DNA of 64,000 nt, taken from IMG/VR virus record IMGVR_UViG_3300027771_001853, positions 1 to 64,000 of that record. One strand, written 5' to 3'. Every line of letters starts with the position of its first letter. Position 1 is the first letter of the stretch. Under the pieces are notes generated by a model, which made no database searches, was not told the origin of the DNA, and saw only the letters and a list, made by a program, of their open reading frames with translations. This document shows positions 1 through 64,000 of the stretch, in pieces. Both the position numbers and the translations under genes were made by a program.

Positions 1-755
1 ACAGGGGGGAGGGGCACCCCATATAGCCGCTAGGGGGCTAATATGGTTCTATAGGTGGGGGTATGTTGGATATGATAGCTCCCTCCCCTCCTTAATTATT
101 ATAGTACCCTACGTCTCATCCTATAGGATTATGTATAGTGTGCATTAGATTTTTTCTTTAAATAATATTATATCCCCCGGGACACCACGCTATCATGTAG
201 TGTAAGACCCGCCCTCCCACAACCTAAAGGTACAACTTTTATTTGACGTGGCCTAATTAAATGTGTGACAATGTGTCGTAGCAGTTATGGAACGTATAAA
301 TTGTTAGTAACTTTTTATAACTCAGCGTGTCTGACACATTGTCAGGGGGAAATTGTTAATAACTTCTAACAAATAGTGGTCTAAAAACTTGACATTGTCA
401 GAATGTCAGTCCATACAGCGGGAGCGGGACAATCCCTTTAAGGGCTTTTACAATTCTTTATCAGTAGTAAGTATCAGTCATTATGACAGAAAACTATCTA
501 CTGTGAATCAGTATAGGGGATTACAAAGTGGTAGGGTGTGGGAGTAAGTGGTAAATAGTGGAATATAGTATCCGATAAAGATAGTCTGTTATGGTACACG
601 TAGTATATAAGTATAGGGCACACGTTAAACCCCTATAGGATTAGTTATAAGCCGCAGTAAATCATATATAAAAGTTTGTAAATGGAAAGGGTAGGAAACC
701 CTCTCAACATAGAGTAGGTAACTCTAAAATGGATGGTTATATAGTGAGGTTTTAA
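1..755. other. Long non-coding region with G/C-rich tracts, palindromes and direct repeats (possible origin/terminus/control region)
   Basis: No ORF >=60 aa; TGACA-n-TGTCA palindromes at 331-345 and 390-400; 12-nt inverted repeat 266-277/333-344; AATTGTTARTAACTT twice (299-313, 351-365). Confidence 0.45.
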
Positions 756-944
756 TTAGGGTTTTGTAATAGAGTTTAAATAAGTCATTGCAGAAGAGAG
801 AGTAGAAAACTCTTTAATAGTCCATGTGAATAACCACCACTTAGCAACTACTCTGTACCCATTTATATCACCCTTTACTAGATAGTTCTTCTTAAACATC
901 TTTAATGATATTAACGTTCTGGCTAATTGACTTCCACTATACAT
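756..944 (-). CDS. Hypothetical protein
   Basis: ORF track; co-oriented with neighbours; start uncertain. Confidence 0.5.
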   Translation of the reverse strand: MYSGSQLARTLISLKMFKKNYLVKGDINGYRVVAKWWLFTWTIKEFSTLSSAMTYLNSITKP

Positions 945-1158
945 CTTCTATGTTGTTTTGGTGAGGATAATAATCCTTTATGTTATAGGGTCCTTTAATA
1001 ATAAGGTTATCATCTATAGGTTCTTTAACATCTGATAGATGTTGACATATGGAACATTCTGCTAGGGTGACTTCATCCTTTAGTTCTATACCTTCTTCAT
1101 GACCACACTCCTTACAAGGTAGTATATTCACTATACGTATATCATTATGGTTATCCAT
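937..1158 (-). CDS. Small zinc-ribbon protein
   Basis: CKEC...CSIC motifs. Confidence 0.6.
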   Translation of the reverse strand: MDNHNDIRIVNILPCKECGHEEGIELKDEVTLAECSICQHLSDVKEPIDDNLIIKGPYNIKDYYPHQNNIEDV

Positions 1159-1255
1159 TATTCTTTAGTGTTGAAGTGTGCCCATACCATCATTATTATC
1201 ATTAGGAATATCCCTGTGAATAACATCATGTCTACTATTGTGCTTATTGATTCTA

Positions 1256-1663
1256 CTACCCCTGGTTCTTCCATTCTTTCCAGTAATCGAAGTCTTTAAG
1301 TTTCTCTAGGAAACTTCTCTCCACCGTTACGGTAGTGCTATCTTCTTGTTTGTTTACTTGCATATGATTGTATGCAATGATTTCTTCTTGTGTAGGGTAG
1401 TTAGATTCTTTTTCTGGTGTCATGGTAGTTATGTTCTCCATGTCATCCATTATGATATCTTCCTTCCCTATCTTTCCTTTCATCTCTAAATCCATAATTC
1501 TTTTATCGTTAATCTTTTTTTCTTCATCACTTAGTTTAGTTATGAACGAATCCTCACTCTTATAGTATGGATTGTCTGCACCATACTTATTAGAGTTCTC
1601 TTCACCTGCTTCAGTAAAGTATCTTTCTTTGTTCCAGTTGTCACTATTATTCTCTCCCATCAC
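1256..1663 (-). CDS. Hypothetical acidic protein
   Basis: 135-aa ORF in a tightly packed run. Confidence 0.6.
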   Translation of the reverse strand: MMGENNSDNWNKERYFTEAGEENSNKYGADNPYYKSEDSFITKLSDEEKKINDKRIMDLEMKGKIGKEDIIMDDMENITTMTPEKESNYPTQEEIIAYNHMQVNKQEDSTTVTVERSFLEKLKDFDYWKEWKNQG

Positions 1664-1731
1664 TAAATCCTGTTTTAAATCCGTACCACATTAATATTAT
1701 TAGTAAGCATATCATTATTGCTCCCACCATA

Positions 1732-1959
1732 CTACCTTATCCCTAGTCTTCTAACTTGTTCTGTAATGTCAGTCATTAGGTTTTTGATTCTGTCTACCTT
1801 CATCTGGTTATCTCTATCGTATTGTACAGTACTGTCGTTATCCACGTAAGAACTTTGTTCTTCTATAGGTGTTTGTTGTATTGCTGATAGTTGATTCTCT
1901 AGTCTTACGTATTCTCTCATTAACCAGTCGTACTTTCTTGCTTTTTCTTCTCCTCTCAT
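1732..1959 (-). CDS. Hypothetical coiled-coil protein
   Basis: Start moved to MRGEEK (1959) to avoid overlap with the upstream ORF. Confidence 0.6.
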   Translation of the reverse strand: MRGEEKARKYDWLMREYVRLENQLSAIQQTPIEEQSSYVDNDSTVQYDRDNQMKVDRIKNLMTDITEQVRRLGIR

Positions 1960-1960
1960 A

Positions 1961-2188
1961 TTATGTTGTTTTAATACTTTGTTTAGGTTTATAGTACTTC
2001 TTCTTCTTTTTTCTTTTATAAGTAGTCTCCTCCTTCTTCTCATTCATAGATTTGAAGGTAGTACTCATTAGTTCTAGGTTTGTTACTCTTATACCCATCT
2101 TTTTCATTCCTTTGTTATTAGAATATAGGTTATATAAAGTAATCGTTGCTACTATTACTACTATAAGTAATATTGTTGTTTCTATCAT
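1961..2188 (-). CDS. Small membrane protein
   Basis: N-terminal hydrophobic helix, basic tail. Confidence 0.6.
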   Translation of the reverse strand: MIETTILLIVVIVATITLYNLYSNNKGMKKMGIRVTNLELMSTTFKSMNEKKEETTYKRKKKKKYYKPKQSIKTT

Positions 2189-2373
2189 TTTTCTTTGTTT
2201 TTTATTTTATTTATTGAGATTAGTATTTCTTCCCATAATATTATTGTTAATACCACTAACATGATTGGACAGAAGACTATTAACGTTATTATAGTTTCGA
2301 AGAACCCTAACATTAGTATTCCTGTTATTACTACTGCTTTATTTGTTAAAAACCTCTTCATTAACCTCATCAT
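2185..2373 (-). CDS. Small membrane protein
   Basis: Hydrophobic core; ATGA overlap with next gene. Confidence 0.55.
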   Translation of the reverse strand: MMRLMKRFLTNKAVVITGILMLGFFETIITLIVFCPIMLVVLTIILWEEILISINKIKNKEK

Positions 2374-2392
2374 TAACCATCTTAAACCTAAG

Positions 2393-2620
2393 TTAGTCTC
2401 TTATTATGTTCTGCCTTCTTATTTCTCGTTTTCTTTTTATTCTCATTCTGAACTCCTTAGCGTCCTCTTCACTCATTGTTATTCTTTCATCACACTCATT
2501 ACAGAACTTAACTGTTAGAACTGTATCTGAAACATAGTCCGTACAATAGTTTACTTGTTTATCACATTTTGAACAGTATGTTGTTTTATCGTCTTTCATT
2601 TTAAAAATCTTCGTAGTCAT
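2393..2620 (-). CDS. Small zinc-finger protein
   Basis: CSKC...CNEC. Confidence 0.6.
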   Translation of the reverse strand: MTTKIFKMKDDKTTYCSKCDKQVNYCTDYVSDTVLTVKFCNECDERITMSEEDAKEFRMRIKRKREIRRQNIIRD

Positions 2621-2711
2621 CTGGGACTTGTTTAATGATATGATTTTTTACAAACTTAGTCCACCATACCTTTAATTTATTATATATTCCCCTCATATTA
2701 TTTTATTATGT

Positions 2712-2787
2712 ATGACCGGGGTTTCGTAATTCGACCCGAACCTCGTAAGAGTGAAGGGAAGGGTCGAGTTATGTGAACCATGGTCAT
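2712..2787 (+). ncRNA. Putative structured RNA (long hairpin, GNRA-capped)
   Basis: ATGACC/GGTCAT, GGTTT/GAACC and TAATTCGACCC/GGGTCGAGTTA stems; CTC-GTAA-GAG hairpin; G-U pairs favour the + strand. Confidence 0.45.
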
Positions 2788-2877
2788 TCCCATAAATGAA
2801 TAGTAATAAAACCTGAGTAGAAAGATAGTCTATTTGGGGATTACCGTAAAAATAAAACCTCCACACTACGTGTGATA

Positions 2878-4254
2878 TTAGACTTTTCTATCGTTTCTAT
2901 CCTTAATATTTCGTTTGGAGTAGAACTTGTTGTAGAGTTTCCGAGCTTGGTTGGCTCTCTTATTACGTTTCCTTGGGTTGTTGGATGATGATGGTCTCTC
3001 GAAATTAACCATGAAGGATATAGCAGCGTTTTCTGGGGTGTCAGTATCTAATAGTTTCCTATATGCTTTGTTCTCCTTGTTTTGTAGTTCGTACCACAGA
3101 TATTCTAATTGAGCTGTTGGGTCGGTCACAGTTAACTTCTTATCTCGGGCAAATTGATTTAATCTTAATAGTCTAGATTTATGCCATTGTGCTAACCCCA
3201 TAGATGTCCCACCGTCACCTATAACTCCTGTCTGCCAAGTACCGGCAGACTCCGTTTTAATGTTACCGGCAATACCGGCGGCTTGTGGTGATGTTAAACC
3301 CTTTCCTACAAAGAACTCTATAATTGTATTAGGGTTAACCTTAACTGAACCAGGGTAAAATTTACCACTTAAAGGTAGTACAAAATTAGCGTTTGGGTCT
3401 ACAAGTCCTTGATTCTCAGCGTTTTTAACAGCAGTAGGGTCATTTTCCTGTGGTTTCTTATTCACATTAACTTTATCCTTCATGGCCTTTAACATTTCAG
3501 TTGTGATTACCTCACCAGTATCCGATGGGAAATAATCTCTTTGGAACGCGTTAACCGCTGCTAGTGTTTCAGGACCATATTTACCATCTATACCGAACTC
3601 AGGTAAAATATAATTTCGGGCAATTAAGTCTGTCTGCATTTCTTCTACTTGGCCCTCCATTTCTGTAGGTCCGGAACCACCAGTACATTTACTACCACAC
3701 CCATCCCATAATATAATGGTCCCTTCGTCTCTTTTTACATCTGGTTCATCAACCACACTAGAACTTTCTATATGATGTTCAGGGTCCACCCATTTATTCT
3801 TATACTTTAATCCGAAATGTAAGTGAGCACCTAATGAATTACCAGAACCAGTTTTACCTCTATCACCACCTGTAACACCTATAAGTTGCCCTTTAGTGAC
3901 TTTTTCATTCTTATTAACTTTGATTTGACTCATATGACAATAAGAACTTTTATAACCATTATTATGTTTAATAATTATCATACCACCACAAGCACCACTA
4001 TCTCTATTAATTTTACTAACAGTACCATCTGCTATAGCGAATGCTTGGGTGTAGTCCGCTTTATAATCTGTACCATTATGTGCTCTACATTTTTGACCAC
4101 TTAGACATCGTTTAGGGGAAAACTTACTATTAACACTAAGGCCACCCTTTAATGGAGCACCTAAAACCGCTTCAGATAAAACCTTGATTTTCTTGGGTTT
4201 AAGACTTTCTATTAGAATTTCTAATTGCTCACTACTGATTATTACATTTCCCAT
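2878..4254 (-). CDS. Multidomain peptidoglycan hydrolase: M23 peptidase + PG-binding + phage tail lysozyme-like domain
   Basis: HNGTD and HLHF M23 motifs; GIDGKYGPETLAAVNAFQ PG-binding motif; AAGIAGNIKTES...GLAQW...FERP lysozyme motifs. Confidence 0.85.
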   Translation of the reverse strand: MGNVIISSEQLEILIESLKPKKIKVLSEAVLGAPLKGGLSVNSKFSPKRCLSGQKCRAHNGTDYKADYTQAFAIADGTVSKINRDSGACGGMIIIKHNNGYKSSYCHMSQIKVNKNEKVTKGQLIGVTGGDRGKTGSGNSLGAHLHFGLKYKNKWVDPEHHIESSSVVDEPDVKRDEGTIILWDGCGSKCTGGSGPTEMEGQVEEMQTDLIARNYILPEFGIDGKYGPETLAAVNAFQRDYFPSDTGEVITTEMLKAMKDKVNVNKKPQENDPTAVKNAENQGLVDPNANFVLPLSGKFYPGSVKVNPNTIIEFFVGKGLTSPQAAGIAGNIKTESAGTWQTGVIGDGGTSMGLAQWHKSRLLRLNQFARDKKLTVTDPTAQLEYLWYELQNKENKAYRKLLDTDTPENAAISFMVNFERPSSSNNPRKRNKRANQARKLYNKFYSKRNIKDRNDRKV

Positions 4255-4257
4255 ATA

Positions 4258-7200
4258 TTATAAGTATTCAAGTCCGTACCTTCCCACCCCTTGGTACCAC
4301 TTATCCGGTGGTATCATCTCCTTTAATTCTGAATTATCAGCATTTACGTAAGTTTCTAAATCATCCGTCTTGATTCTTCTATTTACGGTCCATTGTTTTA
4401 CAGAACTGTCCGTTTCTACTTCAGTAAACTTAGGGTCTGGACGGTCTACATCATCATCTTCCTTACCAACTGGTTCGTCACTTATTTGCATAGAAATTTT
4501 AATCAGTGTATCATCAGTTTTACCATCATAATCCATAATATTTATCTGGTTTTTCCCCACTTTATCCACAAAAAACACATTACCTCCAGATAAAACGTCC
4601 TCCAATCCAAAATCGGGTTCCCTCGCCTGTCCGTTTCTACGCTTAAACCCTAACCTTTTAAGAATCTCCATAAACTTTATATTGTTATTTTTTCCCCTTC
4701 TTAGTGAATCCTCATCTTCTAATTCATGAAGTAACCAATTATTCATTAATGTGTTAATTTCTTCACCCACATCATCTTCATAACCATAACCATCATAATA
4801 AATGTCAGATAGATTACTCTCAATTTCATTCCAAGGTTCCTTTAACATCTCTGAGAAGTTAGTGACCCCAAACATTTTAATAATCCATAATAGTTGGAGC
4901 CAACTAAGTTTTACAATTGTTTTATCCATATAAAAATCATCCTCAAATAAAAGTTCATCTGAAATGTGTTTGGACATCTCACTTGCTCTATGAGCCCCTA
5001 TACCATACCCTAATGCACTTATTATATCATTTAACACTTCAGTGACATCACCACCACCTATACGTTTCATTGGGTCTAGGATATCACCTTCGCCAGCATC
5101 CCTACTATTTTGTTGTATATATTCCTCATTTCCAGTTAACTCCATTACTTTATTCCAGTTAGCCAACGTATCTTTACTCCAATGTACAGCCGTATAATCA
5201 ACTTCAGTTTCTTCAACATCTTCATAGGGATGGTCGTACGTATTAGTGTCCCTACCAACCTCATAGAAATATAAATCATCGTCCGTTAACAATAACACGT
5301 CCTCCACATACCTATTCTTATCCATACGTATTTCCACACCATTATCCGTTATGTGTATTTGGTCCAATGAAGAAGAATACCCGTATGGGTTGGGTTCGTT
5401 ATCATATGATATAGTGGTGTCTTCACCCGTAAAATCTTCTAATGTATCATAGATATCCTCTTGGTTAGTTACACCTCTTTTTTCCTCATTCACCATAATA
5501 CCGTAGATTGATTTAAGAAAAGTGTCATTGGAAGATTTGTCACTATTTGATGTGGTATTGTTGGTACTGTTCATAAAGCCCTTTATATCCTCACTAGTCC
5601 TTATCATGTTAAATTTAATTTTCTCCCTCTCATCAAATTCTACATTAAAAAACTTGGCTAGTTCTGGTTTATCACTTAGATACCTTTTAAACTCTACCTT
5701 CTCTAAATACTTTAGACTATTCCCCAGCTTTTCGTAGAACGAATAAAAAGGTTTATCACGTAGAAACGGCACTTTTCCCTGATGGTGCATAATGTGAGTC
5801 TTTCTTCTATACCCCTCCTGTTCTTCTGTAATATATATTGTCCCTGTATTTAACAATTTTTTAATAAAATGGTCACCCAATCCTCCACAAACCGACTCAG
5901 AAATTAACGAACAAAAAGATTCTTTATTTAATGGTACCACAACTTTAACTTTACCATTATCGAACATAGTCCTAACCTTAATATTCTTATTTTCGATTTG
6001 TTCATTTAATTGTGGTTCCTTAAAAGTCATCCTACTATTCACCCAATCAGTTAAAATGTTAACCATTAAATCAGCTTCTTCTTGTGGTACTCCACGTTCT
6101 ACCATACCAGGAATTGTTTGGTATAGGACTTCTATCGGCACAAACCCTTCATGGTCGTAAGAATACAATTGCATCTTACCACCATCATAATCTAATTCAC
6201 CTTCTGGGTGTGGATATATACCAAAACTATTATCCAGTGCATCAAATAGTTGTGTGGTTAAGTCTATATTTTTTTTATCTTCTGGTTTGTCATACTGTTC
6301 TTGTAATTGTGAGTATATTTCAGGAAATAACTTACCATAGCTCTTAACCAACCTTCCCGCTAAACTATTAGCTTCATCTTCTATGGGTCCACCTATTTCT
6401 GGATGTGGTTTATCTATTAACCCATCTTCTTTTTGTTTATGGTGGACTAACTCATGAGCAATACTTCTTAATATATCAGCTAATTGTCTTTGGTACCCTC
6501 TAACCTTAACTATTTCTTTTTTATTATTATAGTAACCTGTAGTATATTCGGATGTTGGTTCTACCTCTACTTTAATTGGTGGTGAATTTTTAATCCCTAA
6601 TTCATTCTTAACAAAATCCACAAAATCATTATATCGTGCTTCACTATAAGGGTGGGTGGTATCTATAATATCTATTTGGGATTCACTTAATTCTAATTCC
6701 TCTTGTGTTTGGTATACGTAATCATAAAGTTCATCACCTAATAATTTCCCAAATGCTGAATCACTAGGGTAGTGAACTTTTGCCATGTTACGACTGTACG
6801 CGATATCCTCACCTATTTGTTTAAGTTCATTACCATACTCAGGGTATAAATCTGATAGGTACCTACCTATGAATCTACCTTGAGTAGCGTGACCAGAAGG
6901 GTATGACGGTGTAGAAGCACTCTGTAATGTTTCACTATCTAACGTTAACCCTTTTGCGTTTGCTATTTGCCATGGTCTTGGTCGATTATAGTGGTATTTT
7001 AATTTAAGAACTATAGCTCTCACTCCATTCATTACCTCCTTTATTTCATTAGTTGGGTACTCTAATTGTTTAGAGTTTAGGAAAATTTTAAAGTGTTTGT
7101 CCACATTATCAGCACTCTCAACCAACTCACTATCCACTTTTATGGTATCTAAATAATCTAGTTCTTCCTCAGTCGTATCTGATTCATTTTGTGGTGGTGG

Positions 7201-10200
7201 AATGTTTTTAAAATTATTTATAGGGAACCCGTTTAAACTACCTAAATCCTTACCCATTCTTCTTTTATGTTTATCTTTAGGTTCGTCCCTGAATACTAAA
7301 TCGTTAAGTGATTCATTTAATTCTCCTCTTAAAAATCCTTTTCTTAGTATCCATTGGTCCGCACGGCCAGACTGGGGAAAGGTTTGTGGGGAACTATCTT
7401 TAGGAAAAATATACAGTGGTTTCGCACGTCCTCCACCTGCTAACATAGCACCTGTACGTTGTTCGTCGGTTATGCCCAGAGGTTCAATTTGGTAATAAGG
7501 GTTATCGTAATCAGGACGGTTATCTCTTCTGTTGGGGTCGGAAGCGTTATGATTATACTTAATCCCTACAACCACATAAGGTTTATATAATTCTGGTGCC
7601 CCGAAATCATGAATCCCTTCAGTAGAGACTACTATTATCTCATCACCAACCATTAAATCTGGATTTAAGTTAGATTCTTTATGTTCAGTAATAGCTTGTG
7701 GTGGTTCAGCATAAATCCATGTATCACCTTGGTATAAACGTTTAGGTGAACTATGAATGTTATAACCAGGTTTAAGTGGTTCTGCAGGTTCTAAATAATA
7801 ATATCTTCGGTAGTCTACGTGGAGTTCATTTGTATAGTGGCTATCAGCTATTTCAATTACTCTATAAACACCAAATCTTTCTGGTATACTTTCATCTCTG
7901 CCAATACTCCTATCTTCAACATCAATTACCCTTATAATGTCATCTACTTCTAACTCAGGATTTAATTTAGTTTCTTTATGTTCTTTGATGGTTTTACCCA
8001 CTTTAATCCATGTATCTTCTTGGTACATTCTTTTTATATGCCTCAGGTAGTCACACTTCATCAGCTCTTCACAGTTAACATCTAGTGGTACTAAATCATA
8101 TGTATCAGTACCATCACCATTTCCAGACCATTTTTCATTCATCACCTCCTCTACTTTATACTTTCCCCATTTGTCCGGCATCCATTCAGATGCCATACCA
8201 ATATCAATTACTCTTATAACATCACCTACCTCTAACTTAGGATTTAACTCTGGTTGATTATGTTCACTAAGTGTTAATCTATCCACACCGTTAGCTCTTG
8301 GGGTATTGGTGAGAATCCATTCGTATATCCAAGGGTATAATAGTTTTTCATAACCCTCATAATCTCCGTACCCACTGTCCAAACTTTCTTCATATTCATC
8401 TAATTTGTCTTCTGGAACTAATGTATACCTCCACCTCCACTTTGATTTATGTCCGTTAGATTCTTTATCTACAACAGTATATGGTGTATATTTTGCTGGT
8501 CTCATCTGTTCACTAGGGACATTATATGTTGTTGTGCCATTTTCCCTCTCTCTATCTACATCCACTATGAGTATAGTATCACCATATGTTAATTCAGGAC
8601 TTAACCCTGGTTGTTCGTCGGTTTGTTCGTCCATGTTTCTTCTATTGCCATCATAATATTTGCTTGATTCATTCCCAAGTCCTTCGTCGAATTTACCTGG
8701 TTCACTAAACACAATATGGTCTAAAGTTAAATCCACTGGTAGACCTATTAACACAGAACGTAAATCTTCTTCAATCTCTTCGTATACGTAATTAAGTTGC
8801 TCTTCATATCCATCTTCTCCTAATTCACTTATCTCCCATAAAGATATATCTTGGACGGTACCATCTGGAAAACTTACTGGTAATTCTGTATCCCCATTAA
8901 CTACCACATTCACACTTACATCACCGTTATTGTAGTTGAATATATCACTTACAATATATTCGTATTGCCATTGGTCTTGTAACCCTTCTAATCTATCTTT
9001 TACAATGTTACTTAATTCTTCGTCCCCATAATACTCTTTTAGGTTATCCCAAACCACAGACCTCTCCTCTAAGTTACCCATATTAATCCCCAATAACTTT
9101 AACTTATTCTTGTCTAGTGTTGGCCCCATCTTTCTCCAGAAGTTGAATAGTAGGTCTTGTGTTTTTTTAGGGTCGTTTTGTATAATTTTAGATATTTCCT
9201 CTTCATTTAGTGATGAACCTAATTCATTTAATTCATCATTACTTACTTGACTCAGTCTACCTTCATCGATACCGTACAATTTGAAATAATCATTAAAAAG
9301 TGTCTCGTTTATTTTAAATCTTAAAGCACTTCTATCTAATTCTGACGTTAACCACGCTATTTCACCATTATAAGTGTACTCTGGACTATCCCCTGCATCA
9401 GCAATATCTGTCCAAACTAAATCATAGTCAATTACTGTTATATTTTTCTTCCATAAACTTTTAGAGAATTCCCTCTCATATATGTAAGGGTTAACAATTG
9501 TGAATGTTATCTCCGTTCTAACAATATGTTCCCTACCTAATGTATTCCAGGTTGACCTGTCCATACCACTATCGACGTGTTTAAGACTACCCACATCTAA
9601 CATAACTGGTATTACGTGTGTTGTCCCATCCACAAAACTTGCAAGTCTTTTATGTTTGACCTCCTTACCGGAGAGTTGTGACTCTTGGTTTATAATCTTT
9701 TCTTTCCAATCTTGATTGTGATATGTACGAAACCTTCTAGACTCTTTTAACTCTTTTTCTTCTACCCCTTGTTTAATAGGTAAAGGTGGGTCCAATAAAA
9801 ACTTTTGGTTAAGGTAGTTTCTTAATAGGTTTTCTACGAACCAATCTGGAACTGGTCTACTATCTGGTTCATTCGATGCAACATCCGAGACATATCGGGC
9901 AAATTTAAGTTTATATTTATCCCTAATCATTTGTAAAAGACCATCAGAAATGAAGAATACTTTACCTAATGGGTCATCACCAATAGCGACATCTGGAATA
10001 TAATCTCCTTCTGCAATATCCATCGCCTTTAGTACAACTTTACCCCACCAGGATTTATAACCTTTAGTATCTTTAAGTGCTGGTGTGATTATCTTATTAA
10101 TTGCTCTAGTCGCGGTAACACCAACAGCCGCTAATAATATTTGTGGTATAAAAAATGGTACAATTCTCCAAATAGTTTTAAATAACCCTCTTCCCATATC

Positions 10201-13200
10201 ACCAGTAATTCGTTTCCTAGTTGCCTCCTCAACTAGTTCTCGTAACTGACCAAACGTTATAGGTCCTTGTGCTGAACAAAACCCTTTTACCTTACAAATA
10301 TTATCTGTTACTTCACTGGAAGGTGCTACATACCCTTTAATAGCGTCTGTTTTACCACCAGTATAAACATATTCTGATTCTGGATTGTTACGTTCTACGT
10401 CATCTTCAACATCACTAACTATTTTTTCCCATTCACTATCTTCACCCTCAAAGTCTTCAGGGTCACTTGGTTCTAACATTCCTTGACCAAACACATCCGA
10501 ATCTTCTTTCAAGATGGCAATTTTTTTCGTATTATCTATCTCCAATTCATGGTCGTCAGTATCACCCCACTCATAGGGTTCCATATCAACATCATAATCA
10601 TACCAATGGTTTTGGGCTGTATCTGTTGCATCCTGACTATTATAAGCATTTATTTCTATGGTCCCAGATTCCCATGTTTTTTGCCAATAAGAATTGGTTG
10701 CTTGTACTTCGTATTTTAATGGGTAAGTTTTAATAGCTGTACCAACTTCACTATAATCACAAGGAACATCCTCCGCAGCATAACACCCTTCATTCCAATT
10801 ATCTATTGCCCATTTAGCGAATCTTGTTGAACTAGCGTAGTAACCTCCATCATATTGAGTAGGTATACCAAAAAGTTTTATATTTTTAATCCACTCATCA
10901 TCTGGTATTTCCAAATTAGAAATAATATAATTCAATTTATCTTTAGTAAAAATTTTAGTGATGAAATTTAAAATTTTAACTTCGTTGTTGGTTAGTGGTT
11001 CGTATATAGAATAATCTTCAGACTCTTTATCATCCCCTTCATTATCTGGTGTAAGCCAATCACCTGTGTTAGCCTCTGTTAGTATCATAGGTTTTTCGTC
11101 CAACCATTTATCTATTCTTTCCATCAGTTTTAGAAACTCAACACCAGTTACTTCTGTGTCATAGCTTTCATAATCACCATAATCGGTAACCTCAGTCTCT
11201 CCTCCCCAATCCCAAAACTCATCATTTCCTTTATCTGTTGCGTCATTTTCGTCATACGCTAAAAGAGTGACCTCACCTCTTTTGTATTCTACTTGGGAAC
11301 CACTTTCATCCCTTGTAACTGTATACCATTTTAGTGGGGTTCTAATTGGTGCACTTATATCTTTATAGTCCCCGTCTTCTGTAGCTTTATCCCAGTTATC
11401 TAGTGCAAGTTTAGCGAACTGTGAATGTTTTGCGTTATCATCAAAATTATTTGCCTTAGTTATACCAAATAATTTTAAGTATTTAAAATATTTGTTTGCC
11501 GAACCATAATTATGTGGTGTTTCAGTGGTTAAATCTTGTAGTTCAGTTCTAGTAAAATTTCTGTAAAGCATTTTTAAAATACTAAGTTCAAAATTTGTAA
11601 AAGGGTGGGTTTCTGAATTGATTTGGTTTATTAGCTCCTCATCATGATGTTTATCGGCTGACCAATCCTCCTGTTCAACAATAGAATGACCACTTGCACC
11701 AGGTAACTTTTCGTGTTGGGATTGGGTTAATTTTTGTTCATCTGACAAGTCTGGTTCGTAAGTTAATTCAGTCAACCTATCACTTAGTGTTTCATTTATG
11801 TCATAGTCTGGCTGCCAATATCCGTCATACCATCGTGTATCTACTTGTAAACATTCACCTCTTTTTCCCTCACAATACTCACCCATCATAAATTCTTCTT
11901 CAACTAACATACCAAATAGTGCTGTTGCGTTGATTTCGTGGCTATGCATGTCGTTTATCATGATACTTTCTATGGTTTCTCCAATATAATCTGTGTGGTA
12001 TTCAAACACATCTTCAGTATTATCCCATTTATCATTTATCCAATCTCTAAGGTCACTATTAATAGTCCAGCTTATTCTACCGTTGTCATCTCGGTTTATT
12101 TTACCGTATTCCTGAAAATGTTCTGCTAATTTATCTTCAATATCATTACCCATCGCATTTAATGTAGCGTATGTTGATTCGTCATTGTTTGCCCACAATA
12201 TGTAGTGTTGGATATCGTCTATTTCTCCTTCGTATTTTTCTATTAGTTCTTCTTCCTCTTCGTTTTGTGGTTGTTCAGATAGTATGTGTTCTGCAACTTC
12301 CTGAGATACACCACCAAAAATACTACTAATAGTTTTCCAATTACTTTCATCAATTTGGTCTGTCATGTAAGTGTCCCACTCAAAATTAAACCAATCTTCC
12401 GTTTCGTTAAATTCGTCATCACCACATAAGTATTGTTTAATATACTCATCTTTTCCAATCTCTATCTCAAATAGATTTGATAGGTCATCACAATTAAGAG
12501 TATAAGATACTGGAATAGGGGTTTGACTAAATTGGATGTATCTTTTTAATAACATTGACATTAGTAAGTCTATACCCTCTGTTAAACCAAGCAGTTTTAA
12601 CACACCAACATCTACCCCTCTCTTATCCCATTGTCTAAAAATCACTTCAACCATATTGTCTGGTAGGGAATCCTCAACATGTTTAATTTCATCATCATCT
12701 AAATGACCTACAGGGTATTTAAATTCTCCTGTTGGCCACATTTTTATTTGCTTACTGTCTTGTTCCAACATTCTTTCACCTTCCCCATTAAATCTTTCCT
12801 TCTTTACACCTACTAAGCTTTTAAGAAAAATCCCTAGGTAATATACAGTATCACCTTCGTTTTCTTCTTCAAATTCTACAACTTCCCCCTGTTTATTATC
12901 AGGAAAGTGTTCCCAAATTTGTGCTTCATCTTCGTCTGTGTAGTCATCCGTTTGTTCATCAAATATAAGAAAATTACCATCTGTCCCCTCATCTAACATC
13001 ATCAATATATCATCATAATCGTGCGTAGTCGACATGTCAACATCAGGTATACATAAAACCTCAACATGATTATATGGGTAAAAATAAACCTCAGTAGTTA
13101 GAGTATAGTACTCAACACACTCACAATCATCGTCTTGGATGTTTAGATTTATCTCATTTTCATCACACTCAACCTCCACGATAGACCCATCAGGTCTTAC

Positions 13201-15066
13201 AACTTCTTTTTCTTGTCTTTTACAATCACACTCTTCACCACTAAGTTCACCATAACCATCTTCATCACAATCTTCATCCCGTGCAAAAGAGGTAAATTCT
13301 CCTTTATAAGTTATATAATACCTCATAAACTCATCCGGCACCACTAAATTATCTGGTGGACCATCATAACTTTGATTCAAATGGTTTAAAGTTAACCATA
13401 CTACTTGTGCTGATTCTTTTTGGCCTCTAGGAAAACTAAAATACTGAACTAGGACATCCCAGAAATTGGTGAATGTGTACTTTCCTCCACGTCTCCTTTC
13501 CATCATTTTATAGACTGTTTTTAGGATAGAGTGTAGTTTTGGGTGGGTGTATCCGTTGTATGATAAATCAGCTTCATTTAGGTTTCCCTTAGTTTTAGTT
13601 CTTTCTAACTCAAACTCATCATCTTCCCAGTCATTCTTTCTTTGTTCACCCTCGTCATTATAATCAGAAGCTCCTGTGTCTACTAATTTAATTACGTTTG
13701 GGTACGTAGGTTGTTTTAGATATTCGGTAACGGGAACTCCTGCACGTTCTAATTCTTTCATAAAATTATAAAGGGTGTAGTAATCTTGTTTTAAGGTCCC
13801 ATTAATCATTTCACCTCTTTCGTCTGGTGGAAACTCATCCATACATTTTCCCAGTCCAGATTCGTCAACACCATCCTCACCACAATAATGTTTAAACTCC
13901 TCAACTATATCTTCATATACATCAAATAACAATATTGCGTGTACCCAATCTAAGTTTGTATTATCTATTATCTCTAATCGGTCGTTGAGTGTTGGTAATC
14001 CAGCATCATCTATTACTCTTTTAGTGTCTTCCCATTCTTCCTCCTCTTTATTAAATTTGGTGATGGAATTACCTCTAAAGTCATAGTGATATGTGTCGGA
14101 CCAATCTACACTAGAATTTAAAAGTCCTAATTTCTTTCCATCATGAACTGCATCTGCAACAGTCTCCAAAGCATCCTCAAAGTTACCACCTGGTCTATTA
14201 AAACTTTCTACATATGCTGATGGGTGATAGGTGTTGTATAAGTTACTATATAACTGGTTACGGTATTTAGGCCATATAGACGTTAAGAACTTCTTAGTTA
14301 GTTCAGTTTCGGTTGACCCTTCAGTTATCTTTTGTTTTATGTCTTTAGTTTTTACCCATTTAACTTCACTTTCTACCAGGTTAAACGTTTTTGGGTGCAT
14401 GGTAACAGATTCTAGTAGGGTATCACTTTCGTTAACTGTGACTGGCATCCCACCATCCTCAAAACCAATAACTAATAAAGATTCATTTAATAAATCACTG
14501 TTAGATTCTAATTTAGTTTCTATTATTTTTACAGTATCACCAACATTAACTACGGGATTTACCACTTCGTTGGTTGGGCTTTCTTCTAGATATTTTAGGT
14601 AATTAGCCCAATTTAGTTCTGCCTTTGCTGAAGATACCTCATCTGGGTCTTTGTCATACCCACCTTTACGGTTTTCTTCTTTTTTATCTGGGTCTTGTAA
14701 GTGATGAGTGTATTCGTGTAATAAGGCTTTAATGATGTCTTCTTTATCTTTCATATTAGGGTAATATACGAATATCTTATTTTCATATACATCGTATTGT
14801 GCTTTTGACGTTTGACTTTCTTCTCCTTCCATCTCTGGAATACCACTTAATCTAGCATAGATATCCTTCCATAATTCAACTGTAGGTGTTCCATCCACAT
14901 ACATACTTTTACCTAAGTCGTTTACGATATGTGGGTACACTTTATCTATAATATCCTGTACAACGTATTGTTGGTCGATATCGTACTGTAATTCTGAGTC
15001 TAATATTTGTTTATTCATTACTTTTTTCTTATCTTTGTATTGTAGTTCAACATACAATAAATACAT
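4258..15066 (-). CDS. Giant 3602-aa modular protein (putative virion-cargo polyprotein) with two HExxH zincin-like domains, a PAP2/haloperoxidase-like domain and repeated modules
   Basis: Uninterrupted ORF; HEYTH and HELVH; KYHYNRPRP/PSGH/SRxxxxVHYPSD; four tandem LxPxLxxGD repeats. Confidence 0.85.
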   Translation of the reverse strand: MYLLYVELQYKDKKKVMNKQILDSELQYDIDQQYVVQDIIDKVYPHIVNDLGKSMYVDGTPTVELWKDIYARLSGIPEMEGEESQTSKAQYDVYENKIFVYYPNMKDKEDIIKALLHEYTHHLQDPDKKEENRKGGYDKDPDEVSSAKAELNWANYLKYLEESPTNEVVNPVVNVGDTVKIIETKLESNSDLLNESLLVIGFEDGGMPVTVNESDTLLESVTMHPKTFNLVESEVKWVKTKDIKQKITEGSTETELTKKFLTSIWPKYRNQLYSNLYNTYHPSAYVESFNRPGGNFEDALETVADAVHDGKKLGLLNSSVDWSDTYHYDFRGNSITKFNKEEEEWEDTKRVIDDAGLPTLNDRLEIIDNTNLDWVHAILLFDVYEDIVEEFKHYCGEDGVDESGLGKCMDEFPPDERGEMINGTLKQDYYTLYNFMKELERAGVPVTEYLKQPTYPNVIKLVDTGASDYNDEGEQRKNDWEDDEFELERTKTKGNLNEADLSYNGYTHPKLHSILKTVYKMMERRRGGKYTFTNFWDVLVQYFSFPRGQKESAQVVWLTLNHLNQSYDGPPDNLVVPDEFMRYYITYKGEFTSFARDEDCDEDGYGELSGEECDCKRQEKEVVRPDGSIVEVECDENEINLNIQDDDCECVEYYTLTTEVYFYPYNHVEVLCIPDVDMSTTHDYDDILMMLDEGTDGNFLIFDEQTDDYTDEDEAQIWEHFPDNKQGEVVEFEEENEGDTVYYLGIFLKSLVGVKKERFNGEGERMLEQDSKQIKMWPTGEFKYPVGHLDDDEIKHVEDSLPDNMVEVIFRQWDKRGVDVGVLKLLGLTEGIDLLMSMLLKRYIQFSQTPIPVSYTLNCDDLSNLFEIEIGKDEYIKQYLCGDDEFNETEDWFNFEWDTYMTDQIDESNWKTISSIFGGVSQEVAEHILSEQPQNEEEEELIEKYEGEIDDIQHYILWANNDESTYATLNAMGNDIEDKLAEHFQEYGKINRDDNGRISWTINSDLRDWINDKWDNTEDVFEYHTDYIGETIESIMINDMHSHEINATALFGMLVEEEFMMGEYCEGKRGECLQVDTRWYDGYWQPDYDINETLSDRLTELTYEPDLSDEQKLTQSQHEKLPGASGHSIVEQEDWSADKHHDEELINQINSETHPFTNFELSILKMLYRNFTRTELQDLTTETPHNYGSANKYFKYLKLFGITKANNFDDNAKHSQFAKLALDNWDKATEDGDYKDISAPIRTPLKWYTVTRDESGSQVEYKRGEVTLLAYDENDATDKGNDEFWDWGGETEVTDYGDYESYDTEVTGVEFLKLMERIDKWLDEKPMILTEANTGDWLTPDNEGDDKESEDYSIYEPLTNNEVKILNFITKIFTKDKLNYIISNLEIPDDEWIKNIKLFGIPTQYDGGYYASSTRFAKWAIDNWNEGCYAAEDVPCDYSEVGTAIKTYPLKYEVQATNSYWQKTWESGTIEINAYNSQDATDTAQNHWYDYDVDMEPYEWGDTDDHELEIDNTKKIAILKEDSDVFGQGMLEPSDPEDFEGEDSEWEKIVSDVEDDVERNNPESEYVYTGGKTDAIKGYVAPSSEVTDNICKVKGFCSAQGPITFGQLRELVEEATRKRITGDMGRGLFKTIWRIVPFFIPQILLAAVGVTATRAINKIITPALKDTKGYKSWWGKVVLKAMDIAEGDYIPDVAIGDDPLGKVFFISDGLLQMIRDKYKLKFARYVSDVASNEPDSRPVPDWFVENLLRNYLNQKFLLDPPLPIKQGVEEKELKESRRFRTYHNQDWKEKIINQESQLSGKEVKHKRLASFVDGTTHVIPVMLDVGSLKHVDSGMDRSTWNTLGREHIVRTEITFTIVNPYIYEREFSKSLWKKNITVIDYDLVWTDIADAGDSPEYTYNGEIAWLTSELDRSALRFKINETLFNDYFKLYGIDEGRLSQVSNDELNELGSSLNEEEISKIIQNDPKKTQDLLFNFWRKMGPTLDKNKLKLLGINMGNLEERSVVWDNLKEYYGDEELSNIVKDRLEGLQDQWQYEYIVSDIFNYNNGDVSVNVVVNGDTELPVSFPDGTVQDISLWEISELGEDGYEEQLNYVYEEIEEDLRSVLIGLPVDLTLDHIVFSEPGKFDEGLGNESSKYYDGNRRNMDEQTDEQPGLSPELTYGDTILIVDVDRERENGTTTYNVPSEQMRPAKYTPYTVVDKESNGHKSKWRWRYTLVPEDKLDEYEESLDSGYGDYEGYEKLLYPWIYEWILTNTPRANGVDRLTLSEHNQPELNPKLEVGDVIRVIDIGMASEWMPDKWGKYKVEEVMNEKWSGNGDGTDTYDLVPLDVNCEELMKCDYLRHIKRMYQEDTWIKVGKTIKEHKETKLNPELEVDDIIRVIDVEDRSIGRDESIPERFGVYRVIEIADSHYTNELHVDYRRYYYLEPAEPLKPGYNIHSSPKRLYQGDTWIYAEPPQAITEHKESNLNPDLMVGDEIIVVSTEGIHDFGAPELYKPYVVVGIKYNHNASDPNRRDNRPDYDNPYYQIEPLGITDEQRTGAMLAGGGRAKPLYIFPKDSSPQTFPQSGRADQWILRKGFLRGELNESLNDLVFRDEPKDKHKRRMGKDLGSLNGFPINNFKNIPPPQNESDTTEEELDYLDTIKVDSELVESADNVDKHFKIFLNSKQLEYPTNEIKEVMNGVRAIVLKLKYHYNRPRPWQIANAKGLTLDSETLQSASTPSYPSGHATQGRFIGRYLSDLYPEYGNELKQIGEDIAYSRNMAKVHYPSDSAFGKLLGDELYDYVYQTQEELELSESQIDIIDTTHPYSEARYNDFVDFVKNELGIKNSPPIKVEVEPTSEYTTGYYNNKKEIVKVRGYQRQLADILRSIAHELVHHKQKEDGLIDKPHPEIGGPIEDEANSLAGRLVKSYGKLFPEIYSQLQEQYDKPEDKKNIDLTTQLFDALDNSFGIYPHPEGELDYDGGKMQLYSYDHEGFVPIEVLYQTIPGMVERGVPQEEADLMVNILTDWVNSRMTFKEPQLNEQIENKNIKVRTMFDNGKVKVVVPLNKESFCSLISESVCGGLGDHFIKKLLNTGTIYITEEQEGYRRKTHIMHHQGKVPFLRDKPFYSFYEKLGNSLKYLEKVEFKRYLSDKPELAKFFNVEFDEREKIKFNMIRTSEDIKGFMNSTNNTTSNSDKSSNDTFLKSIYGIMVNEEKRGVTNQEDIYDTLEDFTGEDTTISYDNEPNPYGYSSSLDQIHITDNGVEIRMDKNRYVEDVLLLTDDDLYFYEVGRDTNTYDHPYEDVEETEVDYTAVHWSKDTLANWNKVMELTGNEEYIQQNSRDAGEGDILDPMKRIGGGDVTEVLNDIISALGYGIGAHRASEMSKHISDELLFEDDFYMDKTIVKLSWLQLLWIIKMFGVTNFSEMLKEPWNEIESNLSDIYYDGYGYEDDVGEEINTLMNNWLLHELEDEDSLRRGKNNNIKFMEILKRLGFKRRNGQAREPDFGLEDVLSGGNVFFVDKVGKNQINIMDYDGKTDDTLIKISMQISDEPVGKEDDDVDRPDPKFTEVETDSSVKQWTVNRRIKTDDLETYVNADNSELKEMIPPDKWYQGVGRYGLEYL
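7320..8635 (-). repeat. Four tandem ~95-125-aa SH3/KOW-like modules inside the giant ORF
   Basis: LSPELTYGDTILIVDV, LNPKLEVGDVIRVIDI, LNPELEVDDIIRVIDV, LNPDLMVGDEIIVVST, each followed by P-x-x-[YWF]-x-x-Y-x-V. Confidence 0.75.
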
Positions 15067-15110
15067 CGGAACTACAGCTATTTTTATAAATATTAACTAA
15101 TACACATTAT

Positions 15111-15545
15111 ATGGATTTATATCTCTTCGATTTCGACAATACTTTAGTTCAAACCCCTTATCCCGACTCTATATATTATATGGACAGAAAAGAAAGTTTA
15201 AATGATTCCCGTTGGGAATTTAAAATTAACCAAGAAGTAAAATCATATTATGATAAAGCTAAGAAAAATAATAATAATAGGGTAGTCTTATTATCTAATA
15301 GAGTTAGGGAAGTTGAAAAACCTTTAAGGGAGTTACTATCTAGACTTGGGTATGTGTTTGACGATTATCTTTTAATCGAGAATGGTGAGAGGTCTAAAGC
15401 TAAAAGACTATTAGACTACTTGGAGATTATAGATGAGGTGAAGAACATTCACTATTGGGAAGATAAAGATAAACACATAAAGGACGTTTCAGAAAATGTA
15501 CCTGAAAAGTATGGTGTTGGTGTGACTGTTCACAAAGTTACTTAA
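15111..15545 (+). CDS. HAD-superfamily phosphatase (RNA-repair/PNK 3'-phosphatase-like)
   Basis: FDFDNTL (DxDxT) motif I, LSNR motif II, WED motif IV. Confidence 0.75.
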   Translation: MDLYLFDFDNTLVQTPYPDSIYYMDRKESLNDSRWEFKINQEVKSYYDKAKKNNNNRVVLLSNRVREVEKPLRELLSRLGYVFDDYLLIENGERSKAKRLLDYLEIIDEVKNIHYWEDKDKHIKDVSENVPEKYGVGVTVHKVT

Positions 15546-16227
15546 CCTTCTCTATTGTTTCGTGAGGTCTACTAGCTAAATCGTACGGACTATCATTGTT
15601 AACGACCCACACATGATTAAACTTATCTACCATATTACCTATATTATCACTAACCAATTGGTGGTAACTGGTTACCATTTCAGGTGATAGACTCCTACTC
15701 CTTTTTTCATTTCTTTCATGAGCTACACCCAAACTAGTTTTAACATAAATTAAAGTAGTTTCGTAACCATTGTCGTTAGCTAACCTCCAAACATCTTCCA
15801 TAACTTTTTGTTGTCCACCCCCAGCATCAAACACCACATTGGGTAACTCTTTCCTATCTTGTTCTAAAAATTGTTTAAGAAACCTAACCGTTACATTTCT
15901 AGGGTCAGAGGTGGTGAATGATTGACTAAGAATTTCTTGATATCCTTCTGGTGTGGATATGTTAGCTTCCCAATTATCACCCCATAGTTTCTTTGCTAAC
16001 TGAACTCGGTAGTTATCAACATTAAATTCTTTTATGTTAGGTAAATCTATTAGATTTCTAGAGACAAAACTTTTACCAGCACCTGGTCCACCAACTACCA
16101 CTATAAAATTATTATCTAGTCTATCAAACCCAACTACTTTAGCCTCAGTCATTAATATTTTTTCAATCTGTGATTCCGTCACCATAATATTAAATGGACC
16201 TTTCTTTTTCTTAATTAAGTTCTTCAT
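15538..16227 (-). CDS. P-loop kinase (AAA_33/zeta-toxin/PNK-like)
   Basis: VVVGGPGAGKS Walker A, VVFD, RNEKRSR lid. Confidence 0.8.
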   Translation of the reverse strand: MKNLIKKKKGPFNIMVTESQIEKILMTEAKVVGFDRLDNNFIVVVGGPGAGKSFVSRNLIDLPNIKEFNVDNYRVQLAKKLWGDNWEANISTPEGYQEILSQSFTTSDPRNVTVRFLKQFLEQDRKELPNVVFDAGGGQQKVMEDVWRLANDNGYETTLIYVKTSLGVAHERNEKRSRSLSPEMVTSYHQLVSDNIGNMVDKFNHVWVVNNDSPYDLASRPHETIEKVK

Positions 16228-16864
16228 ATTTCTCCGATACTTTATCCCAGTTAACCACCTTCCAAAAGTTGTTTATATATTTTTTTCTATCCGACATGTA
16301 ATTTAAATAGTAAGCGTGTTCCCACACATCTAAACCCAATAATGGTTCTCCAAGATTATCCATTAAGGGGTTGTCTTGGTTTGGTGTGGTAACTATTTTA
16401 AGTCTACCGTTTTTTAAAACCAACCAACACCAACCAGAACCAAATACTTTTCCAGAGTCTTCATCAAATTGTCTTTTAAAATTATCTAAACTACCAAAAT
16501 CTTTATTTATCTTAGTTTTTAACTCTTTAGATAGTTTTGTTTTATCTGGTGTTATATAATCTCTAAAAAATAAACTATGGTTATAATAACCACCAGCATT
16601 ATTTCTAGTAAATGCATCATAACTCTTAATGCCTTTAATTATCTTTTCGATATCTTTGGTGGGATTTTTTCTTTTAGATAATGCTTCGTTTAGTTTAGTC
16701 GTATACCCTTTATAGTGTTTATTGTAGTGTTCCCACATTGTTTCATAACCCACAAAGTCTTTTACAGAATTGTAGTCGTAAGGTAAAGTAACTCTTTTGA
16801 AGAATGTTTTCTTAGCTTCTGTTAATAAAGTACTTCTTAATATTTTTTTAATTAAATTATTCAT
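16211..16864 (-). CDS. sodA: Fe/Mn superoxide dismutase (Mn-type signature) with N-terminal extension
   Basis: HYNKH, NAGGYYNH, FGSGWCWL, PNQD, DVWEHAYY. Confidence 0.92.
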   Translation of the reverse strand: MNNLIKKILRSTLLTEAKKTFFKRVTLPYDYNSVKDFVGYETMWEHYNKHYKGYTTKLNEALSKRKNPTKDIEKIIKGIKSYDAFTRNNAGGYYNHSLFFRDYITPDKTKLSKELKTKINKDFGSLDNFKRQFDEDSGKVFGSGWCWLVLKNGRLKIVTTPNQDNPLMDNLGEPLLGLDVWEHAYYLNYMSDRKKYINNFWKVVNWDKVSEKYEELN

Positions 16865-17526
16865 CACCATTTTCTACATGACCAATACCTAGCTTTCCAT
16901 TTTGGGCCAGGTGTATCACATTTATGTCTCGCTCTAAAAGATTTTCTTGCCTCTGGGTTGGACTTTCTTATCTTCATAGTCTTTTCCCCTTTCTTTTTAG
17001 CGGATGTCCCACCATGACCAAAGTTAACTTTAACCACATTACCTTTATCATTTTTAACATACACTTTAAACTTCTTAATATCACCCCTTGTGGGTTTATT
17101 AAGTGTTACTTTTCTTCCTTGGTACTCCGCTTCTTGCAATATACTTTCAGTTTTGAAACCCTTACAAGCAGCTGGAGTCGGTCTACATCTTGGTTTCTTT
17201 CTTTCTTCACCCTCACTTCTACCACAAGCTTTACATTTACCATCATTACAGGTATTACAATCTACCCAACCACTAGTCTTACCTGGAGCTCCTTGTCTTT
17301 CAAACCAACCATGTAATCCTTTATCTTTTTCTTTAGAGAAATCTGTTTTTTCTTTTATGTCTTCTTCACTTAGCCCTTTCCATATTTTACCAGCCCTACA
17401 TTTTACCACAGCTCCTGAAGCATAAGCAGATGGCCAAACATCGTATTTTCTTTTAGCTATACTAGTACACCTATCGTCCTTTTTCTTTTTAGTTTCTTCT
17501 AGTATTCTTTTTATTATATCTCTCAC
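16864..17526 (-). CDS. Basic two-module phage protein (probable virion component)
   Basis: MRDIIKRILEE leader; internal ILQE before AEYQGRKV...KKFKVYVK...SFRARHKC module. Confidence 0.7.
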   Translation of the reverse strand: MRDIIKRILEETKKKKDDRCTSIAKRKYDVWPSAYASGAVVKCRAGKIWKGLSEEDIKEKTDFSKEKDKGLHGWFERQGAPGKTSGWVDCNTCNDGKCKACGRSEGEERKKPRCRPTPAACKGFKTESILQEAEYQGRKVTLNKPTRGDIKKFKVYVKNDKGNVVKVNFGHGGTSAKKKGEKTMKIRKSNPEARKSFRARHKCDTPGPKWKARYWSCRKW

Positions 17527-18398
17527 AAACTTAAATTTTTATACTTATTTATTACTTTTTTTAATTCTTTACTATATCTAGAATTACCCCATTTAATAAT
17601 TAAGCCATCTAAATCATCAAGCACGTCATTTTCTTCAGGACTTGGCCCAACTGTTTCTGTTATTGGGGCTTCTTCTTTTTTAAATCCTTCAGGTCCTTTA
17701 CCTGAACCGTAACCACTATCTGGGTAAATAATTTCATATCCCTTTATGTCTTGTTGTTCTCTACCTTGTCCTTCCCATTCGATAATATCTTCCTGATATC
17801 CCTTGTCATGCGACCATTCCCAAGAGTCATATGTACCATCCTCATCATATACGACAGTATCTTCCGCATCATCTTCATCGTAAGCCACTACTGTAACTTC
17901 CCATTCAATACTTTTATAGACCTGCACATTTTCCTCCATAGATAAAGTATATCTTTTTAGTGCTCTTAACTTAAGTTGGTCGTATCCGGTTATGGTGTTA
18001 TTTTTTAACCCATCAAAGTTATCGTGTGCTGCCCAAAATATTTTGTCTATTAGAGTACCATAATCTGTGCTTTTTGCATCTAACCCTATTAATTTAAGGA
18101 CGTTCAATGCCTCACTTTGCCGTTCCCATAAATTATCCCCAAGCTGAGTTCTACTAGAGAACCAATCTTTGTCATGTGCATTTACTAACAATTTTACACC
18201 TTTAAAAAATATATTTTTAGTTATAGTAGTAGTACTATACTTTTTATCCGTACGATTAAGCGTTCGGGATGTGTATGATGTTGGTGGGACCATATCATTT
18301 GAAGGCTCGGAGTCATAGTGAGGGTCGGCCCAAGTTCCACTACCCATCATCGTATCATCTGTTTCTTCTCGTAATACAGTTTTAATTATACTTTTCAT
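17523..18398 (-). CDS. Hypothetical protein; free-standing paralog of a giant-ORF module
   Basis: LKLIG..WAAHDNF..LKRY..VVAYDEDDA matches the module in 4258-15066. Confidence 0.75.
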   Translation of the reverse strand: MKSIIKTVLREETDDTMMGSGTWADPHYDSEPSNDMVPPTSYTSRTLNRTDKKYSTTTITKNIFFKGVKLLVNAHDKDWFSSRTQLGDNLWERQSEALNVLKLIGLDAKSTDYGTLIDKIFWAAHDNFDGLKNNTITGYDQLKLRALKRYTLSMEENVQVYKSIEWEVTVVAYDEDDAEDTVVYDEDGTYDSWEWSHDKGYQEDIIEWEGQGREQQDIKGYEIIYPDSGYGSGKGPEGFKKEEAPITETVGPSPEENDVLDDLDGLIIKWGNSRYSKELKKVINKYKNLSL

Positions 18399-18403
18399 TA
18401 CTA

Positions 18404-18410
18404 ATAAATA
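18404..18410 (-). promoter_or_regulatory. Phage TATTTAT motif (putative late promoter)
   Basis: Same heptamer precedes many genes; 5 nt before this ATG. Confidence 0.55.
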
Positions 18411-18448
18411 TAATCAAATAATGTATGGTATTAGAAAAATAGATATTT

Positions 18449-18670
18449 CTACTCAGCTAATTTAAATTCTTTATTGATGTGCCCACATTTAGTACATTTA
18501 TAAGTCTCCATAGGGACCATACTATCTTCCGTTTCTAAAGTTATTAACTTAGATACTCTTCTAATCATTAATACTTTGTCAAAATATTTGCTTTCACACC
18601 CTTCTGCTTCACATTCTACAGCTGTAGTAGAACTCATATCAATTTGTCTTGGTTGTCTGTTTAAATCCAT
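18449..18670 (-). CDS. Zinc-ribbon protein (paralog of 50034-50294)
   Basis: CEAEGC...PMETYKCTKCGHIN. Confidence 0.7.
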   Translation of the reverse strand: MDLNRQPRQIDMSSTTAVECEAEGCESKYFDKVLMIRRVSKLITLETEDSMVPMETYKCTKCGHINKEFKLAE

Positions 18671-18930
18671 GTTTTATCTCTAATTATTTTTAATTTTTTT
18701 AAATTATTACACTTATCGTATTCTTCCCTATTTTCAAAGTAAGAAATGAGTCTGTTTATTGATTTATAGGTACTATCTGGTTTGGTGTCTTTGTGGTCCG
18801 CATTAAATTCTAGCTCCCAATTATCAACACCACCAATTAATAGTTTATAAGCACTATTCATTGATTGATTTTCTCTTTCAAATTCGTTTAAATTGTCATC
18901 ATTTTCTAAATATTCTAAATCTAACCCCAT
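18661..18930 (-). CDS. Hypothetical protein with UVR-like EEYDKC motif
   Basis: YFENREEYDKCNNLK; host-type promoter immediately upstream. Confidence 0.65.
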   Translation of the reverse strand: MGLDLEYLENDDNLNEFERENQSMNSAYKLLIGGVDNWELEFNADHKDTKPDSTYKSINRLISYFENREEYDKCNNLKKLKIIRDKTWI

Positions 18931-18937
18931 AATACTT

Positions 18938-18945
18938 CAAATATA
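18938..18945 (-). promoter_or_regulatory. Bacteroidota -7 promoter element TATATTTG
   Basis: Matches TAnnTTTG, 7 nt before the ATG at 18930. Confidence 0.6.
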
Positions 18946-18990
18946 TAGTGTTGTGCCCATAAAATCAATGATTTTATTCCTTCTGGAGTA

Positions 18991-18998
18991 TATTTATA
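18991..18998 (+). promoter_or_regulatory. Phage TATTTATA motif (putative late promoter)
   Basis: Upstream of + strand gene 19026; orientation follows the gene. Confidence 0.5.
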
Positions 18999-19025
18999 TT
19001 AGAATTAAAACTAAAATAATATATT

Positions 19026-20675
19026 ATGAAAAAACAACAACTTTTAGAACAACAAGAAAAGATAATGAAAATGTTCTCATATTCACCTGGTATGACAATA
19101 TCAGAGAATGATGAACAATATAGTGAAGAAACAACTCAAGTGAACGAAATAGCTCCATTAGCCGCTATAGGTTGGGGGTTAACTGCTGCTTGGGCAGGAT
19201 ATGAAATTTGGAAATGGGCTACAAACACATGGGGAGCTAAAACTCTGGGTCCTAGATTAAAAGCAGCAACTGACCCAGGTACTTGGGAAGAAATCACAAA
19301 CTCTATGAAACAAACTTCTATTAAATTAGGGGAGGATATCTCGGGTAAGTTGAAGGTTATGTCAAGTTCGGATGCTGGTCAACTAGCTGACTTTCTGTAT
19401 AATGCAATGGATGGAGCAGGGACAGATGAAGAAGAAATAAGAGAGGCAATGGATAAAATGAGTTCATTTATGGATTTAGCTTACGTAGCGGATAAATTTG
19501 GTACTAGAGAAGGTTACACTTTGTGGGGTTGGTTGGATGACGAATTGAGTCAGTCATACTTTAAAACATACGTTATGCAACCTATGAGTTCTAAACCACT
19601 TCTTATATGGGATGGAAAACAATACAATAGTTTAGAAAAGTGGGCAGCAGAATTAAGTAAGTTGGTTGATGATAAATCAGCACAACCAAAGAATGATGAC
19701 CAAAATAAAAAGACTATTATAAATGCACTTAAAGGTAAAAAAGGTTCTTGTATGGAAGAATACCTAGCAAATGCAGTAATAGGGTCTACAAAAAAAGGTG
19801 TTCCATTCCTAAAATATACGGAAGGTGGGGTAGAATTAAATGTTTTTGCTAATGGTAGATTTATTGACGTAAAAACTAATAAGATGGGTACGATTCAAAA
19901 TTGTGATGAAGTGGTTACTGAATCCGTAAGTAGTATTTTAAACTTAAACTGGGTATTAGGTTCACTTACAGAACAATTTAAAGTGGTATATGATGATGAC
20001 AAAGAAAACGTTGTTACTATAAAAGATAAAGAAGTTGTTAAAACTGATGATACTGGTGGTGAAGAAGTTGAGAAAGAGGTAGTTACTAAATCTAAATGGA
20101 CGAAATACACTGGAGACCCAACAAAAGATGTTGTAAAAATGATGCATTACAACAAAGATGCTAATTCAGTAATTAAACAAATTCAAAAAGCTATAGGAGC
20201 TAAAGAAGATGGTTACTATGGTAATAACACTAAGAAAGCTGTAATGGGTTGGCAAAAGGAGAACGGACTGAAGGTTGATGGTTCAATTGGTCCTGAAAGT
20301 TGGGCTAAAATAACTACATCTACTGATGAGGTGGGTGGTGAAACAACAGTTGATACAGCGGTAGAAAAAGCAATAGAAACAGAAGCTAGTAAAGTAGTAC
20401 AACAAGTTCAGCAAAAGAAAATTAATGTACCTACAGCAAGAGAAAAATTAATGAAAGATGTTTTAGAATCTCAAGGTAATAAGAAAATGCAAAAGAACTA
20501 TTGTCAAAATTTAATAGCGTTCGAGGCTGGTATGTTAAAAAGTAATATGGAAAAAGCAACTAACTTAAAAGCTCTAGGAGCTTGTTATGATGACCATAAC
20601 TTTGGGGCTGGGGGTATGTCTAGAAAAGTTAGAAAATCTTACAACTTAAAGACATCAGGTAACAACATTAGTTAA
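19026..20675 (+). CDS. Annexin-repeat + peptidoglycan-binding domain protein
   Basis: LYNAMDGAGTDEEEI...LDDELS annexin repeat; IQKAIGAKEDGYYGNNTKKAV..WQ..GLKVDGSIGP PG-binding motif. Confidence 0.75.
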   Translation: MKKQQLLEQQEKIMKMFSYSPGMTISENDEQYSEETTQVNEIAPLAAIGWGLTAAWAGYEIWKWATNTWGAKTLGPRLKAATDPGTWEEITNSMKQTSIKLGEDISGKLKVMSSSDAGQLADFLYNAMDGAGTDEEEIREAMDKMSSFMDLAYVADKFGTREGYTLWGWLDDELSQSYFKTYVMQPMSSKPLLIWDGKQYNSLEKWAAELSKLVDDKSAQPKNDDQNKKTIINALKGKKGSCMEEYLANAVIGSTKKGVPFLKYTEGGVELNVFANGRFIDVKTNKMGTIQNCDEVVTESVSSILNLNWVLGSLTEQFKVVYDDDKENVVTIKDKEVVKTDDTGGEEVEKEVVTKSKWTKYTGDPTKDVVKMMHYNKDANSVIKQIQKAIGAKEDGYYGNNTKKAVMGWQKENGLKVDGSIGPESWAKITTSTDEVGGETTVDTAVEKAIETEASKVVQQVQQKKINVPTAREKLMKDVLESQGNKKMQKNYCQNLIAFEAGMLKSNMEKATNLKALGACYDDHNFGAGGMSRKVRKSYNLKTSGNNIS

Positions 20676-20701
20676 TTTAATTAAACAATGTATTTATAAA
20701 C

Positions 20702-20729
20702 AAAAAGGGACTTATCGTCCCTTTTTTTT
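20702..20729. terminator. Bidirectional intrinsic terminator
   Basis: A5-GGGAC-TTATC-GTCCC-T8 between convergent genes. Confidence 0.8.
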
Positions 20730-21282
20730 ATTCTGCACCTCTTTTTACCTGGTGATAACTTAGGTCTACTGGGGTTTCTCTCCCAAATATCTTAACACTA
20801 ACACTTAGTGACTTTTTATTTTTATTTATAGAATTGATTGTACCGGTAAACGTAGCGAAAGGACCTTCAGTAATCGTAATGGATTCTCCAAGAAAATAAG
20901 TTTCACCCATATCTATTTTTTGTTCTTCACCTTCTAATTTAGCTAATAACCCCTCTTTTTCTCTTTTACTCATTCTTGTTGGTACTTCCCCACCTAAAAA
21001 ATTCATAGCGTTTTCTACCGCCCTAACTTTACTAATTGTTTCCCCATTAAGGATTTCATTAACAGCTTCTACAATAATGTAACCAGGTAAAAGATTTTTT
21101 TCCACAATAACTTTAGAGGTACCGTTTTTCTTTCTTCTTAGTTGTACGGTTTTGTAGGTTGGGTTGATGATTCTGGACACTTCCTTTTCTAGTTTAGTAT
21201 CAGTTAACATACTTCTCTCTATACTTTCCCTAACCTTTTTCTCTTTACCTGTTATTGTCCTTAAGACGAACCAATTTTTCAT
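20728..21282 (-). CDS. nusG: Transcription termination/antitermination factor NusG
   Basis: WFVLRT.TGKEKKV, LPGYI NGN domain; GPFATFTG KOW; VKIFGRETPVDL. Confidence 0.92.
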   Translation of the reverse strand: MKNWFVLRTITGKEKKVRESIERSMLTDTKLEKEVSRIINPTYKTVQLRRKKNGTSKVIVEKNLLPGYIIVEAVNEILNGETISKVRAVENAMNFLGGEVPTRMSKREKEGLLAKLEGEEQKIDMGETYFLGESITITEGPFATFTGTINSINKNKKSLSVSVKIFGRETPVDLSYHQVKRGAE

Positions 21283-21300
21283 AATACACTAATTTTTATA

Positions 21301-21726
21301 TTAAACTATTTCTACACTAAACGTATCACCTTGTGTTATTTGTGGTATAATGTCTAGTCCTTCAGTGACTTTCCCAAAACATGTGTGGTTCCCATCTAAA
21401 TGTTGTGTACCTTCTCTACTGTGACAAATAAAGAATTGTGACCCACCTGTATTTCTACCAGCGTGTGCCATTGATAGTACTCCCTCATCGTGATGTTGGT
21501 TTCCACCGTTAAGTTCACAATCTATAGTATGTCCTGGACCACCAGTACCATTTCCTAATGGGCAACCACCCTGTATTACAAAATTAGGGATAACTCTATG
21601 AAATGTTAAATCTTTGTAAAACCCATCCTTCGCTAATTTAACAAAGTTATCTATTGTTGCTGGTGCATCTTTTTCATAAAAGTCTACCACCATTGTTCCT
21701 TTATTTGTTATAATTTTTCCTTGCAT
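21301..21726 (-). CDS. Cyclophilin-type peptidyl-prolyl isomerase
   Basis: [40 protein letters not shown]. Confidence 0.95.
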
Positions 21727-21729
21727 ATT

Positions 21730-21975
21730 TTATATTTTTATTTTATTTAAATTATTATCGTCATTGTTAGTATCTGGGGAGATAGCACCACTATCTATTT
21801 TCATTGGTTTATCTTCTTTACCTTCACCCTCCATTTGTAATTCTTGTGCTTGTTTATAAATTTCTTCCATCTTGTTTTTGTACTCCTTCATTTCAGTATT
21901 CTTTGCTACTGCTGTTCGTTTTTTAAAACTTGTAACTTTCTTTTTATGGTCTTTTCTATGTCTAGATTTTGGCAT
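21730..21975 (-). CDS. Hypothetical basic protein
   Basis: MPKSRHRK...; tightly packed ORF. Confidence 0.6.
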   Translation of the reverse strand: MPKSRHRKDHKKKVTSFKKRTAVAKNTEMKEYKNKMEEIYKQAQELQMEGEGKEDKPMKIDSGAISPDTNNDDNNLNKIKI

Positions 21976-22048
21976 ATCTTAATTTTATTTAAATGATTAT
22001 AATTTTATGTGTTAACTAATAATATAACTTATTTTGAACTGTGTCAAA

Positions 22049-23257
22049 CTATGGGGTAGATTTAAATATATAAGAAGCTTTATGTTTACAATGGGGACAA
22101 TGTATTTCACTTGTTTCCCAAGGTTGTGGGTTAGTTGGTATTGTCCAATTGTCACCACATTCACCACACACATAAACATTACTACACTTTAAAGTAACAC
22201 TGTGTGGTTTTATCTCTTTAGTTGGATTGTAGGTTATCCCTAACTTATCCTCAATTAATTGTATCCTCTCTAACATTATATCTTCCATATTTATAACCGC
22301 TTTTGGTTCTATCACTGGTTTGTCATTCATGGTGGTTGGTCCTACCCTGAACGTTTCTAATTCTTTCTTTTCTGTTTCTATAGGGGTTGGTTTACTTTTT
22401 TTACCACATCCACAGTCTTTAATATATGGAGCAAATTTTTCCTCTAACTTCTTTTTCATTTCTTCCGTATACAATTCTGGTACTTTTTCTGACTCTGGTG
22501 GGTGAACACACTGTTCTATAATGTCTTTCCAATATTTTTTTAAATCAGTAACTTTCATACTGGATTTACCATCACCAAAATCACTAAATCTTTTTCTATA
22601 GTTAGTTGCGACTACAGAATAATCATCAATATAATTACCAGTTTTTGGGTTTTCAATTAGTGAATGGTGAGCGTCACCAGTTGCCCATCTATAAACATAA
22701 GAAGTTAAAGCACCAAATAAAGATTCTTCTAGTTCACCACCTATTAGTATATCCCAGTAGAATGGTGGGTCAGCATATTCAGAATGTTTTGTATAATACT
22801 CATCTAAAGATATTTTAGTTCTATCGAATATCCACGTACCTTCACATAGGTTTGATGTTCTGTGGTATTCTTTATTCCTTAATGATATCCATACGTCTTT
22901 TGGTTTCCAAGCTGGTTTATCGGTATTTTTAATTCCCTCCACACAGTCAGTTAAATGCCAAGGTAAATACAAATCGTCATTATCCCAAAAATGTATATAT
23001 TTCCCATTAGATTTTTGTATACCTACCATTTTTACGTGTCTAAGAGTGGGCACATCTTCTGATTTTAAATTTAAAATAGTGACTTGTGGATGATTAAAAA
23101 TTAATGGAACTTCATGATGGTTTACAATTATCAGTTCTTTGTTTTGGTAGTCTTGGTGTAGAAAGCACGTCAGGGCTTCACACGCTACCTCATAATTCCC
23201 ATAGGTCCCCATTATACATGAGACCATTTCTTCGTTATATTTATGTTGTGTTATCAT
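22049..23257 (-). CDS. Glycosyltransferase family 2 with C-terminal Zn-ribbon extension
   Basis: VSCIMGTYG, QDYQNKELIIVN, GKYIHFWDNDD; C-terminal CGEC...CPHC. Confidence 0.75.
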   Translation of the reverse strand: MITQHKYNEEMVSCIMGTYGNYEVACEALTCFLHQDYQNKELIIVNHHEVPLIFNHPQVTILNLKSEDVPTLRHVKMVGIQKSNGKYIHFWDNDDLYLPWHLTDCVEGIKNTDKPAWKPKDVWISLRNKEYHRTSNLCEGTWIFDRTKISLDEYYTKHSEYADPPFYWDILIGGELEESLFGALTSYVYRWATGDAHHSLIENPKTGNYIDDYSVVATNYRKRFSDFGDGKSSMKVTDLKKYWKDIIEQCVHPPESEKVPELYTEEMKKKLEEKFAPYIKDCGCGKKSKPTPIETEKKELETFRVGPTTMNDKPVIEPKAVINMEDIMLERIQLIEDKLGITYNPTKEIKPHSVTLKCSNVYVCGECGDNWTIPTNPQPWETSEIHCPHCKHKASYIFKSTP

Positions 23258-23327
23258 AGATAAAGTATAAATCTAAAGTATTTTCGGTAAATACTTAAAC
23301 ATAGTTTGTATTATTACAATAATTTAC

Positions 23328-23335
23328 TATATTTG
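23328..23335 (+). promoter_or_regulatory. Bacteroidota -7 promoter element TATATTTG
   Basis: TAnnTTTG upstream of the + strand cluster 23373-24328. Confidence 0.6.
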
Positions 23336-23372
23336 TACCAACGAATCTTTAACTTTAATTATAAATAAAACT

Positions 23373-23555
23373 ATGGCAAAAAAAAGAAAACTAAACAGTA
23401 ACAACCCAAAGTACAAAGTAACTACAAAGGACGATTCACCAGTGGTGAAAGAAAAAAAATTAATGTGTAACGCAGCTATAAGGAATGCAAGTGGTGAAAT
23501 TGTACCAGGAAAAACTGTAGCTGTATATGGTGTATGGTGTGAGGACGATGAATAA
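23373..23555 (+). CDS. Hypothetical protein
   Basis: ORF downstream of promoter with A-rich leader. Confidence 0.6.
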   Translation: MAKKRKLNSNNPKYKVTTKDDSPVVKEKKLMCNAAIRNASGEIVPGKTVAVYGVWCEDDE

Positions 23556-23567
23556 CATTTAAATTTT

Positions 23568-23891
23568 ATGAAACCAGAAAAAATCCTAGAAGACCAAATT
23601 ATAATGGTCATTAAAACAGTGGAAGACCCAGAAATACCGGTTAACATATATGAATTAGGTTTAATCTATTTTATTAATATAACTAAAGCTGAGGATGGTT
23701 ATGATGTAGAGATTGAAATGACTTTGACAAGTCCAAACTGTCCTGTGGCGGAAAGTATGCCAGAAGAAGTTAGGACTAAAGTAGAGAACTTAAAAGATGT
23801 TAATAAATCTGAAGTCATTATAACTTGGGAACCCACCTGGGACCAAAGTTTTATGAGTGACGAAGCAAAACTAGAACTAGGTATGTTATAA
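23568..23891 (+). CDS. sufT: DUF59/SufT-like Fe-S cluster assembly protein
   Basis: DPEIPVNIYELGLIY, MTLTSPNCP, WEPTW..MSDEAKLELG. Confidence 0.9.
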   Translation: MKPEKILEDQIIMVIKTVEDPEIPVNIYELGLIYFINITKAEDGYDVEIEMTLTSPNCPVAESMPEEVRTKVENLKDVNKSEVIITWEPTWDQSFMSDEAKLELGML

Positions 23892-23910
23892 ATTTACAAA
23901 GTAAATACGA

Positions 23911-24087
23911 ATGATTGTGGATAATAAAAAAGATAAGTGTGTTGTGTGTGATAAGGAGACCCCTTACTTGGTTTCTACCCCTGTCGGTGGTAGAATAAAT
24001 TACGTGGAAGGTGCTGGACAATTATGTACTAAGTGTTGGTCTACCACCTATTTAACTAAAAAAAGAAAATATGAAAAAAGAAATTAA
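23911..24087 (+). CDS. Small Zn-binding phage protein (58 aa, below ORF-track cutoff)
   Basis: Translated by hand: CVVC...YVEGAGQLCTKC. Confidence 0.6.
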   Translation: MIVDNKKDKCVVCDKETPYLVSTPVGGRINYVEGAGQLCTKCWSTTYLTKKRKYEKRN

Positions 24088-24328
24088 GTTACCTGAATGG
24101 TTTACTGGTGAATTATATGAGGAAGGTGGAAAGGTATCAAATAGATTTTCAGGTGAGGAATACGAACTAAACGCAATGGAATTAAGTATGTACGATTTTG
24201 TTATGGGTGCAACAATAGTAGCTGAAATGGGTATATTTAATGAATCACAAGATGTTAAAGACCTAAGAAAGGGTTTAGAGTGGTTTAAGAAGAATAATAG
24301 TGAAGCCTATATGACTTTATTGGACTAA
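24071..24328 (+). CDS. Hypothetical protein
   Basis: 85-aa ORF. Confidence 0.65.
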   Translation: MKKEIKLPEWFTGELYEEGGKVSNRFSGEEYELNAMELSMYDFVMGATIVAEMGIFNESQDVKDLRKGLEWFKKNNSEAYMTLLD

Positions 24329-24714
24329 CCTAAAAATATCTTCTTTTTCCCACCGTCATACACATATGCATGCCCTTCTGTTATTAATAAGTCATTAACA
24401 CAAATAGAATTACCATCTGTATCTTGTATGAATAATTCACCAAGTACTCTACCATATTTCCCTACTCCATGAGACTTTAATCTAAAGTATCCTGGCTTTG
24501 ATGATGTTTCTTCTAACAACTCTATCACTCTTGCTTTTGCAGCTAGACCTTTCTTTTTTTCTTCAACGTCTCTTGTTCTAGATTCCCAAGCGTCAAGTCC
24601 CATAAAACGGATTCGTTTCTTAAACCATATATCGAAACCTACATCAATAAGAGCATCAACAGTGTCACCGTCTACTACTCTATCTAGTTTTGCTCTGTAA
24701 ATATACTTTTCCAT
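24325..24714 (-). CDS. Thermonuclease (SNase-like) family nuclease
   Basis: RVVDGDT, RIRFMGLDAWE, KYGRVLG, LITEGHA. Confidence 0.88.
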   Translation of the reverse strand: MEKYIYRAKLDRVVDGDTVDALIDVGFDIWFKKRIRFMGLDAWESRTRDVEEKKKGLAAKARVIELLEETSSKPGYFRLKSHGVGKYGRVLGELFIQDTDGNSICVNDLLITEGHAYVYDGGKKKIFLG

Positions 24715-24869
24715 TAGTAGTATAATTCAAACCCAAAGTTTAATAGCATGAACCTTAATTCTTCACTATCTACTCTTATTTCTAATACTGTAAAAGTACC
24801 TAACCTAAAAGTTAAACTATACTTTTCTTTTTTGTTACCGGCATTAAAACCGTTTATCCAATTTACCAT
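24714..24869 (-). CDS. Small hypothetical protein (51 aa)
   Basis: Translated by hand (MVNWINGF...); TAATG overlap; TATTTAT upstream at 24890-24896. Confidence 0.55.
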   Translation of the reverse strand: MVNWINGFNAGNKKEKYSLTFRLGTFTVLEIRVDSEELRFMLLNFGFELYY

Positions 24870-24900
24870 AATATTCTTTTTATTTTTATATAAATACTTC

Positions 24901-25812
24901 TTATTTTAAAACATACAAATCAATCTCATTATATTTGTATTGTTTGGTCCCTATATTCTCTAAAAAATCTATTTGACTTGTTTTTCTTCTATTCATACAA
25001 TCGTGGATTGTGTAAACACCATCCTTATGTGTTCCTGAAATATAAACTTGGTCACCATAATTAAAAATCCCGCCATTTCTTTTTAACATGTCCTGACTAA
25101 CGGCAATCCAATTCCAACCAGATACTTTATATGGGTCAATGATACTACCATCTGCTGTTATTAATGGACTATCGTCACATTGTCCTTCTACTGGGTGGTA
25201 CATTGTAGCCCTTACCTCTATAGGGGTACAATCTATATAAGGCATAGGGTCTATTGTTTTACCCTCGTGCGATATTTCATAATGTAGGTGTTGTCCCGTA
25301 ACTTTTCCAGTACTCCCCATTATACCAATTGCTTGATTGTCTTCCACACTATCCCCTATTTTCACGAATATCCGATGTAAATGAGCATACTTACTTGTAA
25401 ACCCAAATAGGTGTTCTATTTCTACACACCTACCATAACCATAATTCCATCCTGAATATCGTACCACACCTGAACCAGTAGCGTATACAGTATCTCTCCA
25501 GGTATCAATTAAATCCACCCCTGAATGCATTCTATATCTACCAAATATCGGGTGTTTTCGTACACCAAAACCATCTTGTATTGCAATAGTATCTAGTGGT
25601 GGACCAATGGGTAAACTTTTAAAAGTATTATGGTATACACTATCTAATACATTTAATTGGTTATTGAGTGAATCTATAAGTTCTAATTTTTCTTTTAGGT
25701 TTTCTTCTCTATCTTCTAGTTGGGTTTTTAGTTGGTGGGATACTAACGAGACTGCACATATGATTGATAATAGGATGACCCATATGGATGTATGTATTTT
25801 ATTTTTACTCAC
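24901..25812 (-). CDS. Membrane-anchored M23 peptidase + 3D-like domain protein
   Basis: N-terminal TM/coiled coil; HSGVD and HLHYE; ATMY...TADG...IAVS...D...IDF. Confidence 0.82.
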   Translation of the reverse strand: MSKNKIHTSIWVILLSIICAVSLVSHQLKTQLEDREENLKEKLELIDSLNNQLNVLDSVYHNTFKSLPIGPPLDTIAIQDGFGVRKHPIFGRYRMHSGVDLIDTWRDTVYATGSGVVRYSGWNYGYGRCVEIEHLFGFTSKYAHLHRIFVKIGDSVEDNQAIGIMGSTGKVTGQHLHYEISHEGKTIDPMPYIDCTPIEVRATMYHPVEGQCDDSPLITADGSIIDPYKVSGWNWIAVSQDMLKRNGGIFNYGDQVYISGTHKDGVYTIHDCMNRRKTSQIDFLENIGTKQYKYNEIDLYVLK

Positions 25813-25818
25813 AAACTC

Positions 25819-26706
25819 TTATTTAAAGTTAGCTAAAAATTCCCAAATCTCATCACCTTTAATAATTTTTGTTACCGATGGTAACATCCAAGGTGAAATA
25901 TTAGATACTTTCTTATCGTTAGTTAACCAAATGAATATCTGAGAATTCTTAAGTGCACTTACTTGTGCTTCACCAAAAGTTCCAGCTCCAGCTGTCCCAT
26001 CAAAATTAATTAAATTAGTATCACATATTTTTAACATATATAAATCTTGTACTACAATATTCTCACGTATTTTTTTCTGGAAGGTTTTAAAAGTTTCGTC
26101 ATCTAGTTCGTTAGCTTTCCAAGCTTTAAATAATTCCCCAAACTCAGCGTCTTCCTCCCTTACAGTTTCTGCTCTAAGTGGATTAAGGATAGCTGGAGTT
26201 TGTAGACCATCAAAACTCATCTCACCATTTGTAACTAAATCTAGTAACCTATCACCTTCGACTACATGGTCAGAACCAAAAAATTCTTCTACTTTTGTTC
26301 TCCATGATAAAGCATCTTTTGCAAAATCTATACCACCACCAAGATACATAGCTCTAGGTGTGAATATCCCATTCATATCATAAGGGTCCAAAACCTTTAA
26401 CATATCTATAGTGTCAGCCATTTCTGCCGCACTAGAATTTATTAAAAAACTAGAAGCTTTGTCGGTTAGATATCTTTTAACCCATTTTAACATTTTACCT
26501 AATGCTCCATCAGCCTTATATTCTGGTATACCACCATAACTTATTTCCCCCAATTCTTGTTCCTCTTCACTTGGGGCATTCATTAAAGCGTTCTCTAAAG
26601 CTTTCTGTATTTCTTTTCTTGTTTCGTACGGTAGGGAAAATATCTCGTCTTGGACTTCTTTTTCCTCCACATATTCACGTAAAATTTTTCTAGTATCCAT
26701 TTTCAT
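25819..26706 (-). CDS. Nucleoside 2-deoxyribosyltransferase / dNMP N-hydrolase-like protein with N-terminal extension
   Basis: YLGGGID..WR, ILNP, DLxxLxxCD, GTFGE motifs. Confidence 0.65.
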   Translation of the reverse strand: MKMDTRKILREYVEEKEVQDEIFSLPYETRKEIQKALENALMNAPSEEEQELGEISYGGIPEYKADGALGKMLKWVKRYLTDKASSFLINSSAAEMADTIDMLKVLDPYDMNGIFTPRAMYLGGGIDFAKDALSWRTKVEEFFGSDHVVEGDRLLDLVTNGEMSFDGLQTPAILNPLRAETVREEDAEFGELFKAWKANELDDETFKTFQKKIRENIVVQDLYMLKICDTNLINFDGTAGAGTFGEAQVSALKNSQIFIWLTNDKKVSNISPWMLPSVTKIIKGDEIWEFLANFK

Positions 26707-27790
26707 CTGTTTCCTTTCCTAAATAAATATCTAAAGCTCTTGATGTTCCCACTCTTGTAGCCCCAGCATTTATCATTTTATTTAAATCTTCTTTATTATA
26801 TACACCACCAGAAGCTTTAACAGGTAAATCCCCTGACATCGATTTCATTATTTCTACATCCTCTGGTGTTGCTCCAGTACCATTATAAAACCCTGTCGAG
26901 GTTTTTATGTATACGTTCTGTGCCTCTGTTGGGAACTCATCCATCACTATAGAACTTATGAGTTTACTTATTTCTGCTATTTCCTTTTTATCTAAAGCTC
27001 CAGTCTCTATTATCCACTTAACCATTTTCCCATTCTTTAAACCCACACCGGTACCCTGTACTATATCCTCATTAAATTTATCTAAGTTTCCATTTTTAAA
27101 TGCTGTATAATCAGCAACATAGTCAAGTTCATCAGCACCATTATCTATAGCTTCCATAGCTTCATGAACTTTCTCTGAAGTTGTACCTCTACCATCTGGA
27201 AAATCTATAACGGTACCTATCAATACTGAAGAGTCGTTTTTATCGATATAATCTCTTGCTACTTCCACAAAAGAAGGTCTAATCATAACTAATTTAAAAC
27301 TATGGTCTACAGCTGTTTTTATAGTATCTAATACTATGGTAACATTTTCTCTTTTGGTTATCCCAGCTTGGTCTGCTGTTTTTAAATAGGTAGAATCAAG
27401 GTACTTACGTATGTCGTCCTCTTCTTGTTCTTTTAACGTACCTACATTTTCCCACATCTTTGGTTTGGTTGGTCCTAAAAAATAACTTAGGTTCATTTCC
27501 ATATCCTTAATATTGTGTAAGTTACCTAACCTTTCATTCTTATCGTAGTCTCTCCAATAAACATCTTCGTCCCCATCGACATAAATGTAGAATGGTGTGT
27601 TAACTACATCTCCGGGTAATTTAACGTAGATGTCGTAAGCCATATGTCCTGGTATTTCTCTACCTGCAGATTCATAAGGAAATACATCTTCTACCGTATG
27701 TCCAATAGAATTAAATAAACCTACTATATCTTTTAGATACGGTAAATTTTGTTTTGTGTTTTGGGTTTCTTCTTGTTTATCTGAATACAT
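26690..27790 (-). CDS. deoC: Deoxyribose-phosphate aldolase fused to an ~120-aa N-terminal domain
   Basis: LDSTYLK, GTVIDFPDG, GADELD, KWIIETG, IKTSTGF, VKASGG, GATRVGTS. Confidence 0.9.
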   Translation of the reverse strand: MYSDKQEETQNTKQNLPYLKDIVGLFNSIGHTVEDVFPYESAGREIPGHMAYDIYVKLPGDVVNTPFYIYVDGDEDVYWRDYDKNERLGNLHNIKDMEMNLSYFLGPTKPKMWENVGTLKEQEEDDIRKYLDSTYLKTADQAGITKRENVTIVLDTIKTAVDHSFKLVMIRPSFVEVARDYIDKNDSSVLIGTVIDFPDGRGTTSEKVHEAMEAIDNGADELDYVADYTAFKNGNLDKFNEDIVQGTGVGLKNGKMVKWIIETGALDKKEIAEISKLISSIVMDEFPTEAQNVYIKTSTGFYNGTGATPEDVEIMKSMSGDLPVKASGGVYNKEDLNKMINAGATRVGTSRALDIYLGKETDENGY

Positions 27791-27810
27791 AATTAATATT
27801 GTCTATAATA

Positions 27811-27817
27811 ATAAATA
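27811..27817 (-). promoter_or_regulatory. Phage TATTTAT motif
   Basis: Upstream of the deoC fusion. Confidence 0.5.
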
Positions 27818-27843
27818 TAATTTTAAATAAGAATAGAATCAAA

Positions 27844-28110
27844 TTAACTGTCTATTGTTTGGTCGTAAATTATCTCCCCAACCACTAAGTCATCTTCAGT
27901 GATACCTGTCCCATCACCAACCCAATAACTATTGTTAATGTAAGTGTATTCGGATAAGGTTGTTTTGTTAATAAATGTATTTGTGGGGTCACTAACAGTA
28001 TCACTCGTTATTATTATTCTTTTAGTCCCATCATTACTGATATGACAATATTTTATATTCCCTTTTGTTAAAGTATTAAAAACTGTTGTTGTTACTATAT
28101 AATAATTCAT
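27844..28110 (-). CDS. Hypothetical protein (tail-fibre associated?)
   Basis: Coupled to the LamG-like gene. Confidence 0.6.
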   Translation of the reverse strand: MNYYIVTTTVFNTLTKGNIKYCHISNDGTKRIIITSDTVSDPTNTFINKTTLSEYTYINNSYWVGDGTGITEDDLVVGEIIYDQTIDS

Positions 28111-29054
28111 TATTTATCTTCTATACTTGAGTCACCGTTTATGGTAAAAGCTGGACCACCACTTACAGAGTTATTTCCATCACCCTCAAAATTCCACCAA
28201 CCCACTAAATTGTTCGCTCTAGAATGGTTCGCTAAATTCATTGGGGTACCCCCATTCCAAATTTCCGTTACGTCACTACCACTAAGAACCACATCCCAAA
28301 TAGACAAACCATTAAATTTAGTGTCGTTGGTATTCCCAGCTTTGGTAAAATTCCAACTATTAGAACCTAATGTTATTTGTTTATCATCATTACCCATAGC
28401 AGGTGTCCCAACATTATTTCCCACCGTTTTACCATTTTCGGCTGAATAAAAACCTAACCCACAATCAGTCTGATTCCAGTATAATTTACAATTAAAATAC
28501 CCACCTGAATTAGCGGCACCCCTAGTTATTGTTATCAAAGTATAATCATCATCGCCAACATTTCCTCTATTTGTATTAGTCCAATATGAGGCTCCTAATC
28601 CAGATGCTGCGTACGCGTTAGCGTAAACTCCATTGTTTGAGTGAAATAACCAAAAGTTTTGACATTTATCGTTTTGTGCACTTCTCCACTCAAACATTAA
28701 CCTATTAAGGTTTTCATAGTAAAAGATTCTAAAGGTATCAGCGTTTACACCGGTTGCACCAACATTAGTGGAGGAGAATAAGTGTATATTGGTATTTAAA
28801 CTTGTAGTCCATCCTGGCTTTATCCAAAAAGAAACTGAAAATAAATCGGCCTGGTCAAAGGTATAGTCACCATCAGAATCTGTTATGTAAACAGCGTTCC
28901 CTGTCCCTGTTGTTGGTGATTTTGCCACCGCTTTAGCGTCAGTAAATAATGAGATTACCTGGTCCATTATTTTAGCAATACCAGTTATAGCTGTTCCCGA
29001 TACTTTAGAAATGGCTGTAGCTAACTTCCCTGTTATTTTACTTACTGTTCCCAT
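28110..29054 (-). CDS. LamG/concanavalin-like domain protein (putative tail/receptor-binding)
   Basis: FSVSFWIKP...LSIWDVVLS..V..IWNGG..NLVGWWNFE. Confidence 0.7.
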   Translation of the reverse strand: MGTVSKITGKLATAISKVSGTAITGIAKIMDQVISLFTDAKAVAKSPTTGTGNAVYITDSDGDYTFDQADLFSVSFWIKPGWTTSLNTNIHLFSSTNVGATGVNADTFRIFYYENLNRLMFEWRSAQNDKCQNFWLFHSNNGVYANAYAASGLGASYWTNTNRGNVGDDDYTLITITRGAANSGGYFNCKLYWNQTDCGLGFYSAENGKTVGNNVGTPAMGNDDKQITLGSNSWNFTKAGNTNDTKFNGLSIWDVVLSGSDVTEIWNGGTPMNLANHSRANNLVGWWNFEGDGNNSVSGGPAFTINGDSSIEDK

Positions 29055-29055
29055 A

Positions 29056-30936
29056 TTAACTTAATTCTACCCATGTTTTATCTGGGTCAAACCATATTTG
29101 CCCGTTTACACTATCCATCACATATCCAACTATTCTAACAAATGTACCAGTATAATTTAATGATGCGTCGTTATCAGTAACAAATCCACTAGTCTTACTT
29201 ATGTATATTGGGTTACTTATCGTACCCGGGTCATACGTTAGTGTGTAATACCCTTTAATTAAAAAACCACCTGAACTATTAGTTTCCAAAGCAATACCTA
29301 AGAATCCTTTACTTAAATTAGGTACATCAGCATCAGATTTTACCCAAGTTCCCCCAGTTAAACAATACAGACTTCCTTTATCTACTGAGTATTCATTACC
29401 ATACGGGTCATACAATACGTCACCCATATATCGGTTGTTGGTTGCACTTGGTGCAGAAAATGTTCTCACACCTTGTATTGTAGCACCACTTATATTACCT
29501 GAGGCTATCACATTGGTAGTATTTACATTAGCTATAGTTCCTACTGTTAACTTATCTTGAATATTAAGTGTAACTGCTGATAATGTGGAACCAGAAATAA
29601 AAGAATTAGACATAAAACTGTTAGATACCATATCACCCTTTACCTCTATTCGGTCTGTGGTGTTTCTACCTAACCTCAACCCATCAATAGTATTTGAATT
29701 ACCTAACAAGATAACGTTTTGTTCATCGTCTGTACTTAGACTTGCAAATGTTTCTTGGCCTAGTAAATAAGAGTTCGCGATAACCTTACCACCTACAAAA
29801 GCATTATTAGAGGTATAAACAGTTGCTGCTGATAATGTAGTAGCAGAGATAAGTCCTGAGATTACCGCTTGACTGGGACTACCATTCCCACCTATTCTTA
29901 GGTTAGGCATGGACCCTAACGTTTTATCACTATCCTTCCAAACTGTAAATTGATTAGCTGTTATAGGACCAACCTTATCTACAGCAGAAGAACCAGATAA
30001 TGAGGCTTTTGTTAAAAATAAGTTCTGTAATTTACTAGACCCACTATATATTGTCCCATTAATATACACATCAGTAGTAGCACTCACACCACCAATAACC
30101 GTTAATTTTTGATTGGGTGTTGTTGTTCCAATACCAACATCTCCGGCTCCAGTTACACTTAACCTATTAGTGTTGTTAGTCCATATAGAATATGGATTGT
30201 TTCCATACACATAAGTATTGAAATCTGATATTGAACCAGATGCCCCAATGATATTATAGGTATTACTAAAAAGAGCATTTGCTGCACTACCATTTCTAAA
30301 TTGTAAATTACCACCATTAGTTAAACTTATTTTTACATTTCCATCTACTTGTAGTTTTTCTGTTGGTTCTGTTGTTCCAATACCAACATTTCCATTAGCA
30401 AGAATTCTCATTTTATCAGTTGCATCAACTTGAAATTGCATATATGATGAATTTGCTACTATTCTTGAATTACTACTCCAAGATAAATATTGATTATCAC
30501 TTATAGTTAATTTTCCACTAAATTTTCCAGTCCCTACAACATCAAGTTTTGTTGTTGGCGAACTCGTTCCAATACCAACATTCCCAGTTAAACCACTGTT
30601 TGAGTAGTTTCCATTACCGTCGGTTGACCAGTACGAAACTGGTACATTAATAGTTGTACCACTAGTGGTGTGTAATTTAAGGACCGTATCGTCCATCGTG
30701 GCAGCAGAAATATAAATGTCACCACTTACTGTAAGTTGTGACCAAGTAGCGTTTCCGGCCACATCAGATTTTAGGAAGTAACCACCTTCTTGGTTACCAT
30801 CCACATATCTTAAGTTCCCATTAACAATAAGGGGGTTAGGGGTTGTACCTTGTAGGTTTTGTACATTTCCAGCTGAGTCTGCCTGTAATAGCAGTTGGTA
30901 TGTATTTTTTATTTTAAGGTTTGATAAATCAGCCAT
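29056..30936 (-). CDS. Tail fibre-like protein
   Basis: Repeated GNVGIGT(T/S)xPxxKLxVxG beta-repeats; G/S/T/N-rich. Confidence 0.75.
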   Translation of the reverse strand: MADLSNLKIKNTYQLLLQADSAGNVQNLQGTTPNPLIVNGNLRYVDGNQEGGYFLKSDVAGNATWSQLTVSGDIYISAATMDDTVLKLHTTSGTTINVPVSYWSTDGNGNYSNSGLTGNVGIGTSSPTTKLDVVGTGKFSGKLTISDNQYLSWSSNSRIVANSSYMQFQVDATDKMRILANGNVGIGTTEPTEKLQVDGNVKISLTNGGNLQFRNGSAANALFSNTYNIIGASGSISDFNTYVYGNNPYSIWTNNTNRLSVTGAGDVGIGTTTPNQKLTVIGGVSATTDVYINGTIYSGSSKLQNLFLTKASLSGSSAVDKVGPITANQFTVWKDSDKTLGSMPNLRIGGNGSPSQAVISGLISATTLSAATVYTSNNAFVGGKVIANSYLLGQETFASLSTDDEQNVILLGNSNTIDGLRLGRNTTDRIEVKGDMVSNSFMSNSFISGSTLSAVTLNIQDKLTVGTIANVNTTNVIASGNISGATIQGVRTFSAPSATNNRYMGDVLYDPYGNEYSVDKGSLYCLTGGTWVKSDADVPNLSKGFLGIALETNSSGGFLIKGYYTLTYDPGTISNPIYISKTSGFVTDNDASLNYTGTFVRIVGYVMDSVNGQIWFDPDKTWVELS

Positions 30937-30971
30937 AACTTAAATTTTACTATACAAGTCACGAAAGTAAA

Positions 30972-31430
30972 TTATCGTTTATAGTTCCTTAAAATATCTT
31001 CTAACTGTCTTTTAGTTAAGGTTACTTTTTTCTTTGGGTTCGGTTTGGAGTTTTCTTCCTTGATAACTTTTCTTTCTGGGTATTTTACTTCAACCTTAGG
31101 TGCTTTAGTCTCAACTAGAGATTTAGTAGGTTGTTTTACTTCCACAGTCACACTTTTAGATTGTTTTAGTTCATATTCTGAGTTCCATGGGTTAAAATAC
31201 ATATCGTCCGCTACTACCTCTAACCTCATATTACCACCTTCACTAACCAATCCTTTTATTTTTTTAATTGGGACAACACAAACACCGTTATTGTTTATTT
31301 CCCCGTTAAACACTAAAGAGTTTTCATCACTTTCTATTATTAATCTAGCAAATGAATTAGAGATACTTGTCCCTTCTAACTGAATTGAACATTCAAACAG
31401 GTTTGGTTTATCCGAATATAGTGTATACAT
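30972..31430 (-). CDS. Hypothetical phage protein
   Basis: 152-aa ORF; TATTTAT at 31447-31453. Confidence 0.65.
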   Translation of the reverse strand: MYTLYSDKPNLFECSIQLEGTSISNSFARLIIESDENSLVFNGEINNNGVCVVPIKKIKGLVSEGGNMRLEVVADDMYFNPWNSEYELKQSKSVTVEVKQPTKSLVETKAPKVEVKYPERKVIKEENSKPNPKKKVTLTKRQLEDILRNYKR

Positions 31431-31436
31431 AACTTT

Positions 31437-31745
31437 TTATTTATTTATAAATACCTTTAACTTTATCTTTCTCAATTCTTTTTCTACTATTGTGAAATCA
31501 TTTGCAGTTACAGATACGTTTGGGTTAAAGTATTTAGATTCTTCATATTCTTCATCTTTTATAAAACATAGAAGTTTTATGAACTTTTTTTGGTTTGGTT
31601 TCTTTTGTTTACGTAATCTAGTTAATTGTGCTGTATATCCCCCACCTATTACCTGTGAGGCAACATCGCACGCCTCTTCCCACGTAAAGTCAGCTTCGTT
31701 CCATACATGGTCAAACTCATTCCATCTACATTCAGCATTTCCCAT
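31437..31745 (-). CDS. Hypothetical phage protein
   Basis: WNE..WNE..WEE pattern. Confidence 0.6.
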   Translation of the reverse strand: MGNAECRWNEFDHVWNEADFTWEEACDVASQVIGGGYTAQLTRLRKQKKPNQKKFIKLLCFIKDEEYEESKYFNPNVSVTANDFTIVEKELRKIKLKVFINK

Positions 31746-31926
31746 CGTTTTTGTCTTTTTTAAACCAATAATCTATTACATTCTGAAATGAACTTAAAAA
31801 TCCACCTATAATAATAAACAAGAGGTCACGAGTTGTACCCATGACCTCTCGTGTAAATATACAATAGATTAGTGCAGCAAAAAGAACTAAAAACATAATA
31901 GTTATTATAGTTCTAGCTAAATCCAT
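31732..31926 (-). CDS. Small two-TM protein (holin-like)
   Basis: Two hydrophobic helices, charged C-terminus. Confidence 0.5.
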   Translation of the reverse strand: MDLARTIITIMFLVLFAALIYCIFTREVMGTTRDLLFIIIGGFLSSFQNVIDYWFKKDKNDGKC

Positions 31927-31931
31927 TTTTA

Positions 31932-32093
31932 TTATAGTTTACAACATTTAGACCCACAATTGTATGCTAGGTACGCTGCTACTACTAAAGCTGGTACGGC
32001 AACCATCCAATCACTGTGTGCCATTTCCCAACCTGCAAATAAAGCTACTGGGTAACCCAAGTAACATTTACATATGTTTAAATATTTTTCCAT
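31932..32093 (-). CDS. Small membrane protein (53 aa)
   Basis: Translated by hand (MEKYLNICKC...); fills the gap between genes. Confidence 0.5.
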   Translation of the reverse strand: MEKYLNICKCYLGYPVALFAGWEMAHSDWMVAVPALVVAAYLAYNCGSKCCKL

Positions 32094-32098
32094 GTTTT

Positions 32099-34504
32099 CT
32101 AAAATTTAGTTTTTAACGAAATTATCACATTCCTTCCTGGTGCTGATATACCTGAAGCAAATGTTCGGTAGTGCTGGTCTAGAATATTTTCTAGACTTAA
32201 TTGTAATTTAACTTTTTTGTTAAATTTATATTGAATTGAGCTATTGAGTACCCACCAAGAAGGGTACCCTTCATCGGTACCTAAATCCTCATTGTCTACC
32301 CCAGTCGAGTTCATTTCCTCAATATGTTTCCATGCAGTATAAATACCCCATATATTGTACTCTAACTTACCAGTCTTAATCTTAAATAAAGATTTACCAT
32401 ACCCTGGAGGTATATGACCTAGAGGTTCATTATTAGATACATCATAACCTCTTTGCCATGTGAATGATTCTTCGTAGAATAACCATGAATTTAATTTAGA
32501 TTTTACTCCGAATGACCAACCATATATGTAAGCTTCTGGTGAGTTCATTAATGATTGTACATTCAATTCTTCATCTTCATGTATTTGTGTGTAACCTAAA
32601 TCATGTTTTACTATCGCGTCTTTAAGGTGAGTATAGAATACGTTACCTGTTGTTTGCATTCTTTTTTTCTTCCAAGTAATACTCATTTCACCATTATAAG
32701 CGTACTCTGGTGTTAAATCAGGGTTAGGTACAACCATATTACCTTTTTTAACAAATACTTTACCATAATCATCTATATTGGGATTTCTAAAACCTGATGA
32801 TGTTACCCAATCAAACTTCCATTTTTTAGATGGTTTATAAATTAAATTAAGATTACCAGTTAATGCTCCGTTGTTGAACTCTATCTGGTCTGTAACAAAT
32901 ACTGGGTCCGTATCTCTGAATACCATATCACCAAGTACTCTTGAGTATCTTAGTCCTGCATTCCATACTATATGTTCGTTAACCTCTTTCTTGTATGAAC
33001 CATATAAAGCTGCTGTAGATAGGTTACTACCACCTGATGGGTACCTTGACTGTGTACCTTCAGTAGAGGTTGATAGTACGTTATTGTGTGTTAATTCCAT
33101 ACCGTAAACTAAATTGTCTAATGAAAAGTCCCAGTTAAAGCTAAACACATCCACATCTATGTATGTGTTATTATATTCATCTGATAGATATTTTCTAGTT
33201 ATCCTATCTTCTTCTATAAATTGGTATGCTAATGTGATGTTATGACTGTTAAATAATTTACTGGAAGTGTAAGTGTTTATATCAATAGATGACATAAATC
33301 TTGTTTGGGGACCATATGACCATTCACTCCATGTTAAGTAACCGTCTTTATACTCCTGTAAGTTATCGTACCTAGGTATGTTTGTTGTTGTAGAAAATTG
33401 GTTATTAAACCTCAAAAACACATTTTCAGATATTCTCCATGATGTATTGTTTAATAGGTCTATTTGTTTATACCCTGTACCGACTTGTGTATTTGGGTCC
33501 GTATTTTCAACCATCACACCATCTTCCATATAATGATTAACTAATCCCCAGTCAGTATAACCATGTGGTCTCCACTCCCCCATTTTTAAATCACCATATT
33601 GTTTTAAAGTAACTGAAAAGAAATTAGCTAGATTATCACCACCTATATTATTATCAACATGAATAGAAGATTCGTTAGCAGCGGTACCATATCTAAGTTC
33701 CGCACTAGTTTTAATGAATATCTTATCATTTTTACTAAACTCAGGTTTCTTTGTGTAGAAATGTACTACACCACCTAAGGCATCACTTCCATAGATTGTT
33801 GATGATGGTCCAAATACTACCTCAACTATCTCTAAAGCGTTTGGGTCTACTGTTAATGCGTTCTGTAGGTGACCTGAACGATATATAGCGTTATTCATTC
33901 TAACACCATCAACCACAAGTAAAACCCTATTAGCTTCAAACCCTCTTATGATTGGTGAACCACCACCTAATTGAGATTTCTGAATGGTTAGTCCTTGTGT
34001 TGCTGTTAGTAGGTCAGCTGTGGTAGATTGGTTTGCGTTTTCTATTTGTATAACATCAAGAGATTGTATCTGATAAGCTACATTTTCTCTTAACTCTCTT
34101 ACTTTACTAGCTGAGATTACAACATCATCTAAGTATTCCGATGATTGGTGCAATAGAATTACATAATCTTTCTTAAGCATTTCTTGTTTGGTTATGTGTC
34201 GTGTTTCATAACCAATAAAAGAAATTGATAATAAAATAACATCTGACTTAAATAAAGATAAGTCTGCTCGGCCATCTATATCTGTAGTAGTTCCTTTCAC
34301 TATAGAGTCTCTGAATGTCGTATTACTTCCAGGACTAATAAGTAATTGTTTAGAGATTATATTAGCAAATGGTATAGGTTCTAATGTTTGTTGGTCTTTT
34401 AGGGTTAATGTCTGACCACAAACCGAACCCGAACATATAAGTAAAAAGAGGATTAACAAATATCCTCCAAATAGTTTTAATTGTATTTTAGTCATCTCCC
34501 TCAT
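32099..34504 (-). CDS. TonB-dependent receptor (Bacteroidota type)
   Basis: Signal peptide; EPIPFANI/GTTTDIDG N-domain; DVVISA; plug GGGSPIIRG..DGVRMNN..IEVVFGP.S..YGSDALGG; ENILDQHY..PGRN; terminal Phe. Confidence 0.92.
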   Translation of the reverse strand: MREMTKIQLKLFGGYLLILFLLICSGSVCGQTLTLKDQQTLEPIPFANIISKQLLISPGSNTTFRDSIVKGTTTDIDGRADLSLFKSDVILLSISFIGYETRHITKQEMLKKDYVILLHQSSEYLDDVVISASKVRELRENVAYQIQSLDVIQIENANQSTTADLLTATQGLTIQKSQLGGGSPIIRGFEANRVLLVVDGVRMNNAIYRSGHLQNALTVDPNALEIVEVVFGPSSTIYGSDALGGVVHFYTKKPEFSKNDKIFIKTSAELRYGTAANESSIHVDNNIGGDNLANFFSVTLKQYGDLKMGEWRPHGYTDWGLVNHYMEDGVMVENTDPNTQVGTGYKQIDLLNNTSWRISENVFLRFNNQFSTTTNIPRYDNLQEYKDGYLTWSEWSYGPQTRFMSSIDINTYTSSKLFNSHNITLAYQFIEEDRITRKYLSDEYNNTYIDVDVFSFNWDFSLDNLVYGMELTHNNVLSTSTEGTQSRYPSGGSNLSTAALYGSYKKEVNEHIVWNAGLRYSRVLGDMVFRDTDPVFVTDQIEFNNGALTGNLNLIYKPSKKWKFDWVTSSGFRNPNIDDYGKVFVKKGNMVVPNPDLTPEYAYNGEMSITWKKKRMQTTGNVFYTHLKDAIVKHDLGYTQIHEDEELNVQSLMNSPEAYIYGWSFGVKSKLNSWLFYEESFTWQRGYDVSNNEPLGHIPPGYGKSLFKIKTGKLEYNIWGIYTAWKHIEEMNSTGVDNEDLGTDEGYPSWWVLNSSIQYKFNKKVKLQLSLENILDQHYRTFASGISAPGRNVIISLKTKF

Positions 34505-34671
34505 AGTGATGTGTTTTCTTGTACGTATTCCTCAACCACCTCAATTTCATCTTCTTTTTTAAGGACACATTCAGCACAACAACTACTAACTCCGTGGTTT
34601 ACTTGGATTGGTGTGAACCAAGTCATTAAAGCTGCCATAAATAACCCTAGTACCTGTATTGTTTTTCTCAT
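34501..34671 (-). CDS. Small secreted/membrane protein (56 aa)
   Basis: Translated by hand (MRKTIQVLGLFMAA...); overlaps both neighbours. Confidence 0.5.
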   Translation of the reverse strand: MRKTIQVLGLFMAALMTWFTPIQVNHGVSSCCAECVLKKEDEIEVVEEYVQENTSL

Positions 34672-35225
34672 TATTTACTGTTACTCATATTGAATCCTAG
34701 TATAAGTGATATTCTAGCTCCTGTTGGGTCACCACCATCTCCCCATGCAGATGATTTACCTGGTACAAATGCTATATTTACTGGAAAGTTTAAGTCTCCT
34801 GATTTGAAGTTCTTTCCTATTGTGAATACCATACCAATACCTGATAGAGATAAGTTAGGTCCTATTGCTGCTTCCATGCCATTTCCAGTTCTTATACCTA
34901 CTAGAGATGATACAGCTGGTAGAAACATTCCTTGTTCCATTCCACCTACAACAACCACCCATTCTACCAATCCTGCTACTTCACCATTGTCTACGAATCT
35001 TGTTTCCCATTGCCATCCATATTGTGATATGAATGCCATCTTCTGACCTTCTGTATAAACCTCATCAAAACCATTATATTCAGATGACCTATCATTGATA
35101 AAGTCTGCTGAACTACCATGTGTTAGTAATGTGAATCCAATTCTTGGTCCTGCTAATCTGTCTATCTGTGCATTGGCTGTTAGCAACCCTAACCCTAATG
35201 CTAATGTTAATATAATTCTTTTCAT
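34671..35225 (-). CDS. Secreted/outer-membrane protein
   Basis: Sec signal MKRIILTLALGLGLLTANA-Q; amphipathic strands. Confidence 0.7.
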   Translation of the reverse strand: MKRIILTLALGLGLLTANAQIDRLAGPRIGFTLLTHGSSADFINDRSSEYNGFDEVYTEGQKMAFISQYGWQWETRFVDNGEVAGLVEWVVVVGGMEQGMFLPAVSSLVGIRTGNGMEAAIGPNLSLSGIGMVFTIGKNFKSGDLNFPVNIAFVPGKSSAWGDGGDPTGARISLILGFNMSNSK

Positions 35226-36523
35226 TATTTTGTTTTAAATATCTTATTATTATTAATGATATACATTCCTATTGGTAAGTCAATAAAGTCAACTTTCCAT
35301 TCTCTACCTAACACATCAAATATCCTATTATCTATAGGGTTTATAAATATTACTTCTTTTATACCTACTGTGGTGTTACCTGTTTCAAATTTGATTTCTT
35401 CTTTGGAACCAAAGTCACCACCTTGTACTATCATATTACCTAAACCATCGGTAACAGTATACGAACCATTACCATAACTACAACATATACCATCCCCGTA
35501 AAAATCTTCTATCTTGAACGTCACACAAGTGTTCGGTGGGATGACTCCTGTTGATGGTGTTTGACTCATAACACCTTGTGTACTTAAATCACTATATGGT
35601 CCTCCAGTCATATAAGAAACACTACCATCACCTATCGACCATGTTGTTTCTGAACCATACATGTCTGTTACTATTGTTACAGTTATATCTGTATGGACAT
35701 TCGTTAATGGACCAACCACCTCTATATTTTCTTCATCCCCATTAGGTCTAGTGTCTGTCACACCATTTGGTGAAACAACTTTTGCTGTCCAAGTTCCTGG
35801 TGTTGTTATTAAATAATTTATTGTGAATATTGTACGACCAAAAGGTGATAGGTTTCCTTGCCATTGTTGAGTGTGGACTAGGTTACCTGATGGGTCCCTC
35901 AATTCTAATGTTGCTGATGTAAGGTTAACATACGCACTAGCGTTATATATTTCAACATCTGGTTCGTTACCATTTGTACATATCTTCATTCCTTGATGTA
36001 GTAATAGGGTTGCGTCATCATTTTGCCATTGAAAGGCTTGTGAACAATTTACCACTTCATTCCAAAATACCCATTTTTCATTTCGTTGTATCTCAGGTGC
36101 TATCCCAGTTCCACAATGTAAGAACAATGTAGGGTACCCAGCAAATGTATAATTACTAGCTACTGAACTCCCTTGATTGTTCGGGCCTATAATGGGGTAG
36201 TCAACACCAGTTATCCAATCTCCTTGGCTACCACCAGCACCTTGTAATTTAGCTATTGAAGAATTTCCGTCCCCATCAATCCAGAAAACCATAAATTCAT
36301 CTGTACCGTTTGGTCCGAAGTCGTGATACAACTCTTGCATTATATGGGCTGAGTGCCATATCCAACAAGGTCCACACCAATGTGCTGATATATCCACTAG
36401 GACTGCTTTATTAGTATGGTCTGATATGTCGTATACCACACCATTAAAATCACCAGCCATCCATGTCTGAGAATATGTAGTGAGTGTTATTACACTTAAT
36501 AGTATTATTAATAGTTTTTTCAT
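35225..36523 (-). CDS. Secreted thioredoxin-like (WCGPC) + Ig-like domain protein with T9SS-like C-terminus
   Basis: Signal peptide ending SQ; AHWCGPCW, GYPT; IFDVLGR...GMYIINNNKI tail. Confidence 0.75.
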   Translation of the reverse strand: MKKLLIILLSVITLTTYSQTWMAGDFNGVVYDISDHTNKAVLVDISAHWCGPCWIWHSAHIMQELYHDFGPNGTDEFMVFWIDGDGNSSIAKLQGAGGSQGDWITGVDYPIIGPNNQGSSVASNYTFAGYPTLFLHCGTGIAPEIQRNEKWVFWNEVVNCSQAFQWQNDDATLLLHQGMKICTNGNEPDVEIYNASAYVNLTSATLELRDPSGNLVHTQQWQGNLSPFGRTIFTINYLITTPGTWTAKVVSPNGVTDTRPNGDEENIEVVGPLTNVHTDITVTIVTDMYGSETTWSIGDGSVSYMTGGPYSDLSTQGVMSQTPSTGVIPPNTCVTFKIEDFYGDGICCSYGNGSYTVTDGLGNMIVQGGDFGSKEEIKFETGNTTVGIKEVIFINPIDNRIFDVLGREWKVDFIDLPIGMYIINNNKIFKTK

Positions 36524-36556
36524 AGTTCTTTTTTTTACGAAATTATTTATAAAAGG

Positions 36557-37894
36557 TTACAGTTTATATTTTATACCTATAGTGGTTTTATAATCTTGTA
36601 CCCCATAGTAGTTTGATATCTCACCTGATATAGCTAGAGTGAACTTCTTCCCTAATTTTAATCCTGCTTCTAGACCACCATCATACTCAAATACATTTTC
36701 TGTTGGTGCCCAATCAGCTTCCATACCAAAGGCTTTTATCGTCACATCGTTACCTGAGGTTATTGTTGCGACTCCTGGTACACTTAAGTCAGTTTGTTGT
36801 GGGTATAAGTTTATCCATGTATTAAAAAAGTATAGTTTGGATTCCGAAAAGAAATCTAAACCTATAACTGGTGAACCTGTCCATGCCCATATTCTTTTTT
36901 TAGCGTTGTATTGATTGGTAACATAAGGTTCAGACAATACAGGGTCTAGTATCTCGGTGTACGTACCAACCAGTTCTTCATTAGACCATTCATTATTATT
37001 ATCAAAATCATAAAACACATTTTGAGCTACTGAACCAGTGTCCCAGTAAGCGTTTTCATAGAACCCAATAAAATCATCTGTGTAAGCTGCCCATGGTGTT
37101 GCTCTGACATTATACCCTACCGTAAAATTTACGTTTTGGTTTACTCTATAAAGTAGTCGTATACCACCTTTAGCAAATTCCTGGTTGGACCCATAGTCTT
37201 CTATTAAAGCGTTTACCCTACTTTTATGGTCCCCTTCTAACCAAAACCCATATCGTTTAAATATTTTTGTATATCTAACATATTGTCGTGATTCGGAATA
37301 CTCCCTACCATCATTCCTAATGTAATCCCAAGTAAGTTTATATTCCACACCTTGTGAGTTAAAGGCATACGAATCCTTACCTTCATCTTTTTTTAATTCT
37401 TCATCTTTTCTACCAAATAAATTTTGTGGACATGTAACACAAGATTCACTAGCTTTCTTTTTTATCCCAAACGAATAAACATAATCATCTTTTATTGTAA
37501 GGTCCGCAAAATCTTTAGGTCTAGCAATAAACCCACCAAACTGTAATTGTATCCCAGTGAATAAATTAGTTTTACCCCATTTAATCACATCCTGACTAGT
37601 AATGTTTTTAAAATTAATACTGTCCCACATAACCTCAGCTCTAAGTTCTGCTATGGTTGGTAGTTGTATTTTTGTCCTTAATCTTAGTGTGTCTAATTTT
37701 TTAAGGTTTTTCTGACATCGGATATATTCTTTATAACATATAATAAAGTTATCTATCTTTCCTGAGTTAATGTACTCACCCAGGTATATGTTTTGTGTCT
37801 TATCCCATACAGGTAACTTAGGTTCTATACAATCTTGACTAAAACTAGTAGTGAAGAAAACAACGAATGTGATTAATAATAATAACTTTTTCAT
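36557..37894 (-). CDS. Putative outer-membrane beta-barrel protein
   Basis: Signal peptide ending SFS-Q; alternating aromatic strands; C-terminal IGIKYKL. Confidence 0.65.
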   Translation of the reverse strand: MKKLLLLITFVVFFTTSFSQDCIEPKLPVWDKTQNIYLGEYINSGKIDNFIICYKEYIRCQKNLKKLDTLRLRTKIQLPTIAELRAEVMWDSINFKNITSQDVIKWGKTNLFTGIQLQFGGFIARPKDFADLTIKDDYVYSFGIKKKASESCVTCPQNLFGRKDEELKKDEGKDSYAFNSQGVEYKLTWDYIRNDGREYSESRQYVRYTKIFKRYGFWLEGDHKSRVNALIEDYGSNQEFAKGGIRLLYRVNQNVNFTVGYNVRATPWAAYTDDFIGFYENAYWDTGSVAQNVFYDFDNNNEWSNEELVGTYTEILDPVLSEPYVTNQYNAKKRIWAWTGSPVIGLDFFSESKLYFFNTWINLYPQQTDLSVPGVATITSGNDVTIKAFGMEADWAPTENVFEYDGGLEAGLKLGKKFTLAISGEISNYYGVQDYKTTIGIKYKL

Positions 37895-37895
37895 T

Positions 37896-38273
37896 TTATT
37901 TAATTATACTTACCCCTCCAAGACTTTTTATTTGTAGTTCTATTTTCTTAAACTCAACATCTATCTCTTTGGTTATGTCAAACACCTTATCTTCTAGTGT
38001 GTTGATGGTTTTAATTTTTTTATTAAGTCTTTCCTCGACCACACCTATTTCAGTTTCTAGTTTTTCTTCCATTGTCACAAACTTTTCAAGTACCATATCA
38101 GTCTCACCTTCGAAATCTTCATCAAATGCTTTTTGTTTTTCTTCAAAAATATATATTTGATTTTTCATAGTTTGAAATTCTCCGTATATTATCCCTAAAG
38201 TGAAGACAAACCCTATTAGGGTTATCCACATCTGTGGGTCTATTTTTTGTAAGAAACTTGTTTTTTCTGCCAT
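37896..38273 (-). CDS. TM + coiled-coil protein
   Basis: Hydrophobic helix followed by heptad repeats. Confidence 0.6.
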   Translation of the reverse strand: MAEKTSFLQKIDPQMWITLIGFVFTLGIIYGEFQTMKNQIYIFEEKQKAFDEDFEGETDMVLEKFVTMEEKLETEIGVVEERLNKKIKTINTLEDKVFDITKEIDVEFKKIELQIKSLGGVSIIK

Positions 38274-38279
38274 AATATT

Positions 38280-38876
38280 TTATCTTTCTAATGTTAATTC
38301 TCTGTACTGATAATGTTCCGCAGTGAGTGGTAATTGGCCATCATATCTTCTAACATTTTCTATTACCCATTTATTTGTTGTTTTATATGTTGTTGTCCAT
38401 TCCTCAACCTCTAGTCCTAAATAATAAGTAGCTGGAACATATAAATATGTAAAATCCATTACATTACATAAGGGTTTTTCTGCTTTCCAATTCCACCCTA
38501 ATGTTGATGAATCTTGTAGTGATGAGTTATGGTTATCACCCCATCTCATATCTGATGGGTACCCTTCAGCTCTTGTGCCATATATTAAATTAAAGTCAGC
38601 AACACTATCAAAGGTTATTGTCCCTATGTTTAATGTAGAATCATTAACATATTCTACCCAAGCGGACAAATCTAATTTAAACCCTTCTTCTAACATATAA
38701 AATTTACTTATCTGCCATTCCCCAGATATCTCCGTAGGGTCTACCGCTGCTGGTAATTCAAAGGGTGTTATAGGTTCTTTTTCACAAGCACTTAAGATTA
38801 AAACCCAAAAAAGTAACATACACCCCAAGTAAATCTTAGTTAAATGGTTACTAACAAATTTATTAACGTTTTTCAT
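38280..38876 (-). CDS. Lipoprotein
   Basis: Lipobox LSA-C followed by EKE; GEWQI lipocalin-like motif. Confidence 0.7.
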   Translation of the reverse strand: MKNVNKFVSNHLTKIYLGCMLLFWVLILSACEKEPITPFELPAAVDPTEISGEWQISKFYMLEEGFKLDLSAWVEYVNDSTLNIGTITFDSVADFNLIYGTRAEGYPSDMRWGDNHNSSLQDSSTLGWNWKAEKPLCNVMDFTYLYVPATYYLGLEVEEWTTTYKTTNKWVIENVRRYDGQLPLTAEHYQYRELTLER

Positions 38877-38887
38877 ATTATAATTTT

Positions 38888-39358
38888 TTAATCTAAAGGG
38901 CCATACTTTTCACTAGCCATTGCATCACCAAAGTCTTTAGACCCCGGTAATTCAAAAGAAATATAGTAAGGGTGTTTATCATAATCTTTTGTGGTGGTTC
39001 CATAATAAGAATCAATAGAATATGATATTATGTCACCTCTTCGTGTAAGAGACAAGATTATTTCTTTTATCTTGTCCTTCCAATTACTCTGTTTAGTTGG
39101 GTCAAAAGTTGTGTCATCTGGATTATGCATTTGTAAATCTGTAGGGACCTTAATGGACTCAATTGTGTTTGGTAGTTTATCCACAAAATCTAACATCTCT
39201 TTATAGTCATTTGTTTTAAAGACATATGGGTTAGTTCTAAATTCTTCAACCTCACCTCTTCTATGGTAAGTCCCAGGAAATCCCTTTGATGATACCCTAT
39301 GGTGTTGGACAGGGTTCTTGTATTCTTCTTTTAATATATTTCTAATTAGTTTTTTCAT
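38888..39358 (-). CDS. Hypothetical phage protein with ILKE leader
   Basis: MKKLIRNILKEE. Confidence 0.7.
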   Translation of the reverse strand: MKKLIRNILKEEYKNPVQHHRVSSKGFPGTYHRRGEVEEFRTNPYVFKTNDYKEMLDFVDKLPNTIESIKVPTDLQMHNPDDTTFDPTKQSNWKDKIKEIILSLTRRGDIISYSIDSYYGTTTKDYDKHPYYISFELPGSKDFGDAMASEKYGPLD

Positions 39359-42300
39359 TGTTTAATTACTTTATGGTTAATTATCATACCTCTAAAGGTA
39401 ATTCTTAAATCGTATATTCCAGCTGGTAAGTTAATCATATCTATTTCTTTAGCTTTTTCTTTATATATAAGATGATTCCCAAACATATCATAAACGTTAA
39501 CATCTATATCTTCTTTTGTTTTAATATTTATTTTATCTCTAGTAGGATTTGGGTAAACCACTACTTTATTTCTACCCATATCCTCCAAACCTAAAGGGCT
39601 TCCAAAGGTACAATAATCATATTGTGACTGACAAAAAGCGTCCCATTGATTATTAAGACAGTACGGGTCTACCTCATAAACTACCCAAGCGTAACACGTA
39701 TCATTTAACCAGTAAGGTAATCCAACACCCGTTACTGTATTCACATCGTAATATAAACATGAACCATCATCAGTGTTAGCGTTCTGGTCGTAGTTATTTA
39801 CTGTCACAGTACTAAATCCTGGTATATAATTAGTATATGTACTATATAGATACCCTTGGAAGTCATATCCGTCCGTACACCCTAAGACTGTCGCTATGCA
39901 AGTCCCATTATCTGTATTAACTAATGGGTCGTAGTTGAATGCTGTTGAATCCATACACCCATACATAAATGGGATACACGGGTTAGTTATGTCTGTCTCA
40001 CTTACTTGATTTGTGTTAGCTGAAACGTCGTAGTTAAACATTGTGTTATCCATACACCCATACATAAACGGGACACAACTCCCATTATCTGTATTAGCTA
40101 ATGGGTCATAGTTAAACATCAATGAGTCCGTACAACCATATGTAAATGGTACACAACTCCCATTATCCACATTAACCGTTGGGTTATAGTTAAACATTGT
40201 GTTGTCCATACACCCATAAACAACCAAATTTAAACAACTTCCGTTATCAAAATCCGCTGTAAATCCTTGATTATAAAATTCTAGATATAAAGGGTCAGTA
40301 CAACCTGGGTTATAATAACAACTATTATCGTTTGTATTAGATAGTGGGTTCCAGTTAGAAGCTGTCACATCAGTACACCCATAAATGTAAGCTACACATG
40401 AACCATTATCTGTATTAACTAATGGGTTATAGTTAAACATTGTGGAATCAGTACAACCATAAATGTAAGCTACACAACTAAAGTCATCTGTATTAGCACT
40501 AGGATTAAAATTTAGTGCTGTAGGGTCAGTACAACCCTCTATAACTGAAACACAGGTACCGTTATCCGCATTGGCTACAGGGTCGTAGTTGAACGCGGAG
40601 GTATCAGTACAACCATAAATAAAAGTTATACAAGAACCATTATCCGTGTTTGCTGTTGGGTTATAATTAAACATTGTGTTGTCTGTACAACCATTAATAA
40701 ATGGTACACAGGAACCATCATTCACATTTGCATTAACATTAAAGTTAAACATTGTTGGGTCCGTACACCCTAGGAAAGGATAAACACAACCACTATTAGT
40801 GTTAGCTAAACTATCGTAATTTAAAGCTGTCTGGTCTGTACACCCAATCACCACTGGCATACACGAACCATCGTCAGTATTTGCATTTACATTGAAATTA
40901 AAAGCGGTTGGGTTTGTACAACCTAGGATTGGGTAGATACACCCACTATTAGTGTTAGCTAAAGAGTCGTAATTCATTGCCGTTATATCAGTACAACCAA
41001 TAACAACAGAGACACAAGTACCGTCATCTGTATTTGCGTTTACATCATAGTTAAAGGCTATTGGGTCTGTACACCCTAATATTGGGTAAACACAACCTGA
41101 ATTTGTATTTGCTGTGGAATCAAAATTAAGAGCAGTCGGGTCCGTACATCCAATAACAACAGAAACACAACTATTATCATTAGTATTTGCACTAACATTG
41201 AAATTAAAGGCTGTCTGGTCTGTACAACCTAATATTACTGGTACACACGAACCATTGTTTGTGTTTGCTGGTGGGTCATAATTAAATGCGAGAATATCTG
41301 TACAACCAAATACGATTGGGTAACAAGAACCATCCTCGGTATTGGCAGCTGCATTATAATTAAACATTGTATCATCCATACACCCTAATATTACTGGAAT
41401 ACATGATGATGGGTCGTTTGTGTTTGCTGAAGGGTTAAAGTTGAATGCCGTTGAGTCCATACATCCAATTATGGTAGCTACACAATTACCATCGTCAACA
41501 TTTGCTAATGGGTCGTAATTGAAGGCTAGTGTATTTGTACACCCTAATACTATTGTAATACAATTACCATCTGGCATATTGGCTAACGAATTATAATTTA
41601 ATGCGGTTACATCCATACAACCAAGTATTCCTGGTGTACAGTAATTACCACATTGTGGAATTGAGTTGTATTTGTAAGGGAATTGTATCATTGGGTCTGT
41701 CCAAGAATTAGTCCCTCCTGATAATGTAGTGTCACCTTCAGGTCCTATTAAATAAAACCCACATTGATTTGCTGTTGTCTCAGAATTACCTTGAGTAAAG
41801 AACATTATATCTACTGGACTGGATGAACTTAGGTTAATTGTATATGAATTACTTGCCCCGTCAGAAGGTCCCATTGTATATGGTCCTAATATTGTTGTAC
41901 CTTGTAATACACCCAACCAACTTCCAAACCAACCATCTTGTGCACCATCAGTTATTACTAATGTATAATCACAATTTGGGACTAGGGACATTGTGTTCGC
42001 TGATGAGTCATAGTCTGGTGATGTTATATCTGTACAACCTAATACTACTGGTGTTAAACAAGAACCGTCATCTGTGTTTGCTTGTGGGTTATATTCTGTA
42101 AATCCTGGAGTTGTACAACCTGGAATTGAATTTGGTGTACAAGGTTGGACGGTGTATGTCACACTTGTATCCATCCCAAAGTCTGCATTACCTGGTAGTA
42201 TGGCCATTATAGTGTCCCCACATAACGTTTGAACTAGTACTGTTCCGTCAACCCCACCATAACAAGTTCCACACATACCATCACCAAAACCATCATATAA

Positions 42301-43320
42301 GTTAAAATTAATTACTGTTCCATTTGGTACACATGTCTCTGTAATTATAGGAACTCCTGTTATTGAGTAGCTTGGGGAACTTACTAATACTATTCCATTA
42401 GTGTCTGTTATTTCCCATGAAGTTTCTCCTGGGTACGTATCTGGTATTACTGTTACAACTATATTTGATTCCCCATTTATACAATTAGCTGGTGGAGCTT
42501 GACATGAACCGTCAGGGGTATTAGCCCAAGGGTTGTAGTTTAATGCGGTAGGGTCTGTACAACCAAGAATACATTCTCCAGTTGTAATAACTAAAGTATC
42601 TGTATAACTTGAGTCAGCTAGCATACCTAAAAAATAATATGTAGTGTTTGGTTGTTGGTTAGAATACATCAACCCTGTATTTGAAAAGTTTCCGGGATAA
42701 GGATACCAATTGTTTCCTAAATCATATGGGTTATCTGATTTCGTATATGAGGCCATTCTACAACTCAGGTTTGCCATGTTTGACCAATGGTAATAAACCA
42801 CATTCCCAGCAACGTTACAATAAGTTTCTACCCAAAAAGTGTCTAAACCATTACATGGAGGATACACACATGAACCATCATCAAAATCGGATAATGAATC
42901 GTAGTTTAATGCTAACGTATCTAAACAACCCCCAACTGGTGGAGCACATGGTGCAATAATTAATGTTTGTGTATATAAAGCACCGAAATCATCTTCAATA
43001 AAAGCTAGAGTATCTGCACAACTAGTATCTGTTACTGTAATACTACCTCCTGGGCAGCAATATCCGTCGCTAAAAGCATCGTATACATTTAAAGTATAAG
43101 TACCGTTAACTACAGAGTCAATGAATATAGTTGTATCTGCTTGACCAAACCAATAGTCACCAGGTAATGCAAATGCTAAAGTGTCTCCGTATGCGTCTAA
43201 AATTTCCCAAGAAGTTTCTTGAGCGTAGTTGTCGAATTTAAAATCAACCTTTATTTGTGTTTGTGTGAACCCTAAAAAAGGTATCAGTAATGTTGTTATA
43301 TATAGAAAAATGTTTCTCAT
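39355..43320 (-). CDS. Large Cys-rich repeat protein with T9SS type A sorting domain
   Basis: Signal peptide; about 27 GCxDxxAxNYxxxANTDDGSC repeats; C-terminal VYPNPTRD..YDMFG..LPAGIY..KVIKQ. Confidence 0.88.
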   Translation of the reverse strand: MRNIFLYITTLLIPFLGFTQTQIKVDFKFDNYAQETSWEILDAYGDTLAFALPGDYWFGQADTTIFIDSVVNGTYTLNVYDAFSDGYCCPGGSITVTDTSCADTLAFIEDDFGALYTQTLIIAPCAPPVGGCLDTLALNYDSLSDFDDGSCVYPPCNGLDTFWVETYCNVAGNVVYYHWSNMANLSCRMASYTKSDNPYDLGNNWYPYPGNFSNTGLMYSNQQPNTTYYFLGMLADSSYTDTLVITTGECILGCTDPTALNYNPWANTPDGSCQAPPANCINGESNIVVTVIPDTYPGETSWEITDTNGIVLVSSPSYSITGVPIITETCVPNGTVINFNLYDGFGDGMCGTCYGGVDGTVLVQTLCGDTIMAILPGNADFGMDTSVTYTVQPCTPNSIPGCTTPGFTEYNPQANTDDGSCLTPVVLGCTDITSPDYDSSANTMSLVPNCDYTLVITDGAQDGWFGSWLGVLQGTTILGPYTMGPSDGASNSYTINLSSSSPVDIMFFTQGNSETTANQCGFYLIGPEGDTTLSGGTNSWTDPMIQFPYKYNSIPQCGNYCTPGILGCMDVTALNYNSLANMPDGNCITIVLGCTNTLAFNYDPLANVDDGNCVATIIGCMDSTAFNFNPSANTNDPSSCIPVILGCMDDTMFNYNAAANTEDGSCYPIVFGCTDILAFNYDPPANTNNGSCVPVILGCTDQTAFNFNVSANTNDNSCVSVVIGCTDPTALNFDSTANTNSGCVYPILGCTDPIAFNYDVNANTDDGTCVSVVIGCTDITAMNYDSLANTNSGCIYPILGCTNPTAFNFNVNANTDDGSCMPVVIGCTDQTALNYDSLANTNSGCVYPFLGCTDPTMFNFNVNANVNDGSCVPFINGCTDNTMFNYNPTANTDNGSCITFIYGCTDTSAFNYDPVANADNGTCVSVIEGCTDPTALNFNPSANTDDFSCVAYIYGCTDSTMFNYNPLVNTDNGSCVAYIYGCTDVTASNWNPLSNTNDNSCYYNPGCTDPLYLEFYNQGFTADFDNGSCLNLVVYGCMDNTMFNYNPTVNVDNGSCVPFTYGCTDSLMFNYDPLANTDNGSCVPFMYGCMDNTMFNYDVSANTNQVSETDITNPCIPFMYGCMDSTAFNYDPLVNTDNGTCIATVLGCTDGYDFQGYLYSTYTNYIPGFSTVTVNNYDQNANTDDGSCLYYDVNTVTGVGLPYWLNDTCYAWVVYEVDPYCLNNQWDAFCQSQYDYCTFGSPLGLEDMGRNKVVVYPNPTRDKINIKTKEDIDVNVYDMFGNHLIYKEKAKEIDMINLPAGIYDLRITFRGMIINHKVIKQ
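39757..41622 (-). repeat. About 23 tandem ~75-81-bp coding repeats
   Basis: GC[TM]D...N[YF]...[AV]N[TV]xxGxC units counted in the translation. Confidence 0.85.
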
Positions 43321-43336
43321 ATTAAGTTCTTTAGAA

Positions 43337-43343
43337 ATAAATA
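43337..43343 (-). promoter_or_regulatory. Phage TATTTAT motif
   Basis: Upstream of the secreted-protein cassette. Confidence 0.45.
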
Positions 43344-43385
43344 TCTTAATGCTTTCAAATGAGAAGGGGGGAGGAAGTTTTTAGA

Positions 43386-43559
43386 TTACTTGGTTTTATC
43401 TTCTAAAATAACAAACTCGTCTGGGGATATGGATACCTGTACCCATTCATCGTTTCTATCATGGTAAGGTCTGGTATATTCGTATTTTGTTATCTTATTA
43501 TTGATAACATCATTTTTATGTACCCAAATGTATATTTTTTCAATTACGTTATACCCCAT
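43386..43559 (-). CDS. Small hypothetical protein (57 aa)
   Basis: Translated by hand (MGYNVIEKY...); abuts 43561. Confidence 0.5.
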   Translation of the reverse strand: MGYNVIEKIYIWVHKNDVINNKITKYEYTRPYHDRNDEWVQVSISPDEFVILEDKTK

Positions 43560-43560
43560 T

Positions 43561-43869
43561 TTATATTGTTGTAGTCCATATTAAACCACCCTCAATGTCA
43601 TATGAGTTTGGCCCATTGACCCATGAATTAGGATTTCGTCTCTTATCTATTGCTGTCATATGTTCTTGACTATACTTCCACTGTAACTCAACTATATCGG
43701 ATTCTGGGATACCATATAACTTTAAATCATCTATAGATTTACATGAAGAAACTACCCTATCCAATAATTTAGATGATTTTATCATTTTCTTCAAGTGCTT
43801 GTACACCCAATCAATTAGTATTTTATTACGGGCTATTAAAGTAATGTCATTATATGTTCTTGTTTCCAT
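43561..43869 (-). CDS. Hypothetical protein
   Basis: ORF track. Confidence 0.6.
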   Translation of the reverse strand: METRTYNDITLIARNKILIDWVYKHLKKMIKSSKLLDRVVSSCKSIDDLKLYGIPESDIVELQWKYSQEHMTAIDKRRNPNSWVNGPNSYDIEGGLIWTTTI

Positions 43870-43888
43870 TTTATTTATTATTTTTTGA

Positions 43889-44161
43889 TTAGTCCCAACA
43901 TCGAGATAATTGTATTTTTTGTTCTTGTGTAAGTGAATCTATAAAATCCACCCATTCATTTCCACTCATATTTAAAGCGGGTCTTATATATTCACCATCA
44001 CAAATACTATTATCTATGTGTGGTGCAGAATTAACCGCTGGGGTCACTATTTGTTCGTTTCCATAATCACCTGATTTTCTTTTTTTAACTTCACCAGTAT
44101 CAGGATTTCTTTCGAATATCCAATATTTTCCTTCCCATTCGTCTTTATTCTGTAATTTCAT
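43889..44161 (-). CDS. Hypothetical protein
   Basis: ORF track; WIFERNPDTG. Confidence 0.6.
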   Translation of the reverse strand: MKLQNKDEWEGKYWIFERNPDTGEVKKRKSGDYGNEQIVTPAVNSAPHIDNSICDGEYIRPALNMSGNEWVDFIDSLTQEQKIQLSRCWD

Positions 44162-44258
44162 TTTATACTATCCTTTAGTTTTTCCTGTTTACGTAACTCC
44201 TCATCACTAGTATTATAATTGTGAATGCGATGTAGTACAGTAATATGTTTATCACCAT

Positions 44259-44633
44259 TTATTCCCATATTGTGTCTCCGTCACCACCTATCCACATCAC
44301 ATCTTCATCTAGATATGGGACACTATCTGATACCCCGTCTACACAAGGTGAACCTGTAGTATCGTAGTATATGGTAGATGGTTCTTTCATCTCTAATGAA
44401 TCTTGTGGTGTTAAAGTATCCACAAGTAAACTAGGATGAATATAATTCAATGAACGGTTTGCCGGTCTTGGGTCATTCTTTATTTTCTCACCCATATCGT
44501 CATTAAACCCAGTATAGTCACCTATAAATAACATAGTGATAACGATAACCAAGACTAACCCTACGTACCCTATTATAGTAAAGATTGATGAATCTTTTTG
44601 TTGTTTCGGTGTTTTTCCTTGATTGTCTGTCAT
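44259..44633 (-). CDS. Single-TM hypothetical protein
   Basis: QGKTPKQ + TM helix. Confidence 0.6.
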   Translation of the reverse strand: MTDNQGKTPKQQKDSSIFTIIGYVGLVLVIVITMLFIGDYTGFNDDMGEKIKNDPRPANRSLNYIHPSLLVDTLTPQDSLEMKEPSTIYYDTTGSPCVDGVSDSVPYLDEDVMWIGGDGDTIWE

Positions 44634-45133
44634 TGTGTTATTTGTTGTTCATTCTCCGGTCCACCGATTACTGGTGAATCCCCCATTTTTGGTATATTTA
44701 TGAGTGTTTCTGTGTTTTTATTACAATCACACATCTTCCCTTCTTTTATCTGAGTTAAATCCGCGTCAAGTTTGTTTAACTTCTGCATCATTTGACCAAA
44801 AACTTGTTGGGTACTCACAAATTGAAAGTGAATATTTTTTAACATTTCTAAATTAAATATCCTTTCATCTTTATCGTTCCCGTACTTCTCAATCTCTTCA
44901 AGTACTGTGATGAGTTGTCCTGGGTTCATAAAGTCTCTATTAGGCATAAGATAGTGTCCGTTAACTTTTAGTGTTGGGAACATGTAGGACATTGCGTCCG
45001 ATTTGACCTTGTGCCAGGCTTCAGGGTTATCGTTGATGGTATACTCTTTGTAGGTATACCCATTTTCGTCTAGTCTGTCTTTTGTTTGTTTACAAAAATG
45101 ACATCCACTGTTGGTGTAAATTAAAATCTCCAT
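44630..45133 (-). CDS. Glutaredoxin-like protein with C-terminal coiled coil
   Basis: IYTNSGCHFC, FPTL. Confidence 0.75.
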   Translation of the reverse strand: MEILIYTNSGCHFCKQTKDRLDENGYTYKEYTINDNPEAWHKVKSDAMSYMFPTLKVNGHYLMPNRDFMNPGQLITVLEEIEKYGNDKDERIFNLEMLKNIHFQFVSTQQVFGQMMQKLNKLDADLTQIKEGKMCDCNKNTETLINIPKMGDSPVIGGPENEQQITQ

Positions 45134-45227
45134 ATTATTATTTTATTTAAAGTTTATAAAAAGTTATCGCATAAGTCAAACTTATTAGAATAATAATAAA
45201 AAACAAATAAGAGGTAAATAAAATATA

Positions 45228-45650
45228 TTAGATTTTGTCACCGGTAGCAATACCAGCTTTAAAGTCTAATTTAACATTAAGGGTAAAATCTCCCTTTTTA
45301 TTAGTTAAGGTATAATCTGAATGAAATTTACCTTGTTGGCTTTTGTGTGATTTTTTAAACCCGACTATATCAAAATTATGGTCTTTAAGGAAATCCCTAA
45401 AGTGCTTGTCATATTGTTTATATGCTTTAGCTTCTTTTGAGTTTGATGGGTCTTTCGGTTCTGCGTCAACTTCAAACATCTCCCCTTCTTTAGTTTCGTG
45501 ATGTCCTTCCTGTGTAGGTGCTGGTTTACGTTTTCTAGGGCTTACTGGGTTGTCAGAAAAAGGGTAAGATAATTTCTCATCATCTTCCTTTAGTACTTTA
45601 TTGATTATGTTAACCAATTCTTTTTCCGTTAATTTTATAATGTTTGACAT
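45228..45650 (-). CDS. Hypothetical phage protein with LTE/VLKE leader
   Basis: MSNIIKLTEKELVNIINKVLKED; TATTTAT at 45662-45668. Confidence 0.7.
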   Translation of the reverse strand: MSNIIKLTEKELVNIINKVLKEDDEKLSYPFSDNPVSPRKRKPAPTQEGHHETKEGEMFEVDAEPKDPSNSKEAKAYKQYDKHFRDFLKDHNFDIVGFKKSHKSQQGKFHSDYTLTNKKGDFTLNVKLDFKAGIATGDKI

Positions 45651-45680
45651 AATATTGATTTATAAATAAATATAACGTAT

Positions 45681-46130
45681 TTACCGTTTTTCCAATCCTT
45701 TTATTTTTTTCCACATACGTTTAAGACGAGTTTCATCACCAAAAAATACTTTTGCTATAACCAAACCAACAAATCTAATCATTGTATAGGTTAAACCTAT
45801 TGCTAGCATAAAGAATAATAGTGTTGGGAAGTACACTATAGAAAACGATATTAGGTATTCTTTAGTACTATCAAAGGGTCTATATGTTTTTTGTGAATTA
45901 AAATTTTCCGTTCTCTCTTGTAATACAAGTGGGTCTTCTCCCCATTTAACTTGTGGTGGTGTGAGTTCACTACAATTAACACAGTACCCACTTTGGTAAG
46001 TACCGTATAAAGAACTTAAAAGGTGCAACACCATAAAAAATATAACTATGTTTTTAAGTTTGAATATTGTTTTACGGTATTCAAAAAGTTTACTACTTAA
46101 CTTGTTTAATATGTTTAATATTTTTTCCAT
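45681..46130 (-). CDS. Membrane protein
   Basis: Two hydrophobic segments. Confidence 0.6.
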   Translation of the reverse strand: MEKILNILNKLSSKLFEYRKTIFKLKNIVIFFMVLHLLSSLYGTYQSGYCVNCSELTPPQVKWGEDPLVLQERTENFNSQKTYRPFDSTKEYLISFSIVYFPTLLFFMLAIGLTYTMIRFVGLVIAKVFFGDETRLKRMWKKIKGLEKR

Positions 46131-46314
46131 CTGGATTTTCTTTATCTAATTCTAACTCTTCGTCTTCAGTAGTCAAGTCGTCAGCTACAGGAATGGGGTG
46201 GTCCCCATTCAAAGGTCTGTCTTGTGGTGCTCTTCTAACAGAAAAAACTCTACCTGGTGATATGTAGTTACCAGCTACCGCTTCTTTTACTATTTCTATT
46301 AAAGTATTAATCAT
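46093..46314 (-). CDS. Small phage protein with IVKE leader
   Basis: Start re-assigned to MINTLIEIVKE, 4 nt after TATTTAT (46319-46325). Confidence 0.55.
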   Translation of the reverse strand: MINTLIEIVKEAVAGNYISPGRVFSVRRAPQDRPLNGDHPIPVADDLTTEDEELELDKENPDGKNIKHIKQVK

Positions 46315-46328
46315 ACCCATAAATATGT

Positions 46329-46802
46329 TTATTTTTCCCAACTGATATTCTTAACCTCAATACTTTGCCAATGTCGTTCACACCCTATCCCCAATAATTT
46401 TAAATAGTTTTTTAATTCGTCACTTAATAAGTCTCTTAGTTTTTCGCGTATCATTTTGTGGGCGTTGTGGCCCCAAATACGGTCAGAATTACCTTCATAC
46501 CATCTACCACAGCTAAGTTTATATTCAGCTACCTTACTTATATCTCTCATATATGCTGAGCCGGAGTAAGATTGGCAAGTTGTGGCCTTACCGGATACTT
46601 TAACATTAACAAGAATTCTATTCCCTCTCGGGTTTAGTGGTGTTTGCTTTACATCCCAGCCCTCATTTTCACTCACAATATTAGTTATTCTACATTTAAC
46701 ATCTAACTCACGACTCCAATTTCCAGCATCTTCTGTTATATTGTTTATATGGAATATCTTTTTTCTAATTATTCTTTTCGCTTTTAATGGTAATCTTTTC
46801 AT
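46329..46802 (-). CDS. Hypothetical protein
   Basis: 157-aa ORF; host-type promoter upstream. Confidence 0.65.
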   Translation of the reverse strand: MKRLPLKAKRIIRKKIFHINNITEDAGNWSRELDVKCRITNIVSENEGWDVKQTPLNPRGNRILVNVKVSGKATTCQSYSGSAYMRDISKVAEYKLSCGRWYEGNSDRIWGHNAHKMIREKLRDLLSDELKNYLKLLGIGCERHWQSIEVKNISWEK

Positions 46803-46806
46803 ACTA

Positions 46807-46814
46807 CAAAGATA
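46807..46814 (-). promoter_or_regulatory. Bacteroidota -7 promoter element TATCTTTG
   Basis: TAnnTTTG 4 nt before the ATG. Confidence 0.6.
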
Positions 46815-47052
46815 AGTAAATTTACTTTAATAACCAAACAATAAGGCATAAAAAAAAGTATGAACCGAATAATAATACTAATCGGGTCACCCTACATAGA
46901 AAGATAGAACACGGTAACCATTAGTATAACATATAAAACCGAACTAAAGTCTATTTTTGGTTGCATTGTTTCCATACCAATAAGTAATTAGATTCACTTA
47001 AAAACCAAAGTATTTGGTATTATGTTATTGTTAAGTTTTTAACCCGTATAGG

Positions 47053-47511
47053 TTATATAAATTCTGGGGTTTCTCTTTTCTTCCAGGAATGTAAATGTGA
47101 TTTATCTTTAACATAATAAAGTCGATACGATTCAACATGGTCATCGCTTTTATACTCCTCTGGCATCGCTAGGGTTGGTTGTGTGAATTTACCATCTGGT
47201 ATGTTAGGGGTATTATTAGTTAACCACTCTATGTGTTGTTGTGTTTTATGTGTTTTCCCATACCGATGGGTATACTCTTTACATAATCCCATACCTAACT
47301 CACATAACCAAGTGTAGTTTGACTTATTACTTCTAGCCCAAACTGCTGATGGGTGGTTTTTATGTGTTTCTCTGTAAGGTCCTTCACCACCTGACACCCA
47401 GTGAGTGGTAGAAAGTAACTGTGCTGTCTCTAAAATCATTTTAACCACATGTTTGTCCACATGATACTTTGAACAGGTCTCGGGGTCTTTATGTAAGTAG
47501 AATATATTCAC
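47053..47511 (-). CDS. Pyrimidine-dimer DNA glycosylase (DenV)-related protein
   Basis: MNIF..DKHVVKMILETAQLL..THKNHPSAVW..EY..RYGKTH..YRLYY; GTG start. Confidence 0.75.
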   Translation of the reverse strand: MNIFYLHKDPETCSKYHVDKHVVKMILETAQLLSTTHWVSGGEGPYRETHKNHPSAVWARSNKSNYTWLCELGMGLCKEYTHRYGKTHKTQQHIEWLTNNTPNIPDGKFTQPTLAMPEEYKSDDHVESYRLYYVKDKSHLHSWKKRETPEFI

Positions 47512-47515
47512 AACA

Positions 47516-47523
47516 CAAAGATA
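47516..47523 (-). promoter_or_regulatory. Bacteroidota -7 promoter element TATCTTTG
   Basis: TAnnTTTG 4 nt before the GTG. Confidence 0.6.
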
Positions 47524-47524
47524 T

Positions 47525-47557
47525 AAAAAAAAACCGAAAGTTTTTAGTTTTCGGTTT
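47525..47557 (-). terminator. Intrinsic terminator
   Basis: AAACCGAAA/TTTCGGTTT stem with U-tract on the minus strand. Confidence 0.6.
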
Positions 47558-47580
47558 AATTATATTTTATTTTTAGTTGG

Positions 47581-48099
47581 TTACTTTACGATAATAAATT
47601 TCTTTTGGTTTCTAATGTACATCACTCCTTTAGTTGGGTTAATTACTTCTCTACCCATTAAGTCATACATTACATTGTTAGCACCTTCATTCTTCATTAA
47701 CTCTTCGATTCCAGTTGGGTTACCCATATTCATTAGTACCCACGTATCAGTCATGAAATCATATACTAATGAATCACAATAATTACAAATATAAGTCATG
47801 GAGTCAAAATATATAAAAGCATCGTAACATAATTTAACAGTGTCTTGTGGGGTTATAAGTGGAAATGAGTATGGGTCGTTACCTTGTGGTATATAACAAG
47901 TTAATGCATTACATGCTGAAAAATTCCAATCTATAGAATCTACTATATTAATTATTCCAGGTGCGTTTCCTGTTACTGTTAATGTATTCCAGGTTGTACT
48001 GTCTACTACTATCGAATATGATAGTGAGTCACAAGGAATCATTTGTGCTTGTGTTTGTAGTCCAAGCGAGACTAATACTACTAGTAAAAATTTCTTCAT
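47581..48099 (-). CDS. Secreted protein with T9SS-like C-terminus
   Basis: Signal peptide ending QA-Q; TGIEE..MYDLMGRE..KGVMYIRNQKKFII. Confidence 0.7.
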   Translation of the reverse strand: MKKFLLVVLVSLGLQTQAQMIPCDSLSYSIVVDSTTWNTLTVTGNAPGIINIVDSIDWNFSACNALTCYIPQGNDPYSFPLITPQDTVKLCYDAFIYFDSMTYICNYCDSLVYDFMTDTWVLMNMGNPTGIEELMKNEGANNVMYDLMGREVINPTKGVMYIRNQKKFIIVK

Positions 48100-48237
48100 T
48101 TTGTTTCTTTTTTAGTTATTTATGTCTTTTAATTATATAATATATATATCTATTTGTCCAGTTTTATCACGAATAAAGAATATACTTAAACACATATAGT
48201 TTAGTACAATATCACTATATTATACACAATTACATAT

Positions 48238-48262
48238 AAAAAAACCCCACCGAAGTGGGGTT
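48238..48262 (-). terminator. Intrinsic terminator (C-UUCG-G loop)
   Basis: CCCCAC-TTCG-GTGGGG followed by T7 on the minus strand. Confidence 0.85.
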
Positions 48263-48266
48263 AATC

Positions 48267-48321
48267 TCAGGAAGGGGTTTCAATTTAATTTATTTAATTG
48301 TTAGATTGCGGTAATCTTCCT
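48267..48321 (-). ncRNA. Putative small RNA, copy 2 of the DUF2828-associated motif
   Basis: AGGAAG-ATTACCGCAA-(AU-rich)-CTTCCT-GA. Confidence 0.5.
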
Positions 48322-48363
48322 TTCATATATAAATCGCCTAGGGCGAAGTAAAGTACAATCTTC

Positions 48364-48482
48364 TGGGTAGTCAGAATCATTTTTTTATTCCTAGTTTATT
48401 TTATCGTCAAGGTGGGGAATAATATCCACCTCTCTCTCTTGGTTTTGTTTTTAGTTGCCGAAGAGATTCTTTGGTCTACCCA
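48364..48482 (-). ncRNA. Putative small RNA, copy 1 of the DUF2828-associated motif
   Basis: TGGGTAG..AGAATC-TCTTCGGCAA-(A-rich, GGTGG/CCACC hairpin)-GATTCT-GA-CTACCCA. Confidence 0.55.
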
Positions 48483-49916
48483 TTAGACCTTAATAGATTC
48501 ATATCGAGCGGACCCGATAGTCTCCATCATCATATTATAAGGTGTCATATCCTGACAACTTAATATACTTTTCATGATTGAGGGTGAGAATCCTGACACT
48601 AACGCTGTTCCCATCTCGTCGAAACTAGTTGGTACGTTGTCTTGTCTACTTTGGATATTCCAATAAACAATCCCTGGCATTTTGTAACCAGCTTCCTCAT
48701 ACATCCCTTTAATCATTTCTTGTGCAGTTGGGTTCCAGTCTGTTACTTTGTCATAGTTATCACTGATTGCTTCATCAAACTCCATATCCGAAAGGATAAG
48801 AACTTTGGTCGGCATCTCTGATACTGAAACATCGTGTTTTACTGCTTGGTCTAAGATTAACTTAAACGTTGCTTGTAAATCAGTACTCATTCCCCAGTCT
48901 GCTCTCTCCAGTTGAGTTAACCTTTCGGCTAACGAACCTTCGAGTAATTGTAGTTGTGGTCTCGAAGAAAATGTTATGAATGCGTTTTTGAAGACACCTT
49001 CATTTCTCTCTGAGATGTACAAACCCAATGATGTTGAAACATCCATACAAGTAACGTTACCGTTATTTCCAGCGGAATTTCCCATCGAACCTGATACATC
49101 AACTACAGGTAACACTCTTTCACTAATACCTTCCATGTAATTTGGAAGAGACTCCCATTGTGCTTGTGCAACATCCCTTTCCCCACCAAATTTGATGGAT
49201 TTAGTTATGTCATAAGGGTATACAGCTCCAGCGTTGATTGTAGTTTTACCTTCAACTAAAGCTCTTTTGTACTCCTCATACCTCTCTTCGTCATTCTTCA
49301 TGAAAGTTTTTTGATACCTTGACGAGGCTAAGGATGGAAGTTTCGAATAATCGATACTTTTCCAATCCTTTGCACACATCTTGGTTTCAACCACATCGGT
49401 AAGTCCTACTAATAACTTACGGTATTGTTTTGGGGACATTCTAAGGTACCTACGAATAATATTCGCTTTCATACCTTTTCTTGGCATCCATTTAGCACAT
49501 AAACCATCTTCGTTATCCAAAGCAGTTTTTACTAAATTAAGTGCCGAGTCCCAACAGTTCTGAGTTCCAACCAACGTTAAAACATCATCCCATCTACCGT
49601 ATTCACTAATTAAGTGAATGTTTTTATGTAAAACTTCTCTGTGGTTGTCACATAACCATAATAGACAATCTCTGAAGATTTGTCTCTCACCAGCTCCACC
49701 ACGGACATCACGTGCCCAAAAAATAATCCTAATTGTTGTGAGAGGGTCTTCATTAAAAGCTTTCGAAACCTTGGCGTGAAGTCTGTCTTTGCTCGCACCA
49801 CGCATCGCTCCTACTTGAAAAAATAGGTCAACACAATGTTTGAGCGAGGATGAGTTTGTGGTCATCCCTTTCTCAGTCGTTGTGTCTTTTTGTTGTATGG
49901 CGTCGATTAAATTCAT
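48483..49916 (-). CDS. DUF2828-family TROVE/Ro60-like protein with vWA domain
   Basis: ARDVRGGAGER, YGRWDD, AKWMPR, VVDVSGSM (MIDAS), ILSDMEFD, VYWN, SGFS. Confidence 0.85.
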   Translation of the reverse strand: MNLIDAIQQKDTTTEKGMTTNSSSLKHCVDLFFQVGAMRGASKDRLHAKVSKAFNEDPLTTIRIIFWARDVRGGAGERQIFRDCLLWLCDNHREVLHKNIHLISEYGRWDDVLTLVGTQNCWDSALNLVKTALDNEDGLCAKWMPRKGMKANIIRRYLRMSPKQYRKLLVGLTDVVETKMCAKDWKSIDYSKLPSLASSRYQKTFMKNDEERYEEYKRALVEGKTTINAGAVYPYDITKSIKFGGERDVAQAQWESLPNYMEGISERVLPVVDVSGSMGNSAGNNGNVTCMDVSTSLGLYISERNEGVFKNAFITFSSRPQLQLLEGSLAERLTQLERADWGMSTDLQATFKLILDQAVKHDVSVSEMPTKVLILSDMEFDEAISDNYDKVTDWNPTAQEMIKGMYEEAGYKMPGIVYWNIQSRQDNVPTSFDEMGTALVSGFSPSIMKSILSCQDMTPYNMMMETIGSARYESIKV

Positions 49917-49979
49917 GGTTATAGTTTTTAAACAATATTATAATTTATAAAAGTTCATAAAGTAACTGAACGTTGTTAT

Positions 49980-50007
49980 ATTATAATAAAAAAATTGGTT
50001 GTGTCAA
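49980..50007 (-). promoter_or_regulatory. Possible sigma70-like promoter TTGACA-N16-TATAAT
   Basis: Exact hexamers upstream of the DUF2828 gene; AT-rich background lowers significance. Confidence 0.35.
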
Positions 50008-50033
50008 GCCGCCAGAAGGAGTTTTTTTTAAAT

Positions 50034-50294
50034 TTAAGCTTTTTTCTTAAGTAACTCTTCCTTTAGCCCACTTAACGAGTGTTTTCCATCCGGTATTAAA
50101 TCTTCATTGATGTGATTACAATCCGCACATTGGAATATAATCATAGGTGCGAAAGTTGGTCTTTCCATCTGTGCTACATCAGCAGTGATTTTTTTAAGGA
50201 TGTGTCTTTGTTTGAATAATCCAGAACCACAATTGTCACACATGACATCTTGTAAATCGTCTGGATTAATATTTAATTCTTGTTGTTCTTGCAT
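50034..50294 (-). CDS. Zinc-ribbon protein (paralog of 18449-18670)
   Basis: CDNC...PMIIFQCADCNHIN. Confidence 0.7.
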   Translation of the reverse strand: MQEQQELNINPDDLQDVMCDNCGSGLFKQRHILKKITADVAQMERPTFAPMIIFQCADCNHINEDLIPDGKHSLSGLKEELLKKKA

Positions 50295-50371
50295 AATATA
50301 ATATTTTTATATAAATGTACTAAGAGGATGCTAGTTAGTCAAATATTTATTATAAAAGATTGTAGAAAATA

Positions 50372-50716
50372 ATGGAACTTATTATAAACAAAAATAACTA
50401 CCCTTTGGAGTTGATGTTGACCGAACCCCAAATAAGAAAGGGTATGATGGGTAGAAATAAACTAGATGGTGGAATGTTGTTTGTGTTTGATAACGTTTCT
50501 CCTAGAGCTTTCTGGATGAAAGACTGTAAGATACCTTTAGATATAATATACCTAACTAATGGTAAGGTAAATAAAATCTACAATTCATGTTTACCATGTA
50601 AAAGGTTAAAGTGTAAGAACTATCCTGGTGTTGGGGATTCGGTACTTGAATTAAACGGTGGTACAGTTAAAAGAGAAAATATCCAAAAAGGTGATTTATT
50701 AAGATTTAAGTCTTAA
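50372..50716 (+). CDS. DUF192 family protein
   Basis: GMMGR..GMLFVF..FWMK..IPLDIIY..VLELNGG. Confidence 0.88.
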   Translation: MELIINKNNYPLELMLTEPQIRKGMMGRNKLDGGMLFVFDNVSPRAFWMKDCKIPLDIIYLTNGKVNKIYNSCLPCKRLKCKNYPGVGDSVLELNGGTVKRENIQKGDLLRFKS

Positions 50717-51115
50717 TTATTCCCTAGTCTTAATATACTCTAGAATGGTTGTTGCCATTTGTTCATCAAAAAACTCTGGGTCTAATTCAGCAACTATTTC
50801 ACTTGTAGTGTCATCACTTTCTAACTCACCAGTTTCGAGATATATCACGTACTTAGGTGGGCCAAAAACAGTTTCATATTCTAAAACTAACTGACCACCT
50901 TTATATGGTAAATTTTTAATCACACTATTTTCTTCTTCTGGTTCGACATGTTGTGGGTCACCAGGTTCAGCGTATTTTTGTTGTGTTTTTTTAAAAGAAT
51001 CGTCATAGAAATAATCAGGATTACCACCTGGAGTATCATTTCTAGAGTCTTCTTTAATAATTTTTTTAACCAAGTTTTGTATGTGTTGTGGGGATATGTT
51101 TACCTTTCTTTTCAT
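50717..51115 (-). CDS. Hypothetical phage protein with IIKE leader
   Basis: NLVKKIIKED. Confidence 0.65.
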   Translation of the reverse strand: MKRKVNISPQHIQNLVKKIIKEDSRNDTPGGNPDYFYDDSFKKTQQKYAEPGDPQHVEPEEENSVIKNLPYKGGQLVLEYETVFGPPKYVIYLETGELESDDTTSEIVAELDPEFFDEQMATTILEYIKTRE

Positions 51116-52539
51116 TATTGGGTTAGTTTTTTAAGTTTTTCTACCATAGCGTTTTGAATCCATTTCACCATTTTAACATATTTTGTTTGTTGTCCAGATT
51201 TCTTTTTGTATGGTTTGTCAAAATTTCTTGTCGCTCTACTAAAAAAGTTTAACCCACTTATGTTAGTTATACATTTATGCCCTCCACTATTAGACTGTAT
51301 AACATCCCATATAGAAACTGTTATTCTATCCAGATAACTTTTTTCGGTCTCAGTTAAATTTGCCCAAGGTGTATCCACCATTTTAATTGTATTTCCATAC
51401 TCTGGGGAATCTTCAGGTGGCATATTTTGTAAATGGTCCTTATATAAAGCAAATAAATCAGACGATTTAAAACCAATACTTTCTTCTTCAGCTTTAGTTT
51501 CACCTATACGTTTTATAACAGAAATGGGTACTTGGTGTCTTTGTAGTCCTGGTTTAATGGTCTCCAACACTTCTTGAGCTACATCTGCTAAGTTCACACC
51601 TTTAATAGCTCTATCTTCTTTAAACGGATTACATGACGCTTGTACTAGACCCATAGGCCAAGCTATAACTAGAAAATCAGCGTCAGGGTATAATTTAAAT
51701 GGTGTGTACCTATCGTAAGACCCTGGTTTAAACATACTACCTCCACCGTATTGAGATATGATACCATCTTCGTAAGTTACATTAGCGTTTTTACTTTGTG
51801 CGTCCACATAACTTTCTTGGTTTTTTTGCATGTCTTCTGGTGTAGCAAATCCCCTTTCTTTTGCTATCCTCCTAATGTTATTATAGATGTTTAACAGAGA
51901 AGGTTCTGATGTCATAACTAACTCTTCTAGAAACCCTGGTTTATTTTTATAAGCTAATAACAATTTATTTGTTAATAGTGCTAACATTTGTTTATTCTTA
52001 GGTACACCACCTTCTTTATCCAAGTCGTACAAATAATTCATAACCTCTTCAGGTTTAATCCCATACTTCGCATAATCAGCACTATCCATGGTAGAAATCA
52101 TCCTAATATCATCATTAGGGAATATATCTTGTGGGCTTACTATTTGAGATACTGTCTCAACGTTTGACCTTGCTCCTCTAAATTGGGTTGACGTATCATC
52201 TTCTACCCCAGTTTGGCTATCGTGATGGTCAGTATGTATAATCATCTGTGGTTTACCGTGAGCAAAATCCACCAATACTGGCATAACATCACCCCTAGCT
52301 TTATCTATTAGTGGTTTTTGTACTGAAAATTCCTTATCACCATATTGGATTACATGACTACCTATAACTTTTATCCCGTAAGATTCCAAATAATTCTTCA
52401 TCGCTAAAGCAGTTGTAACCCCATCCGTATCTTGGTGGAAGTATATTTCCGCTTTAGGGTATCTTTGAGCTAACGCGGTAATATTACGTATTCCGCTTTC
52501 TTTTAATAAGATTTGTGAGAGTGTATTAACTAATTCCAT
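51115..52539 (-). CDS. DHH-family phosphoesterase
   Basis: FHQDTDG, LVDF, TDHH, GGHK motifs; ILLKE leader. Confidence 0.75.
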   Translation of the reverse strand: MELVNTLSQILLKESGIRNITALAQRYPKAEIYFHQDTDGVTTALAMKNYLESYGIKVIGSHVIQYGDKEFSVQKPLIDKARGDVMPVLVDFAHGKPQMIIHTDHHDSQTGVEDDTSTQFRGARSNVETVSQIVSPQDIFPNDDIRMISTMDSADYAKYGIKPEEVMNYLYDLDKEGGVPKNKQMLALLTNKLLLAYKNKPGFLEELVMTSEPSLLNIYNNIRRIAKERGFATPEDMQKNQESYVDAQSKNANVTYEDGIISQYGGGSMFKPGSYDRYTPFKLYPDADFLVIAWPMGLVQASCNPFKEDRAIKGVNLADVAQEVLETIKPGLQRHQVPISVIKRIGETKAEEESIGFKSSDLFALYKDHLQNMPPEDSPEYGNTIKMVDTPWANLTETEKSYLDRITVSIWDVIQSNSGGHKCITNISGLNFFSRATRNFDKPYKKKSGQQTKYVKMVKWIQNAMVEKLKKLTQ

Positions 52540-52551
52540 ATTTCATAAATA

Positions 52552-53160
52552 TTACGCACATCCACCTGAAGAACAAAATAAGGTGGAGGTCGCTATTCTT
52601 CTTTCATTATGCCCCCAGTCACCGTTTATTATGGTGTTAGATGCTTTTTTATAATTTCCTTGTTCAATATCCACAATAAGTGTAGGAGAATGTATAAAAG
52701 CATTACAACCTATATTATACGCTATATCAATCATTGCACGATACATACCTAAAGTTAGTAAACGATTATTCGTGTCTCCAGTTGTCGCTCTAGATTGCCA
52801 ACTTTTTATACATCTTGCCGCTTCGTTAATATCAGGAACCGTTAATGCTTTTGCTGTTTGGAGGGTCATCTCTTTATTGTTATCCCTATATTCTTGAATA
52901 ATTGATTCTTGGGTTGTCCCGAATCCAATAGTTAGTGTACCGTAAATTGTGCCTCCAGTATATCTAATAGGTGTTCCTTCTTTCCACTTTCTCATATCGT
53001 CATACACATAAGGAATGTGGTTTCCATATACGTCTCCTTCATGTTTCCTTATATGGTCAAACAATTCTTGGCCAGCTACATTTCCAGTCCCTTTTTGAAA
53101 ATCCAAAAAAGTCGGTGTAGTTTCTTCTACTAATAACGATAATGTATGAAGTAATCCCAT
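52552..53160 (-). CDS. Phage lysozyme (GH24-like)
   Basis: HEG..VYDD..TIGFG; AMIDIAYNIG. Confidence 0.7.
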   Translation of the reverse strand: MGLLHTLSLLVEETTPTFLDFQKGTGNVAGQELFDHIRKHEGDVYGNHIPYVYDDMRKWKEGTPIRYTGGTIYGTLTIGFGTTQESIIQEYRDNNKEMTLQTAKALTVPDINEAARCIKSWQSRATTGDTNNRLLTLGMYRAMIDIAYNIGCNAFIHSPTLIVDIEQGNYKKASNTIINGDWGHNERRIATSTLFCSSGGCA

Positions 53161-53183
53161 AACTATAAATACTCACTTAATTA

Positions 53184-53414
53184 CTATTGATGTGTGGAAT
53201 TTTTGATTTGTTGAATGGCTCTACCCAAATACCAAGATGCTTTTTCTAGGTCCTCTATTGTTTCGTTCTTCTTACCAGCACGAGATATGTACTTAACCAC
53301 GTTCCCTAATGAAAAATTTAAGTCCCAAGCTTCTATAACCTTTATAGCTTCATAAATGTTCTCTTCACCTCCATAGTGTATTGGGTGGTTTACCATTTCT
53401 TTCTTTGTCCCCAC
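53184..53414 (-). CDS. DUF3310 family protein
   Basis: VNHPIHY..LGNVVKYISRAGKK..EDLEKASWYL. Confidence 0.88.
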   Translation of the reverse strand: MGTKKEMVNHPIHYGGEENIYEAIKVIEAWDLNFSLGNVVKYISRAGKKNETIEDLEKASWYLGRAIQQIKNSTHQ

Positions 53415-53415
53415 T

Positions 53416-53793
53416 CTAAGTGCTCTTTATATTTTTCTTAACAGATTGTTTAATTAGTGAGTCCTCATCAAGTTCCTCCTCACTTGTATTCCCTATTACC
53501 ATTTCTAAAGCTTCCTTATTATCTTCTTCTAATTTTTCTATTAAAGTTAAAACTTTTTCTTGTAGGTCGTTTGTTTTCATCACATCAGATTTAAGTACAC
53601 TTATTAGTTCTACTTTTGTTTCAAAATCTCCAGGTAATACTAACACCTTATACCCAAAATCTTTCATTAATTGATTGGCGAACATTCTCAATTCTTCTGA
53701 TGGTGGAACTCTTAACATCTGTATAACTAGAATCGGTTCATACTTCCCCTCTAATAAATTCTCTAGATTTTTTAATATTTTTTTGCTGTCCAT
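53416..53793 (-). CDS. Hypothetical protein
   Basis: ORF track. Confidence 0.6.
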   Translation of the reverse strand: MDSKKILKNLENLLEGKYEPILVIQMLRVPPSEELRMFANQLMKDFGYKVLVLPGDFETKVELISVLKSDVMKTNDLQEKVLTLIEKLEEDNKEALEMVIGNTSEEELDEDSLIKQSVKKNIKST

Positions 53794-53885
53794 AATTTTT
53801 TTTTATTGATTAAATTTAAATATACCCCCACCAAAGTAAATATAAAATATTTTCTCTTTTCTTGCGTTGGTTAGGTTATTTTTAT

Positions 53886-53893
53886 TATATTTG
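53886..53893 (+). promoter_or_regulatory. Bacteroidota -7 promoter element TATATTTG
   Basis: TAnnTTTG with an upstream TTG; precedes 53935 and rpsU. Confidence 0.6.
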
Positions 53894-53934
53894 TATCTAT
53901 AAAAGTAATTATAACAATATAATTATCGAAACTC

Positions 53935-54189
53935 ATGAAAAATAAAATAAGTGGGATTTTTGCTAGAGGTTCTACTAGAACCGAAGTTGATGAACTTTTA
54001 TCAAAGAAGAGTCGGATTGAATGGGAGTTGGGTAAGATAAGAAAGGGTTGTAACCATACTAATCAGTCTTTAAAACTGATTAACACTGGTGGAATGTCTT
54101 CCTTCCAAATACGTTGGGTATGTGAGGATTGTACTAGTCCGGTTGGTTGGCCTACTAAAGAGGAAACAATAAAATTTTTAAAAACTTAA
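53935..54189 (+). CDS. Hypothetical Zn-binding protein
   Basis: CNH...CEDC. Confidence 0.6.
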   Translation: MKNKISGIFARGSTRTEVDELLSKKSRIEWELGKIRKGCNHTNQSLKLINTGGMSSFQIRWVCEDCTSPVGWPTKEETIKFLKT

Positions 54190-54198
54190 TAAAATAAT

Positions 54199-54387
54199 AT
54201 GTTAATAACAGAAGTAAAACAGGGAAACATTAATAGGGCGTTAAAGGATATGCGTCATAAGTTTAGAAATACTAAAACATTTCAAAGACTTAAGGACCTT
54301 AGATATTTTGAAAAGCCTTCGGCTAAAAGAAGACTTAAGTTAGAAAAAGCCGTAAGAAGGGACGAAAAACGTAGAGAAGAAGAGTAA
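54199..54387 (+). CDS. rpsU: Ribosomal protein bS21
   Basis: MLITEVKQGNINRALK...YFEKPSAKRR..KA. Confidence 0.85.
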   Translation: MLITEVKQGNINRALKDMRHKFRNTKTFQRLKDLRYFEKPSAKRRLKLEKAVRRDEKRREEE

Positions 54388-54397
54388 TTTAGTTGTA

Positions 54398-55600
54398 TCA
54401 CCTATATCTACCATACCTATCTAAATTCCCATCAGGTTCTATAAAACTCCATTCTTCCCAGTTGGGGTCTATTTCATTACTCAATAAATCTTCTAACCAA
54501 GGTATTAATTTAATCGGTATCATAATTTCAGGGTCATATGGTACGTACCAATCTTCATTTCTCACTTCAAGTACCTCACTATTACCTTCTTCAAATGCTT
54601 CCCACACCCAAGTAGTGTATTGGTTACCATAAGCTAACCCATATAATTTAAAAACCTGTATAATATCATCCATTACCCCTCTTACCTTAACTAATGCAAA
54701 TTCAATATTTTCTTCAACATCTCGCCAACTACCATCTCTTTTTCTCATTGCTTCTGGCCATCGTCTTTGTGCATTAAAATATGCCTCCAACCATACCCTT
54801 AATTCTTTCCGGTATTTACCATCAATAATATTGAATGCTATGTCCTCATCTACATCTTCTTCTTCTTCTGTTTCTTCTTGTTCTAAAATGTGGTCTCCAG
54901 CTGAGTGTTTGTGGGACGCGTGAGAAGTTAATTGTACTTCTTCTAGTTCTTCATCAAACACATCTGAATCCATATAATCTATAAAGTCAGAAGTAAAAAC
55001 CCCTTCTGTTAAATTATCTGGTGGTGTGTTTCTGTTTTTAAGTTCACGTAATCTCCTAACTAACCTATTAAATAGATTTTTTATTGATAGTATTCCGACG
55101 GAGAATAATAAAGCTTTAAAATATTGGGGTGCCATCTCCATGGTTAGATGTTCTGAGTTCGTGTAGGCCCTGATAGCGTCTATAATTGGTAGAAACATAA
55201 ACGTAAACGAAGCTATGTCTAGTAGGTTGGTAACTACGAATCCCGAGGTTTCCGCTATTTTTATACCAATATCTTCTACGGTTTTTAAAAAAGTAACTGA
55301 TTTGTTTAGTGTCGGTTCTAGTCCCCTACCTTTAATAAGGTTTACTAGTTTTTTAATTTCCGCACTATTGTCCCTTATTACCAAAGCGACTGCTGCTATA
55401 AAAACCATAGCAATTTCTACTTCAGTAAACTTAGGGTCTTGATTTAATAACAAGTCTTTAACTGGACCATAAAATGCCGTTATACCAGCACCCCATGTGA
55501 GTGTTCCCTCTATGTGTACCCCCACACTATCAAGTAATTCTTTTAAAAAACTATCTTTAGTGTCTTGTTGTTCTAATATAAGTTCTATTTGTGTTTTCAT
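54398..55600 (-). CDS. Hypothetical modular protein (hydrophobic N-half, acidic C-half)
   Basis: MKTQIELILEQ leader; internal LTE and ILE; TATTTAT at 55608-55614. Confidence 0.7.
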   Translation of the reverse strand: MKTQIELILEQQDTKDSFLKELLDSVGVHIEGTLTWGAGITAFYGPVKDLLLNQDPKFTEVEIAMVFIAAVALVIRDNSAEIKKLVNLIKGRGLEPTLNKSVTFLKTVEDIGIKIAETSGFVVTNLLDIASFTFMFLPIIDAIRAYTNSEHLTMEMAPQYFKALLFSVGILSIKNLFNRLVRRLRELKNRNTPPDNLTEGVFTSDFIDYMDSDVFDEELEEVQLTSHASHKHSAGDHILEQEETEEEEDVDEDIAFNIIDGKYRKELRVWLEAYFNAQRRWPEAMRKRDGSWRDVEENIEFALVKVRGVMDDIIQVFKLYGLAYGNQYTTWVWEAFEEGNSEVLEVRNEDWYVPYDPEIMIPIKLIPWLEDLLSNEIDPNWEEWSFIEPDGNLDRYGRYR

Positions 55601-55631
55601 TACAACAATAAATACTAGTAGTTAGTCCAAT

Positions 55632-56258
55632 TTAATGAAAAATTACTGCACCATAATTAGATGCTAATGAAAAAGCTTTTTTCCACTCATCATATTTCAA
55701 TCTAAACCATCTAACATCATCTAAAGTATATTCATCATTTTCTTCTTGTCCATCTTCTTTTCTTTGTTTTAGGAAACCTGGTGTGTGGTCGGGGTGACCT
55801 TTCATTAATACCCATTTGTCTATAGTGGTCATTATTTTTTTTTCATTATCTACAAAATCTTGGTATAGTTTTTTTGAGACAACTGGTCCAATAAAACCAT
55901 CAGCGTCAGAAAAATTAATTAATTCTTCAAAGGGCCTGCCTTTGTACCCTCCACCATCTACTTTTGCCCACACATCAGAAGAACCACCATAATAACCAGC
56001 GGCATGAGCTAATTCGTCCCTCCACATACCATATCCAGTATAGGAACCAGCTCTAAACCCAAAGTAGTCATTTGAGGAGGTATAAAAACCATCATCTAAT
56101 CCTTCTGCTTGTTCGGTAAACGAATTAGGTTTTTGAAAACGCCAAACACTACCTGCTTGTTCTTCCTCCCAATCGTAGTATTCGTCTGACCAAGGTTTTA
56201 TACCTTCAGGTAATTCTATTCTTTCTAACTCACTAAGTGCACTAATGTCTAATCCCAT
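55632..56258 (-). CDS. Hypothetical phage protein
   Basis: MGLDI..FRAGSY..PFEELINFSDADG. Confidence 0.7.
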   Translation of the reverse strand: MGLDISALSELERIELPEGIKPWSDEYYDWEEEQAGSVWRFQKPNSFTEQAEGLDDGFYTSSNDYFGFRAGSYTGYGMWRDELAHAAGYYGGSSDVWAKVDGGGYKGRPFEELINFSDADGFIGPVVSKKLYQDFVDNEKKIMTTIDKWVLMKGHPDHTPGFLKQRKEDGQEENDEYTLDDVRWFRLKYDEWKKAFSLASNYGAVIFH

Positions 56259-56532
56259 TGATATAATCTTTAACTAATTTAAAACATTCTTTAGGTTCCT
56301 CGAAATCCAAGTCTGGAACGAAGAACTTAGAACTGCCAGTATCTGTGTTAATTACCTTGGCTGTTGGGACAAAGTCCTCACCGGTAAGTTTCTTTACGTT
56401 CTCCCATAAATTAACTCTTTCCTCAATGTCTATAGGTCTATAATCAATCCCTTCATTCTGGAAATAACCTTTTAATTCATCACAATAAGGACATCCTTCC
56501 ATACTATATAACACAATCTTATAATTCTTCAT
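56242..56532 (-). CDS. Glutaredoxin
   Basis: GCPYC, FVPT. Confidence 0.82.
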   Translation of the reverse strand: MKNYKIVLYSMEGCPYCDELKGYFQNEGIDYRPIDIEERVNLWENVKKLTGEDFVPTAKVINTDTGSSKFFVPDLDFEEPKECFKLVKDYINGIRH

Positions 56533-56533
56533 A

Positions 56534-56851
56534 TTAATTTAAGTAATACTTTATTTTATCACTATAGAAAGATTTAGGTTTAACCCCACTCATCCTCTCA
56601 GCTTCTTTACCATTTTTAAATATAATGATGGTTGGTATGCCCCTTATACCGTATTTTTTCGCCAAATCTGGGGACTCTTCTGTGTCTACCTTCCCAACAC
56701 AAATACTAGAATCACCTTTATAATCGTTTATTAATTCATTCATTATTGGTGTTAACATTTTACACGGGCCACACCAAGCTGCCCAAAAATCTACTAACGA
56801 TACTTTGTTATTTTCAATTTCCGTATCAAAATTACTTTTTGTTAATTTCAT
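56534..56851 (-). CDS. trxA: Thioredoxin
   Basis: VDFWAAWCGPCK, GIRGIPT. Confidence 0.95.
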   Translation of the reverse strand: MKLTKSNFDTEIENNKVSLVDFWAAWCGPCKMLTPIMNELINDYKGDSSICVGKVDTEESPDLAKKYGIRGIPTIIIFKNGKEAERMSGVKPKSFYSDKIKYYLN

Positions 56852-57191
56852 ATCTTATAAATCCTGTTTTGTTCTCTCCGGGAGAACTTGTTATTATTTC
56901 CTCTTCAAAATTATAAATATCGAGGTTTTTTATTAATTTTTTTATTTTTAAGCATTCACCATATTCTTCTATTTCTACATAATACTCCATAGCTTTTTCT
57001 AAACCCGATTTCCATTCACCCTTAGGTACACTCAATGTTACATCTTGGTTTTTTATTTCTGCTATGTTGACTGATTCTAAATTACCTTCTATCCCTTCAG
57101 TTATATTTTCAACTATACTTTTCATAATAATTGGTTTTTTAGCTTTAGCTTCAAAGTCTTCTAATGATATTATGGGAATTTTTCTAGTCAT
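56832..57191 (-). CDS. Hypothetical protein with UVR-like EEYGEC motif
   Basis: YYVEIEEYGECLKIK. Confidence 0.65.
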   Translation of the reverse strand: MTRKIPIISLEDFEAKAKKPIIMKSIVENITEGIEGNLESVNIAEIKNQDVTLSVPKGEWKSGLEKAMEYYVEIEEYGECLKIKKLIKNLDIYNFEEEIITSSPGENKTGFIRYEINKK

Positions 57192-58219
57192 TATAGTATA
57201 TTTTCTAATATTACATTTGAGACTTTGTAGGGGTCAGCGTTAGAAGCTGGTCTTCTATCTTCTAAATAACCTTTTTGGTCTAGGTGGGTTTTAATCGGTA
57301 TCCTTATACTAGCTCCTCTATCTGAAACACCATAACTAAATGTTTTAATTGATTGGGTTTCATGAAGACCTGTTAGTCTTTCTTCATTCTTAGAACCATA
57401 CTCTTTAATATTCTTTTTATGGTTTTTCTTAAAGTTTTCACATATATCCATAAACAAATCTGAACCACCTTCTTCTCTCATTTTAGAACTAGAAAAATTA
57501 CAATGCATACCTGAACCATTCCAATCCCCTTTAACTGGTTTCGGGTGAAGTTCTACCTTTACGTTATACTTTTCGGATATCCTATACAATAAGAACCTAC
57601 TCAACCATAAATCATCGGAAGCTTTCTTAGCTCCTTGACCAAATAACTGATATTCCCATTGACCTAACATAACCTCAGCGTTTATACCGGTTAAACCTAG
57701 GTTAGCTTGTAAACAAACCTCTAAATGTTCTTCAGCTATATCCCTACCTACCGCATTTTCAGTACCAATACCACAATAATACTGACCTTGTGGTTCAGGG
57801 TAACCAGTAACTGGGAAACCTAAAGGTTTTGCGTCGGACATTAATGTGTATTCTTGTTCGAAACCAAACCAAATATCTTCGTCAACATCTAGAAGATGTC
57901 TCTTATTGCTTATATGTGGGTTACCATCTGGATTTAATACCTCACATAAAACTAAAAATCCGTCATGTCTTTGTGGGTCACTAATAACCCTTACTGGTTT
58001 TAATACACAATCAGAATCACTCCCTTCTGCTTGTTGTGTACTACTTCCATCAAAAGACCATTCTGGTAATTCTTCAACTTTAGGTATTGCACTACCGTTT
58101 ACTGTTTGTTCGTGTATTACTGTTGTATATGGGTCGAAATCCCATACTTTAGTTTTACTCCTTAAGTTTGGTTCTGGTTTATAACCATCCAACCAAATAT
58201 ACTCTAATTTAACTTTCAT
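57191..58219 (-). CDS. glnII: Glutamine synthetase type II
   Basis: EYIWLDG, WSFDGSST.QA, GFEQEY, NAEVM.GQWE, GDWNGSGMH, LTGLHET, DRGASIRIP, EDRRPASNADPY. Confidence 0.93.
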   Translation of the reverse strand: MKVKLEYIWLDGYKPEPNLRSKTKVWDFDPYTTVIHEQTVNGSAIPKVEELPEWSFDGSSTQQAEGSDSDCVLKPVRVISDPQRHDGFLVLCEVLNPDGNPHISNKRHLLDVDEDIWFGFEQEYTLMSDAKPLGFPVTGYPEPQGQYYCGIGTENAVGRDIAEEHLEVCLQANLGLTGINAEVMLGQWEYQLFGQGAKKASDDLWLSRFLLYRISEKYNVKVELHPKPVKGDWNGSGMHCNFSSSKMREEGGSDLFMDICENFKKNHKKNIKEYGSKNEERLTGLHETQSIKTFSYGVSDRGASIRIPIKTHLDQKGYLEDRRPASNADPYKVSNVILENIL

Positions 58220-58327
58220 CTATTTAAAACTTTATGTTTAGTTTATTAAAACAACTTTCTTGTCATTTCAATTATACTAAATAAAACTTTAAAAGGTAAG
58301 TTTACTAATAAGAAATTTATTTTTTGG

Positions 58328-58615
58328 TTACTCTTTATGAGATTTCCCTACCCTTCTCATTAATTTAAATTCGTAATCGTTATCGTTAGCCCAGTTTTCA
58401 ATATCGAAAATCGATACACTCATACCTGTACCAAAAGGAAGTTCCCGATGTTCACCCATTTTACTATCAACATGTACTATATTTTCACTCGGTGATTGGT
58501 AGATATTAATCGTTTTAGGGTTTTTGCCCCAACCCCCCTGGTTAGATAACCTAACATGACTCATCATCCCTAGGTAATCCTTTATCTCCAATTCTATTAA
58601 TGGCATAAGTTTCAT
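58328..58615 (-). CDS. Hypothetical phage protein
   Basis: Start at MKLMPLIELE, 5 nt after TATTTAT (58621-58627). Confidence 0.6.
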   Translation of the reverse strand: MKLMPLIELEIKDYLGMMSHVRLSNQGGWGKNPKTINIYQSPSENIVHVDSKMGEHRELPFGTGMSVSIFDIENWANDNDYEFKLMRRVGKSHKE

Positions 58616-58647
58616 ACCCAATAAATACTATCTATACATATAATGGG

Positions 58648-60453
58648 TTAAAATGGTAAGTCATCATTAAATTCATAAAACTCCACATTTTTAGTTAACT
58701 TATAAGAATCTTTAACATATTCAGTCTCCACACTATGTGGAACTAAGTTTAACTCATCACTGTTAGGGTATTTTTTAATGTTACAATAAAGTTTAGTCTT
58801 AAACTGACTAATAACTTCTTCCCAATCATTAGTTAACGACACATTTCTTTTTAATCTATTTTGTGGGTTAAGTGATTTTCCTTCATACCTAAACTCACAT
58901 GTAGCTCTTTCACCACCATCAGGGTCACCTTTCCTTATAGAGATAATATAACAATTTTTCTGTGTGACATACGTACGAACACAACTTGTTTGGTGTTGTC
59001 CTTCTTTAAAGTAATCTAAATCACTTTTTAATAGGATTGGATAGTAACCCACATCTTTTACCTTTATTCTTTCTGGTATTGCCTTTATAAGTGTTTCGTC
59101 GTGAATTAACACCGTCCTTGTATTACTTTCATGGTAATGTAGCTTAGTTGCCCAATCTGAATGTTCTTCGGTAAATTCATCCATGTTTTTCGCCTTTATC
59201 TTTACTTTTTCGTTGTACTTGTTGTTAAGTTTGTGTCTTTGGTTTAAATGGTCCATTAGTTCGGTCCACCTTAACTTTACTAGATTTTTCCCATCATTTA
59301 AAATTTTAACAATATTTCTTTTCTCATATGTCGTTAACCCTTCACCATACTCATGTTGAGCAAAATCCGGTAATAGACCGTCCCTTTGTTCTTTATATTC
59401 TTTAGTGTCTTTATGGAAATAAGAATGATTAACATTTTTTATAAAATCTAACCCCAGTACTTTTTGGATGGCAGCGAATTCAGGGTAACTCAAATCCGGA
59501 TTCTGATTGAATACCCCTATGTTTGATTTACTCTTTATATTATAGTAATCTAATGTAGCGGCAACCAACTTCATTTTATTTCTCTTTATCTTCCTCATCC
59601 CAGGATAAAAAGTGGTTAACACGTGTCCCCAAAGGTTAGGGCATTTTATCTTTTTTGCCTTCACAAACCAAGCTGCTGACATTAAATGTATAACATTATG
59701 AAAATTAGCAGCATCTAATGTGACATTACTATGGAACCCAAAACAACTTTTAAATTGTTCTTCTAGTTCTTTTATAGTGTAGTCTTTTGATAGTACTTTG
59801 TAATAGATTTGTGATTGTATGTGTGTTAATGCGGTTGCTATTTCTATTTGTATTTGGGACTTGGCTAAAGCAGTCTTAATATAAGGGGTCTTATCCGTGG
59901 TGGTTACACTAAAGTTCGGTATCCTCATAAAAGATAATAGTTCCTCGTATGATATCTGTTGTGGTGGGGGCACAATTAATGGATTTTTATTTGTACTAGT
60001 CCTCATCTTTCTTTTATAAAAATTACTAGTAGTGTAGTAGAAGTCTCCAGTCTTTAAATTAAAAGTAACATAATAATTTTCTCTATGTTTATGAAAGTGT
60101 TTTTTACCCACCCTCCTAAGCTTTTGGAATTTGTATATCCCTAACCGGACTTTGTCTTCACCATCTTGTTCCAAAACTATAGTTAATCTTTTAGTGTGAG
60201 CTTCATAACAATCATCAAAAGCTAACTTTAACCACTTTTGTTCTTCCACATTATCAAAAACTTTATCTATTGTCCATACTCCGAGTGATGGGTCCTTTAA
60301 ATTTTTTTCCTGGTCACCCCATGGGTACTCATTTGTTTTTTTTTTGGAAATTTCACTAACTTTTTCCAAATCAGAATAAGGTTTATAACGTATAAGTGTC
60401 AAATTTTCCCACTTAAATTTAGCTAATTCTTTAGTGTCTTTCCTTTTTTCCAT
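58648..60453 (-). CDS. PcfJ-like domain protein
   Basis: C-terminal EH...EGQHQTSCVRTY...ISIR...ATCE. Confidence 0.65.
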   Translation of the reverse strand: MEKRKDTKELAKFKWENLTLIRYKPYSDLEKVSEISKKKTNEYPWGDQEKNLKDPSLGVWTIDKVFDNVEEQKWLKLAFDDCYEAHTKRLTIVLEQDGEDKVRLGIYKFQKLRRVGKKHFHKHRENYYVTFNLKTGDFYYTTSNFYKRKMRTSTNKNPLIVPPPQQISYEELLSFMRIPNFSVTTTDKTPYIKTALAKSQIQIEIATALTHIQSQIYYKVLSKDYTIKELEEQFKSCFGFHSNVTLDAANFHNVIHLMSAAWFVKAKKIKCPNLWGHVLTTFYPGMRKIKRNKMKLVAATLDYYNIKSKSNIGVFNQNPDLSYPEFAAIQKVLGLDFIKNVNHSYFHKDTKEYKEQRDGLLPDFAQHEYGEGLTTYEKRNIVKILNDGKNLVKLRWTELMDHLNQRHKLNNKYNEKVKIKAKNMDEFTEEHSDWATKLHYHESNTRTVLIHDETLIKAIPERIKVKDVGYYPILLKSDLDYFKEGQHQTSCVRTYVTQKNCYIISIRKGDPDGGERATCEFRYEGKSLNPQNRLKRNVSLTNDWEEVISQFKTKLYCNIKKYPNSDELNLVPHSVETEYVKDSYKLTKNVEFYEFNDDLPF

Positions 60454-60741
60454 GTTAAAAATATACGTTTTTTACTTAATTTAACCAAATATTTTCAAAA
60501 GAATTTATTCTTTTTTGCCATCACTTGTAGGTAAAAAGTATAATTTTTTATCGAGTTTTTTAGTTTACTAATACAAAGTTAACACTTTTTTATTACTTTT
60601 AAGTCTATTTATGGATAGTTATTTTGAGGAAAAAACGTTTTTATGGATGGAAAAGTGTTGTGTGATGAGCAAAACATGAACCATAACATTAAAAACAAAA
60701 GCTCTTACAAAGCATAAACTAAATTAAAAAAAAATTGATTT

Positions 60742-60966
60742 ATGGATTCAGTAATGAAATACATCACAGGGTTTTTTAGTGGACTAGGGACAATTATGAT
60801 GGCCTTAGTACCAGTATCAATCATGTGGTATGTCTTGACTGGTGGAGCAATATTCAATATGGATGTAGTTGCAAACCTTACAGCACTAATCACCTCTATA
60901 GGTGAAGGTGGGTTTGTTGGCTTAATCGTATTAGTAATGTTGGCATCATTCTTTACTAAGAAGTAA
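60742..60966 (+). CDS. Small multi-TM membrane protein
   Basis: Hydrophobic, Gly-rich 74-aa ORF. Confidence 0.65.
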   Translation: MDSVMKYITGFFSGLGTIMMALVPVSIMWYVLTGGAIFNMDVVANLTALITSIGEGGFVGLIVLVMLASFFTKK

Positions 60967-61069
60967 TAGAGTGTATATTACTTAAGATTTTGATGGTTAC
61001 CTACTCCCATCTTAATTGAAAAGAAGTAAAAGTGTTAATTGGGTATAAAAGGATAAAAAAATATTTATA

Positions 61070-61495
61070 ATGAAAAAATTGATTTTAACATCCGCTATAG
61101 CATTCGCAACGTTATTTGCTTCAGCTCAGAATTTCATGGTCGTAACGACTTTTGATGGGGACCAAGAAGAAACTATGGATAAAGTATCACAAAACTTAGG
61201 TTTTGGTTACGCTTTAAACAACACATGGACTTTAGGTTTGATTCAAGCTGGAGAAGATATTGATGGTGAAATGACTTACGACTTATTTGGTCGTTACAAT
61301 TGGAACAAAGACATGTATGTATCTTTTCAAGCACCTACAGAAGAAACTATGGACAACTTAACTGTTGGACTTGGTTATTCTTACAATGTATGGAAAGGTC
61401 TTAATGTTGAACCAAACTATAGTATGGGATTAAAAGAAGATGAGGACGGAGAAAGAGAGGGAACTTTCAATCTTGGTTTATCATATAAATTCTAA
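61070..61495 (+). CDS. Small outer-membrane beta-barrel protein
   Basis: Signal peptide ending ASA-Q; amphipathic strands; C-terminal FNLGLSYKF. Confidence 0.78.
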   Translation: MKKLILTSAIAFATLFASAQNFMVVTTFDGDQEETMDKVSQNLGFGYALNNTWTLGLIQAGEDIDGEMTYDLFGRYNWNKDMYVSFQAPTEETMDNLTVGLGYSYNVWKGLNVEPNYSMGLKEDEDGEREGTFNLGLSYKF

Positions 61496-61608
61496 TATAG
61501 GAATTGTATTAAGTTGTTTAGGACGGTTGCAAATTAGTTAAAGTTTTTCCCGCAACCAAAGATGGAAACTAATTACGGATTTTAAATTACTTAAGTGTCA
61601 CAAAATAG

Positions 61609-61638
61609 AAACCCCCCCTGGAAACAGGTGGGGTTTTT
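61609..61638. terminator. Bidirectional intrinsic terminator
   Basis: AAACCCC-CCCTG-GAAA-CAGG-T-GGGGTTTTT between convergent genes. Confidence 0.75.
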
Positions 61639-61642
61639 ACTT

Positions 61643-62410
61643 TTATACATAATCTTCAGCTAATTCCCAAAGTTTTTTATTAACATCAACCTGTCTATCA
61701 ATATTGGTTAACTCTCTAGCTGTTTGATTTCTTCCATTCCTTAGTTTATAACTAAGACCACCTCTTATTAGTTTTTCTTGTACCACATTTAACACTTTCC
61801 ATAAACTATTACCTTCATCTTCTTCCCTCAAAGGATTTAATACGTCCTCCATAGATAATATATCGTTACCATCTTTCCATCTTGTCAATATAGCTTTTTT
61901 AGCGAAAGATATTTTTTCTTGTGGGTCCAACATCCTATCTTCAAACTTGGTGACCCTTCCGATTATTGTTGGGATTGATTCCACAACTTCGTCTGTTACT
62001 TCTTTAACTTGGTCTAAGTCGTACCATTGGTGTTTTATCCTAATTTGACCAAATGTCTGGTCAGCTACTATTAGACCGTTAGCACAAACCAACCTAAATA
62101 ATCCAGCGTGAAGACTAAAAGCGTTTCTACCATCATGTGAATTAGTCATTACTATTTCTGGTATAACTCCATTTATTTTTGACATCTTATCATTTCTAAA
62201 CCTTAACATGTGTTTAGTGTGTAACATATTTCCCTTAGATTTTCTTTGTTCTGCCTTATAGGGTAACCACCCTTGTCTTGCCATATCTTCTACCATTTGT
62301 AGGGTAGGTATAAATGTATATTTTTTGGAAACTTTTTCTGAAGGTTCTTCAGTAAACACTGAAGGTGCGTTGTTTTTAATTTCATCGTAAGTTAAAGGTT
62401 CATTTGTCAT
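61643..62410 (-). CDS. DUF932/DUF945 family protein
   Basis: APSVF..SKKYTFIPT..KHMLRFR..NSHDG..GLFRLVCANG..NVVQE. Confidence 0.85.
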   Translation of the reverse strand: MTNEPLTYDEIKNNAPSVFTEEPSEKVSKKYTFIPTLQMVEDMARQGWLPYKAEQRKSKGNMLHTKHMLRFRNDKMSKINGVIPEIVMTNSHDGRNAFSLHAGLFRLVCANGLIVADQTFGQIRIKHQWYDLDQVKEVTDEVVESIPTIIGRVTKFEDRMLDPQEKISFAKKAILTRWKDGNDILSMEDVLNPLREEDEGNSLWKVLNVVQEKLIRGGLSYKLRNGRNQTARELTNIDRQVDVNKKLWELAEDYV

Positions 62411-62444
62411 AATATATTTTATAGTTTTAGTTATTAATTCTATA

Positions 62445-62452
62445 CAAATATA
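62445..62452 (-). promoter_or_regulatory. Bacteroidota -7 promoter element TATATTTG
   Basis: TAnnTTTG upstream of 62410. Confidence 0.55.
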
Positions 62453-62476
62453 CTGATTTATCTTTAAATTACAAAG

Positions 62477-62650
62477 TTAATTCACTTTATTTTTAATATT
62501 TCTTAGAACCACACAAATCTCATATCTTTCCTCAAATTCAAAAAATTTCATAAGATTAGTAATTTCACCGTAATAAGGACTTGATACCCTATTTAGACAT
62601 AAATCATAGAACATCTGAATATTTACGTTGTAGTCGTCTCTAAACATCAT
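62477..62650 (-). CDS. Small protein (57 aa) with UVR-like EERYEIC motif
   Basis: Translated by hand; starts immediately after the clpP stop. Confidence 0.55.
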   Translation of the reverse strand: MMFRDDYNVNIQMFYDLCLNRVSSPYYGEITNLMKFFEFEERYEICVVLRNIKNKVN

Positions 62651-63334
62651 CTACTTCTTAATTTCTCTCTTAGATTTTACAATATCGTCAATGATACCAT
62701 ATTTCTTAGCTTCTTCCGCATTTAACCATAAATCTCTTTGGGCATCCTTTTCTACTCTTTTTGCTGTTTTACCACAGTATGCCCCTAGTAGTTTAAATAA
62801 CGTATCATTTACGTTTTCCCATTCTTTCATGGTAATTCTTGCGTCTTGTATATTACCTACAGCTCCACCACTTGATTGGTGTAACATTGTTCTACTAAAC
62901 CTTAAGGAGTACCTTTTTCCTTTGGTCCCGGCTCCTAATATTAAGGACCCCATTGATGCTGCCATACCGGTATTGATTGTTACTATGTCTGGTTTTACGT
63001 AATCCATAACATCTATAATGCTTAGACCAGATTTAACTGAACCACCTGGACTATCAACATGCATTGTTATATCGTCGTCACTTACACTATCTAAAAACAT
63101 TAGTTGTGCTTGTACCACAGTAGACATTCTGTCATTTACTTCACCTGCTACCCATAATAATCTATCCATCATTAATCTAGAAAACACGTCCATAGCTGTA
63201 ACATTTAATTGTCTTTCTTCTAAAATTAATGGTGTTAAACTATTTTCTATGTGTTGTTGGTATTGGTGTTGTTCTAACCCACTTATGCCGTGATTGTGTA
63301 ATGCGTATTTTTCAAATTCTTTTTTTATATCCAT
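62651..63334 (-). CDS. clpP: ATP-dependent Clp protease proteolytic subunit
   Basis: DVFSRL, DSPGGSV, GMAASMGS, MLHQ, RDLWL.AEEA..YGIID. Confidence 0.95.
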   Translation of the reverse strand: MDIKKEFEKYALHNHGISGLEQHQYQQHIENSLTPLILEERQLNVTAMDVFSRLMMDRLLWVAGEVNDRMSTVVQAQLMFLDSVSDDDITMHVDSPGGSVKSGLSIIDVMDYVKPDIVTINTGMAASMGSLILGAGTKGKRYSLRFSRTMLHQSSGGAVGNIQDARITMKEWENVNDTLFKLLGAYCGKTAKRVEKDAQRDLWLNAEEAKKYGIIDDIVKSKREIKK

Positions 63335-63345
63335 TTTGTTTTTTT

Positions 63346-64000
63346 TTAATAAGGTAAAAATTCTTTTAGTTTATTTAATCTTTCCCAAGGGAAATCTTTT
63401 GTTTTGTCATCTGGTTCAATTAAATGACCGAAGTGACCATTAAGTGAAGTTTTTAAATATATGGGATTTAAAAGTCCCATTTCTCTAATAGCGTCATCTA
63501 TATTTAAAGGAAATAAATCGAGAACTAAACTATAGATAAAGTCATGTGGGACAAATGGTTTTTCTCTACCGTAATCTAATGATAAAAATTTACCATCTGA
63601 TTGTCCAATAATAAAGGATATTCCTACAGTACATTCCTTTGCCCATCCTGCCGCTACTATATGTTTAGCTATCCATCTTGCTAGATAAGCTCCCGACCTA
63701 TCTACTTTAGATGGGTCTTTACCTGAAAAAGCTCCACCACCAACAGGACTATAGGGACCATATTGGTCAATCACTATCTTTCTTCCCGTTAAACCACAGT
63801 CAGCGTCAGGACCACCTACAGTCCATGGACCAGCTGGGTTAAATAAAAACTTAGTATCTTCATCAAAGTAATTTCTTATCTCTTCAGTTTCATCAACCAA
63901 CAAAGACACCATAAACTCCTTATTTCTATATTGTTTTGGGTCTATAAAAACTGGATGCATAGTAGAAATGACCATTTCTTTAACCTTTTGTGGTATACCA
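63346..64000 (-). CDS. metK: S-adenosylmethionine synthetase (5'-truncated by window edge)
   Basis: GGPDADCGLTGRKIVIDQYG..GGGAFSGKDPSKVDRSGAY..GHFG..PWE. Confidence 0.93.
   Translation of the reverse strand, partial: GIPQKVKEMVISTMHPVFIDPKQYRNKEFMVSLLVDETEEIRNYFDEDTKFLFNPAGPWTVGGPDADCGLTGRKIVIDQYGPYSPVGGGAFSGKDPSKVDRSGAYLARWIAKHIVAAGWAKECTVGISFIIGQSDGKFLSLDYGREKPFVPHDFIYSLVLDLFPLNIDDAIREMGLLNPIYLKTSLNGHFGHLIEPDDKTKDFPWERLNKLKEFLPY

Follow-up and report, generated by a model that had tools for sequence, protein, structure and literature searches.

The locus analysed here, which lies in the genome of a giant marine phage, probably encodes a ribonucleoprotein of the Ro60/Y-RNA type, in which two elements downstream of a gene for a Ro60-like protein would be its partner small RNAs, with a motif of their own, (U)UACAGCAA. 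The RNAs belong to a widespread family that is named in no RNA database and that is strictly linked to genes of this protein family. The window, i.e., the whole stretch of 64,000 nucleotides that was analysed, carries two such RNAs, and all features described below are located on its minus strand.

The Ro-like gene (48483-49916; defined by its ORF, Pfam and PHROG assignments, and fold) encodes a 477-aa protein with matches to the Pfam families PF11443 DUF2828 (1e-38) and PF25043 DUF7788 (5e-51), the former covering an N-terminal helical-repeat part and the latter a C-terminal vWA-like part with the MIDAS motif DVSGSM. The MIDAS residues D273, S275, S277, T345, and D377 are invariant in an alignment of 21 family members. 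Using the predicted model (mean pLDDT 74), Foldseek found a full-length match to Ro60 of the Thermus phage phiLo (9kop/9l5y, E 7e-9, TM 0.57), and further full-length matches (2i91, 1yvp, and 2nvo); Ro60 models of Swiss-Prot were matched as well. Xenopus Ro60, human Ro60, and D. radiodurans Rsr are among the proteins matched over the full length. These matches, together with the assignment of the family to PHROG 850 ("RNA-binding protein") and the existing annotation of its mycobacteriophage members as "Ro-like RNA binding protein", bear out the first-pass annotation, which had described the product as Ro60/TROVE-like. As modelled, the protein is a Ro60 paralogue, in which helical repeats form a ring that is combined with a vWA/MIDAS domain. 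It shares this ring-plus-vWA fold with Ro60/TROVE proteins, but belongs to DUF2828/DUF7788 and has no match to the Pfam TROVE model (PF05731), the hits at E<=0.1 being confined to DUF7788, DUF2828, and, weakly, VWA_2; it is therefore considered a member of a sister family and not a Ro60 orthologue. A profile search of PDB sequences reached TROVE chains only at E 0.066, across the MIDAS stretch. Among the best fold-search matches there were also Tetrahymena telomerase p80 and TEP1, which are likewise RNA-binding ring modules (acting with telomerase or vault RNA), but differ in being large multidomain proteins of eukaryotes whose RNAs are unrelated. The protein family comprises 8604 representatives at 50% identity and has members in 710 cultured phage records.

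Directly at the 3' side of the stop codon of this gene (TAA, 48485-48483, read from the sequence), the first RNA begins. This long form (copy 1; 119 nt, 48364..48482), recognized by its sequence, a covariance model match, and RNAalifold, consists of an outer stem TGGGTAG/CTACCCA (48482-48476 with 48370-48364), an internal loop ACCAA/GA, an inner stem AGAATC/GATTCT (48470-48465 with 48378-48373), the motif TCTTCGGCAA (48464-48455), and a hairpin (48410-48431). The second RNA, a short form of ~55 nt (copy 2; 48267..48321), recognized by a covariance model match, its minimum-free-energy fold, and a sub-threshold match to Rfam RF01414, has a stem AGGAAG/CTTCCT (48321-48316 with 48274-48269) followed by GA, the motif ATTACCGCAA (48315-48306), an A-rich loop, and a 3' tail UGA. 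Both copies end with CUGA. Two structured copies with these stems, motifs, and GA ends had been proposed earlier, and direct reading of the sequence placed both of them exactly as proposed. Between them, a scan for terminator-like elements indicated a small G+C-rich hairpin TCGCCCTAGGCGA, followed by TTTATATAT (48334..48346), which looks like a terminator parting the long and short forms; a hairpin of another sequence occupies the equivalent position in the relatives L015, L016, L005, L017, L021, and L023. Downstream of the short form, scanning and folding identified an intrinsic terminator with an 8-bp stem and a UUCG loop (48262-48243), which with its following T run spans 48236..48262. A candidate sigma-70-type promoter-like site, TTGACA-16-TATAAT (49980..50007; 12/12 in the consensus scan), is situated ~64 nt upstream of the start codon of the Ro-like gene, and the same kind of scan upstream of copy 2 gave no promoter for the short form by itself. 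A TATA-rich stretch located ~7 nt upstream of the short form is kept only inside the clade of the window.

For the comparative analysis, a covariance model (R1) was built from a seed of 52 copies from related loci, all of them downstream of the gene. Applied to the full 64 kb on both strands with filters off, R1 indicated copy 2 as the best match in the window (48266-48322, 44.8 bits, E 1e-9) and copy 1 as the second (48370-48471, 16.1 bits, E 0.07, with its 40-nt insert penalised), and no other credible match in the window. RNAalifold, applied to eight related loci, predicted the outer stem, the inner stem, and the hairpin of the long form, and compensatory changes were found in both stems: TGAGTAG/CTACTCA in L023 and TAAGTA/TACTTA in L019 for the outer one, and GGAATC/GATTCC in L019 for the inner one. 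The terminal stem of copy 2 is present in its minimum-free-energy fold, and this copy folds as a single sequence modestly better than shuffles (z -2.0). In the case of copy 1, single-sequence folding favoured another helix, UCUCUU/AAGAGA (76% paired, equal to shuffles); as it has no covariation support, the inner stem AGAATC/GATTCT was kept. A kink-turn in the ACCAA/GA loop was also considered and dropped, because its bulged strand reads AA where G-A is needed, and searches of the long form of the window with Rfam, ARAGORN, and a T-loop pattern did not indicate any tRNA-like module.

The existence of an RNA class proper to this gene, which the first-pass annotation had inferred, is upheld by conservation, covariation, and strand and position specificity across ~150 related loci, with protein identity down to 32%. 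In these loci, 142 of the 143 R1 matches (E<=1) sit on the strand of the gene, flanking it closely, upstream or downstream, and often in arrays; in the distant MAG loci L130, L139, L107, L113, and L118, the model built solely from downstream copies found arrays of 2-5 copies immediately upstream of the gene. After removal of redundancy, a sense-strand match within 520 nt was present in 55 of 73 viral and 31 of 55 genome loci, with none antisense. A strict scan for the grammar of the RNAs, performed beside homologous genes, gave 89 matches in 127 kb of sense-strand flanks and none in antisense flanks (controls: two in 374 kb of coding sequence and one in 2.5 Mb of shuffled flanks). The linkage spans phages of Proteobacteria, Firmicutes, Actinobacteria, and Cyanobacteria as well as archaeal MAGs, while the neighbouring genes change. 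Amongst cultured phages, the RNAs adjoin the homologue in Listeria A511, Salmonella phage Mushroom, Staphylococcus S-CoN_Ph3, Campylobacter CP81, Mycobacterium phage Crossroads, and Bacillus PK-3. In Felixounavirus, the copies are located 340-1000 nt downstream of the gene, interspersed with tRNA genes. Within arrays, the copies follow one another in head-to-tail order with spacings of 4-5 nt, resembling tRNA arrays. Metatranscriptome contigs of ~92%-identical relatives run across both the gene and the RNAs, as weak evidence of expression, since they may include DNA and indicate neither transcript ends nor abundances.

Covariation, for which the comparative data were also inspected, is present throughout the closing stem. 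In an independent set of 35 matches (A4), 98.8% of cells were paired and compensatory changes occurred at all seven stem pairs, while sliding the partners lowered pairing to about 45% or less. In the seed itself, two pairs that were not enforced by selection are still paired in 49/52 and 48/52 copies. This stem connects the RNA's 5' end with its 3' end and begins with a conserved G that is paired to the C of the 3' C-UG(A/U) tail; the G-C closing pair was found in 33/35 independent matches, whose tail is mostly CUGUA or CUGUU. Directly 3' of the 5' arm lies the single-stranded motif (U)UACAGCAA, which takes the form NUWCAGCAA in short forms and the variant CGGCAA or CUGCAA in long forms. In the numbering of the Dictyostelium motif discussed below, T4, C6, G8, C9, A10, and A11 are invariant across the family and T3 varies. 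The earlier suggestion that the class might be undescribed agrees with our searches, in which no Rfam 15 family reached its gathering score for the RNA copies, and full-text literature searches returned no paper tying DUF2828 to an RNA. In the records examined (Listeria phage A511, Felixounavirus, Campylobacter, Staphylococcus, and mycobacteriophages), the RNAs lack annotation. Small ORFs, probably spurious, cover some of these RNA genes in the records of model phages.

The arrangement resembles that of known Ro60 loci. Y RNA genes adjoin those of Ro60, a protein that reads the Y RNA on its 5' strand (PMC4201824); Ro60 of Thermus phage phiLo binds two adjacent Yrl RNAs, Yrl1 and Yrl2 (PMC12135203). 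As in YrlA/YrlB (RF02553) and phiLo, the genes of the putative partner RNAs adjoin the protein gene, often as one long and one short RNA, and like Y RNAs and YrlA the RNAs of the window have a 5'/3' terminal stem and a conserved motif in the 5' strand. In contrast, the Y RNA motif GGUCCGA/CGAA is absent here and replaced by (U)UACAGCAA or CGGCAA, and the phage short forms are merely ~55 nt long. The long form of at least one relative (L094) is a YrlA-like Y RNA: it contains T and D arms of the YrlA type (42.6 bits, E 5e-8; its YrlA scores of 42.6-47.1 compare with a gathering score of 69), with CAGCAA occupying the position of cggCGAAUG in the YrlA model. No YrlA match at E<=10 was obtained in the window segment 48100-48600, and a T-loop was indicated by a strict pattern in only 6/59 long forms.

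The shape of these RNAs is not unprecedented, since their grammar is nearly that of the Class I RNAs of Dictyostelium (Rfam RF01414; Aspegren 2004, Avesson 2011, Kjellin 2021). In both, a 6-7-bp stem joins the ends, a conserved 5' G is paired to the C of the 3' CUG(U/A), and the RNAs, ~55-60 nt long with a variable A-rich loop, are encoded by clustered genes (PMC7919456). The Class I motif CCUUACAGCAA follows directly after the 5' arm, and an identical CCUUACAGCAA is present in several phage copies, although the phage motif begins one base closer to the 5' G. The invariant C6, C9, A10, and A11 of the 11-nt Class I motif are invariant in the phage family too, whereas T3 is invariant only in Class I, and T4 and G8 are invariant in the phage family; the five Class I invariants (T3, C6, C9, A10, and A11) are all present in copy 2 when it is read as G-ATTACCGCAA, and four of them in copy 1. 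The RF01414 score of copy 2 is 21.5 bits, and L029, L053, L057, L125, and L041 reach 27.5-30.7 bits; all phage scores (21.5-30.7) are thus below the Rfam gathering score of 41.5 bits, and those of the five relatives exceed the cut-off of 25 used in the Dictyostelium survey (PMC7919456). A nucleotide profile of the phage seed (nhmmer) placed six Dictyostelium RNAs in register and within the best 11 of 1806 sequences, but with scores of 3.5-8 bits, which are too low to serve as evidence by themselves. Similarity past the motif was also sought: the 15-mer GCAATCTTAACAATT is common to DdR-59 and the L016 copy, and since loop-only local alignments against shuffles gave p of 0.04-0.2 before correction, this sharing is treated as chance. 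Class I genes have the DUSE promoter element ~60 nt upstream, which is eukaryotic and not expected in a phage, so by the DUSE/Dictyostelia criterion the phage RNAs are not members of Class I as now defined.

Nevertheless, it is conceivable, though we hold it only tentatively, that the Class I and the phage/prokaryotic RNAs are one family of partners of DUF2828-type Ro-like proteins, so that Class I RNAs would be Y-RNA analogues and a Dictyostelium DUF2828/TROVE-like protein their missing core partner. Direct binding to a Class I RNA has been shown for a single protein, Rnp1A, which is an RRM protein and not Ro-like (PMC7919456). A candidate for the core partner is DDB_G0281243, a protein of unknown function pulled down with DdR-21 (preprint 10.1101/2020.04.05.026054), which is not mentioned in the supplements of PMC7919456. 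No entry for a Dictyostelium DUF2828 protein emerged when the fold was searched against Swiss-Prot models, AlphaFold DB clusters, and the ESM Atlas (partly without organism names), and the best 150 matches of an exhaustive HMM search are all phage-like in length. Were the common origin true, the family would span phages, bacteria, archaea, and amoebae, and would be no innovation tied to dictyostelid multicellularity. To our knowledge, Class I RNAs are at present regarded as exclusive to social amoebae, with their mechanism open since 2004, and the present data are the first lead from outside Dictyostelia on their origin and core partner.

Regarding the mechanism, we propose that the Ro-like protein recognises the closing stem together with the motif (U)UACAGCAA, just as Ro60 reads the motif GGUCCGA on the 5' strand of Y RNAs. 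The variable loop, or the module inserted in long forms, may gate the ring or tether an effector during infection, for which an exoribonuclease, RNA-repair enzymes, and tRNA enzymes are candidates. The long form of the window would make up the 3' end of the mRNA when transcribed and probably be excised from it, and the short form appears to lie between a weak and a strong terminator.

Other explanations of the elements were weighed against this partnership. They could be operator sites in the 5' or 3' UTR of the DUF2828 mRNA, to which the protein itself or some other factor would bind, serving autoregulation or stability, and not free small RNAs: they are always on the strand of the gene and close to it, upstream or downstream, the long form of the window begins at the stop codon, and the gene occurs together with the RNA region on metatranscriptome contigs. 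Such cis elements would, however, hardly be expected among tRNA genes at the distances seen in Felixounavirus, nor in the tight, tRNA-array-like head-to-tail packing; the short form of the window is flanked by two terminator-like hairpins, and a tRNA-like module, known from the free YrlA RNAs, is present in one long form, so that we give this explanation a small chance. It is also unlikely that the RNAs serve other partners, for instance by acting on nucleases or RNA-binding proteins of the host as decoys or sponges, with the gene linkage reflecting co-regulation only. The direct binding of the Dictyostelium look-alikes to Rnp1A (PMC7919456) would fit this, but the linkage persists across phyla and archaeal MAGs, down to 32% protein identity and with changing neighbours, which is typical of a direct partnership such as that of Ro60 and Y RNA.

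An accidental gathering of degenerate tRNA-derived or mobile repeats near the gene is very improbable: although tRNA genes occur within 1.5 kb in 12/60 loci and one long form has tRNA-like arms, ARAGORN found no tRNA genes in the 64-kb window, the stem sequences vary with pairing maintained, and there are neither terminal repeats nor other copies in the 64 kb. Hairpins formed by chance, or remnants of terminators, in a spacer rich in A+T, to which the modest folding advantage of copy 2 alone would point, are refuted by the conservation data, with all comparative statistics opposing them, and their probability is negligible.

With the direct partnership remaining the preferred explanation, a very large protein family would gain a conserved partner RNA with a defined, predicted recognition motif, and the Ro60/Y-RNA principle would then hold for a second family of proteins, whose RNA code is different. 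In some of the loci, tRNA arrays, RNA ligase genes, or RtcB genes were observed close by.

On the minus strand of the window, a promoter-like sequence perfectly matching TTGACA-16-TATAAT (50007-49980) is located 5' of a 477-aa ORF encoding a Ro-like protein (48483-49916). The first base after its stop codon opens RNA copy 1 (119 nt, 48482-48364), which is arranged as TGGGTAG-ACCAA-AGAATC-TCTTCGGCAA, the hairpin AGGTGG/CCACCT and GATTCT-GA-CTACCCA, and is followed by a small G+C hairpin with a T-rich run (48346-48334). Copy 2 (55 nt, 48321-48267) reads AGGAAG-ATTACCGCAA, an A-rich loop and CTTCCT-GA, and a strong UUCG-loop terminator (48262-48243) is the last element 3' of the gene. Direct reading of the sequence located both RNA elements and the terminator exactly where the first-pass annotation had placed them, and the ORF search found no ORF of at least 40 aa in the spacer downstream of the 477-aa ORF. 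The window is identical in sequence to a stretch of an IMG/VR viral contig of 297 kb and carries tail-fibre and endolysin genes, and it therefore originates from a jumbo phage of a marine metagenome. The neighbors of the locus include a gene for a 474-aa protein with a weak N-terminal DHH-family match (51115-52539, minus strand; E 4e-4, below the Pfam cut-off), a pyrimidine-dimer glycosylase-like (denV-like) gene (47053-47511, minus strand), a lysozyme gene and, on the opposite strand, a DUF192 gene (50372-50716, plus strand); the DHH-like, lysozyme and denV-like genes give little information. Elsewhere in the window, ORFs of 3602 aa (4258-15066, minus strand) and 1321 aa (39355-43320) had no PHROG match.

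The Pfam search assigned DUF2828 to the N-terminal part of the 477-aa protein and the vWA-like DUF7788 to its C-terminal part, and TROVE, the Ro60 domain, was not among the matches. In the PHROGs database, the protein falls into family 850, "RNA-binding protein" (E 7e-152). An alignment of 21 sequences served to build its AlphaFold model (mean pLDDT 74), which was matched over the full length by Ro60 of Thermus phage phiLo (9kop/9l5y; E 7e-9, TM 0.57), and also over the whole length by Xenopus and human Ro60 and D. radiodurans Rsr; among predicted structures searched, telomerase p80/TEP1 was matched as well. The MIDAS residues DxSxS...T...D do not vary in the family alignment. The modeled fold, the MIDAS and the PHROG assignment thus bear out the earlier proposal of a Ro60/TROVE-like protein, and its Ro-like character is supported; in part this was already recognized, as mycobacteriophage homologs carry the annotation "Ro-like RNA binding protein". 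Judged by sequence, the protein represents a sister family of TROVE and is not a TROVE member. The family comprises 8604 representatives at 50% identity, and homologs were found in 710 cultured phage records, including Felixounavirus, KVP40, nt-1, Listeria A511, Staphylococcus, Campylobacter, Bacillus and Enterococcus phages, cyanophage B3, GAP32, and phiM12.

For the comparative analysis of the RNA, 149 related loci were collected, some on viral contigs and others on contigs of bacterial and archaeal genomes. Scanning for the element grammar (a G-initiated stem, NUWCAGCAA, a variable loop, and a complementary arm ending in C followed by UG) showed that the element adjoins most homolog genes, down to 32% protein identity, with diverse stem sequences (GGTTCC, GGATAG, GAATGA, GATAAG, GGGACT, GGCTGA, and others). 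Strict matches numbered 89 in sense flanks versus 0 in antisense flanks; 374 kb of coding sequence contained 2, and shuffled flanks totaling 2.5 Mb contained 1. Amongst non-redundant loci, a sense-strand match within 520 nt was present in 55 of 73 viral and 31 of 55 genome loci, and an antisense match in none.

Fifty-two short copies, every one downstream of its gene, were aligned as the seed (A3) of a covariance model (R1). In this seed, positions G3, T10, C12, G14, C15, A16, A17 and the closing C never vary, double changes occur at six of the seven stem pairs, and the two pairs not enforced by the selection of copies are formed in 49/52 and 48/52. When the 64-kb window was searched on both strands, copies 1 and 2 were the top two matches. 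Across the loci R1 yielded 143 matches with E ≤ 1, 142 of them on the strand of the gene, and in distant genome and MAG loci outside the seed it detected two to five arrayed copies directly 5' of the gene, e.g., four in a row in L130; in L139, four copies lie upstream and two downstream. In the independent set of 35 matches from these distant loci (A4), 98.8% of the positions are paired and each of the seven pairs shows compensatory changes; sliding the partners reduced pairing to about 45% or less. This alignment was fitted to R1, which favors pairing, but the E-values are mainly motif-driven and the stems are unlike those of the seed. The 3' tails of this set are mostly CUGUA or CUGUU. The RNA family is real and widespread. 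The first-pass annotation had proposed building a covariance model from DUF2828 flanks as a test; the motif lies beside most homolog genes, the covariation noticed there holds in both alignments, and a gene-linked, strand-specific, covarying family supports the idea of a small-RNA class of the protein's own.

Many loci carry two forms of the RNA. The short form (about 50-65 nt) has the motif CAGCAA. The long form shares its stem and motif, the latter often as CUGCAA or CGGCAA, but has an insert of 100-250 nt and, in the clade of the window, an extra outer stem. For eight related loci, RNAalifold predicted both the outer and the inner stem and a conserved hairpin without guidance; the long-form stems show compensatory changes in L023 and L019, and in L017 the long form was lost, with an outer-stem remnant alone kept. 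A T-loop of strict pattern is missing from most long forms, including that of the window. Copies are often 4-5 nt apart or directly follow the stop codon, and this tight packing points to co-transcription and processing, by analogy with tRNA arrays. In L019 (2935-3250; contig 3300024520_000047, 71%-identical protein), GCAC replaces the GCAA of all other copies in the long as well as the short RNA, and the stems carry compensatory changes; protein and RNA motif may have co-varied here.

As regards expression, marine metatranscriptome contigs of approximately 92%-identical relatives extend from the gene across the long form and, for one run, reach into the short form, which is suggestive only. 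One run-X2 contig, from a relative, ends with a sequencing adapter at 48370, just after GAUUCUGA. The R1 match on copy 1 ends at this base, and the junction, seen in a single contig of a relative, may mark an RNA 3' end.

In cultured phages, three R1 RNAs each were found upstream of gp178 in A511, among tRNA genes downstream of the homolog in Salmonella phage Mushroom, and in tandem after the homolog in Staphylococcus S-CoN_Ph3; Campylobacter CP81, Mycobacterium phage Crossroads, and Bacillus PK-3 have one each. The cultured-phage records examined contain no RNA annotation for these elements. "Hypothetical protein" ORFs overlap R1 matches in S-CoN_Ph3 (CDS0028 and CDS0029; L155:3007-3354) and CP81 (ORF140; L154:1331-1468), and these small ORFs are probably mis-annotations. 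Felixounavirus tRNA genes (L151:3040-4354) are annotated on the strand opposite to the homolog gene; ARAGORN places them on its strand, with R1 matches between them on the same strand. Downstream of the homolog in Cronobacter phage S13 (L160:3390-3632), two oversized annotated tRNAs (tRNA-Ser, 121 nt; tRNA-OTHER, 113 nt), at which ARAGORN called no tRNA, have acceptor, D, and T arms and an insert of about 45 nt with a hairpin, then GUAUUCAGCA; they may represent a permuted joining of the motif to a tRNA-like body. In Synechococcus phage B3, a 110-nt "tRNA-Pseudo" (L156:3369-3478) adjoins an R1 match.

Neither the window nor any of 20 loci contained a match to an Rfam 15 family at its gathering score, and in Rfam 15 and the literature that could be searched the RNA family has no name, in line with the earlier "possibly undescribed". 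In the suggested comparison with Y RNA/YrlA families, the long form of L094, which has a T arm and a D arm, matched YrlA below the gathering score (42.6 bits, E 5e-8; gathering score 69), with CAGCAA aligned at the position of cggCGAAUG in the model.

The one Rfam family repeatedly matching the short form is Dictyostelium Class I RNA (RF01414), which scored 21.5 bits in the window and between 27.5 and 30.7 bits in five relatives (E-values 0.09-0.5, corrected for all 4227 families); each match coincides exactly with an R1 match. Class I RNAs are defined by a 6-bp stem joining the ends, with an invariant 5' G paired to the C of 3' CUGU, and by an 11-nt motif, CCUUACAGCAA, beside the 5' arm (T3, C6, C9, A10, and A11 invariant); they are about 60 nt long, with a variable loop and clustered genes (PMC7919456). 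The phage RNAs share the end-joining stem, the G-C(UG) closure, the motif beside the 5' arm, the length, the loop, and the clustering, whereas their register is one base shorter, position 3 varies, and the eukaryotic promoter element would not be expected in a phage. The likeness is visible directly against Class I sequences, e.g., DdR-21 (supplement of PMC7919456); outside the motif, the similarity is not significant. The outgroup search of that study covered one bacterium and no phages (PMC7919456), and a DdR-21 pull-down recovered GuaB, NdkC, CIBP/Rnp1A (an RRM protein and direct binder), and DDB_G0281243, a protein of unknown function (preprint of PMC7919456). On these sequence features, the likeness is a strong lead, which may stem from homology or from convergence on a similar binding mode, and not demonstrated membership. 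Such a possible bridge from phage to Dictyostelium RNAs is unexpected and testable.

The best-supported reading, drawn by analogy, is that the locus would encode a Ro60/Y-RNA-type particle, a new variant with its own RNA. In Y RNAs, Ro60 binds chiefly the 5' strand of the stem (PMC4201824); by analogy, the Ro-like protein would bind the terminal stem together with the motif next to it on the 5' strand, and regulation or tethering of the protein ring would fall to the loop or inserted module. The context is consistent with RNA surveillance or repair in infected cells, since 12 of 60 loci have same-strand tRNA genes no more than 1.5 kb away, tRNA arrays surround the homolog genes of L107 and L113, tmRNA genes closely follow RNA arrays on their downstream side (L090:3140-3582 and L125:4033-4437), an RNA ligase gene directly precedes the homolog in GAP32, RtcB and phosphohydrolase genes lie just downstream of it in A511, and phiLo Ro60, together with its Yrl RNAs, binds the PNPase of the host (PMC12135203). 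A RAGATH-27 RNA at the Rfam gathering score (L129:749-831) is located upstream of the homolog on a contig of a Blautia MAG.
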